A stretch of DNA of 64,000 bases from Amphiscolops sp. MND2022. Taxonomy: Eukaryota. Positions 1-64,000 of the stretch are shown one piece after another. Made by a program: the position numbers and the translations under genes. The notes below the pieces were generated by a model, which worked only from the letters and a program-made list of their open reading frames with translations, ran no database searches and had not been told where the DNA came from. The stretch lies in contig OZ076409.1 of NCBI GenBank assembly GCA_964187785.1, forward strand, positions 17,920,001 through 17,984,000, in the 5' to 3' direction. How positions within the stretch are numbered: position 1 is the first letter of the stretch; the number at the start of each line of letters is the position of its first letter.

Positions 1-874
1 TATTTTGCAACAGAATGGATGTTCTGCTAACTACCAGCTGGCATTTTTTGTGCAGAGCAAATTCGAAGATTGTCGTAAAATTCAAAAGGGGACTTTTAAG
101 GATATAAAATAGTAATTATTTGGAACTGAAAACGTCTAATATTTTTGCGCGAAAATCCGTTAACAGTTTAAATAGATGACAGTGCCAAAATGGTACACTT
201 GAGACAAGTTTTTGGCCGTTTTATGGGGTATCTGCCGTTTTTTGGGTATGAGCTTCCACAGAGCTCCAAAACAAAACAAGTAAATTTTTAGCATACTCTT
301 GTAGGGAGGAATAATTTCCCGAAAGGGATAAAGTAAACCTAAAAGAGTCAAATATTTTCCCATTTTCTTCACTTTATTGACTATTTTACAAGTTCGAAGT
401 GTATTGGCTACGCTCGAGCCTTAAATGATGCTGTTGATGAAATTATTGGAGGCGGAAAATATCACGTTGCTCAGTGGGCGTCTGGGAATTACTAGAGTTA
501 TGCTATTTAAACTTGACTATTCTCAGTTTCAAAAAACTTTTCATTCTTTAGTCGATGCTCGATGCTGGTTTCAAAGGTTCACAACTAGAATAGCATTGTC
601 GTAAAAAAGTGATTGCGCCCGTTCATCCGATGAAACGTGACTCACGATTGATTGCAAGGTCTTCTCATGGGTGTTTCTTGGATAGTTTCCATGACAACTA
701 ACCAAATTTAGTTTGAAATCTTGGCTGGAGGTATTTCGAGTGCTAATGTGATGACTTTGTAATGCAAAAAAAAGCATGAACATTGAATTTCATTTCCAAT
801 ATAAGCAATATATTCACGGACATCTGTGCTTCCTTCTCAACACAAAGCCCGCAGAATTTTGACTTGTTACTTAC

Positions 875-1168
875 TTGTGCATTGTGTAACGGCGGTTCCA
901 GAGATGGTTGCCCAAGGTGTGGCGGCCCCAGCTGTTCTGTACTGAGCCACGATGGTATACGTGAATTCAGTTTGGCTTGCCAGACTCTGGTCATGAAAGA
1001 AGAGTTGTTCGCTGGTAACTGAAGCGGCATCTACTATGTCCGTAGTGTCCCTAGTGACAGTTATTTTCACACTGGGGTCAGCTGCCGTGTCATCTGCATC
1101 CACTCCATACTGCACTATTATAGAAGTTGGCCCAACTGCTTTTGCATTCAAAGTAGGTGCTTTGGGTG
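875..1168 (-). CDS. Internal coding exon encoding one FN3-like domain (host multi-FN3 gene)
   Basis: Minus-strand acceptor ttttAG|CA CCC at 1170/1168 and donor A|GTAAGT at 875/874. 294 nt, phase 1-1. Translation PKAPTLNAKAVGPTSIIVQY...LASQTEFTYTIVAQY fits the FN3 pattern. Confidence 0.85.
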
Positions 1169-1509
1169 CTAAAAACAAATGGAAGGCATATAAATTTCCG
1201 AAATAATCCTGAGCCGAATGTGAGTTAACACAATAATACTTCCGTTTCGCTACCTTACTTTTAAACGTATGCATGACTGATTTTCAGTTGATTCCACGAA
1301 GTGTCGAGAGTCAGCCAACATATGTTGTGCATGAGTTGAAATAAAATCTAGTGTTTCAATTTCCAAGAGGAGGTAAGGTGTATCTGGAATGATTGCGCAT
1401 CTTAATAGGAAAAATGTTGGAGAAAATAAAAATTGGGAAGGTCTGAAACAACACTTGAACGAAGAAAAAAATTTGAATTTATAAAATTATAGTAAAAAGT
1501 AATACCCAG

Positions 1510-1659
1510 TATAGGAAACGTCATAAATTTCATTCAATGAACCAACAGTCTGATCAATAGTTTGAACAAAAGTATGAAAACAAACGTGAAAAGTCAGGAA
1601 GTAAAGTTGAAAATAGTTTAGAGTTCATGTTGAGTCAATGTTGTGAATCATCATTGACA
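1510..1659 (-). repeat. 3' LTR of BEL/Pao element
   Basis: Direct repeat of 6371-6520 with 13 mismatches in 150 bp by manual count. Begins TGTCA on the minus strand. Confidence 0.9.
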
Positions 1660-1675
1660 TGCTCCAGCCCCCCAA
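1660..1675 (-). promoter_or_regulatory. Polypurine tract of BEL/Pao element
   Basis: Minus strand reads TTGGGGGGCTGGAGCA immediately before the TGT of the 3' LTR. Confidence 0.75.
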
Positions 1676-1751
1676 GCTGCAGGGAGAAGAGAGGAGAGGT
1701 GAGGGCGGACCGGGAAAATCTCTCCGAAAATGAGTCGTGGCGAAAGACCCG

Positions 1752-4357
1752 TCACAGGGCGAAAACGCGGGAAAGGGAGACGGCGGGTCGCTCGAAAGAT
1801 CCGTAAGCTGTCTTTCCAGAACACACTCGGGTCTGTCCATCTCGCCCAGGGAAAACAACTTCCACTCGCCCAATAGGCCAAATCCCACGAGGAGTGAAGT
1901 CTCGAAGCACCCACACTAGTTCTCCAACAGTGATTGGTGGTAGTTGAATGTCCCAATTGGACCGGTGGTGCAGAGTGGGAATGTATTCAGTTAGCAGTCT
2001 CTTCCAAATATGGTTGACAAGTTTTTGAGTTTCCTTCCCCGACTTCTGCGTGAGCTGATAACTGGAATCTTGGAAAACTCCAAGTGGCAGGTTTGTATAG
2101 GGTCTGTGGAGAAGAAAATGGTTGGGAGTCAGAGGTTCTTCGTTGTCAGGGTAGTCGGCAACATGGGTCAGAGGTCGTGAGTTGAGCATGAGTTCTGTTT
2201 TGGCAGGGATTGTGTGAAACAGTTCTAGAGTCAGTTTTCTGGAACCCAACATAAGGAGTAGAGTCCTGTTGGCCGTTTGGATAAGGCGTTCCCACGGAGT
2301 TGGCGAAGGATATGGTGTATCTGTGGATGGAAATCGGCATCTGGGTAATGGCGCCATCATTTCCGGCCCGAAAGCGGCGGCATCGGAAGCAACAATAACT
2401 GATGGCGCGCGGGCGGCACAGACGCCAAAAAAGAATTAACGTTGTTGCAGAAATGACTTGACGTATTCGGGACCGGCGTGGTGCCAGATTTCGTGAAAGT
2501 GTACCATGAGGGGGCGGTTTATTGCGTTCTGGGCATCTAGAACGACGGGCATACGGGTAGCTGCGGGTAACGGTGCTTCTTGTAGACGTTCGGAAGAGCG
2601 TATAACTTGGAGTTCGTCAATGAAAATTTGAGAGGAAGGAGTTTGTCTTTAGACGACAATGATTCCTTTTGAAGAAGTTTAACAAGAACGGCTGGAAAAG
2701 ACGCTAGTTGCGATTGACGGAGAAGTGTTGCTAGTTGAAAATCATTAGCGGGTAAGTTTGGCGTAGACGACGGATCTCGGAGACGGCGGATGAAGAAGTG
2801 GACGATTGCGGTTGTTTTGAGTAAACAACTCCAAGAAGAAAATCTTGAAATATGAACGAGGCCGGTTTGCGACAAGAGGACGCTTGCGGTGCAGGTTGAC
2901 TTATCGAGGTTTGTGGGTACTCTTGAGGGCCAATCTTTTACAGGCTTCAAATGAAAATCGGGTCCTTTTGTCCATTTGGAGGAAATGTCTGATGGTTTCA
3001 AATCACGAGTGCCGTGATCAGCGGGTTTCTATTTGGTTGGAACGTAGTTCCACTGCTTCGGATTTGTGTGTTGAGCGATTTCGTTCACTCGGTGAGCAAC
3101 GAATATTTTAAGTTTTTTTGGGTTCTGGATCCAATCCAGAGCAACGCAACTATCGGTCCAAAAAAAACTTGGCGAAAACTACATTCGAAAGCGTTTAGAA
3201 CGGTGCGGAGTAAACGGACTCCTAAAACAGCGGCTTCGGGTTCCAGTTTTGGAACGCTGCGTTGCTTGGTGGCAGCGACACAGCTCTTGGCAAGAACGAA
3301 AACGAGACGAGCGGGAGTGTTGTCAGACGGCGTTTGACGTGCGTATATAACGGCGGAGAATGCGGAGCTGGAATCGTCGGTGAAAATGTGAATTTCTGCA
3401 GAGGTGAGCAGAGGCGATATTTGACGCGGTACGGCAATGTCAGGCATGGTGGCGTATTGCATGGCAACTTTGTTGATGCGAGGTTGGAGATCGTCAGGAA
3501 CGGGCTGGTCCCATGTTTATCTCCGCTTCAAGAGGTTCTGAAGAATGACTTTGAGTTGTCTCACGAAAAGAGCGAGTAGGATAGGATTGAAAGAGCGAGT
3601 AGGATAGGATTGCCAATAGGATCGAAAGTGGAGGAAACCATGGAGGAACCCTCTGTGTTGGAGAACAGTGCGTAGATTCGAGGCAGGGCGGCAATCGTCT
3701 TCAGCGGTGGCAAACGACATAATGAAGTCATCCATGTAAAAGTTGTTTAAAACTGTTTCATAAACGTCGGGAAAGCTGTCAGACAGGTCGGCAGCGCAAC
3801 GGTAGAGAACAAAAATGATGCAGCAGGGCGAACACGTGGCGCCAAATATGAGGCGAGCATATTGATAGTGGCGAACGATACCATCTTCTAACCAGAGGAT
3901 GCGTAGCGCAGACTGGTCTTCTTCACGGATAGCAACTTGCATAATTGACGGGATGTTTGCGGAAACGGAGAATGATTTCGAGCAAATTAGCAAACAGGTC
4001 GGGACCGGTTAGAAGAGCGTTATTGAGTGAGACGCTCTTGAACTTCGAGGCTGCGTTGGCTTCACGGCGGACTGTTCCTGGTTTATTTGGTTTCTCGACG
4101 GGATGCGTGCGGAGGTACCAATTTCGCGGGGGCGGCGGGTGTTTCATTTTGACTTGCCTCGCATAACCTTCTTTTTCAAGATCCTTCTGCAAGGTTTCGT
4201 CGAATATGAGTTTCTTCTGTGGGTGTCCTTGGAGGCGTTTTTCGAGACTGGGGAGTTGACTTAATGCGGCGAAATAATTGTTCGGGAGCTGCGTGTCGCG
4301 TTTCAAAGGAAGTCCTATTTCGTACCTTCCGCCATTGTGGTTGATGAACAGTGTCAC
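1752..4357 (-). pseudogene. BEL/Pao pol remnant (RT, RNase H, integrase with C-terminal extension), frameshifted
   Basis: RT: SLNNALLTGPDL, IFGATCSP, NFYMDD. RNase H: IHIFTDDSSSAFSAVIYAR, VPKLE. Integrase C-terminus: LNSRPL, LTPNHFL, WPIGRVEVVFPGRDG. Split across several frames. Confidence 0.9.
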
Positions 4358-4399
4358 AACAAGGATGTAACATTGGCGGACACTCGGTTGCTGGGTTAG

Positions 4400-5484
4400 G
4401 AATGGTCCATGTTATCCATTCGGTGTTGGTGGCAAAGTGAATGTCAGAGTGAGCGGCAATGGGTTGCGATACAGGCATAAAAGTCGGGTGATTGGACGAC
4501 TATCAAACTTGTGATAGCGTATCAGCTCGAGGCGGAACTGATGAAGGTGGAAAATGTTGACGATTGGCACTTTGCAGATGGGGTAACGGAAAGTGGTGAT
4601 TGACCACCTGAGATGATGGATGGACGCTGTTTCTCAAAACAGTGTCAAAAGATGGTAGATGATAGTTGGTGGTGTAGGCTACTCGGCTGGTCGCAGTTGT
4701 TGAGGGTGACGGGTGTGGCAAATGACAGGCTGTGGTTTCTCTTGGTGAGGGGGAGTGACGACTGAGTTGTCCAACTGCGGTGGTTGTTGCTGGCTAGGGA
4801 GAGTGACGACTGAGTTGTCCAACTGCGGTTCACAGATCTGTGAAGAATGGGTTCAGATGCGATGTCCTGATGTTCTGGATCGAACTCGGTTTTTCTCTGT
4901 ATGTCGTCGGTGTAGGAAGAGATCTGATTAACAGTTGGAGAAACATGAGATTTATCCAAACTTTCGAAGTAGCGGGAGCTGTGTCATATCCATGATATGC
5001 GTGGTAAGTTCTGGTTGTGATGGAGCGCGAGTTACAGGTTGCTCGGAGTTGATAAGCTGCGGCAGGAGTGTCGTGTTGTTGGGTGCGGTTGCAAAATCTT
5101 GCTGCTCATGTGGGGCTGGAATGGTGGGTGCTGAAGGTAAATCTTCACATGGGCGCTCGAAGGGAGCACAAGTTGATGAAGAGCGACTTAGACCGCTCTG
5201 AGTTAGAATATCGATTTTGTCAGCATAATGTAAAAGAATTAAAGACAAGTCGCTGACTTTTGCATAAAGGGCTCCAAATTATCGAGCGTCATGAAGACTG
5301 ACATTTGTTCGGAGATATCTTCAAGTTTCGCGGCGACAATTTGCAACTTCGCAAGAATTTCACGCAGGCGCTGGATGTTGTTGTCAGAGGTCAACTTCGT
5401 TGCAAGGTAGTTTGAAGTATTCTCAAACTTGCACTCGTGCAGTCGAAAGTTGTTTTTGAGAGTTTCGATCTTCGGGTTCACCAT
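4400..5484 (-). pseudogene. BEL/Pao gag N-terminal remnant (rest of gag and protease apparently deleted)
   Basis: ATG at 5484 with a helical N-terminus, followed by broken P/S/T-rich frames that run directly into the pre-RT region. No protease motif seen. Confidence 0.55.
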
Positions 5485-6370
5485 CGTTGATTGTAGTAGA
5501 AGTAAAACAGCTTACGGAAAGAGAACCGCTGCTAACCGGTAAAAAAAGAAACTTAAGGTTAGCAAAATCAAGGTTTTTGATTCTGTTCCGCATTGAACTT
5601 TCAAACGAGCGACGGTTTGGGTCTGCAAGGGCACCGTACGAAACGAACGATCTGTTACGTAGCGTTGCTGAACTTTAGTTGAAGAAACTGGACGGGACTG
5701 GACGCTACTTCAGAAAAGTCTTAAAATCGAATGCGGAGAAAAAGTTTGACGAAAGCGACTAAGGTGTTTTGAGACCTCTAATCAGAGGTGTGGGTTCGGA
5801 GAATTTTTTTGCTACTTTTCTCACTCTAATTTTTCGTTCTCTAATCAGACAAGGTTAACAAAAGGCGTTTTACACTTGTGTCACCCTAATGTTTTAAGGA
5901 AAAAACTATTCAAAAAACACTCCGTACTCACTGCTCACAGCAGCTAGGTCAGGGCTGAAATAGTTTTCGTGTATGGAGACTTTGAAGAGGCTAACTAGGT
6001 TGTAGTACACACTGGAGAGTCACTGGAGAGTACACACTAGGGACTGTCAATTCCGTTGTCGTTCTTCCAAAAAAGAGCTTTTCCGTTTGTTGAAGAACCA
6101 GTTTTGTCCTTTGATTGAAGCGAGAACCAATTTTGCTGCTTGAGGGAAGCAAGAAAAATTTTCAAAAAAGGTTATTTTTTGAGTGGGAAGCAAAATCCTT
6201 GTAGTGGAGATGAATTGTGGGCGCTGAGAACCACGAAAAATTGGAATGGACTAACCAAGTTTTCCAGAGAGTTCGGAAAGGAAACCCAAAAAATAACTTC
6301 TTCTTAGGTTGTATCAGAATTTCATCGAAAAGGCTGGCTTTGAAAGTCAAGTTGAAAGAGCGTTAAAACG

Positions 6371-6520
6371 TATAGGAAACGTCTTGTATTTCGTTCATTG
6401 AACCACCAGTTTGATCAATAGTTTGAAAAAAAGTATGAAAACAAACGTGAATAGTCAGGAAGTAAAGTTGAAAATAGTTTAGAGTTCATGTTGAGTCATA
6501 ATTGTGAATCATCTTTGACA
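6371..6520 (-). repeat. 5' LTR of BEL/Pao element
   Basis: Direct repeat of 1510-1659, flanked by the TSD copy CCCAG at 6521-6525. Confidence 0.9.
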
Positions 6521-6797
6521 CCCAGTCTTAGTAATCATATACGTCGCCATGATGATGATTAGAAATATTAGGTTAGCTAACAATTGTCTTCGCTAATTTA
6601 GACTGTTGGTGATTTTCGAAATATGTCACCCAAAACCTCCAGAACCGCTTTTAACAACAAATATTTGAAACAAACTTTGTTCCTTTGACCTCAAACGTTT
6701 GAATTTAAACTTTTTCTGGAAACACCTTCTTTAAAATTACTACAAAAAAGATTGAAGGTTTTTCTTCTGACCAGTAATTTCTGAGATTTTGCTTTAT

Positions 6798-7220
6798 TGA
6801 GCTGTTGAAAAGTTGTAGTGTTGGTTCTTTTAGATATTTTATTACAGACATAAGAAGTCTGAGATTTAACAGCGAAGTCGTCTTCATTTCAAGTCAGTTT
6901 AGCTAGCTAGTCTTGAGTCTAAGTTCTCTGAGATCTCAGTTAGTTCCTTTGGAGAGGAAGACCGTTTGGTGGATTAGATTCTAATTTTGCTCCGAGTGGA
7001 TATATTCTATCAAACTAGGGTAGGTTTGATTCATTTACATTATTAAGAAATGACAGTAAAACAGGATGGATCTGAGAAGCTTGTTACAGGATATATTAGG
7101 TGAAGTTTCTCCAAAGATATTTAATTTTCAAATAGAATTACATCTACTAATTACTTGGGTTAGGAGTTCAGACTATTTCAGATTTATAGAATCTTTGAGG
7201 ACATGCATCATGGCATCACA
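6798..7220 (-). repeat. 3' LTR of giant gypsy copy 1
   Basis: Minus strand runs TGTGATGCC...ACAGCTCA and matches 25705-26125. Boundaries confirmed by the independent LTR at 48021-48433. Confidence 0.9.
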
Positions 7221-8610
7221 TTATAAAGTTCGAAAAAATTCTAAAAATCCTCGTAATACAAGGTGCTATACCTTGATTCGATATAATTTCCAGGTATTTG
7301 CAAACTGAGCACGAGACCATGAAAATAGAAAGACATTCAAACTTTTATTTTCCATTGCCCTTTTCTCAATGCAATGATTATCACTTGAATTCTGAGAGCA
7401 AGAAACCTAGTTGAAAAGGTAAGGAGAAATGAGATTGATGACGTAAAATTGGAATTAATTCTTATTCTTCAAGTAACAAGCCAGCTTGATCTAGGATTTT
7501 TGAAAAAAACAATTGTGACCTGAGCTGTTTAAGGGGACTTACAAGATTCGATTGCTTGTAAACAAAAGTAAAGTGGTTCTTTATCGAATTTACATATACG
7601 TGTCTGGCAATTGTGATCTGAGCTGTTTAAGGGGACTTACAAGATTCAATTGCTTGTAAACAAAAGTGAAGTGGTTCTTTATCGAATTTACATATACGTG
7701 TCTGGCAATTAGTTCATGTATTTTTGCACATTGGTATCCAAAATGGCAGATTGAAACGAAATTCCATCTTTTTTTCGTCAATGCCGAAAGCTGAAATTAG
7801 GTGAAAAAGTTTTTTTTCTAGATAACCCGCATTTTCTATCTTTGCATACGTTATGTCAGTTACTATATTATTTTGTAAATAAATGAATCTGTAATTTCGT
7901 GTCCCTCAAAAAAGTAGCTGCCTTAGCCAAGGCATAAACAAGTCGGCGGGGCGCTAGAAAAACAGGTGTTATCGGAATGCAGCATTGTTCTTTCGGTACC
8001 CTGGTTGAAACTGCTTGAACTTTTTACAAGTTTTTGTAGGTTACCAAGTTAATTTTTCATGATTTTACTAAATTCTCAAGGAAACTTCCTTGAATTAAAT
8101 CTTCACTGACTCAATTAAATTTTATCAAGCTGCCTATGAGATCTTTACGAAAATTAGCGGCAAATCCGAGTCGCGAAGATTTACAGGTTTCAATTAGACG
8201 CCGTTCTAAGTTTGAAAGCAGCTGGGACTTTCGTCAATTTTACTGCAATTTCAATCCAAGTAAACTTCAGTTGCATTAAAAGTTGTAAGGTAGCGTCATA
8301 TTTAGCGTGCTTTTTTACTAACGGTGATTACATAAGATACTTACTTTGAGAAAATTACGCGTAAAAACAAAGTGATCGCGGCAGTGAAGAAGTGGAAAAG
8401 TTTTCAGTTTGAATTAAAATAGTGAAAGCTTTCATTGTAATCCTGAAAAAATTCTCATGAGTGCTTTCAGTATTTTTTATATTTATCAAAAATTTAGATG
8501 CATGGATGCAACATGGCAAACTAACCGGCAGGATCGACCAGTGTAGCCTTTCGTTTGACAATTGCTAATTTAGTCGTCCATTTAGATTTGAGTTCAACTT
8601 TATAATAGTT
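7221..8610. repeat. Direct duplicate of the element's 5' host flank (26126-27423), including the left arm of a TIR element
   Basis: Near-identical to 26126-27423 and absent from copy 2 of the element. About 7998-8500 matches the left TIR arm at 26808-27300. Confidence 0.88.
7511..7710. repeat. 98-bp tandem duplication (2 units)
   Basis: aattgtga...tgtctggc begins at 7511 and again at 7609. The paralogous segment near 26419-26520 has a single unit. Confidence 0.9.
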
Positions 8611-9952
8611 ATATTTATATTACATATATGCACTTTGGGTTTGAGGAGTTCTAAAGTCTGTGTTTCAGATGTTATATGCATGGGTTTGTTTCATATGTGT
8701 TATGCATGAATTGCATGAGTTTCGTTCTGAACTGTACCATACTTAAGGAGTTAGAACCACCTTAATCGATTTGACTTCTTACGTCATAGATGATTCAATT
8801 GGTGCGAAGAAGTTCAATTTCTTTCAGTTACTTTGACTGACAGTTTTGTTCAAGTTATTATTGACAACATGTTTACTATTTTATGTTCTTTTTTCGTATC
8901 GGCCATCGGCTTGTTTGAAAAAGAAATTCATCAACATGAGTTAGTTAACATTGAAAATGTTTCAAGTTGAAGAATTAAAGCGTGATGTTGTCAATGAGTT
9001 GTGAACCAAGATTGGCGGGTATGTGAACCAAAAGTGAAGTTTTGAAAAAGTCAAGGTTCTAGTGAGAGTTCATTTTCAACGAAAGTGACGAGTTGAGCAG
9101 AAGCAAAGCTTTGGAAGCAAAAATCTTTGCTTTGAATAAATGCAAGTTTCAAACGTTAAAAAGTTAAAGAATTTTTAAAAGTTTTTGAAGAACTTTGTTG
9201 AAAATTTTGTGGTTAAATATGGGGAAGTGAAACAAAAGTGTTAAGAGCTTGTTTTGTAAAAAAATTTGTTCGAAAATCTTAGAAAACTTTTGTACTATAG
9301 GAAGGATTTGTGTACTATAAAAGATGGGGATGGGAGATATATTGAGTAAATGTATCGTACACAGAACAATAAAAGTAGATAATTTTGCGGTTACAGAGCA
9401 ATTATAGATTTAATTGGAGGGGGTTGAAAAGAGGTTACAATGGTGATTATTGTGGCATTGTACAGATAATTATACGATTAAATAAGAGTACACAAAATTA
9501 GAATCAAATTATGTAGGTTATAAGATTATACTGAATATTAGAGTAGATTACAGTTTGAAATTATACGCGATATAATAGTTTAAAATTTGTAGTTTAAAAT
9601 TTGCTTGCAACGAGTGAAGTTGAGTTCAGTTCATTTCTGCATTCTGCGGGTGGAAAGACCAGTCAAGTGAAGAAGAGGGTCGGCGTTGCAGTGGCGGCTG
9701 TGAAGAAAGACCAGTAAAGATGACAGAGGAAAAAGCAGGTCGACGAAGTTGAAGTTGAACAACCAGTAATGACGATGGATGATGTTGACCATCTGGAAAG
9801 AGTGCACCAGGCAGTGAGAAGTGTCAGCGTTGTAGGAGAAGTTCTTTGGAGGAGTGATCACAGCAACTACATCTCGGAGCATCATCGAAGAAAGATGAAG
9901 AAGTGAAGAAGAGATGTACTTGAAGAGGTATGTAGGTGAGTGAAGGTGTTGA

Positions 9953-12130
9953 TTATTGAATAGTGGATTTTGCGGCGGAGGGTGAGCCTGATGGGTATAC
10001 GAATTGTAAGGTTCTAGAGTTTGCGTATAACCAAAGTCCTGAAGAGTGTTGTGAGTCCTGAAAAGATGAGTTTAGGACGAAAACTACATTTGATGCAGTT
10101 TCGCAAATGGCAATTTTTGGTCCATCTAAATGGATGCGAGAGTATTGCTCGAAGGTGACTTTTTTCTTCTTTATTTTGGAGATGTTGTATAAGACCTTTA
10201 AAAAGGCGATGAGAGACTTTTGGGTGATCTTGTTTTTATTGATCTCTAGAGAGAGCTTAAATGCCATGGTGTGGAAGATGGCGGCTTTGAGACTGTGTAC
10301 TTTTGAGAGATTGGCTGCAACAGTAACCACATCTTCTCTTTTCAGAATTGTCGGGGGCCAGCATTGTGATTGAATTCGTGGGACGAAAGAGAAGTAGAAA
10401 TGTTCTGGAAGAATGTGGACGGAGGATGAAGAAGAATAGATGTTTCTAAAACAAAGAAGTATGAGAAATTTTGACAACAACGAATGAAGAGGTGTACAAC
10501 AAAAAGTGGTGCTAAAATGTATCATATTGTTGTTGCTAGTATGTAATGTGTTTTTAAGATGTAACATAGGCAAACAATTGTGAACATTTTCATGTACTGT
10601 AGGAGAGGAGAATATGTACTTTAAAAGTAAAAAATTCCTGAGAATCCTTTCAGAAAAACGAAAGAAAGTATTACTTTTAGGAAGTTCCGAAAATGTACCA
10701 TAGAGTTCCTTTTATGTAGTTCGAAAGATGTGCTATAGAGCGTACCAGAGAAGAAAATTCAAGAAATTTGTATTACCTGTAGAAGAGTTTAATGAAAGTT
10801 AGTTGAGTTAAGAAGAGTAGTTATGGATTCCAAAGCAGATTGAATTGCTTGGGATGATTGAGTCATACGTTGAGAGTCTAGATCAAGTGTCTGTAAGAGT
10901 TTGTGTGTTCTGTCATAGCAGTGTAGTATGTGTGTAAGCGTGGTGAGAGGTGTGTCAGAAGTATTTGGTTTATATGGGTCCTACAGATTTGTTATGTCAC
11001 GAATTTTTCGATTGTTCAAGACAGAGGAAAGTTTGTCAGGAGTGTTTTTTTGGCGAAGAGTGTGATTTGTGTTCTGTTTTTTGTTCTGCTTGTACCATAA
11101 ACGAAATGGTATTTGCTGCAATGAAAAGAAGTTCATTTTAGGAGTTAGTTTGTTTGTATTGAGCTGTATAGTAGATTTTGTCTTTATCGTCGAGTCGAGA
11201 AGATACGAGATGTTTTATAACAATGAGAGGTTTCACAATTTGAGTAGGAATGTTGCAAGGCAACAAAAAGTCATCGAAATGTATAAGGTATTCTTGAGGT
11301 ACAATAAGTGGACGTGAGGTATTATTGTACGGAAGCAAACAGAAGTATCGTTTGATAGGGTCGTAGTTCCGAAGATATCCAGTTATACAGGAGTGATCAA
11401 GAGTGTACAAGTTTGTCATTGTAAATGGTGATGTCTATTTGTAATTGACGAAAATGTAATTTTTTGTTCTGTGTGCTGTAGAAATTTAGTGTATGTTTGA
11501 TGATGAGTAGCTTTTTGAGATACAGAGAGAAAGGACGGATCAGATTTGTCTGTTTTTAAATCGTATATAAATGGGCGAAGAATGTTGAATTGCAGAGAAA
11601 AGATTTTGACTCCATTGTCAAGCCAATAATGGTATGGACCCATTTTTTTGAATCTCTTGATGTAAAAAAAGTCTTGATTTTTGTTATATAAGCGAAATGA
11701 GTAGTCTGTAGGACGCGTGTAGAGGAGAAGTTAATTGTGCTTTGAAGATGAAATCATCATGAGAAAGAAGTGGGATCAAATGATCTTCACGAGTTGTAGA
11801 AAGAGAAGGCTTGGAAGATATGAAAGGAGGATAGATTGGCGAAGAAAGAAAGACAGGACCTTTCAAAATTTCATATCGTTTTTTTCGGAGGAGGTGGTGT
11901 TGCGTGTGTATGATCAGTATCATTAAGCGGAGTAGGAACTTTCGAAGTATCGTGTTCTATTTTATCTTGTTCCATTTGTTTCAAAGAATTGTAGGTGTTG
12001 GTTCAGAAGTGTCAATATATAAAACAGGGGAGTCATTTAGAAGAGGTCTTGTTGTGAGATCTGCTGTAGACTGTTCAAGTTGATTTTGGAGATCAATTTG
12101 ATTTTGTAAGTCAATTTGTGCTTGTGTCAT
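9953..12130 (-). pseudogene. Large orphan ORF (or ORF cluster) downstream of env, sense to the element, disrupted
   Basis: ATG at 12130 (MTQAQIDLQNQ...). Abutting minus-strand ORF fragments 11684-11923, 11416-11643, 11138-11419 and 9953-10573 can be linked by single stops or frameshifts. No recognisable motif. Confidence 0.55.
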
Positions 12131-12437
12131 TTTTGTTTGTGATTAAAACATCAACAATTACAGTGATATCTATTCCAAGAGGCCTTAGCACTTTAAAGTA
12201 CTGTAAAATACACTAATACTGTAAAAAACACTAACGAATTGATTTGTCATTTTTAGAAGGAGAGTGTTTGAGAACTGTGATGCTTAGAGGCGTACTATTG
12301 ATTTGAGGAATATGAACCTCGACAAGAGATTCGAGAGAAGGAGGAGTAGCAATTGTTAGGAAATTTTTCAGAGATGAGAGTTTGAAGGAGTAGAGAAGCG
12401 TTCCTGAAGAGAGTTGGCAAGCAGACTGAGAGGGAGT

Positions 12438-15128
12438 TCAAGAATATGGCGGAGGAAAAGGATAATTTAATCGTGAATAGATTTTAATAGGTGTATCCGT
12501 ATTAGAGGTGACAGAAGTTTTAATTGAAGTGTCATGTTGAGTAGCTAAATTGTCATTCGGATGTGAGTTTGTAGTGGAATACTTAGGAAGTGTAAGATGT
12601 TGTTCAGAAGAAGGAAGTGTAGTTGGTTGAAGAGTAAATTTTGGATGGGAAAAGTGAGGTCTTTTTGGAAATAATTTAAATTTGGGCATCTGGAGTTTAT
12701 CATGTCGTTTAGTATAGAAAGGTGGAGGGGAAGTAATACCGGTAGAATGGTTAATTAAAGTTGTTAAAGTGTCCGAGAAACGATCTAAAGATTTAGATTC
12801 AAGAAGTGGATTTTTTGGTTCTTTGTTTTGAGTATCATTAAGGTCATTGACCATTTGTGCTGTAAGGACATTGAAAAAACCATGTGCTATAGAACTAAAT
12901 AAAGTAATATTGTTTTTAAGATTGTATTTAATAGAGATTGTTTTGTAAAGTTTGACAATAAGTGTGATAGTTGCTTATACAAAAAGAAATCTAGAAATAT
13001 AAATTCCACATTGAGTGAGGATATAACAAGGATATCCAAAAAGTGCAATAAAAGCATCGGAAAACCATGAAGGTGTAAAAAGGAGTTAAGTTTATTAGTT
13101 TATCAAGTAGTCCAAAACGTAATGTATTGTATGGATTTTCGTGAAGGGAATTTGCATCGTAATCAGGAGTATTAGATGAAATGAAGGATTAACTAAGGGC
13201 TTTAACGAGTAATTGAAGTGTAGAATCAGATTGTTTAGAAAACAGAATTCTATTCCAGAATTGATCAAGTTCAGCATTAGAATATAAACCAGCACCTTGG
13301 GCTGTAAAAGTGTTAGGGCGTACTGTAGTTTTAATTTGAGAAGGTGTAAACATTAGTGGAGGTTTACGTTTAATAGGTTCAGGTCCAAGAATGTAAAAAT
13401 CTTGATCATCAGAATCAAGATCCAGTTCAATATTAGTTCTTGGATTCTTATCACATGTAATTGGAGTAGCAGAGTCATAAGTTTGTCTTGTAATGGGGTC
13501 GACGTACATAAGAGTATCTTTAAAGTGTATAGGTATACGATCAAAGCATCAGCTTTGTATAAAGGAGAAAGAAAATGAGGACAACCACAGAGCCAGGTGG
13601 TGGAGCCTTCGACGTACAAAAAGTTACTACAATTTCCTGTTAAAAGGAAACCAGCAAGTTGAGGGTTTTGTACTGACATTGCGAGTTTTGTAAGGAGTTG
13701 ACTTCTTTCTAATTCACATAATGTATGAAGAGTATTAAGTTCTTGTACTGTCATGGAGCGAAAAACGTAATTATTAGTGTAGTCAATTTTTGTATTTATA
13801 TGTGCATCAAGTTCTAGTCAATTGTAGCAAAATTGTTGGAAACATTTAATGCAGGGCAGACGAATTTGTTATTTGAGGTGTCTAATACTATTTTGTCAGA
13901 AATATATTCATCAATCATGGAGTGAGGGTTAGGTTGTCCTGTATGCATATTAAAACCATCGGTGTATGTTACAAAAAAATCTGAATATTGTGTTGAATAA
14001 AATGGATCTGCTTTACCACAGAATGTGTGAGCTGTAGGATATACTTCAAATCGTGAAAAACTTGGGTTGTTGGGATGTTGTGTATGAGGAGCATAAACAT
14101 ATGGATGTTCTGTTCCTTTAATAGCAGAAGTTGCTTTGGGTTTGATTGAATGTGGAGAGTGGACAAAAGAATCAGTTTCATACCAATATCGATCTTCAAT
14201 TTTGGTCATACGTCCGAGGAAGTCTTGTAGTGTAAAAGTTAAGCAAAAATCATCGTTAAACCAAACAAGGGTGAAAGGAGTTTTTGTTGTCGGTTTACAA
14301 AAGCCATCTGCAAAATAGCAGGGTAATGTATGTCCATCTATGATCATAACATTTGCTGTATCATCTTAAGTAAGTTCTATTTCAGAAACTGAGTTGACTT
14401 CGAATTGATGATGGGCAGGACAATTATGATAAGGGTTTTGAGTTGAGTCAAATATCCAATTTTTATCTGCAGGCATAAAAGTAAAGGTACCGGTGTACAT
14501 TTTGTTCAACTGATATACAGTGAAAAGAGTCTGATATTGTTCTAAGCGTTCTTGAAAATAATAGTCTTCTAAGAGTGTGAAAGTTTTATTGGAATGGCGA
14601 TTGTTCAATATTTTGTTATTTGTACCATTAAGATGTCGAATAATGTTTTTGCATTCTAAAGGATCGAGTGTAACAGGAAGTGGTAATGTATTTTGGTTCC
14701 ATACGGTTCTATCGACACGATGATATTTAACCGAACCTTGAAAACAAATCTTTCTTTTTTTTGGCAAAAGCAACACATTTAAAAGCTTTAATGCGTTTAG
14801 CTTTTGCTCTGACATAAACGCGGGCTTTAACACTTGCGTGTTTAATGTCTCAAGGGGCTTCAGTGCATTGTTTCACATTGAGTAAATTAAATTGTCGCAG
14901 ATTATGTTGTTTTGCACAATCATAATGAGAAACCATAAGGTTTGTAATATTTGGATCGTCAGATGGGAGATAATTTTCTGTATCAGATGGTGTTATAGGT
15001 ATTGAAAAGGTAAAGGTGAATAAGAATGAGTGGAGTATCAAATGTGTTATATAAAGTATTGTATAAAGTCTAAAAGGAAGAGGTATATTTAAGACCGGAG
15101 TATGGGGGACACAAGATGATTTTGCCAT
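12438..15128 (-). pseudogene. env: Env-like membrane glycoprotein (class III fusogen-like), disrupted
   Basis: Hydrophobic signal segment, YDC motif, Cys-rich ectodomain with N-x-S/T sites, CELER...QNP...G...C motif, C-terminal hydrophobic anchor and a tail ending PPPYS. Confidence 0.8.
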
Positions 15129-16289
15129 TTGTGATGGTAGGTTGAGTAAGATCTCGTTCAAATTCAATATGTACTACTTCAAAAGGTGCAGGAGAAGTTT
15201 TGTGTTTATTTTTGAGACGTGAATAATCGGATGTGGATTTAAACCTTGAAATTTGACTTCGACTTCAAATTTAAGTTCTAATGAGAAGTCTGAAGACGTT
15301 TGAGTTCTGTTTCTTTTCTTTTTTGAGATAAGAGATCGCTGTTAGCAATGAAGCGTTCTGCAAGAATTAGAAATCGAGGGTCGTTTTGTCGGTCGTAAAT
15401 GGTTATTCCATCAACTCGAAGTGGATAGTCAGCAAAATTAGTAGTTGGAGGTCTAGAATGATCTGCAGTATCGTATTCAGGTAGTCTAATATGTGCAGGG
15501 ACAGGAGTAGGTACTATAACTTCTGAGAAAAGGTTTCCTGATTAAAATGCAGTCTGAGCATCAGAAGAGAGTAATGAAGCAGTTTCAAAACCAGAAGTAA
15601 AATAAGGAGAAGGGATAGGTTCTGAAGAATGTGTTTCAGAAGACAACGGTTGTGCGTGTTGTCGTACAAGTCGTAATACAGAATTGCTGGAAAGAGCAGA
15701 TAAATTGAGTGTTGAAGTATCTGTACTAAGTCTACGTGAAGGGAGGTCTCGAAGATTCTATCGATGTTGTGGAAGAAATAGTGAGCTTGTCGTTTCTTGT
15801 GATGGTGTGTATTCAGAGGTTTTGTCTAAAAGATTTGACTGTGATGTAGAAAGTTTTCTAAGGGGTTTGAGTGAAAGGTATAGGTTAGAAGAAGTAGTAG
15901 TGATTTCTGATGGTAGTTTCAGTGGAGGTAAACGTGTATATTCAGTATCAGGAATGTGTACAAGATTGAGCTGAGGTTGGGGTCTAACAGTTTTGATAGC
16001 TGTAGGGTGTTTGTAATTTACGTATTGTTCAAAAGTTTCAGGATTAGGTATATGTACTAAAGGAGTATTAATGGGAGATGGTTGAGTACGAGTAGTAATA
16101 GGGATTTCAGTTATAGGTGGTCTATGAAGAAAAGATGAGGAAGATGTTTCAGAAACGTATGATCTTGGTCGTTTAGAAGGAGTGACAGGAGTTACATTAC
16201 GAGTGTGAGTAGTGGTAGTTGTTGGGGATTCATTATTAGAGTTAATACTTGGAGCTGAGGGAGATGTATCAGAAGAAGAATCCAGGGTT
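15070..16289 (-). pseudogene. Orphan ORF between pol and env (PSAP motif), disrupted in this copy
   Basis: Homologous to the open frame 57868-59061. PSAP is encoded at 16250-16261. Confidence 0.65.
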
Positions 16290-16400
16290 CTGGAAAAAGT
16301 ATTTCAACAGGTTATCGTTGTGATAACTTGTTAGTGACTATCTTGTATTCAGCTTTTCAGTGAGCAGTTTTCAATGAGCCTGTGGGTTGAATGATGGAGA

Positions 16401-19400
16401 CTAAAGTTTTGTAGGACGGATAAAGAGTCTATAATCTAATTTGGGTTGGTGTCGTAGTGTATAAGTAGTTTTCGTAGTTTTGTCAATTAGGGGAGGAAGT
16501 GAATCAGTTTGGTTTTGAGAAGAATGTCTGGATCTGTCATTAGTGTGCGGAGTGTTAATTATGTTCTTGTATAGTGAGCTGTCATTGGTGGAAGGAGTCA
16601 AAGACTTGTGATTGGATGTTATGAATGGTGTTCTACTTGCTTGAGATGAATTTTGATTGGATGTCGTGGGTGGTGTCAAAGTAGTGGATGGTGTCAAAAA
16701 TGTTTGAGAAGAATCTTCGTCTGACAAGGATTCGTCTCAACTGAAAGGAGAAGAATCACTGTTTGCATATTTGATTGGTTGTGGAATTTGGAATTGGGTT
16801 GAGTCTGAAAAGCGCATGAAACTACGCAAATGTGGGTATAAGAGTTGTTCTTTTGGATAATATGGAATTAAATGATTACGGTGAACATGTACTGTAGAAC
16901 CATCTTGTTAAAGAAGTTCATATGTTACGTCTAATAGTCTATCAAAGATTTTGTATGGTCCAATCCGAAGGGGTTTTAGTTTGTCCGAAAAGTGAACACG
17001 GGTAAAGTTACGTTTTAGGACAAAAATACCAATGGGAAGTGGTTTACCTTCATGATATGTTTTGGTAATGTAAGCGTGTGAGTTAATCTTTCGTAAGGTG
17101 TTTTCATATACGGTGGAGTATAATTGTAACATTGCAGTTTCTACAGCGAGAAACCATTGTGGGATAGGTTTTGAGAGTGTTCTTTAGAAAAACAGTTTAA
17201 GATCTGTTTTGTCATAATGAGAATGTTCTCGAAGTGGAGAACAATTGCGTGAAAAACATATTTTCGAGGTATCCCGAATAAGTTTTAAATCGAAGCTAAG
17301 GGATATTTTGGGTCTTGTATGAAAAACAATTTCATAAGGAGGAACATTGAGTTCGGAAAGTGGTTGAGAGTTATGTGCATAAGCGTATATATGGATTTGG
17401 AATGCCCAATCTTTAGGTGTGTCACAAAGGAACTTTCGTAAATGTGTACCAAGGTTTCTGTTTTGTACTTCGACTAGACCATTTGTCCAAGGAGAATAAG
17501 CTGTTCTAGGAGAATGACGAATTCCCATAAGTGTACAAAGGTGTGCCATTTCCTTGTTTACATATTCTGATCCACGATCAGTAACAAGATATATGGGTGG
17601 TCCAAATTTAATAATCCAATGGTGTAAGAGAGTTTTGATTGCAGTTTTTGCGTTATTTGATTTGATGGGTACTGTAACAACAAAGTGGCTAAAAGCGTCA
17701 ATTATGACGTGTATATAAGGTTTGTTGTGTGAAGGAGGAATAATAGGTCCTTTAGTGTCCATTGAAATGCGATAGTTAAAGACGGAGCATGTTCTGGAAA
17801 TGATTGTGTAGGGGCAGTTTCGATTTTCATATTGAAGTGTTTATTACGTTGACATTCAATACAGTCATGTATGAAAGTGGAAAGCCATTTTTCGACAAAT
17901 GGAATGTAGTAATATCGTGCGAATGTAATATATGTAATTTTGATACTTGTATGGGAGTGTTCATGAAGTTTGTTAAAACAGTTTTGAACATTCGGAAAGG
18001 AAGATATATTCGAATAGTAGCGTGTACAAAATCTGGAGTAAAAGGTTGATTTAGAACAGCAGAGCTTTTAATATATAGGCTAATAAGATTTGTGGAATCA
18101 TCTAAGAAAAGTTGTGAAAATCTTTTGTAATATGCATGTAGGAAGGGAGTGCCAGTGATGAGTGGTGTTAGAGATTCAGGTTTTTCATTATTAATGATCC
18201 AAGAATAAACAGTTCTAAGAACCGGGTCTTGGGATTGTTGTTGTTGAAGTGTTTTTATGTCTAGTGAATAGTCATCAGGCAGAAAGAAGCCTTGAAAGTA
18301 ATATTTGTATTTGAAAAAGGAAGTATCATAAAAAGGTATAACTCTTGAGCAATGTATGAGAGATAGAGAGTGTGTTTGTACATTTATTGCAGAAGTAGTT
18401 TTATGTGGATCATCAGATGGTGATTTTTTGAGAGTAGAAGAGTTTTCTTGTAGTGTTCGGTCTGTTGAAAAGGAAGAGTCCTATTTTGGGATTCTGGAGT
18501 ATATATGATCTTCATCATCACTTGTAACATCAGTATCATTGAGTAAGAGAGATTGTTGATGAAGGGTTTTGTTGTTCTTTTTAATGGGTGTCTTGAATTT
18601 TGTTCGAAAATGAGAAGGTGTGTAAAGGTTTGACAACAATGTCGTTTCCTTTATCATTATTACGAATGGAAAAGTGGTCTGTACCATAATCAGCAAGAAT
18701 TGGGTGAGAGTGTTTGGTGAGGTAAGATTTCTTCGTGTTTAATTAAGTAATGTACAGGTTTAAGAGTTCCATTTTGTAAGAATGCAAAATCAATTTGTGA
18801 TGGAAGTTGTTTGTGTTTCAGTTGGTTTAGTTGTAATTCAGCTTTTGTAAAAGATCTGCTAAACATGTCAGCAACAGAAAAATTTTTCCTGAAGTGTGGA
18901 TTATTTTGAGTTTTGAAAATTTTGTTAATTGCATTTGAGCTCTATAGAAACGAGGACTAAGGTTACCTTTTTTGTAAATCAATGTAATAGAGGTTTGTGA
19001 TTGGTGAAAATATGTATTTGATGGGGCGAACCAATAATGAGAAATTCATAAATTTGAAGAGCGTGTACTATATCAAGAAGTTTGCGATCGAGTGTTGAAA
19101 GTTTTTGTTCTTGTGGGTGGAGTATACGAGAGTTGTATGATATGACTTTCATTTTGTTTTGATCATTTAACTGGAAGAGGACAGCGCCTAATCCAATAAG
19201 GGAAGCATCAACTGTGATGAAAAATGAATGTTTCGTATTTGGTATTGTGAGTTCTGTTTCAGAAGTGAGAGACATTTTTAGTTTTTGAAAAAGACGTTCA
19301 TGTTCATCTGTCCATTTCCTCGGAGTGTTTTCGTGTAGAAGATCGTAAAACGGTTTTCAATAAATTTAGTGTAGAAATTGAGTGCGCCAATGAAACTCAT

Positions 19401-22400
19401 TAGAGCAACTCTGCCAGTAGAAGAAGGGATTTTATGAATAGCTGCAAATTTTGAATGAATTGGTTTAATTGTATTGTAACCAATTTCATGTCCAAGAAAT
19501 TTGACATTAAGGAGCATGAAAATTGATTTTTCAGGGGCTAGTTTAAGTTTTTTTTTGTACTGATAACGTGTAATTGTTCGATGAGTTGGAACATGTGTTC
19601 TTTAGAGTCAGATAAAAGTAAAATATCGTCAATATAGACAAGGGCAAAACCTTGTTCTATAAGAGTTTTAAAGAAGGTAGACATTTGTTTTGTAAAGAAC
19701 TTTGGGAGTCCTTTGAGACCATAAAACCTCATATGAAAGCAAAGGGTTTATCTCCTGAGGAGAAACTGTTAAGTTTAATAGTGTCTTCATCAAGGGGTGT
19801 ATCTGCATAGCCCTACATAAGATCAATTGCAGATTTGTACTTTTTGTTTGCTCGTGCTAATTGTGGAGCGAGAGGTTCAATAGGCCAAGATTCATCAGAT
19901 TGTTCTGTATTGGAGTTAAGATGTCGAGCATCTAATACACATTTTATAGTGTCTCCTTTGGGGATTATAATAAGAGGATTTAAATAAGTTGTACCATAAA
20001 CTGGTTTGTCTTGTGGAGAGGAACCGATTTGTTTTATAATGTTATATTTTTCTAGTTCTTTGAGAAGTGTGTTAAGTTTGTCTCTATAGTGAATAGGAAC
20101 TTTAGAAGGACGTTGTGTCATAAGTTGAGCATTGGGTTTAAGTCTAATACGAAAGGGAGTTGAGATTTTACCAACATCGTTTTTATGAATTGCATAACAT
20201 GTTTTATATTTGAGTAACATATTACAAAGGGTAATGTACTCAGTGTCAGTAAGGTCAGAAAATTGGAAAGTAAATTTGTTGATAAATTTTAGATTGTCAG
20301 AAGTATATGGTAAAGAAGGGAGAAGGTGTTTTTCAGAAGTGTGAGAAGTAAGTTGGACGTTGTATAAAGGTGAAGTTTGATTTAGTATATCAGAATTTGT
20401 CATATAAATTTGATGTAATGAAAATTGAGGAGGAGGAGTTGTAAAATCATCATAGTGTATAATATATTTGGTTTGTGGAACTGGTTCAATATATTTGGTT
20501 TGTGGAACTGGTTCAGTTATTTCGGGATGGTATGTATGAGTAATATTATGTATTAAAGTGTTAGTATCGTTGACTTGAAAGAATTTAGGTTTTTCATTTG
20601 TAATTGGAACATCGATATATCCAATATGTAATGGATAATGTGTTGCAGGTATTGTTGCAAGATGTTTGGAGGTTGCTGAATAATAATTGCACAAATGTCT
20701 GGTTTGTTATCTGTGAATACTTCAAAAAAATTGAAATTTGTACAAAACTTGGTAGCAAAATAGGTTTGTGGTACTGAAGGGAAGAAGTAGTTTTGTGGTG
20801 TAGTTGTAAAATGAAGATTATGATAATTTTTTATTGGAAAGTGTGCAATTTTAGAAGACTTGGGTTTTAGACGTATTTGAGTTTTTGAATTAATTCTGTA
20901 AATGTATGAAAACTATGGGTAGTCTTTAGGTAGGAGTGTTGTGAATTTTGCATAATTTGGGTGTGTTTTTGATTGGTATTTAAATTCTAGTGTAAAATCT
21001 TGTATGTTTATGTTCTGTATATTGTCTTCAAAGAAGGGTGTACCAAGGATATTGTTTTTGATATCAGCTACTGCAAAATGTACTGAAAAGTAACGCGAAT
21101 TATCGTCATTAGTTGTGTTTAAAATTATATTGGCATCATGTAATATAGGAACTTCGGTTTGGTTTGCAACATTCAATGTTTTTGAAGTGTTCGGGGTCCA
21201 ATGTCAAAAGTGAGATTTGGTCTGATATCTAAGAGTTTTGTAAGAGTTATGTATGTTGGGTAGTTTAACACAGAGATGGAAGCACCGCTATCTAAAAGGA
21301 ATGCAAATTCCAGTCTAGATGGGTTATCTCTTTGTGTTATAATTGATGGTGTATGAACATATAGAGTATAAAACCAACTTGTAGGTGTTACAGCATTTGC
21401 CATTGCTGTTGGGTGATACATGTGTACTTCAAATTTTATAGGGTCAGATTGGTCTTGTGGTTGTATCATATTAATTTTGTTTCTAGGATTGGAGTGTGAA
21501 CGGGATCTAGAAAATCTAGAATCTCTTGGTTTAGAATATATGAATCTATATCTATATGAATTTGTATATTTTGTAAAATTATTGTCTTTGGCATAGGAGC
21601 GTGATCGATCTATTTCTAGGGCGAGATTTGTGGCTATAACGAGATCTATACGAAGATCTGTATGGAGAGCGGTAAGACCGTGAATCGCGTTTGTAAGTAC
21701 CATATCGTGATCTAGAGTATTGTGGAGTGGTAGTACTTTTGTCATAGCTAAATCTATCTCTAGATGTAGAACGGTATCGACTTTGTGAATAGTTTTTGTT
21801 GTAAGAGTTGTTACGTGAGGTACTTCGACTTCTATATTGATTATCATAGTGTTTTGTTCTATCATTAGAAGGAGAGCGGAAGTACTGTACAAATGATTTT
21901 AAAGGACATTTTGATCGAGCATATGCATCGCGTTTGTCTTCATCATCTCGTTGTTTTCTGAAACAAGCAGAGATGGTGTGCTTCGTTCTGTGACAATATG
22001 AACAAAATTTTTTATATGCAGGTTTATTCTTGTTGTTTGGGTCTTTTGGTTGAGTAAACACAAATTGTTCTTGTGATGAAGATTCAAGAGTTTGTGTGTG
22101 TAATTGTTTCGTAATGTTATTGACTTCAAGTGCAAGATCATGTGTTCTAATTTTGTGATTTGCAATGTCTTCAGCATCAACAAGTTTTACTAATGTATGA
22201 AAGGGAATCGAAAGTTCTTAGACAGTAGAAGTGTGTTTTACTTGTCTTTTGTTTGCAAAGTCTTTGAGGTTTTTTGGAAGTCCTTTTGTAAAAATTTCAA
22301 TACATTTGAGGTTAATAGTGGATGCTTTCTCATTACACCAGCCTTTTTCAACCAACTGTTGAACTTTGAGTGCAAAGTGGCGTACTGTTTCATTATCCTT

Positions 22401-24621
22401 TTTGGATAGGTTAAGGGCTTCAACTTGAGCATAATAAGCGTTCTTTTGTGAAGAGAATTGTTTTTTGAAAGCTTGTACAAAAGCGTGCCAATCTTGTTTA
22501 TAAGTGTCATTTAAACGAATGTACCAACTGAGTGCTGTGCCTGTTAAAGAACATTGTATAAAAGGCACGTGACGGGCGTTCCAAAAATTATTTTCATGTT
22601 CTGATGAAGGTTGTAAACCTAAAGAAAGTGTAACACGTGCCTCAATATGTTGTAAGTATTCTTCAGGTGTATAATTATGATCTAAACCATCATAAGGTTT
22701 AATAGGTTCTGATATCGAAGTAGAAGAGTTGATATATGTTGGGTGTGAAATAGTATTGTGAGATATAGTAGATGGTGGTACTGTGTTGTATGTAGGGTTA
22801 TTCGAGGTATTGGTAAAGGAAGTGGTAGATGTGTTATGAAAGAGGGGGTTAGTTCTAATGGTTGTTGAAGGGGGATTTTGTATTTGAAAATGCGAGTTTT
22901 GTAATGTAGGTGTGATTGTATTAGACGTGTGTTGAGGAGGGAAAGTATTCAACGAATTGGGTCTGTTATTGTTTTCATCTGAGATTGTTGTGTATGACTT
23001 GAGTTTGTTCTTGTAAGGTTGTATGATAATGGATTAGTTAATATGGGTTGTAATGGAGGTCTAGAAAGATGTCTAGAAGTTGTGTAATCGAAAGGTGGAT
23101 TTGAATGAATAGTGTTAATGTTTAAACTAGTTTGTACAATTTGTACTGGACTACTTTGAGCTGGAGTATAAGTTGAAATTTGTATTCCAGGAGTTGATGG
23201 TGGAGTTGGTGTTTGAAAATGGACTGTATTATTGTGTTGTGTATAGTGTTGTGTATTTGAAGAGCCTTGTTGAGGAGAATTATGAGTGTGAATTTGAATT
23301 GAGAATTGAGGTGGAATAGAAGCTGGGTCATAATTTTGACGAGGTGATGCTTGATGCTTGTGTCTGAGATGGCTGCGTAGTATTAGTATGAGATGTGGAT
23401 AAAAGAGAGGTGTTATCTTGAGTTGTACTTAAAGTGTTGTCGTGGTTTTGGTTATTAGTTTCGTCTTGTGTGATTTTGTGGGAAGGAACTTGTATAAGAT
23501 TTGAATCGTTAGTTATTGTATGACTTTGTGTAGTTTGTACTGTTTCTTCAGAAAATTCTGATGCATTCTGTATTGTAGCAATTTCAGAAGGATTCAATTG
23601 TTGTATATCAGAAACTTGTAATAATTGTGGATATAGTGGGTTTAATTGGTGAGGTTCTGGATTTCGAAAAAGTTTAATGAAATCATCTTGCTCTGATTGT
23701 ACTGAATGTTGTCTATTATATTGAGTTACAACATTAGAGTTTGGTTCTTCTGGGAATGTTTCAGGGGAAATGTTAGATGTAATAAAAGGTCTGTTATCTG
23801 ATGTTTCAGAATGTTCAACTAAAAAGGTGTGATCTAGATTTATTTGTTCAAAATAAGTAGTACTAAATGAGGTAAGATACCTGTATTGTAACTGTCTATG
23901 TTCATTTTTTATCATGTATGGTAAGAGTTCTGTTTGTGTTAGTATTTAAGTAAAGTGAATGGGCGCTTGTTGATCTTGTTGTTCCCAAAACAGTTGATAG
24001 TTAAATCTGAAAAACTTTAATAAAAATCGAGAGAAAACTTTGACTTGAGGAATAGTGTCGTCCGTAAGGGTAATATTGTTACAGAATCTGTATTGAAAGT
24101 TTTTTACTCGTAAAATATTTTGTTGTAGCCAATAATGAGGGCTATCATGTCTCTGAATTCTTGTTTCAAGATAAGGGACCTCAAAATAATCAGATTTGTG
24201 TTTCAGATCTTCTAAGTGAGAAGGACGGTGAAGTGGTGTATCTTGGTTTTCATTGAGTTCAATAAGTTTTTGTATGTACGTGAGGAAAACATCTTGTATA
24301 GAAAGTGTAATATTTTGTGGATGGATTGTTCAATAGTATGTTCCAGTACTTATTCATTTAACTGGGTTAAAATATCTTGAAAAGGGTTTTGTGATGATGT
24401 TATTTCAAGTGTTTCATATCGAATGTTATAAAGATAAGAGTCACAATGTTCTCTTGCCAACGGAATAGTATGTATCGTATGGGGTTCTGTTTCAAATGGA
24501 AATGGATTTGTGTACTGAAAGATGATGTTGTTCAGAAAAGGTGTTCATCTTGTTGTTCATCTTGTATAAGAGACCGATTTTGTCTTTCCTCTGTAGATAA
24601 TACAAATGTGGGAGGAAGCTT
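16401..24621 (-). pseudogene. gag-pol polyprotein of giant gypsy copy 1 (many stops and frameshifts)
   Basis: Capsid-like PIKPYDGLD/LTGTALSWY, CCHC knuckle CSYCHRTKHTISAC, RS-rich tract, protease LLDSGAS, RT YIDD, RNase H VDAS, integrase MDTKG/DRGSE/NGLVE and GPY motif. Confidence 0.93.
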
Positions 24622-24636
24622 TATATATTGCTAAAT

Positions 24637-24870
24637 TCAGTTAGTATAATAAGATTGCCATAAAGGATAGATGTACTGGAAAAGAAGATATTTTGTATTA
24701 AATTGAGAGTTATATGGTAAGAGTTGGTCTATGAATACAACTTGTAAGAATATTGTAAGTACTGTACACAGGAAAAGAAGAAATGGGTTATGTATGTATT
24801 GTATAAGAGTATAAAAAGTATAATGAATATTGAGTAGTCCAAAAAGAGGTTGTATCAGACTTGTTAACAT
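24637..24870 (-). CDS. 77-aa hydrophobic upstream ORF of giant gypsy (intact)
   Basis: ATG-to-stop ORF with the same length and 64/77 identity to 49332-49565. Hydrophobic stretch FLLFLCTVLTIFLQVVFI. Confidence 0.55.
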   Translation of the reverse strand: MLTSLIQPLFGLLNIHYTFYTLIQYIHNPFLLFLCTVLTIFLQVVFIDQLLPYNSQFNTKYLLFQYIYPLWQSYYTN

Positions 24871-25018
24871 AGAAAGAAAAAGTTATACCTTGGAATTTTG
24901 GTATAAAAGATATTGAAAATCTGTCAAGAAAAAGTGCAAGACCGGCACCGAGTGCAACAAAGAACCAAAGGCAGACAATGAGCTTAGCTACATTATCTAC
25001 TGAAGGCGACATGTACAA
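24788..25018 (-). CDS. Small upstream ORF with a predicted TM segment, overlapping the 77-aa ORF
   Basis: MSPSVDNVAKLIVCLWFFVALGAGLALFL. The homologue at 49190-49312 has the same N-terminus but an earlier stop. Confidence 0.45.
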   Translation of the reverse strand: MYMSPSVDNVAKLIVCLWFFVALGAGLALFLDRFSISFIPKFQGITFSFYVNKSDTTSFWTTQYSLYFLYSYTIHT

Positions 25019-25684
25019 TAGAGTTCTGTTAAGAGTATGTCAAAAAGTTGTATAAAAAGTTTGGTATAAATGTGTGAAAAATTGAAAGTTATATAAAGTA
25101 TTATTTGATTTATTTGTTATATATATGGTTATTTGCTATGTATTTGGATCCGTAAACTGGTTTTGAAAGAGTTTGGGTGTTGTTTGTACTATATAAGTGA
25201 CAGGAAAGAGAGGTTCTAAAATAGTGTGGTGTAAAAGATATATGTTATATAGGTGTGCCAATTTTAAATTTGATCCAAGCGGCTAGAACCAAAGTATTTT
25301 ACTAGAAGGAATCGCTGGATAGCACTGTAGAAAGGCCAACACGTATCGCACGTCTGCGGTTGGAACGGAAGAATGAGAGAATGCCAACACGAATTCACTC
25401 AGAGTTGGTTGGAACGAAACATTTACTGACAGGAATTACGTTAAGAAACTCAGTCAGAACCAAGAAATGTAACTGACAGGAATTACGTGGAAGGACGTAG
25501 TCAGAACCATAGCAACACGAATCAATTTCTATTAGAAATTGTTTGCAACGTTTGAAGTTATTAACGGTAGGCAATATTGAGAGGTGGAGAAACTGTGTGT
25601 CGAACAAAGAGGTTTCTGATAAGTAAGTCGAGAAAAGGTGTACAAAAGTTGTAAAGTTGTGAAATGAATGGGAGAGAAAGAAGA

Positions 25685-25702
25685 ATTTTCTTGGTCGCAC
25701 CA
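25685..25702 (-). promoter_or_regulatory. Primer binding site of giant gypsy copy 1 (tRNA not assigned)
   Basis: TGGTGCGACCAAGAAAAT two bases after the LTR-terminal CA. Identical in copy 2. Confidence 0.8.
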
Positions 25703-25704
25703 AT

Positions 25705-26125
25705 TGAGCTGTTAAAAAGTTGTAGTGTTGTTTCTTTAGATATTTTATCACAGACATAAGAAGTCTCAAAATTTAACAGCGAAGTCGTCTTTATTTCAAG
25801 TCAGTTTAGCTAGCTAGTCTTGAGTCTAAGTTCTCTGAGATCTCAGTTAGTTCCTTTGGAGAGGAAGACCTTTTGGTGGATTAGATTCTAATTTTTCTCC
25901 GAGTGGATATATTCTATCAAACTAGAGTAGATTTCATTCATTTACATTAATAAGAAAAGACAGTAACAGGATGGATCTGAGAAGCTTGTTACAGGATATA
26001 TTAAGTGAAGTTTCTCCAAAGAGAATTAACTTTCAAATAGAATTACATTTACTAATTACTTGGGTTAGGAGTTCAGACTATTTCAGATTTATCGAATCTT
26101 TGAGGACATGCATCATGGCATCACA
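25705..26125 (-). repeat. 5' LTR of giant gypsy copy 1
   Basis: TG...CA termini, followed by the PBS, with an AATAAA-like signal near the 3' end. Matches 6798-7220. Confidence 0.9.
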
Positions 26126-26807
26126 TTATAAAGTTCGAAAAAATTCTAAAAATCCTTGTAATACAATGTGCTATACCTTGGTTCAATATAATTTCCAGTT
26201 ATTTGCAAAGTTAGCACGAGACCATGAAAATAGAAAGACATTCAAACTTTTATTTTCCATTGCCCTTTTCTCAATGCAATGATTATCACTTGTATTCTGA
26301 GAGCAAGAAAACTAGTTGAAAAGGTAAGGAGAAATAAGATTGATGACGTAAAATTGGAATAAATTCTTATTCTTCAAGTAACAAGTCAGCTTGATCTAGG
26401 ATTTTTGAAAAAAAAAAGAATTGTGATCTGAGCTGTTTAAAGGGACTTACAAGATTCAGTTGCTTGTAAACAAAAGTAAAGTGGTTCTTTATCGAATTTA
26501 CATATACGTGTCTGGCAATTAGTTCATGTATTTTTGCACATTGATATCCAAAATGGCAGATTGAAACGAAATTTCCATCTTTTTTTCGTCAATGCCGAAA
26601 GCTGAAATTAGGTGAAAAAGTTTTTTTCTAGATAACCCGCATTTTCTATCTTTGCATACGTTATGTCAGTTACTATATTACTTTGTAAATAAATGAATCT
26701 GTAGTTTCGTGTCTCTCAAAAAAGTAGCTGCCATAGCCAAGGCATAAACAAGTTGACGGGGCGCTAGAAAAACAGGTGTTATCGGAATCAGCAATGTTCT
26801 TTCGGTA

Positions 26808-28054
26808 CCCTGGTTGAAACTGCTTGAACTTTTTACAAGTTTTTGTAGGTTACCAAGTTAATTTTTCATGATTTTACTAAATTCTCAAGGAAACTTCCAT
26901 GAATTAAATCTTCACTGACTCAAATCTTCAAATTGTATCAAGCTGCCTATGAGATCTTTACGAAAGTTAGCGGCAATTCCGAGCCGCGAAGATGTGCAAG
27001 TTTCATTAAGACGCCGTTCTAAGTTTGAAAGCAGCTGGGACTTTCGTCAATTTTACTGCAATTTCAATCCAAGTAAACTTCAGTCGCTTTAAAAGTTGTA
27101 AGGTAGCGTCATATTTAGCGTGCTTTTTTACTAACGGTGATTACATAAGATACTTACTTTGAGAAACTTACGCGTAAAAACAAAGTGATCGCGGCAGTGA
27201 AGAAGTGGAAAAGTTTTCAGTTTGAATTAAAATAGTGAAAACTTTCATTGTAATCCTGCAAAAATTCTCATGAGTGCTTTCAGTATTTTTTATATTTATC
27301 AAAAAATTAGATGCATGGATGCAACATGGCAACCTAACCGGCAGGATCGACCAGTGTAGCCTTTCGTTTGACAATTGCTAATTTAGTCGTCCATTCAGAT
27401 TTGAGTTCAACTTTATATTAGTTCTCCTTACACATTGTTCAGTTATGCGAAAAACTACCCTTTATTTCATGTGGCGCCTTGTGATGGCATTCTGAATGAA
27501 GAGCTTACCTACTCAAGATTTTTTGGATTTTCTTACATGCTGCAAGGAAACAGCTATTTTTTTTACAAAACATGGAAAATTCCGGGAGCCTGCATGGAAG
27601 CATTTTGTAGGATTACAATGCAGGCTCCACTATTTGAATTGAAACTAAAGACAATTCCATTTCTTCACCGCCGCGGTCACTTTGTTTTCACGCGTAGGTT
27701 TCTCAAAGTAAGTACCTCATGTAATCACCGTTAGTCAAATAGTACGCTAAATATGACGCTAGTTTGAAACTTTTAATGTGGCTGAAGTTCATTTGCATTA
27801 AAATTGCGGTAAAATTGACGAAGGTCTCAGCTGCTTTCAAAATTAGTACTGTGTCTTAATGAAAACCGCAAAACTTTGCGGCGTAGAACTGCCGCCAAAT
27901 TCACGATGCATCTTATAGGCAGCGTGATAAAAATAAATCGAATCACAGAAGTTTCAAGACATGGACGTTTCCTGGAGAAGTTTTATAAAATCATGGAAAT
28001 TTAGCTTGGTAACCTACAAAAACATGTAAAATGTTCAAGCAGTTCCAACCAGTG
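26808..28054. mobile_element. Old non-autonomous DNA element with long (about 470-500 bp) diverged terminal inverted repeats
   Basis: 26808 to about 27300 is the reverse complement of about 27550-28054 (for example ctggttgaaactgcttgaac vs gttcaagcagttccaaccag, and tagcgtcatatttagcgt vs acgctaaatatgacgcta). No ORF and no clear TSD. Confidence 0.75.
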
Positions 28055-29701
28055 TTATCATTCAAATCATCGGCGGGCATCCATGACAATAAATACACTA
28101 ATTCAGCTTTTAAACACCGGTATCAACGCTGTTTGGACGTGGCGACGGACCGTATTGCGATGTTTAGCTCAACTGATTTTGTCTGATAAACCACCTACCT
28201 AATTATCTCAACTGTGTACTTGACTAACGAATATTTTGTTTACATATTGAAATCGATGTTAAAAATTGATCTCAGGAGCTTCATTAGAATATGGTAAATC
28301 AGAACCAGAAATTAAGTAACTATTTTTTCTAATTCACATGAACATATGAATTGTTTGGATCAAAAAAATGAAATCAATGTGTGTTTGCTGTATAAATAAA
28401 CTTCTTATAGATAAAATTTATTCATTTGTTTCCGAAAGACAATAAAGAACATTGATGAGATACGGCTGACAAATCTCATATAGCCCTTGACAAAAACAAT
28501 GTCTCTTAGCCCCAACAATCGCAAGTATTTCAATCTTCTCAACTGCTTTCGTCCCATTAAAAAATCAGAGTCCAGGGGAAGTTTTCGACTTTTTGACTCC
28601 ATGTTCAGAGTGATATTTGAACAATAATGCCGTATCTCAGGTGTTGGAGAATGAGTGAGTCTGTAAGTTTACTCGAATTTGCTAAGAAATTGTATTTCAT
28701 CTAAATTGCCGTTTTTGGACATCGGGAGCTTGTAGGAAGTCTCAGGTTACTAGAAACTTTCAAACTCTCAACACTGTAAATATTCGAACCAATTGTCATT
28801 CTTTTTAAGTGTTTCACAGTAAGGAACCTCTCATAGTTATCACAAAACTTTTTCAATAGACTAATGTTAGAAACTACACGGTGGTACTATAGATCTAAAG
28901 ACGCCAGTATCATAAGCGAAAACTTTGAAAGCGCATTTTTGTTTGGGACTCACAATCGACAAAATAGTCCCAGGAGCAATAATTTGAGATTTGGATTTGT
29001 ATTACTCACGACATAAGAAAAGTTTTTAAAAATGAGAACAGTTTTAAAATTGAACGAAAATAAAAGTTTAATCCCATGGTAATTTGAGGAAATTTTTTCA
29101 TTTCTTGTACGCATTATCTCAGAACAACTAGTCAAAAAAATCTCTCTTGATTTTTTTTGTAGTTTCCGCACTGTTCTTTACCTTTGATTCAAAGGTACAT
29201 AATTTTCCCTGAGAAAAAAATCAGTAATTGAACTGCATCACCGTTTTGCGGTTGAAATTTTAGGACAAGGCGTTTTAAAAAAATGTGAATTTCAAAAATT
29301 AGACATTCGAAGCAAAAGTACAAGGCTTGTATCTGGCACGTTTTGCTACGAATAGCGGTTTAAATCTATCGCATTATAACTTTCAGAAATTGTCAAAATT
29401 CAAAAGTAGCACAGTTTTGGCTCCACATTTAATATGTAAAATAATCTAGCGAAATGAAGTGTTTTTTGATACACTAGTCTTCATTTCTTCACTCACTCTT
29501 CTGAATGCGTAATTAACGAGAACTGCACGTCAGCACCGATCCGGTGGTCGCACGAGACCAACTAACTAGAATTATGGAATACGAATATAGCATTAGGGTT
29601 ATAAGAGACTACTTATGAACTGCAAAATCGAAATCACTGACCACGGTTCAATAGTTCAGCGGAGTTTGTTTCATTCAAAAAAGGAACTCCGACAAACCTA
29701 C

Positions 29702-30001
29702 CTGTGTAACAGTCGAAAGTTTTTTCGTTTTTACATTCGCTTGGATCACCAGCGCTTCCAAAAATGGACACGATTTTGCAATCGAATGTGGTTGCGGATG
29801 CAATACTGGAAAACTCTGAAGAGGTGATAGCGGTGGACAGAGTGGCGCTGCTTAGTACACCAGAAGCTACAGTAGTGTACGTCGTCGCGCTCTGAGTTTT
29901 GATCATGACGTCATATTTGGTTGGAGCTGGAGTTGGGTTTGTCCAGGTGATAGTGATGCTGCTATCAGTGGACGTAAACAACTGAGTGGCCAATGCAGGT
30001 T
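29702..30001 (-). CDS. FN3-like domain exon
   Basis: tttcAG|AA CCT acceptor and G|GTAGGT donor. 300 nt, phase 1-1. TDSSITITWTNP...KYDV. Confidence 0.87.
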
Positions 30002-30246
30002 CTGAAACGATGTAGACATTTTTATTGAAACCCGATTCGCAAATTTCAATTGGAAAGTTGTAGAACCGTAAAGCATTGAACATTATTAGAGAAATGAACG
30101 TTTCTTTTTGAATTTCGGGAGACTCTAAATCCACACAAAAAGATAAGATAAAGTTAACTTCCACAGAAAATGACTGTGAAAAATTATCAAGTATCAAGTC
30201 CAGATCCGAGTGATCTCTTCATGTTGGAAGTCTAAAACATACTCAC

Positions 30247-30540
30247 TGGTGCAGAAAGTAGCAGTAACTTCATCAGTGCAAGAAATTCCGGTAACAATAG
30301 ACTTTATCGTGACAGTGTAGTCAGTTCCCGCTGTCAGTTCAGTTGCGCCATCTGTAGTGGTGAAAGTGTACTCCAGAGCACTACCGCTGTCGACTTCAGG
30401 TGTGAAAGTATGAGAGCCAAGAGTCACTTCGTACTTGTCGGGGTTAGGAGTCGTCGTAGGGTTGGCCCACGTGACTTTGAAGGATGACGTAGTTTTCACA
30501 AAATTAGCATCCTCAATCAGGTTTTCCGCTTGCTGGGGTT
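30247..30540 (-). CDS. FN3-like domain exon
   Basis: tctcgtAG|AA CCC acceptor and A|GTGAGT donor. 294 nt, phase 1-1. TTSSFKVTWANP...KYEV...LTAGTDYTVTIKS. Confidence 0.92.
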
Positions 30541-30689
30541 CTACGAGAAACATGATACTGTGTAATGCAAGCATGATTGTTTTTGATTTGCAACATTGAA
30601 CGAGGATTAGATCAAGACACAGCTGTTATACACAGCAGACATATTGGATTTAACGACCACGAGTATTCTTTTTTAGTGTCCTTAAAAGG

Positions 30690-30776
30690 AAGATTACTGG
30701 AGTTGTCCCAAGTCACCTTGACAGAAGTTTTATCTTGAGACTCAGAATCAAGTTCCAGATTTGTTGCAGCCAGGGT
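30690..30776 (-). pseudogene. Truncated, degenerate FN3 exon remnant
   Basis: LAATNLELDSESQDKTSVKVTWDN follows a pyrimidine tract plus AG. Similarity is lost after the Trp strand and the acceptor phase is shifted. Confidence 0.55.
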
Positions 30777-31053
30777 CTCAAAAAAGGGAAGGCAAAAGTT
30801 CAAAGATGCATATATCGAGACCTGGAAATACAGAAAGAACCTGGCAAGCACAGTTAAAACTGTGTTTAGGTCTTGAGCCATGTAGTTTCGCTCTAACGCA
30901 AAAATTGACATGTCTCAAATCAATTTGTTTGACTGCAAAAACTTAAGTTGAAGATGAAAAAATTATAATTCACAAAACACGTTCCAGTCTTAAAAAAACA
31001 AACATTCAGTAACTTGAAAGTGAATTACGAACTCCTGTAGTTCTCAAACTCAC

Positions 31054-31335
31054 TTGTGCAGAAAACACCAGAAATTTCATTTGTGCAATCGATACCAGTT
31101 ACCACTGATTGGACTTTCACGGTGTACTCTGTACCAGGGGTCAAAGGTGAAGAAGTTCCGAAGGAGGCTTCTAGAGTGTCTCCATTGGCAATGGGAGAAC
31201 CTTCCGGTGCGTCGTTGAGAAGCAATTGGTATTCAGTAGGGTTTGGAGTACTTGACGGGTTAGCCCACGTAACTTTGAAAGATGTGGCTGTTCTTGATGT
31301 CGTCACTTCTTGCAGAGCAGTTGCTTCTTGCGGTT
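31054..31335 (-). CDS. FN3-like domain exon
   Basis: gacAG|AA CCG acceptor and A|GTGAGT donor. 282 nt, phase 1-1. TATSFKVTWANP...EYQL...LTPGTEYTVKVQS. Confidence 0.92.
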
Positions 31336-32195
31336 CTGTCGCAAGATGGTACTCTCATTTTAAAATGCTTTGCAGCTAATATGTTAACAATGATAACAGC
31401 CAGTATAATGACGGTATTACTGACTGTAATAATCAGTTATAATCCTGTTCGCTTACCAAATGCACCATGTTCTTGTCACATTCTTACGTTTTTTAAATAA
31501 AACAGTTTTCATTAATGCTATCATAATTTTCCATAATTACGCCTGGACACATGTTAGTTTTGAAAACTTTTAACATTCGAGACAACAATTGCATTTACAA
31601 TAAAAAACGATTTTATTGAAGTCTTCACAGAATGATTGCACCACCTTGTGACTCCTCGTTCCAACAAATCATTCACAAGCAGGGACTATTCAGGGTAAAG
31701 AAAGTTCAGGGTAAACATAATTATCATATGTTAATGTCAGAAAAATACAAAATTTTCCGGGAAAAAATTGTTCGAAAGAAGTGCTCAGTGCCAACAATAC
31801 CCAAAGTTGTAATCCTTTAGGCTCGAAAAACTATAGGTTTACAAACTCGAAGCAGTCTAACGAAAACAAGAGCAGCGAACCTGATTTGCAACTATCAAGG
31901 ATATACAATTAGGCAATTGGAAAACCGTCAACGTTCAAACGAATTTTCTCTTTTGCTATATTCCATGATGAGAAAAATGAGTCCCTAAAGATGCTAAATA
32001 AAGTCCCTAAAGTCCCTAAAGTCCCTAAATGAAGCCCCTAAAGGGCGTCTTCTTTTCCAAAACTTTCGCAGAATTTGATTCTATACTCAAAAAAGTTAAC
32101 TTAACATGATTGAAAAACTTCGGCCCGTGTTGACAAACCTTGTATTAAATCCAGATCTAGTGATCTTTTGACGTTTGAAGACTGAAAAAACTTAC

Positions 32196-32489
32196 TAGTG
32201 CAGAAAGTACCGGTTATTTCATTGGTACAAGAAACTCCGGTAACAATAGATTTTATCGTGACAGTGTAGTCAGTTCCCGCTATCAGTTCAGTTGCGCCAT
32301 CTGTAGTGGTGAAAGTGTACTCCAGAGCATCACCGCTGTCGACTTCAGTTGTGAAAGTATGAGAGGCAAGAGTCACTTCGTACTTGTCGGGGTTAGGAGT
32401 CGTCGTAGGGTTGGCCCACGTGACTTTGAAGGATGACGTAGTTTTCACAAAATTAGCATCCTCAATCAGGTTTTCCGCTTGCTGGGGTT
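32196..32489 (-). CDS. FN3-like domain exon (near-identical paralogue of 30247-30540)
   Basis: tctcgtAG|AA CCC acceptor and A|GTAAGT donor. 294 nt, phase 1-1. Confidence 0.92.
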
Positions 32490-32739
32490 CTACGAGAAAC
32501 AATATAATGTGGCATGATAACATGATTGTTTTTACATTGAACGAAGATTCGATCTAAACGCCGATGATTTACCCAGTATACTTGATGAACATAACGACTC
32601 AGAAACAAGAATGCATAGATGAGGAACGGTCGTATGTGCTGAAATTCAATCGATCGCTACCTATTACGTAATATAGCAATTCTCAAAGCTTTTTTTACAT
32701 TAATTGAAAAATTGGTCATCGTTTTTTCTTACAACATTC

Positions 32740-35700
32740 AAAAATGGTTCAGAATGAACTTACAGGTTCTGATCACCAATTTTAGTACCAACACTTGCTC
32801 AAAAACATAAACAACTAAAATTATTAAGCTCAAAATCATGACGAGCAAGTTCTAAACCTTCAAAAGGAAGTTACTGACCATGAAGGAAGGATGTCATTAC
32901 AAGAACATTGTTCGATGGAATAACTTTCATAATCTCCCTGTTAGAGTGTTCAACCTTGACCTATGAAGTAGACAGACTTATAATGTACTATTTCAACTAT
33001 CATACACCATCAGGTATTCTTAAAGCTTGTCATCCACTCAAAACTAGTAGAAACGCTCCAAATAATTCAGGGTTTGTGTATTTCAACGACAAAAACGATA
33101 TCGTTGAAGAATGCAAAAAATTAGCAGGACGGCAAACCGTGGCAGAGCACTGTTTTTCACCGAGAGAACACCAGCTCATGATATGGAAATCAAGAAAACC
33201 AGCAATGAAAAAGGCCTGGTTACAACAACCAAAATTTGTCACGTCAAAGTGTTCATAAAAGTTGTCATTGGTGGTATACGTTCCAAAAATGTTGAAATCT
33301 TGTAGCAATCTTGTAGCGAACGCCTTGCAAAAAAAGCACAAAAATTGCGGAGTAGGGAGCCAGATTTAGAACCTTGAAAGCAAAATCAGGAAACCTTCAC
33401 TCGTAATCAATGCTGAAAAACTTACTCCGATACAAAACAGCGTCAATGCCAATAAATCCCCTATCAATACAACGACGAACTGCAACTGAAGCTGGCACTG
33501 CAAAAACATTTGGACAGTCTAAAGCACATCGAAACAATACTTGACGAAAACATACAAAACGATCTAAGAGCTAAACATTCAACCATTCAAGTACCACAAA
33601 GATAATTTCAGTTTTTCAAAGCTCAAACTTAAAACTGATGTCATAGCGCTCACTCGATCGCGGACATCCGTTTATAATGATATGATGATCCCAGTCAATA
33701 CAGTCTGAATGGCTACCAGCCTATCGGGTGGAGACATCGGTCGAGTTGCCAAAGCAGAGACAAAATTCGCCCTAACTACTAGCCAAGACTTGGGCAAACT
33801 TGGAGACCAATTTGGATTGCCATATTGAAGATGTCATTTTCAACGAAGGGGATAGAAGCTTATTACGTGTTTATACAGACCAAAAACATTACGACTAAAC
33901 AAAATTCCCCCAAATTGCTGTTTTACGTGAACTCGACAAATCGCGAAAATGTTGATCTCAATATAGACTTATAGAAAATCACTGCAAGCGCAAAAACTAT
34001 GGAAAGCTCATGTCTACTACTTTTTCGAAAATCGCGATTTTGGGCCAACAATGTAACACCTGTTTCGAAAAAGTGTATTATATGACAACTCGAAAAGAGA
34101 ACAAAGCAGAAACAAATCAAACAACACTAAGCGATGATTACACAGTTCTTGCAAAGATGCCCGCAAAAACAGCATCATCGGGTCAAGAAGTTCCTGTTTT
34201 CATCAGGAAATTATATAACCTGAAGGGTCAAAAGGCTTTCATATATACTTCATGTTCCTCCTTTATCAAAAGTTGAAATTGATAACAGTAGTTATGAACT
34301 CTTCGTTCAGATGATTAAATGTAATAAACAATGTAATGTGTTGACCAATTTGCGCCTGGAAAATAACTGGAAGAGTTGAAATAAAACCAATGGATAAATA
34401 ATGGGCTCAAAAATGCTTACCGCAACGGAACAAACTGTTCCGCCAATACATTGACAATGCAACTGATGATTATGAGAAGCGATACAAATCTTTTGGCAAT
34501 AAAGTTACCCGAAGAGACCAGAAGCAAAAAATGACAACTTTTGAAGTCCAGTGCCAATTGATACTGCCAGGACTATTTAAAAAACTCTCGGTTGAAAGAA
34601 GAACCAACAACAACCACACACGGCCCTTTTGACTGTGAACAACTCATTAAAAATTCATTTTTCGTGATCCAAATTTTAATCTATAAACACCTAGAAACGA
34701 AATCATTTTCATCGATAATCCAAGGCGAGAACACCATGGTTCTTCATCCAACGCATTGCGCCGAAGATGCTAAAATTTCGAAAAAGATGAATGATGAAAA
34801 CAGTTTTCGTGACTATGGCATAAGCGATGAAATTCTGAAATACTGTTTACATGTAATATCTAGTTTTTGCATTTAATGAAAGATTTGCCAAAAAAAAATT
34901 CGTTCTGGTTGCAGAAGCGCAAAAAAGTCCACTTCATCAAAAAGGTGAAAGATCAGATCCTTCAAATGATAGACCCATCAATTGATTCCGTGTCCGTTTA
35001 AGTTCGCCACTTTTAAGTTCGCCACATATAAGTTAGCCCGTAAATCTTAGCCATATTTAATTTAGCCACCATATATGTTCGCCACATACAAGTTCGCCAC
35101 ATTTTCGGCCAATCAAATTCGAGCATTCAAAATTACGATAACGTAGTCAGATATGTTCACATACCCCTAGTGCCCTAAATGCAGGAGCGAAGCGAAGCGG
35201 AGCGACGTGCCATATGGCCATGCCTCAATGTTGCTACTTGGCGAAGGGAGCGAAGCGACCGAGCCATACAACAAGTATGCTAATCGCCACTAAATATAAC
35301 CAAATGAAAATAATCGCTGATATGGAATTCTTTCATTAGCTGAAATGTGGCGAAAATAAACGTGGCGATCTTATATGGTGGCTAACTTAAACGTGGCTAA
35401 GTTTTACGGGCTAACTTATACGTGGCGAACTTAAATATGGCGAACTTACAACGGCACCAGTGATTCAGATCTACGGAAGAAGTGGAATGATTTGTCGTAA
35501 GCACAATATTCTCAAAATAAAACGAAAAAGTTCAAAAAACCAATCAGTTGTGAATGCATTTAATTTGGTCATTAAAAACATGGAAAAAATACGTGTTTAC
35601 TCTTGACATAATGGAAAGTTTTCAAAATCGTGGATGACAATATGCATCCGCAGATTCAAAGCCCACGAAAAAAGTGAAAAGCGAAACGAGTCTGCCCCAG

Positions 35701-36560
35701 CGATCTGTCTTGGCACTTATCCTTTTCTTTTGTACGTCAATGATATGCAAAAAGTCATCAAAAATAGTCCAGTTGTTACGATCGCCGATCACACTACTGT
35801 TAAAGGTTCTGTTAAACAAATTGTCATTTTGGGGTCTCATGATTTATGGATTGTAACTAAATACTTTAGTTTCTGTAACCTTAATATTAATGACGGTAAA
35901 TGTGAAACAAAATCGATTGGGCCGCATATGCTTGATAATAAAATTTTTTCAGAACACGCTAGTATTCAAGTTTTTTGCAAGTTCTGGATACACATCTGGA
36001 CAAGTGACTCCAAGTTAGCATATTGACTATGTTGTTAGGAAATTTTACGAAATTCAAAACAATCTGTTGTCTAATACACGCAGATGTGAGAGATTTGTGT
36101 CTGACGAAACATCCTTTATTTAATGTTTTACAATGCCTTCGTCATTTCAATAAACTCATGCGGATTATTAGCATTTGGATCAGCAACGAAAACGAAACTG
36201 AAACAAAAGTGACGGTATTCAGAAGCTAATCCGGCAAGCAATCTTCGTCTGCAAACTCCATGAATGAATAAATGCACTAGTTGAACACAGAAGACTTACT
36301 GCAGTGTTTGAGCTTTATTAGCTTGAACTTGTCGAAGAATTTTTCAAACAAACTTGAACCGAGGCACCCGTCAAATATTTTGAAAAACCAAGTACTACCA
36401 AATCAAATCATTGCATGTGATGAAGCCAAAAATGATTTTCTTGCTCGACTTACCCCCGAACGTTGCCAAATTAGAAGTAACTAGAAACGCTGCCCCGTAG
36501 AGCAGTTAAATGGTTGGAGTGGATGGATCTCATTCAAGTGAATTTGGAGACCATGAATTC
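32740..36560 (+). mobile_element. Heavily decayed CR1/L2-like LINE (boundaries approximate), interrupted by a MITE
   Basis: RT motif remnants LPQRSVL / FLLYVNDM...IADHT at about 35690-35800 (GVPQGSVLGP-LF-LY-ND-...ADDT family) and endonuclease-like fragments near 33600-33900. No long intact frame. Confidence 0.65.
34989..35458. mobile_element. 470-bp MITE with arrayed subterminal inverted repeats
   Basis: About 7 TAAGTT(C/A)GCCAC-like units on the left are mirrored by GTGGCGAACTTA-like units on the right. The 8-bp flanks ATTGATTC and AGTGATTC differ by one base. Confidence 0.85.
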
Positions 36561-36591
36561 CAACCAGGTAAGAACCACGAAGCAAATCTTT

Positions 36592-37342
36592 TGTAACGAC
36601 AAGCTCTCATCATTGTCGCCGTAACCATAAGAGTTAGAGGAACACAAGATATGGGCATTTGCCCGGGACATGCGCCCATGACCATGAGCTCATTTTGCCT
36701 CTTTCGGGTAAAAACTGTCCCGTCAGAGGAGGATTCCGCTTCTTGTGAAGTGCTCGCCGGCCTGATCCAGTCTGTAATTGCTGTCGGTAACGTGAATTAC
36801 GCTTTGTCTTCGAAACTACCGCTTAGACAGCCTTTAAAAACGTTCCAAAAGGAAATTATGTTAAATTTTTGTTATTCAGGGTGACTTGGGGACCAATATC
36901 TAAAATTACGAAATAAGATCTAAAATTGTCAAAGTAGCCATAAACTTACAACAATGTACAGTAATCTCGTCCACAACGGCGATTTGGCAACATCCACATT
37001 CAGCTCACAAGCTGGGGCACCACAGGCACAAATTTGTGAAATAGACGAAAAGACTCATTTTTACGGTTCTCGCTACTTAAGGTAGCATACTGCTGAAATC
37101 AAGGTTAGCACCTTCAAAAGAGTCTAATTTCAGAGGTTTTTGCAGTCTCTGGCGTCTGTTCGGGAGGCTGGCCTTATGTTTTTTCTCGATCTTTGCTCTT
37201 TGTTGTCGATGTACCTGCCAATTTCGTTGAAACAGCGAAAAGAGCAATCACATGCTCAGTGCCACGTCAAACTGACAAAATTTCTGAACATGTCACAATT
37301 CCAATATCGACTGATTTTGCTGTCTCAGAGGGGGCCATTACA
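36592..37342 (-). repeat. 3' LTR of the non-autonomous element
   Basis: Direct repeat of 43821-44595. PPT at 37343-37352. Confidence 0.88.
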
Positions 37343-38879
37343 TACTCCCCGGACCTTATGCATGACGTCCCTGTCATGCGGAGAAGCTGGTTTTGAAAAC
37401 ATCTCCACATCATCTTTAAAATTGACTGGGAATTCAAACTGGTGATTTTGCATCGGAGTTGTGGCACAATCATCTTTTGCTGTTTGGGGCAATATTGAGG
37501 ATTTGTTTCTTGCGATCTATCGAGCCTGCTTTATTCACTGGCTGCTGTTACTGGAGCAAGCCCTGGGGGTAGAAAACGAGCACTCAAAATGCACCTTAAA
37601 ACAAATCATAGTTTTATTCTATATATCAATCTAAGATTATCATTTAATTGGCAAAGTTTTCTGCTCTAAATTTAGATAGGATCTTAATAGCACTGATGTT
37701 TATGTGGTTTAAGATCTTTTTTGGAGCCCTGGGGCTCTCTGGCGCAGTTTCTTTCGAAAACTTCTTTTCCACGCCAGTGAAAAGTCAGTTTGCAGAACAG
37801 TTAAAACTTGTTTTCAGTAAAACTTCTTTTCAGCGGAAAACAGGTAGTTTCTGATATTTTTTGTTCAAAGTTGGACTAGGTTTGGGCAGCACGCACTGAT
37901 GTGCAGCTCCATGCCAAAACAAAAATCATCCGTTGAGGAGAGTATGAAAGGCGATTTACCAATTGACTGCATGTGAGATTTACCACTGAAACAAAAATAG
38001 ACAAGATTCTGTAATTGGAAATTTCGGGGCTAATGAGCTCCATTAAATAAATTATTCCGTAGAAAAGTCACTGAATCAAAGGAAAATTGACATTGAAACT
38101 TCAAAGAGTATAACTATAGAGATAACGAAACTAAAGAAGAAACTTTAAAAAAAAAGCATCTGGCCAAAGTTGCACTAACGAGGACATTTATGTTTCTTTT
38201 TTGTTTTTTTTGTTTTTTGTCAAGCCTCGCTGATAGCCTTGAAAATGGTATATCAAATATTTTTTACGAGAAACAAAAACAGTTTTTTTATCAAGCTGTG
38301 ATTGTATACATCAGAATCGATTGAAAGTAATGTGCGGTCAGGATTTCATTACTTTAGATTGTGGCAAATTCCGTGGGTGGTCAGCGTGGAATGTAGAGAA
38401 TTAGAGCGTTGTCACTCCATGGAACTCCCCGGACTTTAGTCAACTCCCCGGACCTTAATCGTTAAGCATTCTTCTTTCATAGCGAGGAATAGACAAACTT
38501 GAATGCCCGACACAAAAATTGCAGAGTCATAAGTTGAGCTTTGACGACACCTCCTCCCCCTTGAAAAGAAATTGAGTGTAGCTCGGGTTGTGGATAGGCA
38601 TCATTATTCGATAGCAGCAGGACATACAAAAAGCATGAAATATCAAGACATCCACTAAAGAAGAAAACTGAGGTTGGGTCTGTCTCAAGACTGTGATAAT
38701 TGTTCGGAGGACGGCCACGCCTATGTCCCTTCGGTCGATGCGACCATGGTAGTAAGAGGACTGAGCGCGGTGGGCGGCCACGGCGACGTCCATCATAAAG
38801 GGATAACAAAACTTTTTGCCATGAATGTTCACTATCTGTGCGCGGTGGTCGACCACGTCAATGTCCAGTCGGTCGAGGT

Positions 38880-39900
38880 TTGGTTGAACCACTATGCAAC
38901 CATTTGATAAAGATTGGCTGGTCCACCTGAATAAAATCCTGTAGACCATGTTCAGTAGAAGTTGGCTCAATGGAATATTTCAGCACACTCGGCAGCAACT
39001 GCGAAGTGAATAATAGGGACTTTGTTCCAGGGAAGTGAGACTTGCTTACAGAATCCTGCGATAAGGAAATGGAGGGTTAGATTGATATTCGTTCAATTTT
39101 CGTATCGTCTGAGTAGAGGTTGCGCTCGCGCAACCTATTGTCACCTGCGTGATATTCAGGCAAAGTGTCAGCAAAAACCATGGTTGTGGTGTCCAAAGAT
39201 ACCATGTATTTTATTGGCGGTGTCATTGGTTCTGCTTCAGCGTCGTTTGGAATATTGATAGTGGCACTTCTGAGGTGTATTTGCACATCTGCGTTTATCG
39301 ATTGAATTTGTGCTAGCATTCGTGCTAACAACGTCTCCCTGCGTATCTCACTTTGTGCCAACAAGGTTTATATTTCATCCATGTGTTGTTCCAGGGCCTC
39401 TAATTGTTGGTCCTGTTTCTGATAAATCTGAATACTGGTTTCATGGAGAGAGAATCCTTTCGACGACGATACTGAACTAGGACTGGCAGCCCTTTTGCTC
39501 TTCTGCTGCTCGGTGGACTGGACTGAGAGTTACATGGCATTGAGTCTAGAAGATCGGAGACAAGTTTGAAACTATCTCCAAAGGCCAATCTTCCAACTTC
39601 AAATCCTCTAACTTCGTCGATCGGTCAGGTTCATCTATCATTTGGGATTCATTTTGAGGTTGAACATCATGAACATCAATTGGTTGTGCTGCACTGACAC
39701 GCTCTTTTCCTTTAAAAAAGGAACGGAGGCGGTGGAAGAGTTTTCGAGATTCCGAACTGCTTCACTAGAGCCACCTGTGTTTCCAAATTCAGTGTCCGGG
39801 TCAAAGTCAAGATAAGTTCTAGCAATCACAGCGTGCTGAAAATTGTTCAACGCCTTGCAAGCTGCTCAATGGGCCAAAAGATGTTGTTCTCGAGCAAATT
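38880..39900 (-). pseudogene. Degenerate gag-like remnant
   Basis: Broken minus-strand frames with a coiled-coil-like stretch (LLAQSEIRRETLLARMLAQIQ) followed by LPEYHAGD, reminiscent of the start of a retrotransposon capsid. Position inside the LTR element is consistent. Confidence 0.4.
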
Positions 39901-42345
39901 GCTGCAGCCAAATTGGATAGTGCGCACCAAACAGACAGTCGAGCTGTTTATTGAACTCTCAACCTCAATGAATTTGGGTATGTTGTGATTACCCAAAAGA
40001 GTTCTCTGCAAATTTGACGGAAAATTCGGTGCTTAAGCTACTTGATACTACGGAATAACACCAAATAGAGGCACCAGAGTGTTCACAAAGGTTTCACACT
40101 CGGGCAATCCGGTCAAAATATTATCAATAGGAGGTTGCTCCTCTCAAAATCTCGTGATTTTGGCTAGATCGGAATCCTCAGGGTCTCTTTTGGATATCAA
40201 AAATCCTGTTCAGGCTCACAGCGTAACGTCTAGAGGTTTTCTTTTTGGAAACATCCAGTCCAGAATGCGTCGCAAGTAATTGAAATTGCTGAATTGGGTT
40301 TTTTAGGGGTCAAATTTCAAAGTTTCAGAGGAGTCCAAAATTCATGACCCTGCCGACAATTTTTTTGAACCGTGGGATTTGCCCCGTTTGCACCCAGGAA
40401 GGCCTACTAGGTCCCTTCGGTTAGAAAATGAAGGCTTTTGGTCTCTGCCTTTCGTATAGTGGGAGTACTGAGGTTTTGTGTTTTCGTTTTTTTGACGGTT
40501 TTTCGGAATTTTGGCCAAAATGCGTGTCTGGGCACAGTCAAAAGCCGTTTTATCAGGCGTACTGGGTGGAAAAATGCACAGCACGTTGTTTCAGTTACAC
40601 AAGTTGGAAAAAGGACTTCCCGAGGCTGATAATTACTTCCAGCTACAAGCTACAGAGTTTTGTAACGATTTTTGAAATTTTCGTAATTTTTGGAAAAATA
40701 CTCAAGCGGCTCGTACCAAGACTGGAAACGTAAGATTTGGCTCAAAATTAGCCACGCGGCACCACGTGTTGCCAAGTACACTGTGACAAGCACCAATTGA
40801 GGCTCAGATTGTTGAATGAGCTGCAGATGCTGTACAGGCTCTCCGTATCACCGTATCTCAATTGACTCGATTTTTCACGTGCAACCAAAGACACTTGTCC
40901 ACAGTGATGAGCCCGCAAGCTCACTTTTTCAGCAACAGTGCACCAAATGACACTGACAACAATAGTTCAGAGCAAAGTAGTCCCAACGTTTCGATGAGGT
41001 GCGGCGACTACTCCCAAAATTGGTCCAACTCGTTAAAATACGCAGGATATCCCAACTGTAAGTAGCAAAATGCTATGTTCCAGCAAAGCAGCACACTCGA
41101 TATTGTCCACAATTCGCACGTACAGCGATGAATTTACGAATTGGAGTTCAGACAAGGGGGTTTCCACAAGTTTCCAACACGTAAAACTGGGTTTTGTCCC
41201 ACTTTCCAAGTTTCGTCTTGGTGAGGACTTAAGTCAGAATAACGATATGCACGTCTCAAATGGGTCGAAATCACATCTAGGGGTCGTAGCGAGTTCAAAT
41301 TCACTCAAGCAGTTGTTATCAATCCACAAGCCCCGAAAATGAGTTTGGTTTGCAGCTAAACTTCCGCTGAGACAAAGACGAGACTTTTACAACAATTTTG
41401 AAATTTCTCGGAGAGTACAAAAAATATATAAGTGGCTCTAATTCGTCACTGAAGCGTCGGATCTGGCTCAAAATTGGTCAGATAATCCTACACACACGTA
41501 GGTACACGGAATTGAGCACCGATTTGGGCTCAAAAGCTTATGTATGATTTCCCCTTGGTACAGACGTGCGGTACACCTATGTCTCAGTAAAAGTCAAAAT
41601 GCACGCATATTATACAATTTCTAAGCAGTGGTATGAGTTAGCGGTTCGGTATTCTCTGTAACAATGCACCAACTAGCACAAGTTACGATGGTGGGCTGCA
41701 ATTTGTCCCCACTTTTCCGCTAAGGTGTTCAGGCACTTCAAAAAAATTTCGAAAAAATTGCCTTTTTGCACCTCTTTTTGAGCAGTACGTTTTCGTCAAT
41801 TTCTCAACAAATACTGCACCGATTGGCACGAAACTTAGTAGGCGCTGTCAGTGGGCACCCACAATGCTGGTTCAATAGTCCAATGAAAGCTCGCGAGCTT
41901 TCCTACGGTTTCGACTGAGTACAGACACTATTTCAGCAAAAACAGTCTTTTTTGACACTTTTTTTTACAAATTGGCTAAGAGGGTCGACACTACAAATGT
42001 TACGGCAGGCAAAATAGGGTCAACGTGTTGCCCTACTAGCCACAGCACTGCCACAAGCCCTCAATTAGCCGTGCCCGTTAGGTATGAGGCACTGTCGGTC
42101 CTACAGTTTTGGAAATTTTCGGCTAATTTAGCTCGTTCTGATGTCAAAACGTCAGAGAGCTTTTCTCGACTTTGGTTAGCGCTAGGCTCACCAAATTTTT
42201 GGTACTAGTACTATTTGTGGTGGTGGTGGTGGTAACGAAAATGCACCCAGTTTTTAGCTAGAGTTCGGGAATCAATGACCTGACCCTAGCAATTGGACAG
42301 TCCGGTTTTGTGGAAATTTGGTCAAATTCAGTGCGTTTTTCCACT

Positions 42346-42706
42346 TTTCTCAGCACTGAAAAGGAATTTTTGACGCGATTTTCACCCTCACACGTTATTT
42401 TTCTATTAAAAACAGAAAATGAGAGCTCGGAAGCTCCTAGCTAACAAAAAGACGGAGTGCCCAGGGGGTTTTAATTGTGTACTCAGACACTCCTGAAACT
42501 GACTAAAAATCAAGGTTTTTCAACGTTTCTCAGCACTGAAAAGGAATTTTTGCACGCGGTTTTCACCACTATGCGTTATTTTTATAGTAAAAACAGAAAA
42601 TGAGAGCTCGGAAGCTCCTAGTTAACAAAATGACGGAGTGCCCAGGGGGTTTTAATTGTGTACTCAGACACTCCTGAAACTGACTAAAAATCAAGGTTTT
42701 TCAACT
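42346..42706. repeat. About 180-bp tandem repeat (2 units) in the leader of the non-autonomous element
   Basis: tttctcagcactgaaaaggaattttt...caaggtttttcaac starts at 42346 and again at 42526. Confidence 0.9.
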
Positions 42707-43787
42707 TTTTCTGTTACGAAAACGAAAAAAAACTACTCAAACGTTGATTTCTGTGCCGTGGAAGGTGCCCCAAGCTTTTAGCAGCACGGAAGAGGCGATT
42801 GCAGTGCTATCCAGCATTCTTCCGGTACCATTTCATAGTTGTTTTTTGTCAATTTCGCCAAAAATCGGGTTTTTTCATACAAAATGCGTCCAAAAAGGGA
42901 CTCCAACGCCTTTTCCGAAGGACAATACATTATGTAGCAGTACCCTAGAGGTTTTGGGCTACTTCCCATACATTTTTGCAACTCTTGTGACTAATACCCA
43001 GACCGCTCGCGCTCGTACCAAGAAAAACATTCAAAAATGCCAAAAATGACGTTTTTGCTACTTTTGCACCCAAAATCGGACTTTTCCCACTGAAAACGGC
43101 TGCAAAAGCACACACTAAGTTGCAACAAGGCAAAATTAGCATGAGCAAACGATTCCCTTTCAAAGAATACACAATCGAAAACTTTTTTCATACCATACTC
43201 CGAAAAATTGATACTTCTGGAATGAGGGCTGGTATATTCGCCGTCTTTTTTCTCAACACCCAGACCAGCTAGAGAGAAACAGTTTGGATTGTCGGCAACA
43301 TCAGCACTTGTTATACTTTTTCACCAAATCCCATCCTTCTCTGACGTCTGTAGCAGAAATGAGAAAGGAGAGTCGGAAACACTCGTTTCAGCTCATCTAT
43401 CAGTCGGATGGAACATGGTTCAACCATCAATTTCACCTCTTGTACATAAGCGCAAATCACTGAAAACAGCTCGAAAAACCTGTTAAACACCAGCAGCGAC
43501 GTGCTACTGTCCACTACGCTTCTAAAAAGAGGACCCGCTGATGGGAACCTTGCAATTTTAGACGATACCCGTCAACAATTACCGTTTACTAATATACCAG
43601 CGGTACTTGGGTAAGTCACCTGAAAAACGGACAGAAAACCTGCCACAGTAAACCTGTCAATACATCAAACTTTAAAAATGAAGGAAAGCTCTGCGTAAAC
43701 ATCTCCAACCAGAGCCAGGTCGTACTTGGCGTCAATCACCAGAGGGTCGGCTCTTTTAAAACCATTAAGGGAAGCACTTCGAAGCGA

Positions 43788-43804
43788 TCCCTCTGTGGTC
43801 GCCA
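43788..43804 (-). promoter_or_regulatory. Primer binding site, tRNA-Arg(UCG)-like
   Basis: Plus strand tccctctgtggtcgcca resembles the 3' end of animal tRNA-Arg(UCG) as recalled (...TCCCTTCGTGGTCG-CCA). Confidence 0.65.
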
Positions 43805-43820
43805 AAAAATGATGTCTCTT

Positions 43821-44595
43821 TGTAACGACAAGCTCTCACCATTGTCGCCGTAACCATAAGAGTTAGAGGAACACATGATATGGGCATTTGCCCGGGACAT
43901 GCGCCCATGACCATGAGCTCATTTTGTCTCTTTCGGGTAAAAACTGTCCCGTCAGAGGAGGATTCCGCTTCTTGTGAAGTGCTCGCCGGCCTGATCCAGT
44001 CTGTAATTGCTGTCAGTAACGTGAATTACGCTTTGGCTTCGAAACTACCGCTTAGACAGCCTTCAAAAACGTTCCAAAAGGAAATTATGTTAAATTTTTG
44101 TTATTCAGGGTGACTTGGGGACCAATATCTAAAATTACGAAATAAGATCTAAAATTGTCAAAGTAGCCATAAACTTACAACAATGTACAGTAATCTCGTC
44201 CACAACGGCGATTTGGCAACATCCACATTCAGCTCACAAGCTGGGGCACCACAGGCACAAATTTGTGAAATAGACGAAAAGACTCATTTTTACGGTTCTC
44301 GCTACTTAAGGTAGCATACTGCTGAAATCAAGGTTAGCACCTTCAAAAGAGTCTAATTTCAGAGGTTTTTGCAGTCTCTGGCGTCTGTTCGGGAGGCTGG
44401 CCTTATGTTTTTTCTCGATCTTTGCTCTTTGTTGTCGATGTACCTGCCAATTTCGTTGAAACAGCGAAAAGAGCAATCACATGCTCAGTGCCACGTCAAA
44501 CATCGAATTAGAATTTTTGACAAAATTTCTGAACATGTCACAATTCCAAAATTCCAATATCGACTGATTTTGCTGTCTCAGAGGGTGCCTTTACA
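43821..44595 (-). repeat. 5' LTR of the non-autonomous element (may extend about 11 bp further left)
   Basis: Direct repeat of 36592-37342 with two small insertions near 44500-44550. Confidence 0.88.
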
Positions 44596-44925
44596 TTTGT
44601 CATTCGTAAATTGTTGATAGAATAACTTTTTATCACTTTCCTTCCATATTTTCAGTGAACGTCTTTGAGTCAAACTCGGTTGTCGAGGGCGAAGTCGCGA
44701 ATAGAAAATAGGCTCCTTCTTCGTCTTTTAGGTGTAATTAAAGGTTTTAAGTCATAAGTACTTTTGACTACAATTTCGTATCATCCAAAATTATTTATAT
44801 TTACTGTTTTTGCGCTCGATTAGGCTCTACAGAAAATATGATACTGTAGAATGCATAACTTTTCTATGTGATACTCTGTATATGTATAAAATAATGATCA
44901 AGTTTCATGTACTGAATAACTGACG

Positions 44926-47900
44926 ATGGTTATCACGAGACATAACAGCCGTTCAACATCACAAGTAACAGTTTTAGATGATGTCTGTGTGCATTGTTCT
45001 CAAACTTTTGATCCCAATGCACTGGACGGCTCCATAAAAGGTGACAAAAGCGATAACTGGGCGCATTCAAGTTCCAAAACATCCCTCCGGAGATGCTCAA
45101 ACTCATGGAAATATATTGTTGTTTATGGTTGTAGTGGCTGCTCATCGAAGGTCAATAAATGGATCAAAACACCATCCGATTTGGTTGGATTCAAGGAACA
45201 ATTTGAGAAACAACTTTGTTATACAGAGCCAATCCTCGCTACATTTCAAGATAAGTCAATTGTTATATCCTCTGATTCCCCTACTTGAAAAACTAAAATT
45301 AAAGATGAAAATTGTCCCAACTGAATGAAATTTTCAAGAATCAAAGAACTGGTACCGGAAAATGGCAAACTTTAGTCAACTGATATTGTTGAACATGGAA
45401 GAAAAGAAATTGAAACAATTTTTACACAGTTAGGAGTAGACATGTCATGTGTAACAATTGTTCAGAGACTGAATAAAAGAAAGAATGACAACGCAAGACG
45501 ATGTCTTTTATTGGTTGGCTCGAATAACAGGTTGAGTGTTTGAAAATTACTAGTTCATGCACCCACTACGATGTAATTTTCCTAACAGAAACTTGGCTAC
45601 ATGAAAATATTCTGGACGGAGAACTCTTGTTACCTAACTAATCGTTGTTTAGATCTGAGAGGTATACAATGGGAAACATATCGCCACATGACGGTGTTGG
45701 AATAGCAACTAATCGACAATCAACTAAAAGAGGGTAATCTTTGATGGCAACATCAATGGTATCTACGTCAGCTGCCAAATTTACATCAATACAAGAAACC
45801 TACTCCTCGCTTGATTTTATAATCCAGATAAAAAGAGCCCGTATCATACTGATAATAGTGGAGTTGGAATACTATTAAAACTGTACACAACGTTTCCGCT
45901 CTTATGATTCAGTTGTCATATGTGGAGATTTCAATCTTCTCAAAAGAGACTGAACTGATTTTTCCAAGGATATTGAATCTATTCAACAAATCCTCGATGT
46001 CATCATTGAAAACGAGCTTATCTTGCTGAGTAAGATCTTGAACACGTTGTCGTGCCATAAAAGTGATGAATATTGCAACTGCCTGTCTAATCTTGATGGA
46101 ATAGACTGTAAAATAAAACCCTTGAAAACAGTGGAACATAATCGTCCTGTAAAACACCCTGGACAACTTTACACCTTTAGTAGAGGAATGAAGAGATATG
46201 CAGGAGCAACATCTACGTACTGGTTGTTGAATGGTAAACCTGGTTTTATGGCTTGATGGATTTTGCTTGACTTAAACGAACCAGCTACAGAGCAAATCTT
46301 CTTACCATGGGTAAAACACTAACAATCCAACTTGACTTGATCAGAAGAGTTCAAACAGTACAAAAGGAACAGTCCAAAAGTTTTCAAAAACCTTCAGAAT
46401 TTCAGTCTTAGTTAACAACTCATCTGGAAAATGACATACTGGAATATGAATCGATTCTTTCTAGTTTCCGTTCAACTGATGGACTGTTCAAGTTCTACAG
46501 GTCGTTCAAGAGTGTAATAACACCAAAACGACTCTTTTACAAAACTTAAACAGCTTCTAATGCAAAAGCCCAGACCCAACTGTTTTCTAAATTCTTTTTC
46601 TCAATATTCACAAAACCTTCTCGATTTAAACAAAACTACGAACAGCTATTATTGCTAATAATTGAGGACATTGATACATCTGTTGAAACTATAATAACAA
46701 TTTGTGCATCAGTCTTGAGCAAATCCCTCAGCAACCTTTTTCATAAAATCGAGCAGCAATATGGAAAAGATTTCGCATCAGTCCTACGTACAGGAAGGTA
46801 AAAAGCCGAAATCCATAGTTAACGTCAAATATACCTGCTGGTGATTATCTCCAATGTCTTTGAAGAATGCCTCTCAATTGATCTACACAAGTACCTGACA
46901 TCAATTGTTAGTCCTGCTCAGTTTGGATTCAGCGAAGTGAGGTCATCCAAACTCCAACTCGGTCGATTTTTTGAAAAATTCACAATTCTCCGAATTGTAG
47001 AGAGGATGTTGATATTATATATACAAACTATGAAAAAACATTTGATAACGTCGATCATGATACTGTACCTACGAAACTTTTCCGTTATTATATTCGTGGC
47101 AGGCTACTAAAACTTCTACATACAATCTTCTCTCACTGATTGCAAACAATGCGTGAAAGGTGATGATCAAATATCTTACAGTGTTCTCACAGTGTGGATG
47201 TCAGTACTGGAGTGCCGCAGGACTCCATACTCTCTTCAGTTTGCTATTTCTGATTGATGTGAACGACTTGCCAGAAATTTGTCTAACAATTCAGCCCATC
47301 TTGTGTGCAGACGATATCAAAGACATTTCAATAAACAACTGTAACCTACCGACACACTTTAATCTTAGCGGAATCGATAAATGGGATAAAAACAATCTGT
47401 CCAAGACCCCGACAAATGTCTAAATCAAAACTTCGATTCAACTGCCAAACTTTCATTCTTTTCAAATGACAAAATCAAACCAGAAGAGCAACAAAAAGAC
47501 TTAAGCATCATTATCACCGTAAGATTCAATTGGAATGCTCACATAGACTATGTAGCTGGGAAAGCATTGAAAGTTTTGTACCTTGTCAAGCGCAACTCAA
47601 CTACGTCATCCAATATAATCAAATTAAATCAATTACTTTACCCATTCTTACATTTGGATCTAATTGCTGCGAATGTGGAAGATTGCTGTATTTTGGAAAG
47701 TATTCAAAAAAGTCCTACATAGGTTATTGGGCCAATTGGTTACACTTCAACTAAAAGATTCCAACGTCCTAACCATATCACTAAACAAACTCTGTATCAT
47801 CTATTTCTATCCAAAATCATCAGTGGTCATATGACATCAACGTTAATGTTCATCTTCGCTTGAAGGAAATGATCCAAACAACGAGGTCTTCAGAAAAATT
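44926..47900 (+). mobile_element. Decayed CR1-like LINE with PHD-finger-like ORF1, APE endonuclease and RT remnants
   Basis: ORF1 remnant CVHC...W-H...CSGC. Endonuclease motif DVIFLTETWL at about 45570-45600. RT motifs QFGF, TGVPQDSIL, FLIDVNDLP and ADDIK. Confidence 0.8.
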
Positions 47901-47924
47901 CACTTTCAATCTCTCGTGGCTGAG

Positions 47925-48020
47925 CAATTCAACAAATAAACACGGGTTGTGGATGTCAGTAGTGATGTGCCGCAGGACTCCATACTCCATACTTGGTATT
48001 TGTTATTTCTAATTGTTATG
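47925..48020 (+). mobile_element. Second LINE RT fragment (similar to about 47190-47260), the insertion target of giant gypsy copy 2
   Basis: tgtggatgtcagta...gtgccgcaggactccatactc is shared with 47193-47231 and ends at the LTR start. Confidence 0.65.
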
Positions 48021-48433
48021 TGTGATGCCATGATGCATGTCCTCAAAGATTCTATAAATCTGAAATCCTCTGAACTCCTAACCAAAGTAATTAGTAAATG
48101 TAATCTCATTTGAAAGCTAATTATTCTAGAAGAAACTTCACTTAATATATCCTGTAACAATCTTCTTAGATTCATCCTGTTGCTGTCACAATATTAATTG
48201 ATGAAACCTACCCTAGTTAATAGAATATATCTACTCGGAGAAATTGAGAATTCATCCTGACGATCAGTCTTCTCTCCAGCACTTCAAGAACTGAGATCTC
48301 AGAAATAGATTGTACTTAGAACTAGCTAGCTACAAGGTATAAAGTAAGACGACCATGCTGTTAAAATCATAGACTTCTTATGTCAGTAATAAAACATCTA
48401 AAAGAAATAACACACACGCTTTTTTACAGCTCA
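48021..48433 (+). repeat. 5' LTR of giant gypsy copy 2
   Basis: TGTGATGCC...ACAGCTCA followed by AT and the PBS TGGTGCGACC. AATAAA at 48388. Clearly diverged internally from the copy 1 LTRs. Confidence 0.9.
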
Positions 48434-48435
48434 AT

Positions 48436-48453
48436 TGGTGCGACCAAGAAAAT
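48436..48453 (+). promoter_or_regulatory. Primer binding site of copy 2
   Basis: TGGTGCGACCAAGAAAAT, identical to copy 1. Confidence 0.8.
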
Positions 48454-48606
48454 TCTTCTTTCTCTCCCATTCATTTCACAACTCTACAATTGTTGTACAC
48501 CTTTTTTCGACTTTCTCAGTCGATATCTCTTTGTTCGACAGACAGTTTCTCCACCTCTCAATATCGCCTACCGTTATTAACTTCCACTTTGCAACCAATT
48601 TCTATT

Positions 48607-48735
48607 CGTAATTCCTTCCACGTAATTCCTCCTATCAGTTACATTTCTTGGTTCTGACTGCGTTTCTCAACGTAATTCCTGTCAGTCATATTTCTTGGTT
48701 CTGACTACGTTTCTTAGCGTAATTCCTGTCAGTAA
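48607..48735 (+). repeat. Leader tandem repeats (about 46-47-bp unit containing CGTAATTCCT)
   Basis: CGTAATTCCT occurs four times and TTTCTTGGTTCTGACT twice. A related array lies at about 25424-25510 in copy 1. Confidence 0.75.
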
Positions 48736-49331
48736 AATTTTTCGTTCCAACCACCTTTAAGTGAATTCGTGTTGGTTTTCTCTTTTTCTTCCGTTCCAAC
48801 CGCAGACGTGCGATACGTGTTGGCTATCTACAGGGCTATCCAGCGATTCCTGCTAGTAAAAATTCTTTGGTTCTAGCCGCTTGGATCAACTTTAAAGTTG
48901 GCACACCTATATAACATATATTTCTTACATAATCTCATTATAACACTTCTTTTTCTCTCTCTCTCTCCTATAGTACAAACATCATACAAAACTCTTTCAA
49001 AACTAGTTTACGGATCCAAATACATAACAATTATAATATATAACAAATATATGATTCAAATACATAACAGTTATATTATATAACAAATATATCAAATATT
49101 TCTTCATCTAACTTTCATTTTTTCATACATTTATATAACACATTTTCATACAACCTCTTTGACATACTCTTAAAAGGACTTTATTGTACATGTCGCCTTC
49201 AGTAGACACTGTAGTTAAACTCATTGTCTGCTTTTGGTTCTTTGTTGCTATAGTTGCCGGTCTTGCACTTTTTCTTGACAAATTCCTAATTTCCTTCATA
49301 CCAAAACTTTAAAGTACAACTTTTTCCTTCC

Positions 49332-49565
49332 ATGTTAACAAGTATAGTACTACCTCTTTTTGGACTGCTTAGTATTTACCACACCTTTTATACACTTATC
49401 CAATATATACAAAATCCATTTCTTCTTTTCATAAGTATAGTACTTACAATTTTCCTACAAGTTGTATTCATAGACCAAATCTTACCATATAATTCACAAT
49501 TCAATACAAAATATCTTCTTTTCCAATACATCTATCCTTTATTGCAAACTTATTATACTAACTAA
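49332..49565 (+). CDS. 77-aa hydrophobic upstream ORF (intact)
   Basis: Counterpart of 24637-24870 with the same start and stop and mostly conservative substitutions. Confidence 0.55.
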   Translation: MLTSIVLPLFGLLSIYHTFYTLIQYIQNPFLLFISIVLTIFLQVVFIDQILPYNSQFNTKYLLFQYIYPLLQTYYTN

Positions 49566-49580
49566 ACTTTACACCATATA

Positions 49581-52500
49581 ATGCTTCCTACTCCATTTAC
49601 ATTAACTACAGAAAAAAGACAAAATCGATCTCTCATACAAGATGTAACACCTTTTCTAAACAACATCATCTTTCAGTACACAAATCCACTTCCATTCGAA
49701 ACTGAACCCCATACAGTACATACTATTCCATTGGCACGAGAACATTGTGATTCTTATCTTTGTTACATTCGATATAAAACACTAGAAATAACATCATCAC
49801 AAACCCCTTTTCAAATTATTTTTAACCCAGTTAAAGGAATAAGTTCTGGTACATTTTATAGAGCCATTCACCCACAAAATATTACACTTTCTATACAAGA
49901 TGTTTTCAATACATACATGCTAAAATTTATTGAATTCAACGAAAACCAAGATACACCACTTTATCGTTCCTCTCACTTAGAAGAACTAAAACACAAATCT
50001 GAATTTTTCGAGGTCCCTGAACTTGACACAAGAATTCAAAGACATGATAATCCTCATTACTGGCTACAACAAGATATCTTACAGATAAAAAACTTTCAAT
50101 ACAGATTCTTCAATAACATTATTCTTACGGATGACACTATTCCCCAAGTCAAAATTTTTACCCATTTCCTATTAAAATTTTTCAAATTTAACTATCAACT
50201 ACTCTGGGAACAAAAAGATCAACAAGCCTACATTAACTTCCTCAAATATTAACACCTACAGAACTCTTACCATACATCATAGAGAATGAACATAAACATT
50301 TACAATACAGAGATCTTACATCACTTAATATTGCACATTTTGAACAAATAAACTTAGACCACAACTTTTAGTTGAAAATTCTGAAACATCAGATAACCGA
50401 CCTTTTACTACATCTGATACTTCTTTCGAAACAACTCCTGAAGCACAAACTTCAAATGTTGAACTTTTATACACTAGACAACATTCAGAACAATCTGAAC
50501 AAGAAGACTATCACTTTTCAAAATACAGAACCTCATCAAGAAGACCCACCATATCCACCATTATCACAAATATCCAATATACAACAAATGAATCCCTCTG
50601 AAACAGCTACAATTCAAAATACATCAGAATTTTCAGAAGAAACTGTACACAATACACAAAGTTTTACAATAACTGACGACACAAATCTTATACAAATTCC
50701 TACCCACACTATCACACAAAATGAATTTAATAACCAAAACCAAGACAACACTTTAAATACAAATCACGAAAATACCTTTTTTTTATCTACCACCCATACT
50801 AATATTACACAACCCTCTCAGACACAAGTATCACCTCGTCGAAATTATGATCCACCTTCTATTCCATCTCAATTCTCAACTCAGACTCATACCCATAATT
50901 CTCCTCAACAAAGCTCTTCAAAACAACATATTCCACAAAACACTAATACTGTACATTTTCAAACACCAACCCCACCATCACCTTCTGAAACACAAACTTC
51001 AACTTATACTCCAGCTCAAACTAACCCAGTACAAACTACACAACCTACCTTAAACATTAATACCATTCATTCCAACCCATCCTTTAATTACACCACTGCC
51101 AGAAAACTTTCTCGACCTCCATTACAAACTATATTAACTAATCCATTATCGTACAATCTTACAAGTACTAATCTAAGTAATACACGACCATCTCAGATAA
51201 CATACAACAGATCCAATTCATTAAATACTCTCTCTTCTCAACATACGTCTAATACAATCACACCTACACTGCAAACTTCTCAATTCCAAATACAAAATCC
51301 TCCTAAAACAACAATTAGAACCAACCCTCACTTCCACAACACCTCTACTACTTCCTTAACTAATATTTCAAATAATCCCACTAATAATACAGCACCACCA
51401 TCTACCATATCTCATAATACTATGTCACACTCAACATATATTAACTCTTCTACTTCTATATCAGAACCCATTAAACCTTTTGATGGACTAGATCATAATT
51501 ATACACCTGAAGAATATTTACAACATATTGAGGCACGTGTCACATTTTCCTTAGGTTTACAACCTACATCAGAACATGAATATAAAATTTGGCACGCTCC
51601 TCGCATGGCCTTCATACAATGCTCTTTAACAGGTACAGCACTTAGTTGGTACATTCGTTTAAATGACACCTATAAACACGATTGGCACGCTTTTGTACAA
51701 GCTTTCAAAAAACAATTTTCCTTACAAAGAATGCTCATTATGCTCAAGTTGAAGCCCTTAATTTAACCAAGAAAGATAATGAAACAGTACGTCATTTTGC
51801 ACTCAAAGTTCAACAGCTGGTTGAAAAAGGCTGGTGTAATGAGAATGCATCCACTATCAACCTTAAATGTAATGAAATCTTTACAAAAGGACTTCCAAAA
51901 AATCTTAAAGACTTTGCAAACAAAATACAAGTGTAACACACTTCCACAGTTTTAGAACCTTCGATTCCTTTTCATAGATTAGTAAAACTTGTTGACGCTG
52001 AAGATATTGCAAACGACAAAATCAGAACACATGATCTTGCACTTGAAATTAATAGTTTTACAAAACAATTGAACACTCAAACTCTTGACCCTTCATCTCA
52101 AGAACAACTTATGTTTACACAACCCAAAGATCCAAATAACAAAAATAAACCTGCATATAAGAAATATTGCTCATACTGTCATAGAACAAATCATTCATTT
52201 CTGCTTGTTTCAAAAAACAACGAGATGATGAAGACAAACGAGAAGCATATGCTCGATCTAAATCTCCACAAAAATCTTTTGTACAACACTTCCGTTCTCC
52301 CTCCAATGATAACACTATGATAATCGATACCGAAGTCGAAGTACCACACGAGACAACTCTTACAATAAAACTTATTCACAAAATCGATACCGTTCTACAT
52401 CTAGAGATAGAGATAGATTTAGTTATGACAAAAGTACTACTCCTCCATACTACTCTAGATCACGATATGATACATACAAACGTGATTCCCGGTCCTACCG

Positions 52501-55500
52501 TTCTCCCTACAGATCTTCATACAGATCCCCTTATCGACACAACTCTCGTCCTAGATACAGATCACGTTCCTATTCCAGAGACAACAAATTCACAAAATAT
52601 ACAAATTCTTACAGACCACCTTCAAGACCAAGAGATTCTCGATTTTCTAGATCTCGCTCATACTCCAATTCCAGAAACAAAACTAATATGGTACAACAAC
52701 AAGACCAATCTGACCCTATAAAATTTGAAGTACATATGTATCACCCAACAGCAGTGGCAAACGCTGTAACACCCACAAGTTGGTTTTATACATTATATGT
52801 TCATACACCATCAAGTATAGTACAAAGTGATAACCCATCTAGATTGGAAATTGCAATCCTTCTAGATAGCGGTGCTTCCATTTCTGTATTAAATTACCCA
52901 ACATACAAAACCCTTACGGAACTCTTAGATATCAGATCAAATCACACTTCTGATGTTGGACCAACTCGAAAATCCAAAACATTAACCGTTGCAAACCAAA
53001 CTGAAGTTCCAATTTAACACTATGCAAATATAATTTTAAACACTACTATTGATGAAAACTCCCGTTACTTTTCAGTACCTTTTGCAGTAGCTGATATCAA
53101 ATACAACATTCTTGGCACACCATTCTTTGAAGACAATATACAAAACATAAACATACAAGACTTTACACTGGAATTCAAATACCATTCAAAAACACACCCA
53201 AATTATGCAAAGTTCACAACACTCCTATCTAAAGATTTTCCATATTTCTCATACATCTACAGAATTAACTCAAAAACTCAAATACGTCTAAAACCCAAGT
53301 CTTCAAAAATTGCACACTTTCCAATAAAAAATTATCTTAACCTCCATTTTACAACTACACCACAAAACTACATCTTCCTTTCAGTACCTCATACCTATTT
53401 TGCTACCAAATTTCGTACAAATTTCAATTTTTTGGAAGTATTCACTGATGACAAACCAGATATTTGTGCAACTATCATCCAAAACACCTCAAAACATGTT
53501 GCAACACTACCCACAGGACTTATTGGATATATTGAAGTTCCAATTACTATTGAAAAACCCAAATTCTTTCAAGTTAATGATATTAACACTTTAATACATA
53601 ATGTTACTTATACCTATCATTCTGAAATGACTGAACCACTTCCACAAACTAACTATATTGTACAACATGATGATCCTACAACCCCTCCTCCTCAATTTTC
53701 CTTACATCAACTTTATATGACAAACGATGACATTCCAAGTCAAACTTCTCCTTTATATAACGTTCAGCCTACTTCTCATACTTCTGAAAAACGCATTTTT
53801 CCTTCCCTACCATACACTTCTGACAATCTGAAATTCATTATTAAATTTAACTTCCAATTTTCTGACCTTACAGACACCGAATACATTACTCTTTGCAGTA
53901 AGTTACTCAAGTATAAAACATGTTATGCAACTCATAAAAACGATGTTGGAAAAATTTCAACACCCTTCCGTATTCGACTTAAACCAAATGCTCAACTTAT
54001 GACACAACGTCCTTCTAAAGTCCCAATTCACTACCGAGACAAACTCAATGTACTTCTCAAAGAACTCGAAAAATATAACTTTATTAAACAAATTGGTTCC
54101 TCTCCACAAGACAAACCTGTTTATGGCACAACTTATTTAAACCCCTTCATTATAATCCCCAAGGGAGATACCATAAAATGTGTATTAGACGCTCGACATC
54201 TTAACTCCAATACAGAACAATCCGATGAATCTTGGCCTATTGAATCTCTCGCTCCACAATTAGCACGCGCAAATAAAAACTACAAATCTGCTATTGACCT
54301 TATGTATGCCTATGCACATACACCTCTTGATGAAGACACTATTAAACTTACCAGTTTCTCCTCAGGAGATAAACTTTTCGCTTTCATCCGAGGCTTTTAT
54401 GGTCTCAAAGGACTCCCAAACTTCTTTACAAAACAAATGTCTACCTTCTTTAAAACTCGTATACAACAAGGTTTTGCTCTTGTCTACATTGACGATATAT
54501 TACTTTTATCTGACTCTAAAGAACACATGTTCCAACTCATAGAACAATTACATATTATCAGTACAAAAACACAATCTTAAACTAGCCCCTGAAAAATCCT
54601 TTTTCATGCTTCTTAAAGTCAAATTTCTTGGACATGAAATTGGTTACAATACAATTAAACCAATTCATTCGAAAATTGCAGCTATCCATAAAATTCCTTC
54701 TCCAACTGGCAAAGTTGCCCTAATGAGTTTCATTGGCGCACTCAATTTTTACACCAAATTTATTGAAAAACTACATATTAACCTCAAACCATTTTACAAT
54801 CTTTTACATGAGAACACTCCTTGGAAATGGACTGACGAACACGACAGTCTTTTCCAAAAACTTAAAATGTCTCTCACTTCTGAAACAGAACTTACAATAC
54901 CAAATACAAAACATCCATTTTTCATTACAGTTGACGCTTCCCTTATTGGATTAGGCGCTGTCTTATTCCAATTAAATGAACTAAACAAAATGAAAGTTAT
55001 ATCTTACAACTCTCGTATACTCAACCCTCAAGAACAAAAACTCTCCACACTTGATAGAGAGCTCCTTGGTATAGTACATGCTCTCCAAATCTATGAATTT
55101 CTTATCATTGGTTCTCCTCATCCAATACACATTTTTACTGATCACAAACCTTTATTACATTGTTTTACAAAGAAAGGTAACCTTAGTCCTCGATTTTACA
55201 GAGCTCAAATGCAAATAACAAAATTCTCAAAACTCAAAATAATTCACACCCCTGGAAAAAATCTCTCTGTTGCTGACATGTTAAGTCGCTCTTTTACAAA
55301 AACTGAACTACAACTCAACCAATTAAAACATAAACAGCTTCCACCACAAATTGATTTTGCACTTCTACAAAATAACACTCTTAAACCTGTACATTACTTA
55401 ATTAAACATGAAGAAACTTTACCTCGCCAAAAAAATGACTCTCACCACGTCCTTGCTGATTATGGTACAGACCAATTCTCTATTCGTATCAATGATAAAA

Positions 55501-57736
55501 GAAATGACATTGTTGACAAACCGTTACAATCTTTCTCATTCAAATCTATAACTCCTTTTCAAACCAAAATCAAAATACCTATAAAAAGAACAATAAAACC
55601 CTTCATCAACAATCTCTCTTACTCAATGATACTGACGTTACAAGCGATGACGAAGATCATATATATACCAGAATTCCAAAACCTGACTCCTCTTTCTTAC
55701 ATGACACAACATTACAAACAGAAAACTATTCTACTCTTAACAAACTAACCCCAAAAACCTCACAAAAATCTGTTTCCGCAATAAATGTACAATCAAATTT
55801 ACCATCTCTCACACATTCTCCACAGATTATACCTTTTTATGATACATCAATTTTCAAGTACAAAAACTATTTTCAAGGTTTCTTCCTCCCAGATGACTAC
55901 TCATTAGACATAACAACACTTCAACAACAACAATCCCAAGACCCGGTTCTCAGAACTATTCATTCTTGGATTGTAAAAAATGAAAAACCTGAATCTCTAA
56001 CACCATTTATTACTGGCACTCTTTTTCTACATGCTTATTACAAACGATTTTCACAACTTTTTATAGATGACTCCACAAATCTTAGTAGCCTTTATACTAA
56101 ACACCCTACTACTCAAAACCAATCTTTTACTCCAGATTTTGTACACGCTACTATTCGAATCTGTCTTCCATTCCGACTATTCAAAACTGTTTTTAACAAA
56201 CTTCATGAACACTCTCATACAGGTATCAAATTTACCTACAATACATTTGCACAGTATTACTACATTCCATTTGTTGAAAAATGGCTTTCCATGAAAATTC
56301 AAACTGCTCCTACAAAATCCTTCTCAGAACACGCTCCATCTTTCAATTACCGTATTTCAATGGACACTAAAGGACCTATTAATCCTCCTTCCCACAACAA
56401 ATCATATATACATGTTATAATCGATGCTTTCAGTCACTTTGTTGTTACAGTACCCATTAAATCAAACAACGCAAAGACTGCTATCAAAACTCTTCTACAC
56501 CATTGGATTATTAAATTTGGACCACCCATATATCTTGTTACTGATCGTGGATCAGAATGTGTCAATAAAGAAATGGCACAACTCCGTACACTAATGGGAA
56601 TTCGTCATTCTCCTAGAACAGCTTACTCTCCTTGGACAAATGGCCTTGTCGAAGTACAAATTAGAAATCTTGGTACACATCTACGAATGTTCCCACATGA
56701 CAGACCTAAAGATTGGGCATTCCAAGTCCATATGTACGCTTATGCACATAATTCACAACCACTTTCAGAACTCAATATTTCTCCTCATGAAATTGTTTTT
56801 TACACCAGACCCAGAATACCCCTTACTTTTGATCTAAATCTTAATAGAGACACCTCTAAAACATGTATTTCACGTTATTGCTCCCAACTTCCAGAACATT
56901 CTCACTATGATAAATCAGATCTCAACCCATTTTTTAATCGAACTCTTTCAAAACCCATTCCACAATGGTTTCTCGCTGTAGAAACTGCTATGTTACAAAT
57001 TGATTCTACAGTATATGAAAACACTTTACGAAAAATCAATTCACACGCATACATTACAAAAACCTATCACGAAGGTAAACCACTTCCTACTGGCACCTTT
57101 GTTTTAAAACGAAATTTTACGCAAGTACATTTTTCTGACAAACAAAAACCCCTTCGGATTGGACCATACAAAATTATTGATAGACTATCAGATGTTACAT
57201 ATGAACTACTTGCACAAGACGGCTCTACAATACATGTTCATAGAAATCATTTAATTCCATATTATCCAAAAGAACAACTCTTATATCCACATTTGCGTAG
57301 TTTCATGCGCTTTTCAGACACAACTCAATTCCAAATTCCACAACCTACCAAATATGCAAACAGTGATTCTTCCCCATTCAACTCAGACGAATCTTTATCA
57401 GATGAAGATTCTCAAACATTCATGACACCATCCACAACAGATAATTCGTCTCAAACATTTGTAACACCAACATCACTTAGTACGTCCAATCAAAATACAC
57501 CATCTACACCATCCAATGACAAGTCTTTAACGTCCTCAACCAATGACAACTCCTTATATAGACATATTATTAACACCCCTCACACTAATATCCCTAGTGA
57601 CAGATCAAGACACTCTTCTAATACCCAAACAACTTCACTTCCTCCTCTAATTGACAGAACTACTAAAACTACTTATAAACTCCGACAACAACCCAAATTA
57701 GATTATAGACTTTTTATTACACCCTCAAAACTGTAA
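49581..57736 (+). pseudogene. gag-pol polyprotein of copy 2 (reconstructs to about 2700 codons, disrupted)
   Basis: ATG at 49581, capsid-like domain, CCHC knuckle, RS tract, LLDSGAS, YIDD, VDAS, integrase core and RIGPYKI. Lesions checked (for example near 50240 vs 23950) differ between the copies, which implies one ancestral frame. Confidence 0.93.
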
Positions 57737-57846
57737 TGTCAACATTCTATCCACTGGCTCACTCAAAACTAGTCACTACAGCTGAATGAAAAATAGTCAA
57801 TAACAAGTTATCTCAAAGATAACCTGTTGAAGACATTTCAAGAATC

Positions 57847-59061
57847 CTGGATTCTTCCTCTGAATAATCTCCATCAGCTCCAAGTATTCCTTCTACTCCT
57901 GAATCTTCAGTATCAAACACTACAAACTCTAGTAATGTAACTCCTACTACTCCTTCTAAAAGACCAAGATCATACGTTTCTGAAACAACTTCTTCCTCAC
58001 TCCTTCATAGACCACCTATAACTGAAATACCTATAAACACTCGTACTCAACAAACCGCTATTAATGCTCCTATAGTACACATACCAAACCCAGAAAGTGT
58101 TGAACAATACGTAAACTACAAACATCCTACAGCCATCAAAACTGTTAGACTACAACCTCAACTTAATCTTGTACAAATCCCTGATACTGAATATACAAAA
58201 TTACCTTCATTGAAATTACCATCAGAACTTAGTACTACTTCTTCAAAACTTTATCCACCATTAAAACCTCTCCGAAAACCTTCTACATCACTCTCAAATC
58301 TCTTAGACAATACTTCAGAATTCGCTCCATCACAAGACACAAGTTCACTTTTTGTACCTCAACATAGATATAATCTTCGCGACCTCCCTTCACGTAGACT
58401 CAGTACAGACACTTCAACACTCAACTTTTCCGCTCTTTCTAGCAACTCTGCACTACGATTTCTACGACAACACGCTCAACCATTGTCCTCTGACACACAC
58501 TCTTCAGAACTCTTTCAATCTCCTTATTTTACTTCTGGTTTTGACACCGCTTCATTACTTTTTTCTAATGCCCAGACTGCGTTTTTATCAGGAGACCTTT
58601 TGTCACAAGTAGTAATCCCTACTCCTGTTCTTGCACATATTAGACTACCCGAATACTATACTGCAGAACATTCTAGTCCTCCAAATCCTAATTTTGCTGA
58701 TTATCCACTTCGAGTTGACGGAATAACAATCTACGACCCACAAAACGACCATCGATTTCCAATTCTTGCAGAACGTTTCATTAATAACAACGACCTCTTA
58801 TCTCACAAACGCAACGAAACAGAATTAAAACGCCTTCAGACACCCAATCTAGAACTTAAATTTGAAGTTAAAGTCGAATTTCAAGGATTAATTCCACACC
58901 CAATATTTCACAATTCTAAAATAGAACATAAAATCTCTCCTGCTCCTTTTGAAGTAGTACATATTGAATTTGAACGCGATCTTAATATACCTACTATCAC
59001 ATATGGCAGAATCGTCTTCTGTAACCCATATTCAGGTCTCAAATATACAACATCTTTTTAA
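57847..59061 (+). CDS. Orphan ORF of about 400 codons between pol and env with no in-frame ATG and a PSAP motif
   Basis: Frame open from 57868 to 59061 (read manually upstream of the listed TTG at 58210), with one stop at 57865. PSAP at 57871-57882. Overlaps the env start. Confidence 0.65.
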
Positions 59062-61666
59062 ACTCTACACAACCTTTTACATAACAAATCTGATATTCTA
59101 TTTACATTTATTTACCTTCACCTTTTCAATACCCATAACACCCTCTGACACAGAGAACTATCTTCCATCGGATGATCCAAATATTACAAATCTCATGGTT
59201 TCTCATTATGACTGTGCAAAACAGCATAATTTGAGACAATCTAACTTACTTAATGTAAAACAATGCACTGAAGCTCCTTCTGACATTAAACATGCAAGTG
59301 TTAAAGCCCGTGTATATGTCCGAGCAGAAGCTAAACGCATCAAAGCTTTTAAATGTGTTGCTTATGCAAAGAAAGAAAGGAAAATATGCTTTCAAGGTTC
59401 CGTAAAATACCGTCGTGTTGATAGAACGGTATGGAATCATAATACATTACCGCTTCCTGTTACTCTTGATCCATTAGAATGTAAAAACATTATAGGACAT
59501 TTAAATGGTACAAATGATAAAATATTGAACAACCTCCACTACAATAAAACTTTCACACTTTTAGAAGACCATTATTTTCAAGAACGATTGGAACAATATC
59601 AAACTCCTTTCACTGTATTCCAATTAAACAAAGTGTACACAGGTACATTTACATTTATGCCTGCTGATAAAAACTGGATATATGACCCTACTCGAAACCC
59701 TTATCTTAATTGTCCTGCTCATCATCAATTCCAAGTCAACCTAGTTAGTTGGCGATTAGAAATTTCTGATAATAGATCGACATACATTACCCTGCTATTT
59801 TGCAGATGGTTTTTATAAACTCACAACGAAAACCCCTTTTACTATTGTTTGGTTCAATGATGACTTTTGCCTAATTTGCACATTACAAGACTTCATTGGT
59901 CGTATGACAAAAATTGAAGATAGATACTGGATTGAAACAGACTTTTTTGTACATTCTCCACACTCAATAAAACCCAAAACAACTTCTTGTATCAAAGGTA
60001 CAGAACATCCATATGTTTATGCTCCTCATACACAACATCCAAATAACCCAAGTCTTTCAAGATTTGAAGTTTTTCCTACGGCACAAACTTTTTGTGGTAA
60101 ACCAGACCCTCTTTATTCTACACAATAATCAGACCTTTTTGTTACATACACTGAAAGTTTCAATATGCATACAGGACAACCCAACCCTCATTCTATGATT
60201 GATGAATATATTTCTGGTAAAACAGTATTGGACACTTCAAATAACAAATTTATATTTCCTGCATTAAATGTTTCAAACAACTTTGCTAACATTGACTATG
60301 ACGCACATATAAACACCAAAATAGATTACACTATTAACCATGTTTTCAGATCAATGACAGTACAAGAACTAAATACTCTTCATACAATATGTGAATTAGA
60401 ACGAAACCAACTTCTTACAATACTCGCAATGTCAGTACAAAATCCTAAACTTGCTGGTTTTCTTTTAACCGGTAATAGAAGTAATTTCTTGTACGTTGAA
60501 GGCTTACCCGCCTGGCTCTATGACTGCCCTCATTTTTTATCCTTTATATAAAGCTGATAGATGCTTTGACCGTATACCTATCCATTTTAGAGATCCCTTA
60601 ATGTACGTTGATCCAATTACAAGACGAACTTATGACTATGCTACACCAATTACATGTGATAATAATCCACGTAACATTATTGAACTATATCCTGATTCCG
60701 ATGATCAAGATTTTTACATTCTTGGACCTGAACCTATTAAACACAATCCTCCACTAATGTTTACACCTTCACAAATCAAAACTACAATACGCCCTAACAC
60801 TTTTACAGCTCAAGATGCTGGTATATATTCTAATGCAGAACTCGACCAATTTTGGAATCGTATTTTATTTTCCAAACATTCTGATTCTACACTTCAATTA
60901 CTAGGCAAAGCTCTTAGCTATTCTTTCATTTCATCTATTACTCCTAATTATGATGCAGATTCCCCTCAAGATTCTGGTAATTCTATAATACATTTTGTAT
61001 AGGACTACATGATAAACTCTTGAATTTAACTCCTCTTTTTACACCTACATGGTTTTCAGATGCTTTTATTGCACTTTTTGGATATCCTTGTTATATTCTC
61101 ACACATTGTGGTATATACTTTTCTACATTCCTTTTTGTACAAGCTACTCTTACACTCATTGTCAAACTTTACAAAACAATATCTATTAAATATAATCTAA
61201 AAAATAATATTATTTTATTTAGCTCTATCGCACATGGTTTTTTTAATGTTCTTACAGCACGAATGGTCAATGACCTCAATGAGACTCAAAACAAAAAACC
61301 CAAAAGTACACTTATAAAAGCCAAATCCTTAGATAATTTTATTGACACTTCAACAAATTTAATTAATCACTCTACTGATGTTACTTCCCCTCCACCTTCC
61401 TATACTAAACGTCCTAACAAAATTCAATTTCCTAAATTTAACTTGTTTCCGAAACGACACCACAATTCTCACCAAAAAACTGCTTCACTTCCTTTCTCTC
61501 CTGTTCAACATCCTCCACTTCCTAATTATACTCATAAAAACTTTCATCCAAATGACAATCTAACTACTCAACATGACACTTTAACAATTCTGTCACCTCT
61601 ACTACGGATACACCAATTAAAATCTATTCACGGATAAACTATCCTTTTCCTCCTCCATCTTCTTGA
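59003..61666 (+). pseudogene. env: Env-like class III fusogen-type glycoprotein, first tandem copy (disrupted)
   Basis: ATG at 59003, signal-like hydrophobic segment, YDC, CELER..QNP, CFDRIPI..YVDPITR..ITC, TM segment at about 61050-61165 and PPSY in the tail. 38-bp deletion near 59770 and a stop near 60126. Confidence 0.82.
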
Positions 61667-61695
61667 ACACTCTCTCAGTTTTGTGCAAGCTCTCT

Positions 61696-64000
61696 TATAC
61701 AACATCTTTTTAAACTCTACACAACCTTTTACATTACAAATCTGATATTCTATTTACATTTATTTACCTTCACCTTTTCAATACCCATAACACCCTCTGA
61801 CACAGAGAACTATCTTCCATCGGATGATCCAAATATTACAAATCTCATGGTTTCTCATTATGACTGTGCAAAACAGCATAATTTGAGACAATCTAACTTA
61901 CTTAATGTAAAACAATGCACTGAAGCTCCTTCTGACATTACACATGCAAGTGTTAAAGCCCGTGTATATGTCCGAGCAAAAGCTAAACGCATCAAAGCTT
62001 TTAAATGTGTTGCTTATGCAAAGAAAGAAAGGAAAATATGCTTTCAAGGTTCCGTAAGATACCGTCGTGTTGATAGAACGGTATGGAATCATAATACATT
62101 ACCGCTTCCTGTTACTCTTGATCCATTAGAATGTAAAAACATTATAGGACATTTAAATGGTACAAATGATAAAATATTGAACAACCTCCACTACAATAAA
62201 ACTTTCACACTTTTAGAAGACCATTATTTTCAAGAACGATTAGAACAATATCAAACTCCTTTCACTGTATTCCAATTAAACAAAATGTACACAGGTACAT
62301 TTACATTTATGCCTGCTGATAAAAACTGGATATATGACCCTACTCGAAACCCTTATCTTAACTGTCCTGCTCATCATCAATTCGAAGTCAACCTAGTTAG
62401 TTGGCGATTAGAAATTTCTGAAGTCGAACTTACGTATGATGACACATCCAATGACATGATAATAGATCGACATACATTACCCTGCTATTTTGCAGATGGT
62501 TTTTGTAAACTCACAACGAAAACCCCTTCGGTTCAATGATGACTATTTCCTAATTTGCACATTACAAGACTTCATTGGTCGTATGACAAAAATTGAAGAT
62601 AGATACTGGATTGAAACAGACTTTTTTGTACATTCTCCACACTCAATAAAACCCAAAACAACTTTTTGTATCAAAGGTACAGAACATCCATATGTTTATG
62701 CTCCTCATACACAACATCCAAATAACCCAAGTCTTTCAAGATTTGAAGTTTTTCCTACGGCACAAACTTTTTGTGGTAAACCAGACCCTCTTTATTCTAC
62801 ACAATATTCAGACCTTTTTGTTACATACACTGAAAGTTTCAATATGCATACAGGACAACCCAACCCTCATTCTATGATTGATGAATATATTTCTGGTAAA
62901 ACAGTATTGGACACTTCAAATAACAAATTTATATTTCCTGCATTAAATGTTTCAAACAACTTTGCTAACATTGACTATGACGCACATATAAACACCAAAA
63001 TAGATTACACTATTAACCATGTTTTCAGATCAATGACAGTACAAGAACTAAATACACTTCATACAATATGTGAATTAGAACGAAACCAACTTCTTACAAT
63101 ACTCGCAATGTCAGTACAAAATCCTCAACTTGCTGGTTTTCTTTTAACCGGTAATAGAAGTAATTTCTTGTACGTTGAAGGCTTACAAACCTGGCTCTAT
63201 GACTGCCCTCATTTTTTATCTCCTTTATATAAAGCTGATAGATGCTTTGACCGTATACCTATCCTTTTTAGAGATCCCTTAGTGTACGTTGATCCAATTA
63301 CAAGACAAACTTATGACTATGCTACAACAATTACATGTGATAATAATCAACGTAACATTATTGAACTATATCCTGATTCCGATGATCAAGATTTTTACAT
63401 TCTTGGACCTGAACCTATTAAACACAAACCTCCACTAATGTTTACACCAAAACTGAATCAAAACTACAATACGCCCTAACACTTTTACAGCTCAAGATGC
63501 TGGTATAAATTCTAATGCAGAACTCGACCAATTTTGGAATCGTATTTTATTTTCCAAACATTCTGATTCTACACTTCAATTACTAGGCAAAGCTCTTAGC
63601 TATTCTTTAATTTCATCTAATACTCCTAATTATGATGCAGATTCCCCTCAAGATTCTGGTAAACCTTATAATACATTACGTATAGGACTACATGATAAAC
63701 TCTTGAATTTAACTCCTCTTTTTACACCTACATGGTTTTCAGATGCTCTTATTGCACTTTTTGGATATCCTTGTTATATTCTCACACATTGTGGTATATA
63801 CTTTTCTACATTCCTTTTTGTACAAGCTACTCTTACACTCATTGTCAAACTTTACAAAACAATATCCATTAAATATAATCCAAAAAAATAATATTATTTT
63901 ATTTAGCTCTATCGCACATGGTTTTTTTAATGTTCTTACAGCACGAATGGTCAATGACCTCAATGAGACTCAAAACAAAAAACCCAAAAGTACACTTTTA
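61696..64000 (+). pseudogene. env: Tandem duplicate of env lacking the start codon (truncated by the window edge)
   Basis: 61696 onward repeats 59044 onward. It carries its own frameshifts near 62528 and 63450. Confidence 0.88.

Follow-up and report, generated by a model that had tools for sequence, protein, structure and literature searches.

Described enveloped elements and the Amphiscolops family

Across invertebrates, LTR elements with an envelope gene of the herpesvirus gB type are about as abundant as those with an F-type env (Chary & Hayashi 2026, PMC13524379). These HSV/gB-type errantiviruses combine a Ty3/gypsy pol, LTRs and a tRNA primer-binding site (PBS) with the order gag-pol-env and a chuvirus-like env, occur in multiple young copies and are described as three-ORF elements, spanning up to about 13 kb among roughly 85 of the survey's 1,512 table rows (PMC13524379). 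Errantiviruses in the strict sense, such as Drosophila gypsy and ZAM, carry a baculovirus-F-like env with a furin site and infect the germline from the soma by means of enveloped particles. Planarian Burro (GYPSM1) is a giant gypsy-like element of more than 30 kb, whose env, homologous to mononegavirus fusion proteins, lies in frame between gag and pol within a polyprotein of 4,900-5,100 aa and which also holds a MATH/TRAF domain (PMC6431247). The foamy-like fish retroviruses AciFLERV and AliFLERV and complex vertebrate retroviruses owe lengths of up to 17 kb to accessory ORFs added to a conventional gag-pol-env (PMC6431247). Small ORFs ahead of gag, at least one with a transmembrane segment, are known from the Drosophila MDG1/412 group, in which MDG1 lacks env and its sORF2 has a polybasic tail (PMC11952523). 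Oikopleura Tor, C. elegans Cer1 (with CERV) and bdelloid ORF3 elements are invertebrate LTR elements with an env or accessory gene, each described with a single extra ORF or one accessory protein (PMC4402516, PMC10309623, PMC5408684). Acoel genomes are rich in LTR elements (PMC9911081), and acoels are absent from the taxa listed in the gB survey (PMC13524379).

The window analysed here, 64,000 nt of the Amphiscolops sp. MND2022 genome (contig OZ076409.1, 17,920,001 to 17,984,000), contains two copies that, by identity and architecture, almost certainly belong to one Ty3/gypsy LTR element family. The family spans 17.7-18.8 kb and comprises at least five subfamilies (A-E) with many young copies in the genome. 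All five share the order LTR, PBS, three to four small leader ORFs, Gag-Pol, ORF X, env, ORF Y, ORF Z, LTR, with a variable small ORF after Z, and their env proteins are 52-89% identical. A Ty3/gypsy pol, a gag and a chuvirus/gB-like env, the operational definition of HSV/gB-type errantiviruses in the survey (PMC13524379), are all present. The family differs from these elements in its 18-kb size, an ORF-bearing pol-env gap of 1.3-1.7 kb, two ORFs after env and three to four before gag. Unlike strict errantiviruses, it has an env that matches PF24664 only. Its layout sets it apart from Burro, since env and the extra genes are separate ORFs after pol in an element of 17.7-18.8 kb; a TRAF/MATH gene is found only in sister families F-I of the same genome, which measure 17.8-19.5 kb. 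Whereas the fish elements belong to Retroviridae, the reverse transcriptase (RT) here is nearer to Ty3 and the env is of gB type; neither a retroviral-type RT nor an SU/TM env was found. The leader peptides are shorter than those of MDG1 and mostly not basic. The extra ORFs number about six rather than one, and an ORF with a CUG start before env is absent from the cited descriptions of Tor, Cer1 and the bdelloid elements. In the literature searched, we found neither a family matching this lineage nor a description of the 18-kb size with extra ORFs under purifying selection, or of the apparent expression mode of X.

Organisation of the window copies and their younger relatives

Copy 1 occupies 26125 to 6798 on the minus strand; over 13.9 kb, its identity with copy 2 is 83%. 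Its 5' LTR (25705..26125) is followed by the PBS (25702-25692), sORF1 and sORF2 (24637..25012), gag-pol (16401..24621), X (15070..16285, whose CUG at 16285 has the context seen in copy 2), env (12438..15128), Y (10792..12121) and Z (9955..10333), all broken from gag-pol onwards. The second LTR (6798..7220) differs from the first by 19 mismatches over about 421 bp, and the target-site duplication (TSD) is ATAA. Just ahead of this LTR, at 7221..8612 on the minus strand, a 1.3-kb piece of the upstream flank (26126-27423) is repeated. Because its junction is matched by two places only, both within the window, we regard it as a local rearrangement and not as part of the family; the junction search likewise ruled out a 1.7-kb LTR for copy 1.

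Copy 2 starts on the plus strand at 48021 (TGTGATG) and runs past the window end. Its 413-bp 5' LTR (TG...CA, 48021..48433) is 97.8% identical to a 3' LTR 4.3 kb beyond that end (C1:17988292-17988704; 9 mismatches in 413 bp), with TATG as TSD. Downstream follow the PBS TGGTGCGACCA (48436..48446), sORF0 (66 aa, 48380..48580, across U5 and PBS), sORF1 (49190..49312, a 40-aa peptide with a single transmembrane segment), the hydrophobic sORF2 (49332..49565, 77-79 aa, one or two predicted transmembrane segments), a gag-pol interrupted by frameshifts and stops (49581..57736), X with a putative CUG at 57847 and a premature stop (57847..59061) and a broken env (59003..61666). A tandem env duplicate (61696..64000) continues beyond the window and is followed by Y, Z and the 3' LTR. 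This 2.65-kb duplication (59044-61316 versus 61696-64000, 40 mismatches in 2,262 aligned bases) explains the copy's length of 20.7 kb.

The sequence-only reading had described one layout in two copies, from LTR, PBS and small hydrophobic ORFs through gag, protease, RT, RNase H and integrase to an orphan ORF and a glycoprotein, and this order is indeed present in both. The further long ORF and AT-rich 3' sequence that it saw in copy 1 are real (Y, and a stretch of about 1.3 kb) and are joined by the shorter Z; copy 2 has the same Y, Z and AT-rich stretch of about 1.3 kb just beyond the window edge. Its minimum size of 17.5 kb agrees with the roughly 18 kb given by LTR-to-LTR spans of fetched copies, and its five or six sense ORFs have become six or more. 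Frameshifts and stops run throughout both window copies; younger copies elsewhere display the layout most clearly.

Among 13 such copies fetched, 12 span 17.7-18.8 kb and have LTRs that are 99.1-100% identical within each pair, and nine of these 12 are flanked by a perfect 4-bp TSD. Since the 13 were picked for an open env, their frame integrity is biased; in only three does gag-pol run without interruption through the stretches fetched. LTRs of the TG...CA form, TSD and tRNA PBS are all present, with the LTRs of D/E ending in TA instead of CA. Ahead of the 3' LTR, subfamilies A-E have a T/A-run and a CCCGG-type motif and no purine tract, and a G-run stands there in sister families G/H and one metagenome relative. 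Sampling gave no support to the view that this family dominates its genome: two of 40 evenly spaced 3-kb samples matched it, covering 1.4% of bases (bootstrap 0-3.8%).

The PBS of copy 2 matches the 3' end of host tRNA-Met(CAT) over 11 nt, and equally Val(TAC) and Leu(TAA); an 18-nt match to tRNA-Met was found in all three sister elements tested. Young copies encode Gag-Pol in a single frame of about 2,730 aa with capsid, CCHC knuckle, protease (LDSG), RT (YIDD), RNase H, integrase and SH3, and with the Pfam families Retrotrans_gag, RVT_1, RT_RNaseH, Integrase_H2C2, rve and, weakly, SH3_Tf2-1. Peptidase_A17 and DUF5641, the domains that mark BEL/Pao elements with a chuvirus glycoprotein, had no Pfam match in the element and were matched by a neighbouring BEL/Pao copy, which served as positive control. 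Compared with solved structures, the RT is nearest to Ty3 (E 1.6e-33), followed by foamy virus (1e-14) and HIV/MLV (1e-4). In an RT tree with unnamed outgroups, the family, its sister families and the metagenome relatives, which are likewise multi-ORF elements with env, form one long-branched group. Scans of viral contigs returned distant RTs only and no relative of env or Y, and within G000 nothing near-identical to P0237 was found, the best match reaching 43%. Taken together, the 4-bp TSDs, near-identical LTRs, tRNA primer site and RT, RNase H and integrase genes show that the family integrates as an LTR retroelement.

The gene complement appears to be maintained by selection. Integrase has dN/dS values of 0.12 (A-B) and 0.11 (D-E), and env, at 0.12 and 0.07, is constrained as strongly. 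X gave 0.18 and 0.10, Y 0.15 and 0.06, and Z 0.32 (D-E); Z cannot be aligned across the A/B, C and D/E groups. In the leader, a 60-66-aa ORF akin to sORF0 in subfamilies A, B and C has an A-B value of 0.18; sORF1 and sORF2 gave 0.10 and 0.19 for D-E, and 0.43 and 0.45 for A-B with wide intervals extending to 0.9. Spacer and off-frame controls fell at 0.85-1.38. The conservation of the extra ORFs, which the first reading had supposed, thus holds for X, Y and Z (0.06-0.32, controls about 1), and env together with about six extra ORFs appear to be kept under purifying selection.

A gB-type envelope behind an ORF without AUG

The env proteins of young copies (858-923 aa) match PF24664 at 73-92 bits (cut-off 27), and the cut-off is passed by the window-type env, by C, D, F, H and I and by two metagenome relatives. 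Judged by this profile, env is a fusogen of the chuvirus/herpes-gB type. The sequence-only interpretation of a multi-ORF Ty3/gypsy element with a non-F fusogen stands, except that it took the fusogen as a sign of novelty; the env type is not the novel part, because gB-type env has already been described on Ty3/gypsy elements (PMC13524379). Twelve cysteines are invariant in nine of nine relatives, and the A-D proteins have 9-12 N-glycosylation sites. Hydrophobic segments were weak in a simple window scan (1.6), present at both ends in A only, at one end in B and D and at neither in C. No furin site (R-x-K/R-R) was found in five env proteins scanned. A structure model from a single sequence without alignment reached a pLDDT of 32.5.

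ORF X consists of a Ser/Thr/Pro-rich N-terminal part and a conserved C-terminal domain of about 140 aa, and lacks methionine over 418-488 codons in all five subfamilies; methionine is also rare (0.3-0.8%) in the low-complexity N-terminus of Gag. In each subfamily, CTG is the first in-frame near-cognate codon of X, flanked by A at -3 and G at +4, and both window copies have this CTG, a codon that makes up 0.5-2.6% of the leucine codons of gag-pol. The CUG of D/E and that of A/B/C do not align exactly, and the five are not five independent cases because the subfamilies are related. Between the CTG and env, the five subfamilies contain 2, 3, 2, 1 and 0 ATGs, against 5.7-7.8 in codon shuffles, whereas out-of-frame ATGs in control coding regions equal or exceed the shuffles in seven of eight; the depletion is marginal in subfamily A alone (P=0.057), and a few out-of-frame AUGs persist ahead of env. 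The missing AUG, the conserved CUG in strong context and the AUG-poor stretch before env suggest that X and env are quite probably translated from one bicistronic mRNA, with initiation at the CUG and leaky scanning to env. Rice tungro bacilliform virus ORFs I-II-III likewise combine a non-AUG start and leaky scanning with a long AUG-poor region, and MLV glyco-Gag is a retroviral protein initiated at CUG (PMC3542737); both are mechanistic analogies only, the viruses and proteins being unrelated.

X has no Pfam family, PDB sequence match or usable Atlas match. Its proline-rich sequence readily yields short motifs by chance; LYPxL and YNLR occur in five of five subfamilies (chance per protein 0.02-0.04 and 0.002-0.004) and PSAP in three of five, being absent from D/E (0.03-0.07). 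Neither PSAP nor LYPxL was found in three gag-pol 5' stretches. YNLR resembles the chromatin anchor of foamy Gag. Anchoring of foamy Gag to chromatin has been attributed to an arginine anchor (PMC6042332). Downstream of env, young copies encode Y (430-495 aa, with an NLS-like stretch PPPKKRY) and Z (150-305 aa). Neither has a Pfam or PDB match, and Y has no usable Atlas match either; its best 120 of 277 homologs are all ENA entries with identities of at least 63%. A model of Y from a 45-row alignment (pLDDT 40) is confident in C-terminal helices only, and neither X nor Y resembles the ORFs on either side of env in L089, a metagenome relative. Since these searches gave no match, the roles of X, Y and Z are guesses.

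Competing explanations and meaning

We favour, with a probability of about 0.7, a complex Ty3/gypsy family that resembles endogenous retroviruses and was active recently. The small membrane peptides and a single Gag-Pol polyprotein would be made from a full-length RNA, X and Env from a subgenomic RNA that arises by splicing or at an internal promoter. Some ribosomes would initiate at the CUG of X and most would continue through the AUG-poor 1.2-1.3 kb to env. X would most likely act in budding as a matrix-like adaptor co-produced with Env, a role we assign tentatively and at slightly less than even odds; its budding-type motifs PSAP and LYPxL, missing from the sampled Gag regions, could recruit ESCRT. 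Capsids would then bud within Env-bearing membrane towards neighbouring, probably germline, cells, although for real infection from cell to cell we see the balance as even. Further subgenomic RNAs may provide Y and Z as accessory proteins with regulatory or anti-defence functions.

The family could instead be an intracellular retrotransposon whose env and extra ORFs serve within cells or in cell-cell fusion, with no infectious extracellular particle. The weak hydrophobic segments of Env would fit, as would the small transmembrane ORFs before gag, placed like sORF2 of MDG1, which spreads without Env (PMC11952523). We consider this rather unlikely, because selection on Env is as strong as that on integrase and the cysteine frame of Env is retained, and because the leader peptides, with 3-11% K+R, are poor in basic residues, unlike the polybasic sORF2/FAST type. 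Somewhat less likely still, X may gain an AUG from an exon further upstream, by splicing or trans-splicing, while env has its own mRNA, itself spliced or driven by an internal promoter, and X, Y and Z may be Rev-like or transactivator-like regulators comparable to CERV of Cer1. Inspection by eye shows AG sites resembling acceptors ahead of X in several subfamilies; in A, B, C and D, a site resembling a donor follows directly on the Y stop and one resembling an acceptor precedes Z. A regulatory role would also suit PPPKKRY in Y and YNLR in X, if the latter mimics the foamy anchor. Precedents are the internal promoters that drive the Tor env (PMC4402516) and the spliced RNA of CERV (PMC10309623). 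An upstream AUG leaves unexplained, however, the invariant, rare CTG in Kozak context and the depletion of AUGs in all frames before env.

It is improbable that the family is already catalogued with this layout in Repbase, Dfam or the library of a genome paper, or falls within a clade of the Chary & Hayashi survey. Gypsy elements with gB-type env are known, and public ENA-derived data hold thousands of matching proteins (clusters of 1758, 1585, 603 and 424 members), so repeat libraries will contain pieces. Nevertheless, the PBS string GGTCGCACCA is absent from the survey's supplement files, its main text does not use 'accessory', 'extra ORF' or 'small ORF', and its prefilter admitted regions of at most 10 kb and POL-ENV gaps of at most 1 kb for most non-insect genomes (PMC13524379); the layout is also undescribed in the literature searched. 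Finally, that the extra ORFs are chance open frames, as the C/T-rich, stop-poor coding strand (GC skew about -0.4) and long off-frame ORFs within gag might suggest, is refuted for X, Y and Z by dN/dS values far below those of off-frame ORF and spacer, and has next to no probability; sORF1 and sORF2 in A-B and the variable small ORF after Z may still be such frames.

From its sequence, the family would thus be a complex errantivirus with a known env type, in which the size, the extra ORFs and the expression mode of X form the new part. Invertebrate enveloped gypsy elements are usually treated as three-gene elements, and the Amphiscolops family lies far above this; with its filters, the survey would for the most part miss elements of 18 kb in which pol and env lie far apart (PMC13524379). 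The family shows lentivirus- or foamy-like genomic complexity outside Retroviridae, and it is a candidate for the question, raised in PMC13524379, of how gB-only elements work without herpes helper glycoproteins. In the sister families, the TRAF capture points to counter-defence genes of retrotransposons. A broader and unlikely reading is that these elements form a clade, not recognised so far, of complex and infectious retroviruses of invertebrates, built on a Ty3/gypsy backbone and occurring in several hosts. A CUG-started matrix-like protein and the gB-type glycoprotein would then share one mRNA, and the accessory genes would be joined, in the sister families, by a captured TRAF domain. On this reading, X-env would be an M-G cassette as in negative-strand viruses, and the TRAF domain might blunt host immune or death signalling.

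Two decayed copies in the window

The sequence-only reading had proposed two diverged Ty3/gypsy copies, and our comparison bears this out. Self-comparison of the window, which covers C1:17920001–17984000 of the host assembly G000, revealed an inverted pair of one element with 83% identity over 13.9 kb (48021–61696, +, against 26125–12407, −), LTRs and a PBS are present, and fragments of the copies match Retrotrans_gag, RVT_1, RT_RNaseH, rve and Monjiviricetes_fusion in Pfam. Both copies carry numerous frameshifts and stops. Copy 2 (+) starts at 48021 with a 413-bp LTR, a PBS and a TATG target-site duplication (TSD); its 3′ LTR, 97.8% identical to the 5′ LTR, lies 4.3 kb beyond the window end. 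A tandem duplication of env brings its total length to 20.7 kb. Divergence is 1.8% between the two halves of env and 2.2% between the LTRs; the duplication is therefore of roughly the same age as the insertion, and an assembly slip is unlikely. A public protein of subfamily C (P0159) represents a second case, and therefore env duplication recurs in the family. Copy 1 (−), with LTRs 4.5% apart, is by this measure the older one, and 1.3 kb of its flank is locally duplicated in front of the second LTR. One arm of a MITE-like inverted repeat (26807–28055; arms of ~455 bp, 81%) belongs to this duplicated flank.

Copy 2 was inserted into what looks like a decayed LINE reverse transcriptase (46700–48020), a stretch without a Pfam match. 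Copy 1 and a decayed BEL/Pao element (1509–6520, −; Peptidase_A17 and DUF5641, with 151-bp direct repeats on both sides) appear to lie in one intron of a host gene with fibronectin type III repeats, with exon-like frames at 870–1283, 29637–30625 and 32104–32553 (−), two of which have fn3 matches under the cut-off. Moreover, 750-bp direct repeats, 96% identical and 7.2 kb apart (36590–37343 and 43819–44596), with no long ORF in their interior, are probably the LTRs of another element.

A large family with one layout

First-look candidates in the 1.07-Gb host assembly (G000; chromosome-scale contigs seen, n = 13) numbered 2,759 for the LTR as query and 10,800–12,600 for env, which are not copy numbers; matches in 2 of 40 evenly spaced samples put the family at ~1–4% of the genome. 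Public env proteins form large clusters, and each of four public env queries yielded 50–63 scored genomic copies with 90–100% identity, most of them with an open env frame. Thirteen of these copies, selected for an open env, were fetched and represent five subfamilies, A–E, with A being the window's type. LTR pairs in 12 of them span 17.7–18.8 kb, with LTRs of 268–421 bp that are 99.1–100% identical, and nine of the 12 have a perfect 4-bp TSD.

All A–E copies share one layout: leader ORFs, gag-pol, X, env, Y, Z and LTR. The leader comprises a 60–66-aa ORF at the PBS in A–C and two or three more of 37–79 aa, mostly hydrophobic. Gag-pol is a single frame of ~2,730 aa that is intact in 3 of 13 copies, X and Y (430–495 aa) are each complete in 11 of 13, env measures 858–923 aa, and Z (150–305 aa) is followed by ~1–1.5 kb to the LTR. 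tRNA-Met(CAT) probably serves as primer: the PBS matches it over 18 nt in three of three sister elements and over 9–12 nt in A–E, where Val and Leu tRNAs are equally good. At loci L061 and L051, tRNA-Leu(TAA) genes were seen in tandem arrays with 270-bp spacing (10 genes within 3 kb), together with a cluster of tRNA-Val genes. Before the 3′ LTR, A–E carry a conserved T/A-run and a CCCGG-type motif without a purine-rich PPT; a G-run occupies that place in sister families G and H and in metagenome contig L084. At one locus (L010, G000:C9:16666500-16675000), a copy is preceded by three tandem LTRs spaced 3.39 kb apart, of which the first two each lead into a PBS, a short part of the leader and then other DNA, and at L015–L017, L023 and L024 copies are nested within other family members.

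The proposed non-F fusogen was also recovered: the chuvirus/herpes-gB-type profile PF24664 scores 73 bits with a natural 743-aa env frame, 85 with C and 92 with D against a cut-off of 27. Twelve cysteines are invariant in nine of nine relatives, A–D have 9–12 glycosylation sites, hydrophobic segments are weak, and no furin site was found in the five env proteins scanned. According to PMC13524379, the chuvirus-like glycoprotein of gypsy elements resembles herpes gB in structure and is of a widespread type; since both are linked to chuvirus, we infer that PF24664 corresponds to its 'HSV/gB' class.

Selection on the extra ORFs and putative expression of X and env

For the extra ORFs, a dN/dS near 1 across copies had been named as the refuting outcome. 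Pairwise Nei–Gojobori dN/dS between natural copies (A–B and D–E, respectively) instead agrees with conservation, being 0.18 and 0.10 for X and 0.15 and 0.06 for Y, versus 0.85–1.38 in three frames of non-coding spacer and 1.08 for an off-frame ORF inside gag. Integrase gave 0.12 and 0.11, env 0.12 and 0.07, sORF1 0.43 and 0.10, and sORF2 0.45 and 0.19; sORF0 gave 0.18 (A–B) and sORF1b 0.02 (D–E). For Z, A–B is saturated (pS 0.79, pN 0.26) and D–E gave 0.32. Homology of X and of Y spans all five subfamilies, with 35–45% identity between distant ones, and Z is common to A/B, C and D/E by position only (13–22% identity). X, Y and Z had no match in Pfam, and searches of PDB and Atlas with X and Y returned nothing usable.

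X lacks a methionine in every subfamily, and its first in-frame near-cognate codon is always CTG, embedded in A-N-N-CTG-G with Asp as the next residue, although CTG accounts for just 0.5–2.6% of Leu codons in gag-pol. This CTG is kept in both window copies and in 3 of 4 older copies checked, and A-type copies and B show frame-breaking indels upstream of it and none in the aligned stretch downstream. The 1.17–1.35 kb from the CUG to the env AUG contain 2, 3, 2, 1 and 0 ATGs in A–E versus 5.7–7.8 in codon shuffles (P = 0.057, 0.024, 0.011, 0.002 and 0.001); the leftover ATGs open frames of 1–17 codons, and in 7 of 8 other coding regions ATGs are not depleted. This pattern matches the signature of non-AUG initiation with leaky scanning in PMC3542737: X would probably be initiated at the CUG, and scanning ribosomes would continue through the AUG-poor stretch to the env AUG. 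Possibly, X instead starts from a spliced upstream AUG exon. No published CUG-started pre-env ORF was found in the literature searched, mostly outside subscription journals.

X consists of a Ser/Thr/Pro-rich part and a conserved ~140-aa domain, and carries LYPxL and YNLR in five of five subfamilies and PSAP in three of five. LYPxL is an ALIX motif. PSAP is a late domain binding TSG101, according to PMC3705263. Neither was found in the three gag-pol 5′ stretches scanned, although the C-terminal end of pol does contain LYPxL in A/B, and YxLR in each of the four examined there. On these grounds we tentatively read X, at somewhat below even odds, as a matrix-like adaptor made together with Env; the main alternative is a nuclear regulatory protein.

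Sister families, relatives and precedents

A search with a distant pol revealed four further families in the assembly, F–I (six copies fetched; L063–L080 on contigs C2, C4, C6, C8 and C9), of 17.8–19.5 kb with LTRs of 1.5–2.3 kb. Their gag and pol frames are separate, with a TTTAAAC slippery-type site directly before the gag stop. A pol–env region of 3–4.7 kb with several small ORFs (in F and I, 2–3 partly paralogous ones) is followed by env, which is of the gB type and shares 26% identity with that of A, and by two ORFs. The last ORF encodes a coiled coil and a TRAF/MATH domain (Pfam 42–81 bits, three of three tested) and, judged by dN/dS (0.07–0.17 where measurable), is under purifying selection.

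Related RTs were found on 11 metagenome contigs, three of which extend as far as env: L084 carries gag, pol, env and two ORFs along with the PBS type of the host elements, L089 has pol, ORF, env, ORF, and L088 is similar but cut. In all three, unrelated 230–390-aa ORFs adjoin a PF24664 env; LYPxL occurs in the tail of this protein in L084 and L089, accompanied by PSAP in L084. An RT tree was built from 111 rows by a quick search with midpoint rooting and with SH-aLRT as the sole support measure; 11 of 122 candidates, including the three viral-contig RTs, had been dropped for short coverage. In this tree A–E, F–I and the metagenome relatives occupy one long branch with support of 100. The branch comprises 20 rows, one of them long and unplaced, and is separate from 91 RTs without clade names, a grouping possibly influenced by long-branch effects.

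Published precedents exist for a gB env in gypsy elements (PMC13524379), giant size with a MATH domain in Burro and length in 17-kb foamy-like ERVs (both PMC6431247), small TM ORFs in MDG1 (PMC11952523) and CERV in Cer1 (PMC10309623). No published description of the whole combination was found in a search mostly outside subscription journals and without Repbase/Dfam. The element does not fit Drosophila-type errantiviruses, Burro, BEL/Pao or Retroviridae. By its sequence features it does count as an errantivirus as Chary & Hayashi use the term operationally (PMC13524379). Overall, the feature is real and represents a Ty3/gypsy lineage that is giant, complex and gB-enveloped, has several accessory genes under selection and may be infectious.

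Follow-up and report, generated by a model that had tools for sequence, protein, structure and literature searches.

Within the 64,000-nucleotide stretch of Amphiscolops sp. MND2022 contig OZ076409.1 that was analysed here (the window), an env-like gene is located at 59003-61666 on the forward strand, with an ATG at 59003 and a stop codon at 61664-61666. The questions raised by this locus are to which element the gene belongs, what kind of glycoprotein it encoded and how such a protein would be expressed. In all likelihood, it is the decayed env of an 18-kb Ty3/gypsy element, the sisters of which encode a predicted class III fusogen that is likely leaky-scanned together with a CUG-started protein.

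An env of about 890 codons had been proposed at this position in the initial annotation. The gene does span the interval, but it is split over five ORF pieces and is not contained in one frame. When compared with an unbroken natural copy from the same genome (L006; 90.5% identical), frameshifts were located near 59767, 60540, 60984 and 61581 and a stop at 60126. The annotated features, namely a signal-like start, the YDC motif (HYDC in this copy), cysteines, sequons and a C-terminal hydrophobic anchor, are all present. The motifs of the gB-like segment quoted in the initial annotation also exist, but they do not all come from copy 1 or from one frame: copy 1 has QNPKLAG, QNPQLAG belongs to copy 2, and CFDRIPI lies in a different frame. 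All three env copies proposed for the window were found and all are broken, copy 2 being 90.3% and that of element B 84.5% identical to the natural copy. Beyond the window, copy 2 leads into an ORF-Y remnant and then into the 3′ LTR. Copy 1 gave weak or clear matches with four of its five pieces, three of these matches being to the Pfam family PF24664 (E 0.008, 2e-4 and 1e-10), and a piece of copy 2 matched the same family at E 7e-14. Because of these matches, that of the unbroken copies (E 8e-24) and the cysteines conserved in relatives, the env-like match at the locus is, as judged from sequence, not due to chance.

Table 1. Features of elements A and B and of their env copies in the window.
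Feature	Position	Strand	Remarks
5′ LTR of element A	48021..48433	+	TG...CA ends; target-site duplication TATG in front
Primer-binding-site-like TGGTGCGACCA	48436..48446	+	common to the 5′ ends read in S1, S2 and S3
Small hydrophobic ORF	49332..49565	+	directly 5′ of gag; 77 aa here
gag-pol remnant	49581..57736	+	gag, CCHC knuckle, RS-rich tract, protease, RT, RNase H, integrase; broken
ORF-X	57847..59061	+	AUG-less; opens with CTG in A-n-n-CTG-GAT; early stop in this copy
env copy 1	59003..61666	+	predicted class III, gB/chuvirus-G type; four frameshifts, one stop
env copy 2, tandem duplicate	61696..64000, continues past window end	+	96% to copy 1; broken; without first codons
Element B, older copy of the same family as A	6798..26125	-	83% to A; target-site duplication ATAA
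env of element B	12438..15128	-	several frameshifts and stops

The partner LTR of element A lies 4.3-4.7 kb beyond the window end, and the two LTRs are identical at 404 of 413 positions. Those of element B, at 25705-26125 and 6798-7220, are identical at 401 of 420. ORF-X of element A overlaps the start of env, and the CTG-GAT at the start of ORF-X was found in both elements. The small hydrophobic ORF has 78-79 aa in unbroken S1, S2 and S3 copies. The domains of pol follow the order protease, RT, RNase H, integrase (gag-RT-RH-IN by Pfam), and its best solved relative is Ty3 Gag-Pol, at E 8e-49 against 8e-18 for the foamy-type. LTRs with TG...CA ends, a primer site and a short target duplication are present, as in Ty3/gypsy elements. 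By these features the backbone is that of a Ty3/gypsy element, and the gypsy backbone claimed for env in the initial annotation is borne out by the order of pol and its closeness to Ty3 Gag-Pol. A BEL/Pao element with chuvirus G, or a Tas-type element, was rejected, as pol is gypsy-type.

To describe the family, copies were sought in the same genome; 8,414 candidates were obtained, 125 were scored and 30 loci were returned. An unbroken env frame of 908-927 codons is present in 15 of these 30 loci. Four whole natural copies of the subfamily S1 measure 18,041-18,108 bp, with 420-bp LTRs that are 98.9-99.8% alike and with 4-bp target duplications; gag-pol forms a single frame (2731 aa), after which come ORF-X, the 901-aa env, ORF-Y and the short ORF-Z. 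Three further subfamilies were traced via env homologues and ten more regions were read. Between representatives of the four sister subfamilies env is 51-82% and gag-pol 53-76% identical, and gag-pol, ORF-X, env and ORF-Y are present in all four. Whole copies with both LTRs are 17.7-18.8 kb long, LTR pairs of unbroken copies are 98.9-100% identical, and the gap between pol and env is 1,265-1,691 nt. Exact motif matches, which count matches and not whole copies, number 512 for S1 and 985 for S4. The family is long, young and very abundant, and carries conserved accessory ORFs. The dN/dS values between S1 and S2 were 0.18 for ORF-X, 0.14 for ORF-Y and 0.12 for env; between S3 and S3b they were 0.10, 0.07 and 0.08 for ORF-X, ORF-Y and env, respectively. 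The value for gag-pol, 0.13, is similar. For distant pairs, with values up to 0.54, saturation is nearly reached. The ORF-X and ORF-Y frames stay open at 31-44% identity between distant subfamilies. These comparisons indicate that both ORFs are under purifying selection.

The env protein was analysed on unbroken natural copies, which score 79-96 bits on PF24664 Monjiviricetes_fusion (E 8e-24; cut-off 27 bits). In the L006 protein, residues 27-45 and 715-735 are hydrophobic, seven sequons precede the anchor and the cytoplasmic tail is about 165 aa long. The ectodomain contains 14 cysteines; at each of these columns 18-22 distant relatives (24-33% identical) have a residue, and at least 18 of them have conserved the cysteine. 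The relatives number 2053 proteins at E≤0.001. At the level of sequence a type I topology is predicted, with conserved cysteines for putative disulfides. No furin-type R-x-K/R-R site is found in L006 env. An F-type (class I) env was rejected on this ground and on the class III matches of the model.

The ectodomain of the natural unbroken copy was modelled with AlphaFold2 from a 61-sequence alignment. The model (mean pLDDT 75) has long strands and a 45-residue central helix. With Foldseek, the PDB matches listed were all herpesvirus gB (best E 1.5e-13, TM 0.25-0.29). Against BFVD, chu-/xinmo-type G came first (best E 1.5e-26, TM 0.36-0.44, 12-15% identity) and gB appeared from rank 26. With VIA-align against 48,161 chains, gB took ranks 1-5 (Z 8.7, rmsd 13.4, 419 aligned), domain IV giving Z 6.4 and rmsd 3.7 over 156 aligned; Chandipura (vesiculovirus) G followed gB, and rabies G and Bourbon GP lay lower, among unrelated helices. 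Against class III structures the model reaches low TM-scores (0.25-0.44) at a high rmsd; thus, the match to class III holds by domains and not by whole shape. Among solved chains, neither the sequence nor a profile of env found a significant match. Where distant relatives have an aromatic W-x-C-G loop, the aligned loop of this env is more polar and more basic. Three structure searches of one model, together with Pfam, firmly support the prediction of a class III fold of gB/chuvirus G type for the ectodomain, as the initial annotation had supposed; the AlphaFold and Foldseek comparison that it had suggested placed gB and chu-/xinmo-type G on top, and not class I or II proteins. Env of this fold would be expected to mediate membrane fusion.

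ORF-X has no in-frame ATG in any of nine frames of 375-488 codons. In all nine the first near-cognate codon is a CTG that has A at position -3 and is followed by GAT. The sequence A-n-n-CTG-GAT stands at the start of ORF-X in 13 of 14 fetched copies, the exception being a broken S4 copy, and for S4 the CTG start context is present in 97 of the first 100 listed among 985 matches. CTG is otherwise a rare codon, with a share of 0.6-2.9% of the leucine codons in gag-pol and env. Among 59 leucine columns conserved in the four subfamilies none is CTG throughout, and two have any common codon. A-n-n-CTGGAT occurs once or twice per 18 kb, one occurrence always being at the ORF-X start (5/5). Counted from the CTG, ORF-X is 410-446 codons long; an in-frame stop lies 6-8 codons 5′ of the CTG in S1, S2 and S3b. 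The CTG of S3/S3b is seven codons upstream of the position aligned with the CTG of S1, S2 and S4.

Out-of-frame ATGs after the CTG were also counted. The five representatives have 3, 4, 1, 0 and 2, against codon-shuffle means of 6.4, 8.1, 7.6, 6.0 and 7.3 (P = 0.09, 0.06, 0.003, <0.001 and 0.014, respectively), the counts of 3 and 4 including the ATG of env itself. In 22 control stretches of gag-pol, env and ORF-Y, P was never below 0.39, and 12 gag-pol control stretches have 2-9 Met per 400 codons. The thinning of ATGs by itself is weak in S1 and S2 (P 0.09 and 0.06), and the subfamilies, being kin, are not independent. Both ATGs remaining in S1 open frames of only one and two codons. Readthrough or frameshifting from pol into ORF-X was rejected owing to intervening stops and a variable spacer (80-351 nt between pol and ORF-X in unbroken copies), and ORF-X as a part of env was rejected since in every subfamily env opens with an ATG of its own and a signal-like segment. 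ORF-X probably starts at the conserved CUG. A conserved CUG in strong context with thinned AUGs behind it is likely to be the signature of a non-AUG start with leaky scanning to env; the rarity of the codon and the thinning of AUGs up to env point to a CUG-started gene and env on one RNA.

The ORF-X protein has no membrane segment. Its first part is rich in Ser, Thr and Pro and disordered, and a conserved domain of ~130 aa forms the C-terminus. An [LI]YPxL motif is present in 5/5 representatives (each in 2-3% of shuffles; a bare YPxL comes up in 12-18%), and a PSAP motif near the start in 3/5, being absent from S3/S3b. These are late-domain-like motifs, of the kind that recruits ESCRT. In the three frames read, gag is without YPxL or PSAP; one LYPHL is found in the integrase tail of S1 and S2. 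Distant env relatives have similar motifs in the env tail (9/20 and 6/20). It is conceivable, if doubtful, that ORF-X helps particles to bud via its YPxL and PSAP motifs. Searches of ORF-X and ORF-Y against Pfam, PDB profiles and the Atlas gave no usable match. ORF-X has 697 homologues, and the best 120 listed are all at least 39% identical, resembling copies of this family. An ORF-Y model from a 4-sequence alignment reached pLDDT 33.

The origin and the role of env could be different from those given above. Had this gypsy lineage captured a chuvirus-like glycoprotein independently and recently, this would account for the top structural matches in BFVD being chu-/xinmo-type G rather than gB and for the Monjiviricetes_fusion family of env, and in a published pol tree the elements with env fall into several lineages (Chary & Hayashi, eLife 2026, PMC13524379). 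However, the viral matches are just 12-15% identical, as against the broad family of 24-33% relatives, and chuvirus-like G next to gypsy pol is already present in 114 elements (PMC13524379). Env has moreover diverged along with pol over the four subfamilies, which excludes a recent capture; this exclusion does not cover an old separate one. Capture is on the whole quite improbable, and as the new event proposed in the initial annotation it has to be given up, for gB-type env on Ty3/gypsy has been published as a widespread class, argued to be ancient (PMC13524379). Pattern scans of metagenome and viral contigs returned no env relatives, and none of 10 distant relatives received a name from a cluster look-up. 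Env might also be kept for a role other than fusion (receptor blocking, host use), the element spreading only inside cells. The polar nature of the predicted fusion loop and the lack of a furin-type site could be attributed to such a role, although a furin site is not always kept in HSV/gB-type env (PMC13524379). Conservation of all 14 ectodomain cysteines and of the anchor, selection on env equal to that on pol, and the retention of env within young multi-copy elements make it highly unlikely.

With respect to ORF-X, its AUG could come from a spliced 5′ exon and env could have its own RNA, the CUG being incidental or a DNA/RNA signal, for example an internal promoter. Spliced env RNA and internal env promoters are both documented in Tor elements (PMC4402516), and the CTG is not in a single aligned column across subfamilies. 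Against such an exon, an in-frame stop precedes the CTG by only 6-8 codons in S1, S2 and S3b, and no invariant AG is found near the ORF-X start. The thinning of AUGs over 1.2-1.35 kb and the even length of ORF-X from the CTG would also be left unexplained, and a spliced AUG is considered rather unlikely. Also weighed was a viral origin of ORF-X, in which a negative-strand RNA virus would have supplied a matrix-like protein and G as a module of two genes. ORF-X lies directly 5′ of a Monjiviricetes-type G and combines a disordered start, bearing PSAP and YPxL, with the conserved C-terminal domain, a position and layout that presumably resemble those of matrix genes of negative-strand RNA viruses. 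This origin gained no support from Pfam, PDB profiles or the Atlas, and the best 120 listed of the ORF-X homologues look like copies of this family; it appears very improbable.

Env-carrying Ty3/gypsy elements with F-type or HSV/gB-type env occur across animals (of the 1,512 elements tabulated, 221 are entered as ENV_HSV), and the 114 elements mentioned above were recovered with chuvirus-like BEL/Pao glycoprotein baits; an ancient origin was argued for the HSV/gB-type errantiviruses (PMC13524379). The present element, a Ty3/gypsy with gag, pol and gB-type env, belongs under this operational term of Chary & Hayashi. Like these errantiviruses it has Ty3/gypsy pol, LTRs, the order gag-pol-env and young multi-copy insertions, and an env predicted here to have a signal peptide, class III ectodomain and anchor. 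It is unlike them in length, 17.7-18.8 kb against 9.3-13.0 kb in the 16 elements with LTR places among the first 30 of the 221 ENV_HSV rows. A gB-type env on Ty3/gypsy is already known, and the env described here is one more example. The published screen was prefiltered for pol-env gaps of at most 1,000 nt and regions of at most 10 kb, with manual extension for some groups (PMC13524379). The gap here is coding and, at 1.3-1.7 kb, exceeds this prefilter, so that such elements could escape the screen. Long errantiviruses with accessory genes may have been overlooked as a group by gap- and length-filtered screens. Extra ORFs and a CUG start have no mention in the main text of PMC13524379, and acoel names are absent from its accessible text and supplements. 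In the present assembly, of 1.07 Gb, the mitochondrial COX1 is read with table 5 (TGA=W, AGR=S, ATA=M), which points to an invertebrate host outside the tunicates, cnidarians, ctenophores, flatworms and echinoderms. No report of this architecture was found in the open-access literature; long elements may be present in other supplement rows or in the figures of PMC13524379. What seems to be new, from the sequences compared, is the pair of conserved accessory ORFs, ORF-X and ORF-Y, and the likely CUG-started gene on an RNA shared with env.

Comparison with other systems places the element further. Env resembles chuvirus and xinmovirus glycoproteins in belonging to PF24664 above the cut-off and in its best predicted-structure matches, and is unlike them in its low identity and long cytoplasmic tail. 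The mosquito BEL/Pao elements with chuvirus-like G (Dezordi 2020, via PMC13524379) differ in backbone, which is gypsy here. With herpesvirus gB, the best solved-structure match, the env model shares the domain order and the long central helix; identity is about 11%, no gH/gL-like partner was recognised in the element, and env is known here as a monomer model. The Oikopleura Tor elements are likewise invertebrate and gypsy-type with env as a separate ORF, expressed there from a subgenomic RNA (PMC4402516), whereas ORF-X, ORF-Y and a CUG start are not described for Tor in the available part of that paper. A non-AUG start with leaky scanning is used by rice tungro bacilliform virus ORF I, panicoviruses and MLV glyco-Gag (PMC3542737). 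As in these viruses, the near-cognate start of ORF-X stands in strong context (A at -3, G at +4), ahead of a gene with an AUG and of a long stretch to be scanned; unlike them, ORF-X lies in a separate frame upstream of env in an LTR retrotransposon, the stretch to be scanned would be about 1.2-1.35 kb, and its start is deduced from sequence. Large LTR elements with extra ORFs, either between pol and env or 3′ of env, include Burro, Ogre and rotifer elements, and like these the present family is larger than the usual 10 kb (PMC6431247). Burro has an F-type env within a polyprotein and Ogre owes its length to LTRs; a gB-type env with a CUG-started ORF is in no element described in the accessible part of PMC6431247.

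The following scheme is proposed. The element has LTRs, 4-bp target duplications, a gag-pol frame, ORF-X, env and ORF-Y, in four subfamilies with many near-identical copies. Its env is predicted to have a class III fold, a signal peptide and a single anchor. The open frames of ORF-X and ORF-Y are maintained, with dN/dS well under 1. ORF-X would, with good probability, be translated from the conserved CUG. A subgenomic RNA, spliced or made from an internal promoter as in Tor, would carry ORF-X and env, most ribosomes passing the CUG; the balance is slightly in favour of this step. The YPxL and PSAP motifs of ORF-X might aid budding, a tentative assignment, and env would likely fuse virus-like particles with other host cells. 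Soma-to-germline infection may follow, by analogy with Drosophila errantiviruses. A bolder version, which is unlikely to hold as a whole, would be a complex invertebrate retrovirus lineage of 18 kb, with thousands of copies and accessory genes, in which a CUG-started, ESCRT-recruiting matrix-like protein and a class III fusogen share one RNA as an M-G-like module, perhaps derived from a negative-strand RNA virus. Env expression, budding and cell entry of gB-type errantiviruses are stated to be unknown (PMC13524379); here, where unbroken copies are young and very numerous, four subfamilies have diverged and the predictions (CUG start, shared RNA, late-domain motifs) are sharply defined, RNA and ribosome data would suffice to test these questions.

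Sequencing-run contigs were also aligned to the window. No splice-type joint is present in them, although contigs of this kind cannot show expression. A single contig, from run X2, covers integrase through 3′ LTR, with ORF-X and env between them.

Late-domain-like motifs, for which we take [LFI]YPx[LIV], P[ST]AP and PPxY, were located in the distant env relatives and in the family of the window element. Among the distant relatives (P0058, P0080, P0089, P0097, P0112 and others), the last 90 aa of the env tail carry [LFI]YPx[LIV] in 9 of 20 proteins and P[ST]AP in 6 of 20. Motifs of the YPx[LIV]/PSAP type are found in ORF-X in the family of the window element, and its env tail has PPxY (5/5).

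The env gene of element A is tandemly duplicated. The first codons are missing from the second copy, and the two copies are broken at different places. In the gag protein, a long Arg-Ser-rich tract comes after the single CCHC knuckle (window 51937-53017; about 875-1050 in protein P0209). Two 10-base probes from the primer-site-like sequence (window 48436-48446) were unmatched in the primer columns of the 1,512-element table of Chary & Hayashi (PMC13524379).

ORF-Y is without a membrane segment and has no known homologue. The length of the third ORF, which comes after it, varies: 150 aa for S1/S2, about 300 aa for S3, and 122 aa for the S4 copy that was examined. A 54-aa ORF is present in S4, farther upstream of gag than the hydrophobic ORF of the other three subfamilies.

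Features of the window and of fetched DNA regions (L038, L044).
Feature	Location	Strand	Remarks
Decayed BEL/Pao-like element	window 1752-5511	minus	DUF5641, E 1e-18 (Pfam)
Exon-like ORFs	window 867-1283, 29634-30218, 30194-30625, 31025-31354, 32101-32553	minus	by eye
Small hydrophobic ORF	window 49332-49565; L038:6543-6779		78-79 aa; end abuts gag start; S1, S2, S3
env tandem duplication, element A	window 59044-64000 (continuing to 64384 with L031 appended)		2.65 kb, 96% alike
ORF-Y	L044:289-1629		430-495 aa; all four subfamilies
Third ORF, 3' of ORF-Y	L044:2049-2498		differs between subfamilies

About 1.4 kb outside the 5' LTR of element B recurs within the element, directly before its 3' LTR, at 95-96% identity (window 7220-8610 and 26125-27423). 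This repeat could possibly be attributed to recombination or to a haplotype merge in the assembly. On visual inspection, the exon-like ORFs resemble fibronectin type III repeats encoded by a host gene, and a Pfam scan of one piece gave no match; element B would then be situated between exon-like ORFs of this putative gene. The DUF5641-bearing remnant presumably belongs to the BEL/Pao class.

Two S3-type copies (regions L064-L066 and L067-L069) sit within tandem-repeat arrays. The mitochondrial contig of the assembly (G000:C1929, L102-L104) is 14.7 kb long, and its COX1 decodes with table 5.

Follow-up and report, generated by a model that had tools for sequence, protein, structure and literature searches.

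A conserved Met-less gene between pol and env of a Ty3/gypsy-type element, with a probable CUG start and late-domain-type motifs

The window analysed, a 64,000-nt stretch of the 1.07-Gb genome of Amphiscolops sp. MND2022 (contig OZ076409.1; coordinates without a locus name refer to the window), contains two decayed, inverted copies of one LTR element. Copy 1 occupies 6795-26125 on the minus strand, from LTR to LTR, and its LTRs (26125-25703 and 7220-6795) are 95.5% identical. Copy 2 lies on the plus strand. Its 415-nt 5' LTR (48021-48435) is preceded by a 4-nt target-site duplication and adjoined by a primer-binding-site-like TGG motif (48436-48445, +), and its 3' LTR, which shows 97.8% identity to the 5' LTR, falls outside the window (L031). 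Downstream lie gag-pro-pol (49581-57736, +), encoding Gag, protease, RT, RNase H and integrase and frameshifted in this copy, a frame here called ORF X (57847-59061, +), env (59003-61637, +), which is broken here and starts with an ATG inside ORF X, overlapping its final 19 codons, and a tandem duplicate of env (61696-64000, +) 97-99% identical to 59044-61695. Env matches the F-type family PF24664 over the cut-off (E 1.5e-24) and in family A carries hydrophobic segments near both ends.

Young copies of the element are about 18.15 kb long, with LTRs 99.8% identical and gag-pro-pol in a single frame. They comprise, in order, a 416-nt LTR, a 1.1-kb leader, gag-pro-pol, ORF X, an env gene some 900 codons long, two more frames (449 and 179 codons), and the second LTR. 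Target-site duplications of 4 nt were found in 3 of 3 copies, and among solved structures the RT is nearest to that of Ty3 (E 3.6e-37; foamy virus Pol, E 1e-17). By its paired LTRs, duplications, domain order and RT affinity the element is classified from sequence as a Ty3/gypsy LTR retrotransposon. The last 150 residues of the X protein, used as a protein query, gave 5708 first-look candidates; 150 of these were scored and all 150 matched, so the element is present in at least hundreds of copies. Four families (A to D) were distinguished. Family B was reached via a search for other env genes, and families C (decayed) and D (young) via protein searches. Loci within one family are related copies, and the independent units are the four families. 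The RTs of families A, B and D are 74-80% identical, and an internal tree comprised 7 rows.

Other frames accompany these genes. Upstream of gag the leader contains two or three short hydrophobic frames starting with ATG (about 40 and 78 codons; 49190-49312 and 49332-49565, +). They are conserved between families A and B (leaders of L034, L070, L100 and L102) and possibly encode small membrane proteins or regulators of gag translation. The Gag N-terminal domain (49581-50252, +) comprises 250 conserved residues with no Gly2 and no Pfam match. About 200 extra residues, also with no Pfam match, lie between protease and RT (L034:6044-6700), where rotifer elements carry a dUTPase. The two frames after env (L035:4888-6237 and 6567-7106; about 9950-12300 on the minus strand of the window; also L071 and L105) have no Pfam match either, and the first of them (about 440 codons) is homologous between A and B. 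Between the two copies the window holds host exons with fibronectin type III repeats (29634-32553, -), and at 1752-5000 (-) a remnant of another LTR element with a DUF5641 domain, which we take to be of the BEL/Pao type; both point to an animal host.

The earlier note, made from the letters of the window alone, had drawn attention to a Met-less frame between pol and env. The interval 57868-59061 is indeed open over 397 codons with no Met. The gene does not start at 57868: it comprises 404 codons from 57847, and a stop (57865-57867) interrupts it six codons after a CTG in the window copy. This stop is private, none of the 55 other family-A loci having one at that codon. ORF X of copy 1 (15073-16285, -, the 3' end being approximate; CTG 16285-16283) is interrupted at codons 176 and 248 and leaves the frame in a later frameshift. 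The overall length of ORF X is 404-446 codons, and in copies other than the window copy 404-432 codons when counted from the CTG. Of the 30 nearest loci, 12 have an intact X and 7 an env whose first 404 codons are open.

The view that ORF X is a real coding gene was borne out by substitution rates. Over the whole of X dN/dS was 0.11-0.28 in 10/10 family-A pairs, 0.11 in family B and 0.30 in family D. Between A subfamilies the N-terminal half gave 0.14-0.47 and the C-terminal part 0.05-0.18, the latter similar to the integrase core (0.07-0.11), and the first 30 codons after the CTG gave 0.21 and 0.26. The family B frame between pol and env, 453-520 codons without Met, is homologous to X (E about 1e-33). 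ORF X is thus a conserved protein-coding gene under purifying selection, situated between pol and env. X is not a duplicate of Gag. A divergent group of X proteins (P0327-like) has only 31-35% matches in this genome and may therefore come from another genome.

The frame starts at an A-N-N-CTG-GAT site (57844-57852, +; CTG 57847-57849) at 80 of 83 loci from the four families. In family A (56 loci) the CTG is present in 55, A at -3 in all 56 and GAT as the next codon in 53; elsewhere the CTG was found at 10/10 B, 2/3 C and 13/14 D loci, the 14th D locus being without the region. L091 (region absent) and L074 (deleted) were left out of some start-site counts, and the mis-cut L040 row out of one alignment. 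CTG accounts for 0.6-3.3% of the other Leu codons in gag-pol and env. It marks the 5' edge of conservation in ORF X; upstream of it an in-frame stop can lie only 2 codons off, and the spacing from the pol stop shifts by non-multiples of three. Positions -2 and -1 are variable (TC, AT, AC, CC, TA) while A at -3 is kept, a pattern characteristic of a Kozak context rather than of a fixed DNA site. The context found, A at -3 together with G, A and U at +4, +5 and +6, equals the best one reported for CUG starts (PMC3542737, PMC524250). An enhancing hairpin about 14 nt downstream is an optional feature of non-AUG starts; no stable one was found downstream of the CUG, as 7/7 sequences were within 1.5 SD of their shuffles.

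Read-through or frameshifting from pol into X was considered and rejected, since the gap in family A (80-126 nt) varies in phase and contains stops and that in family B exceeds 300 nt. In family D (L096:763-921) a second near-cognate codon, ATT, with A at -3 and GAT next, lies 41 codons upstream of the CTG; these 41 codons are open and moderately conserved (dN/dS 0.44), and an N-terminally extended form of X is possible in this family.

An in-frame CTG in both copies (57847 and 16285) had been recorded in the earlier note, which left two routes of expression side by side, non-AUG initiation and a spliced mRNA. The second route would make X a second coding exon with an AUG supplied by an upstream exon, the CTG-GAT being kept for some other reason. 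The elements invoked for it in copy 1, CACTAAC at 16336 and TTTTTCCAG at 16298-16290, are present, the CTG has an AG 4 nt ahead of it in both window copies and 5 nt ahead in family D, and the open upstream codons of family D could be read in the same way. As a conserved branch point and acceptor, however, they failed: an AG within 12 nt of the CTG occurs at 12/56 family-A loci, leaving 44/56 without it, at 0/37 loci in three groups including the youngest subfamilies, and nowhere in family B, and the phase differs between A and D. A YAGTC motif (57769-57776, +) between the pol stop and ORF X is more regular (53/56 family-A loci), but an in-frame stop separates it from the CTG in 52/53 of these, so that it is unable to fuse an exon to X. 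An invariant CTG and a depletion of ATG in all frames, described below, would moreover be unneeded in a spliced exon, and we regard this route as very improbable. The YAGTC motif, which presumably resembles the TCAGT initiator, may serve as an acceptor for a non-coding leader or as the initiator of an internal promoter.

Between the CTG and the env ATG, a corridor of about 1.17-1.35 kb, ATG is nearly absent from all frames. Six subfamily representatives (7.6 kb) contain 8 ATGs, as compared with 68-110 occurrences of each of the five ATG anagrams in the same 7.6 kb and 171 ATGs in equal lengths of env. Synonymous-codon resampling gave P values for ATG depletion of 0.002-0.07 in 11/11 A loci, 0.005-0.024 in 4/4 B loci and 0.005 in the single D locus (1/1), and none of the 16 control blocks was depleted. 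In family B the first ATG to follow the CTG is that of env, in a strong context a few bases past the X stop. In family A the env ATG overlaps the end of X and has a weaker context with a pyrimidine at -3, and 2-4 out-of-frame ATGs are retained in the corridor. An out-of-frame ATG followed by TAA (start-stop; 57935-57940, +) is found at +88 in most family-A loci, and the corridor ATGs that remain in A418, a young copy, lead into frames just 1 and 2 codons long.

The corridor is poor in G (8-9%), which thins out ATG, and the low-complexity part of Gag also has 1-3 Met per 400 codons, so the Met-less frame could in principle be an untranslated by-product of composition. Against this stand the dN/dS of 0.11-0.30, the homologous frames, whose proteins in A, B and D are 35-48% identical, the confident prediction of a folded domain, and the fact that anagrams of stop codons are common out of frame in the corridor while ATG is not; we give the compositional explanation practically no weight. 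The conserved CTG and the near-absence of ATG together point to initiation at CUG with leaky scanning to env, which we hold to be probable, and hence to a subgenomic RNA that would carry the two genes X and env. Non-AUG initiation, as proposed in the earlier note, is thereby supported at that CTG by its conservation in four families and by the ATG-depleted corridor. The AUG-free corridor itself is new beyond that note, as is the YNLR motif described below, and the four families show an unusually clean evolutionary signature of CUG initiation combined with leaky scanning.

Non-AUG starts combined with leaky scanning are described for ORFs I-III of rice tungro bacilliform virus, respirovirus C', MLV glyco-Gag and aquareovirus FAST (PMC3542737). 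As in X, a near-cognate start in a strong context is followed there by a long AUG-free stretch, of about 895 nt in rice tungro virus; the corridor of X, in contrast, is 1.17-1.35 kb long, belongs to a retrotransposon and leads to env. The Gypsy-type Tor3b/4b elements of Oikopleura produce env RNA from an internal promoter between pol and env (PMC4402516), but before env they have a spacer in which no gene is described, at the place where the present element has a gene.

The N-terminal half of X is predicted to be disordered, with Ser, Thr and Pro making up 44-46% of the first 250 residues. PSAP, a TSG101-type late-domain motif near the N-terminus noticed at the outset, was confirmed in both copies (57871-57882, +, residues 9-12; 16261-16250 in copy 1), and so was TPSKRPR after it (57949-57969, +; 16183-16163). 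PSAP is conserved in part: it occurs in 32/40 family-A proteins spanning the site, at 12/13 D loci and at one of three loci of the decayed family C, but any P[ST]AP was found in only 1/60 proteins of family B and PSAP is absent from A subfamily L038, so that it is not essential. The caution that PSAP could arise by chance in a P/S-rich tract is fair for a single sequence, as 3% of shuffles of the N-terminal half contain it, yet in families A, C and D the motif is met again at 9-11 residues from the CTG. TPSKRPR, which we assume to comprise a CDK site and an NLS-like signal, is confined to family A (39/47 proteins), and KRPR is absent from family B. It is followed by a conserved island, PTAIK (58126-58140, +), recognized by sequence conservation, and by LYPPL (58249-58263, +), a YPxL or ALIX-type late-domain motif that reads LYPRL in B and C and LYPKL in D. 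[LIMV]YPxL was counted in 77/99 A and 40/52 B proteins and is also present in C and D, although the IYPxL of some subfamilies departs from strict LYPxL. RYNLR (58366-58380, +) contains an acidic-patch core motif like that of foamy-virus Gag and lamin A; YxLR is found in 105/112 A and 41/50 B proteins, is doubled in C and present in D, and in each of the four families YNLR is kept better than any other motif of the disordered half. Per shuffled sequence the three short motifs arise by chance at rates of 3%, 1-2% and 0.3-0.4%.

PT/SAP binds TSG101 and YPxL binds ALIX (PMC8402826), and both the chromatin-binding sequence of foamy Gag and the acidic-patch motif of lamin A have YNLR as their core (PMC12125541, PMC12527912). 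By sequence, then, X carries late-domain-type motifs in a disordered region, YPxL in four families and PSAP in three, together with a Tyr-x-Leu-Arg anchor in a disordered segment for which nucleosome binding is predicted. The matrix-like character suggested in the earlier note was not upheld: residue 2 is Asp, so there is no N-terminal Gly, and no hydrophobic segment was found, the maximal 19-residue hydropathy being 0.8-1.0. Its budding-adaptor part gained from LYPxL as a second late-domain-type motif and from the fact that most Gags have no late domains. Neither P[ST]AP nor YPxL was found in Gag in 7 copies scanned from families A, B and D, and PPxY occurs in Gag only in the Arg/Ser-rich end of two A subfamilies. 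PPxY is also present in the 150-190 residue Env tail, in every tail examined from A, B and D (e.g. residue 810 of the L035 env), and may represent a NEDD4-type late domain. In A, B and D integrase terminates in Y[KN][LF]R (57676-57736, + in the window), a second candidate acidic-patch tether, with which the tether on X may be redundant.

The C-terminal half of X contains a conserved domain of 136 aa (58651-59058, +), predicted to form a hairpin, two helices and five long strands. A model built for the L035 orthologue from 77 sequences reached pLDDT 75 and pTM 0.53, while an earlier fold from 13 sequences (pLDDT 40) was unusable. Searched with this model, Foldseek gave a best E of 0.52 in the PDB, with 38-residue overlaps on eIF5A/EF-P, and a best E of 0.10 in a viral library; VIA fold searches gave a best Z of 4.2 with an rmsd of 3.5 over 66 residues, and Z 4.0. 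No match was significant (Z at most 4.2, no Foldseek E below 0.1) and no matrix fold was among them; neither a new nor a known fold is thereby shown. ORF X matched no Pfam family, no PDB sequence and nothing at 0.9 or above in the ESM Atlas, and homologue searches returned unnamed proteins only among the 150 listed of 323 representative matches, the proteins covered being those within set length limits. The C-terminal domain is a candidate for an unclassified fold, and X a member of an apparently unclassified protein family.

A reading that would accommodate these features, and that we consider evenly poised between right and wrong, is that X is started at CUG on the predicted X-env mRNA and acts as a particle-associated adaptor recruiting ESCRT in place of Gag. 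A subgenomic RNA would have its start or a splice junction 50-400 nt upstream of the CTG; of the ribosomes scanning it, a minority would start at CUG and make X, and the rest would scan about 1.2-1.35 kb to the env AUG. X and Env would thereby be made together in a set ratio, the scanning step being a probable part of the scheme. The disordered N-terminal half of X would then bind TSG101 and ALIX and the conserved C-terminal half Gag or the Env tail, for which the chances appear about equal either way. More doubtfully, and by analogy with MLV p12 and foamy Gag, YNLR would fasten the core of the particle to nucleosomes after entry. No membrane anchor is present in X, so its link to the particle is assumed. 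On this scheme the budding and chromatin-tether signals of an invertebrate Ty3/gypsy lineage would have moved off Gag onto a protein of a new family, dosed against Env by the CUG and the corridor, a proposition that we put forward tentatively. If true, a genome of 18 kb with five long genes, resembling that of a complex retrovirus, would have evolved outside retroviruses, with a tegument-like adaptor between the capsid and an F-type envelope.

YNLR and the basic KRPR would fit a nuclear protein as well as a virion protein. The main rival explanation accordingly keeps the same CUG start and leaky scanning and makes X a nuclear regulator, either a chromatin-bound transactivator or an export factor for genomic RNA, comparable to foamy virus Tas, whose late-domain-like motifs would be incidental or would control its turnover. 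The small amount of protein expected from a CUG start would be in keeping with a regulator, YNLR is better kept than the other motifs of the disordered half, TPSKRPR is frequent in family A, and the richness in Ser, Thr and Pro agrees with such a role. CERV of Cer1, a regulatory accessory protein made from a spliced RNA, is a precedent in an invertebrate Gypsy-type element (PMC10309623). A nuclear function would leave the coupling to env translation unexplained, however, and against it stand PSAP at residues 9-11 in three families and LYPxL in four, in an element whose Gag is without such motifs; KRPR is missing from family B and no nucleic-acid-binding fold was matched. We therefore consider a nuclear regulator rather unlikely.

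The same motifs and the same coupling to env would also be expected of an accessory factor that is co-translated with Env and acts outside the particle, in the manner of Vpu or Nef, using TSG101 and ALIX for the sorting of Env or for the delivery of a restriction factor or receptor of the host to multivesicular bodies. Paramyxovirus C proteins, some of them non-AUG-started, do bind ALIX (PMC3602193, PMC3542737). Such a factor would, however, leave Gag in families B and D without a budding signal; X has no transmembrane or lipid-anchor signal, and the strong purifying selection on its C-terminal domain is unlike a host arms race. This role appears improbable to us.

For the preferred reading of X as a particle-associated adaptor, the closest parallels are found in two retroviral proteins. 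MLV p12 and the MA-p12 region resemble the N-terminal half of X, being disordered and combining late domains (PSAP, LYPAL, PPPY) with a nucleosome tether (PMC8402826, PMC6021111), but p12 is cut from Gag, while X is encoded separately, has a start of its own and carries a folded domain at its C-terminus, and no sequence homology was found between them. Prototype foamy virus Gag has PSAP and YNLR in one protein, as X does (PMC3705263, PMC12125541), and, according to these sources, it lacks a membrane-targeting domain and its budding depends on Env; PSAP is not present in the bovine, equine and feline foamy Gags (PMC3705263). In foamy viruses both motifs are located in Gag, whereas here they lie in a separate gene upstream of env, in an element with an RT closer to Ty3. 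The element as a whole resembles the F-type ENV errantiviruses in its common LTRs, gag-pol-env order, F-type fusion protein and many near-identical copies (PMC13524379). It differs from them, as they are described in that source, in its 18-kb length, the single gag-pro-pol frame, the extra 400-codon gene between pol and env, the two more genes after env and the small hydrophobic leader frames; for the pol bridge of F-type errantiviruses, the same source describes an RNase H domain of 'mini' or 'pseudo' type (PMC13524379). We thus liken X to parts of MLV p12 and foamy Gag in its motifs and the element to an F-type errantivirus, by analogy only, as X proved homologous to none of them in the tests run.

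LTR elements with additional frames between pol and env have been noted (PMC6431247), and varied third frames occur in rotifer elements (PMC5408684). In the portion of the literature covered, no description was found of ORF X or of a CUG-started retrotransposon gene coupled to env. The survey of Chary and Hayashi limited the POL-ENV distance to at most 1000 nt and the whole to 10 kb (PMC13524379), so that the 18-kb layout with ORF X would probably be missed by it. ORF X exemplifies a class of retroelement genes that would be missed both by AUG-based annotation and by the distance filters of a recent survey. According to a review, whether ESCRT is used by errantiviruses has yet to be learned (PMC3383448); the ORF X lineage offers named, conserved candidate budding motifs that can be tested as peptides.

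No homologue of ORF X was found at six other env-bearing loci of the genome. At least four other F-type env lineages without ORF X are present (L060-L064, L069), several of them with a pol-env gap of 3-5 kb and extra frames after env, and one frame of L064 (7939-8622) is likewise free of Met.
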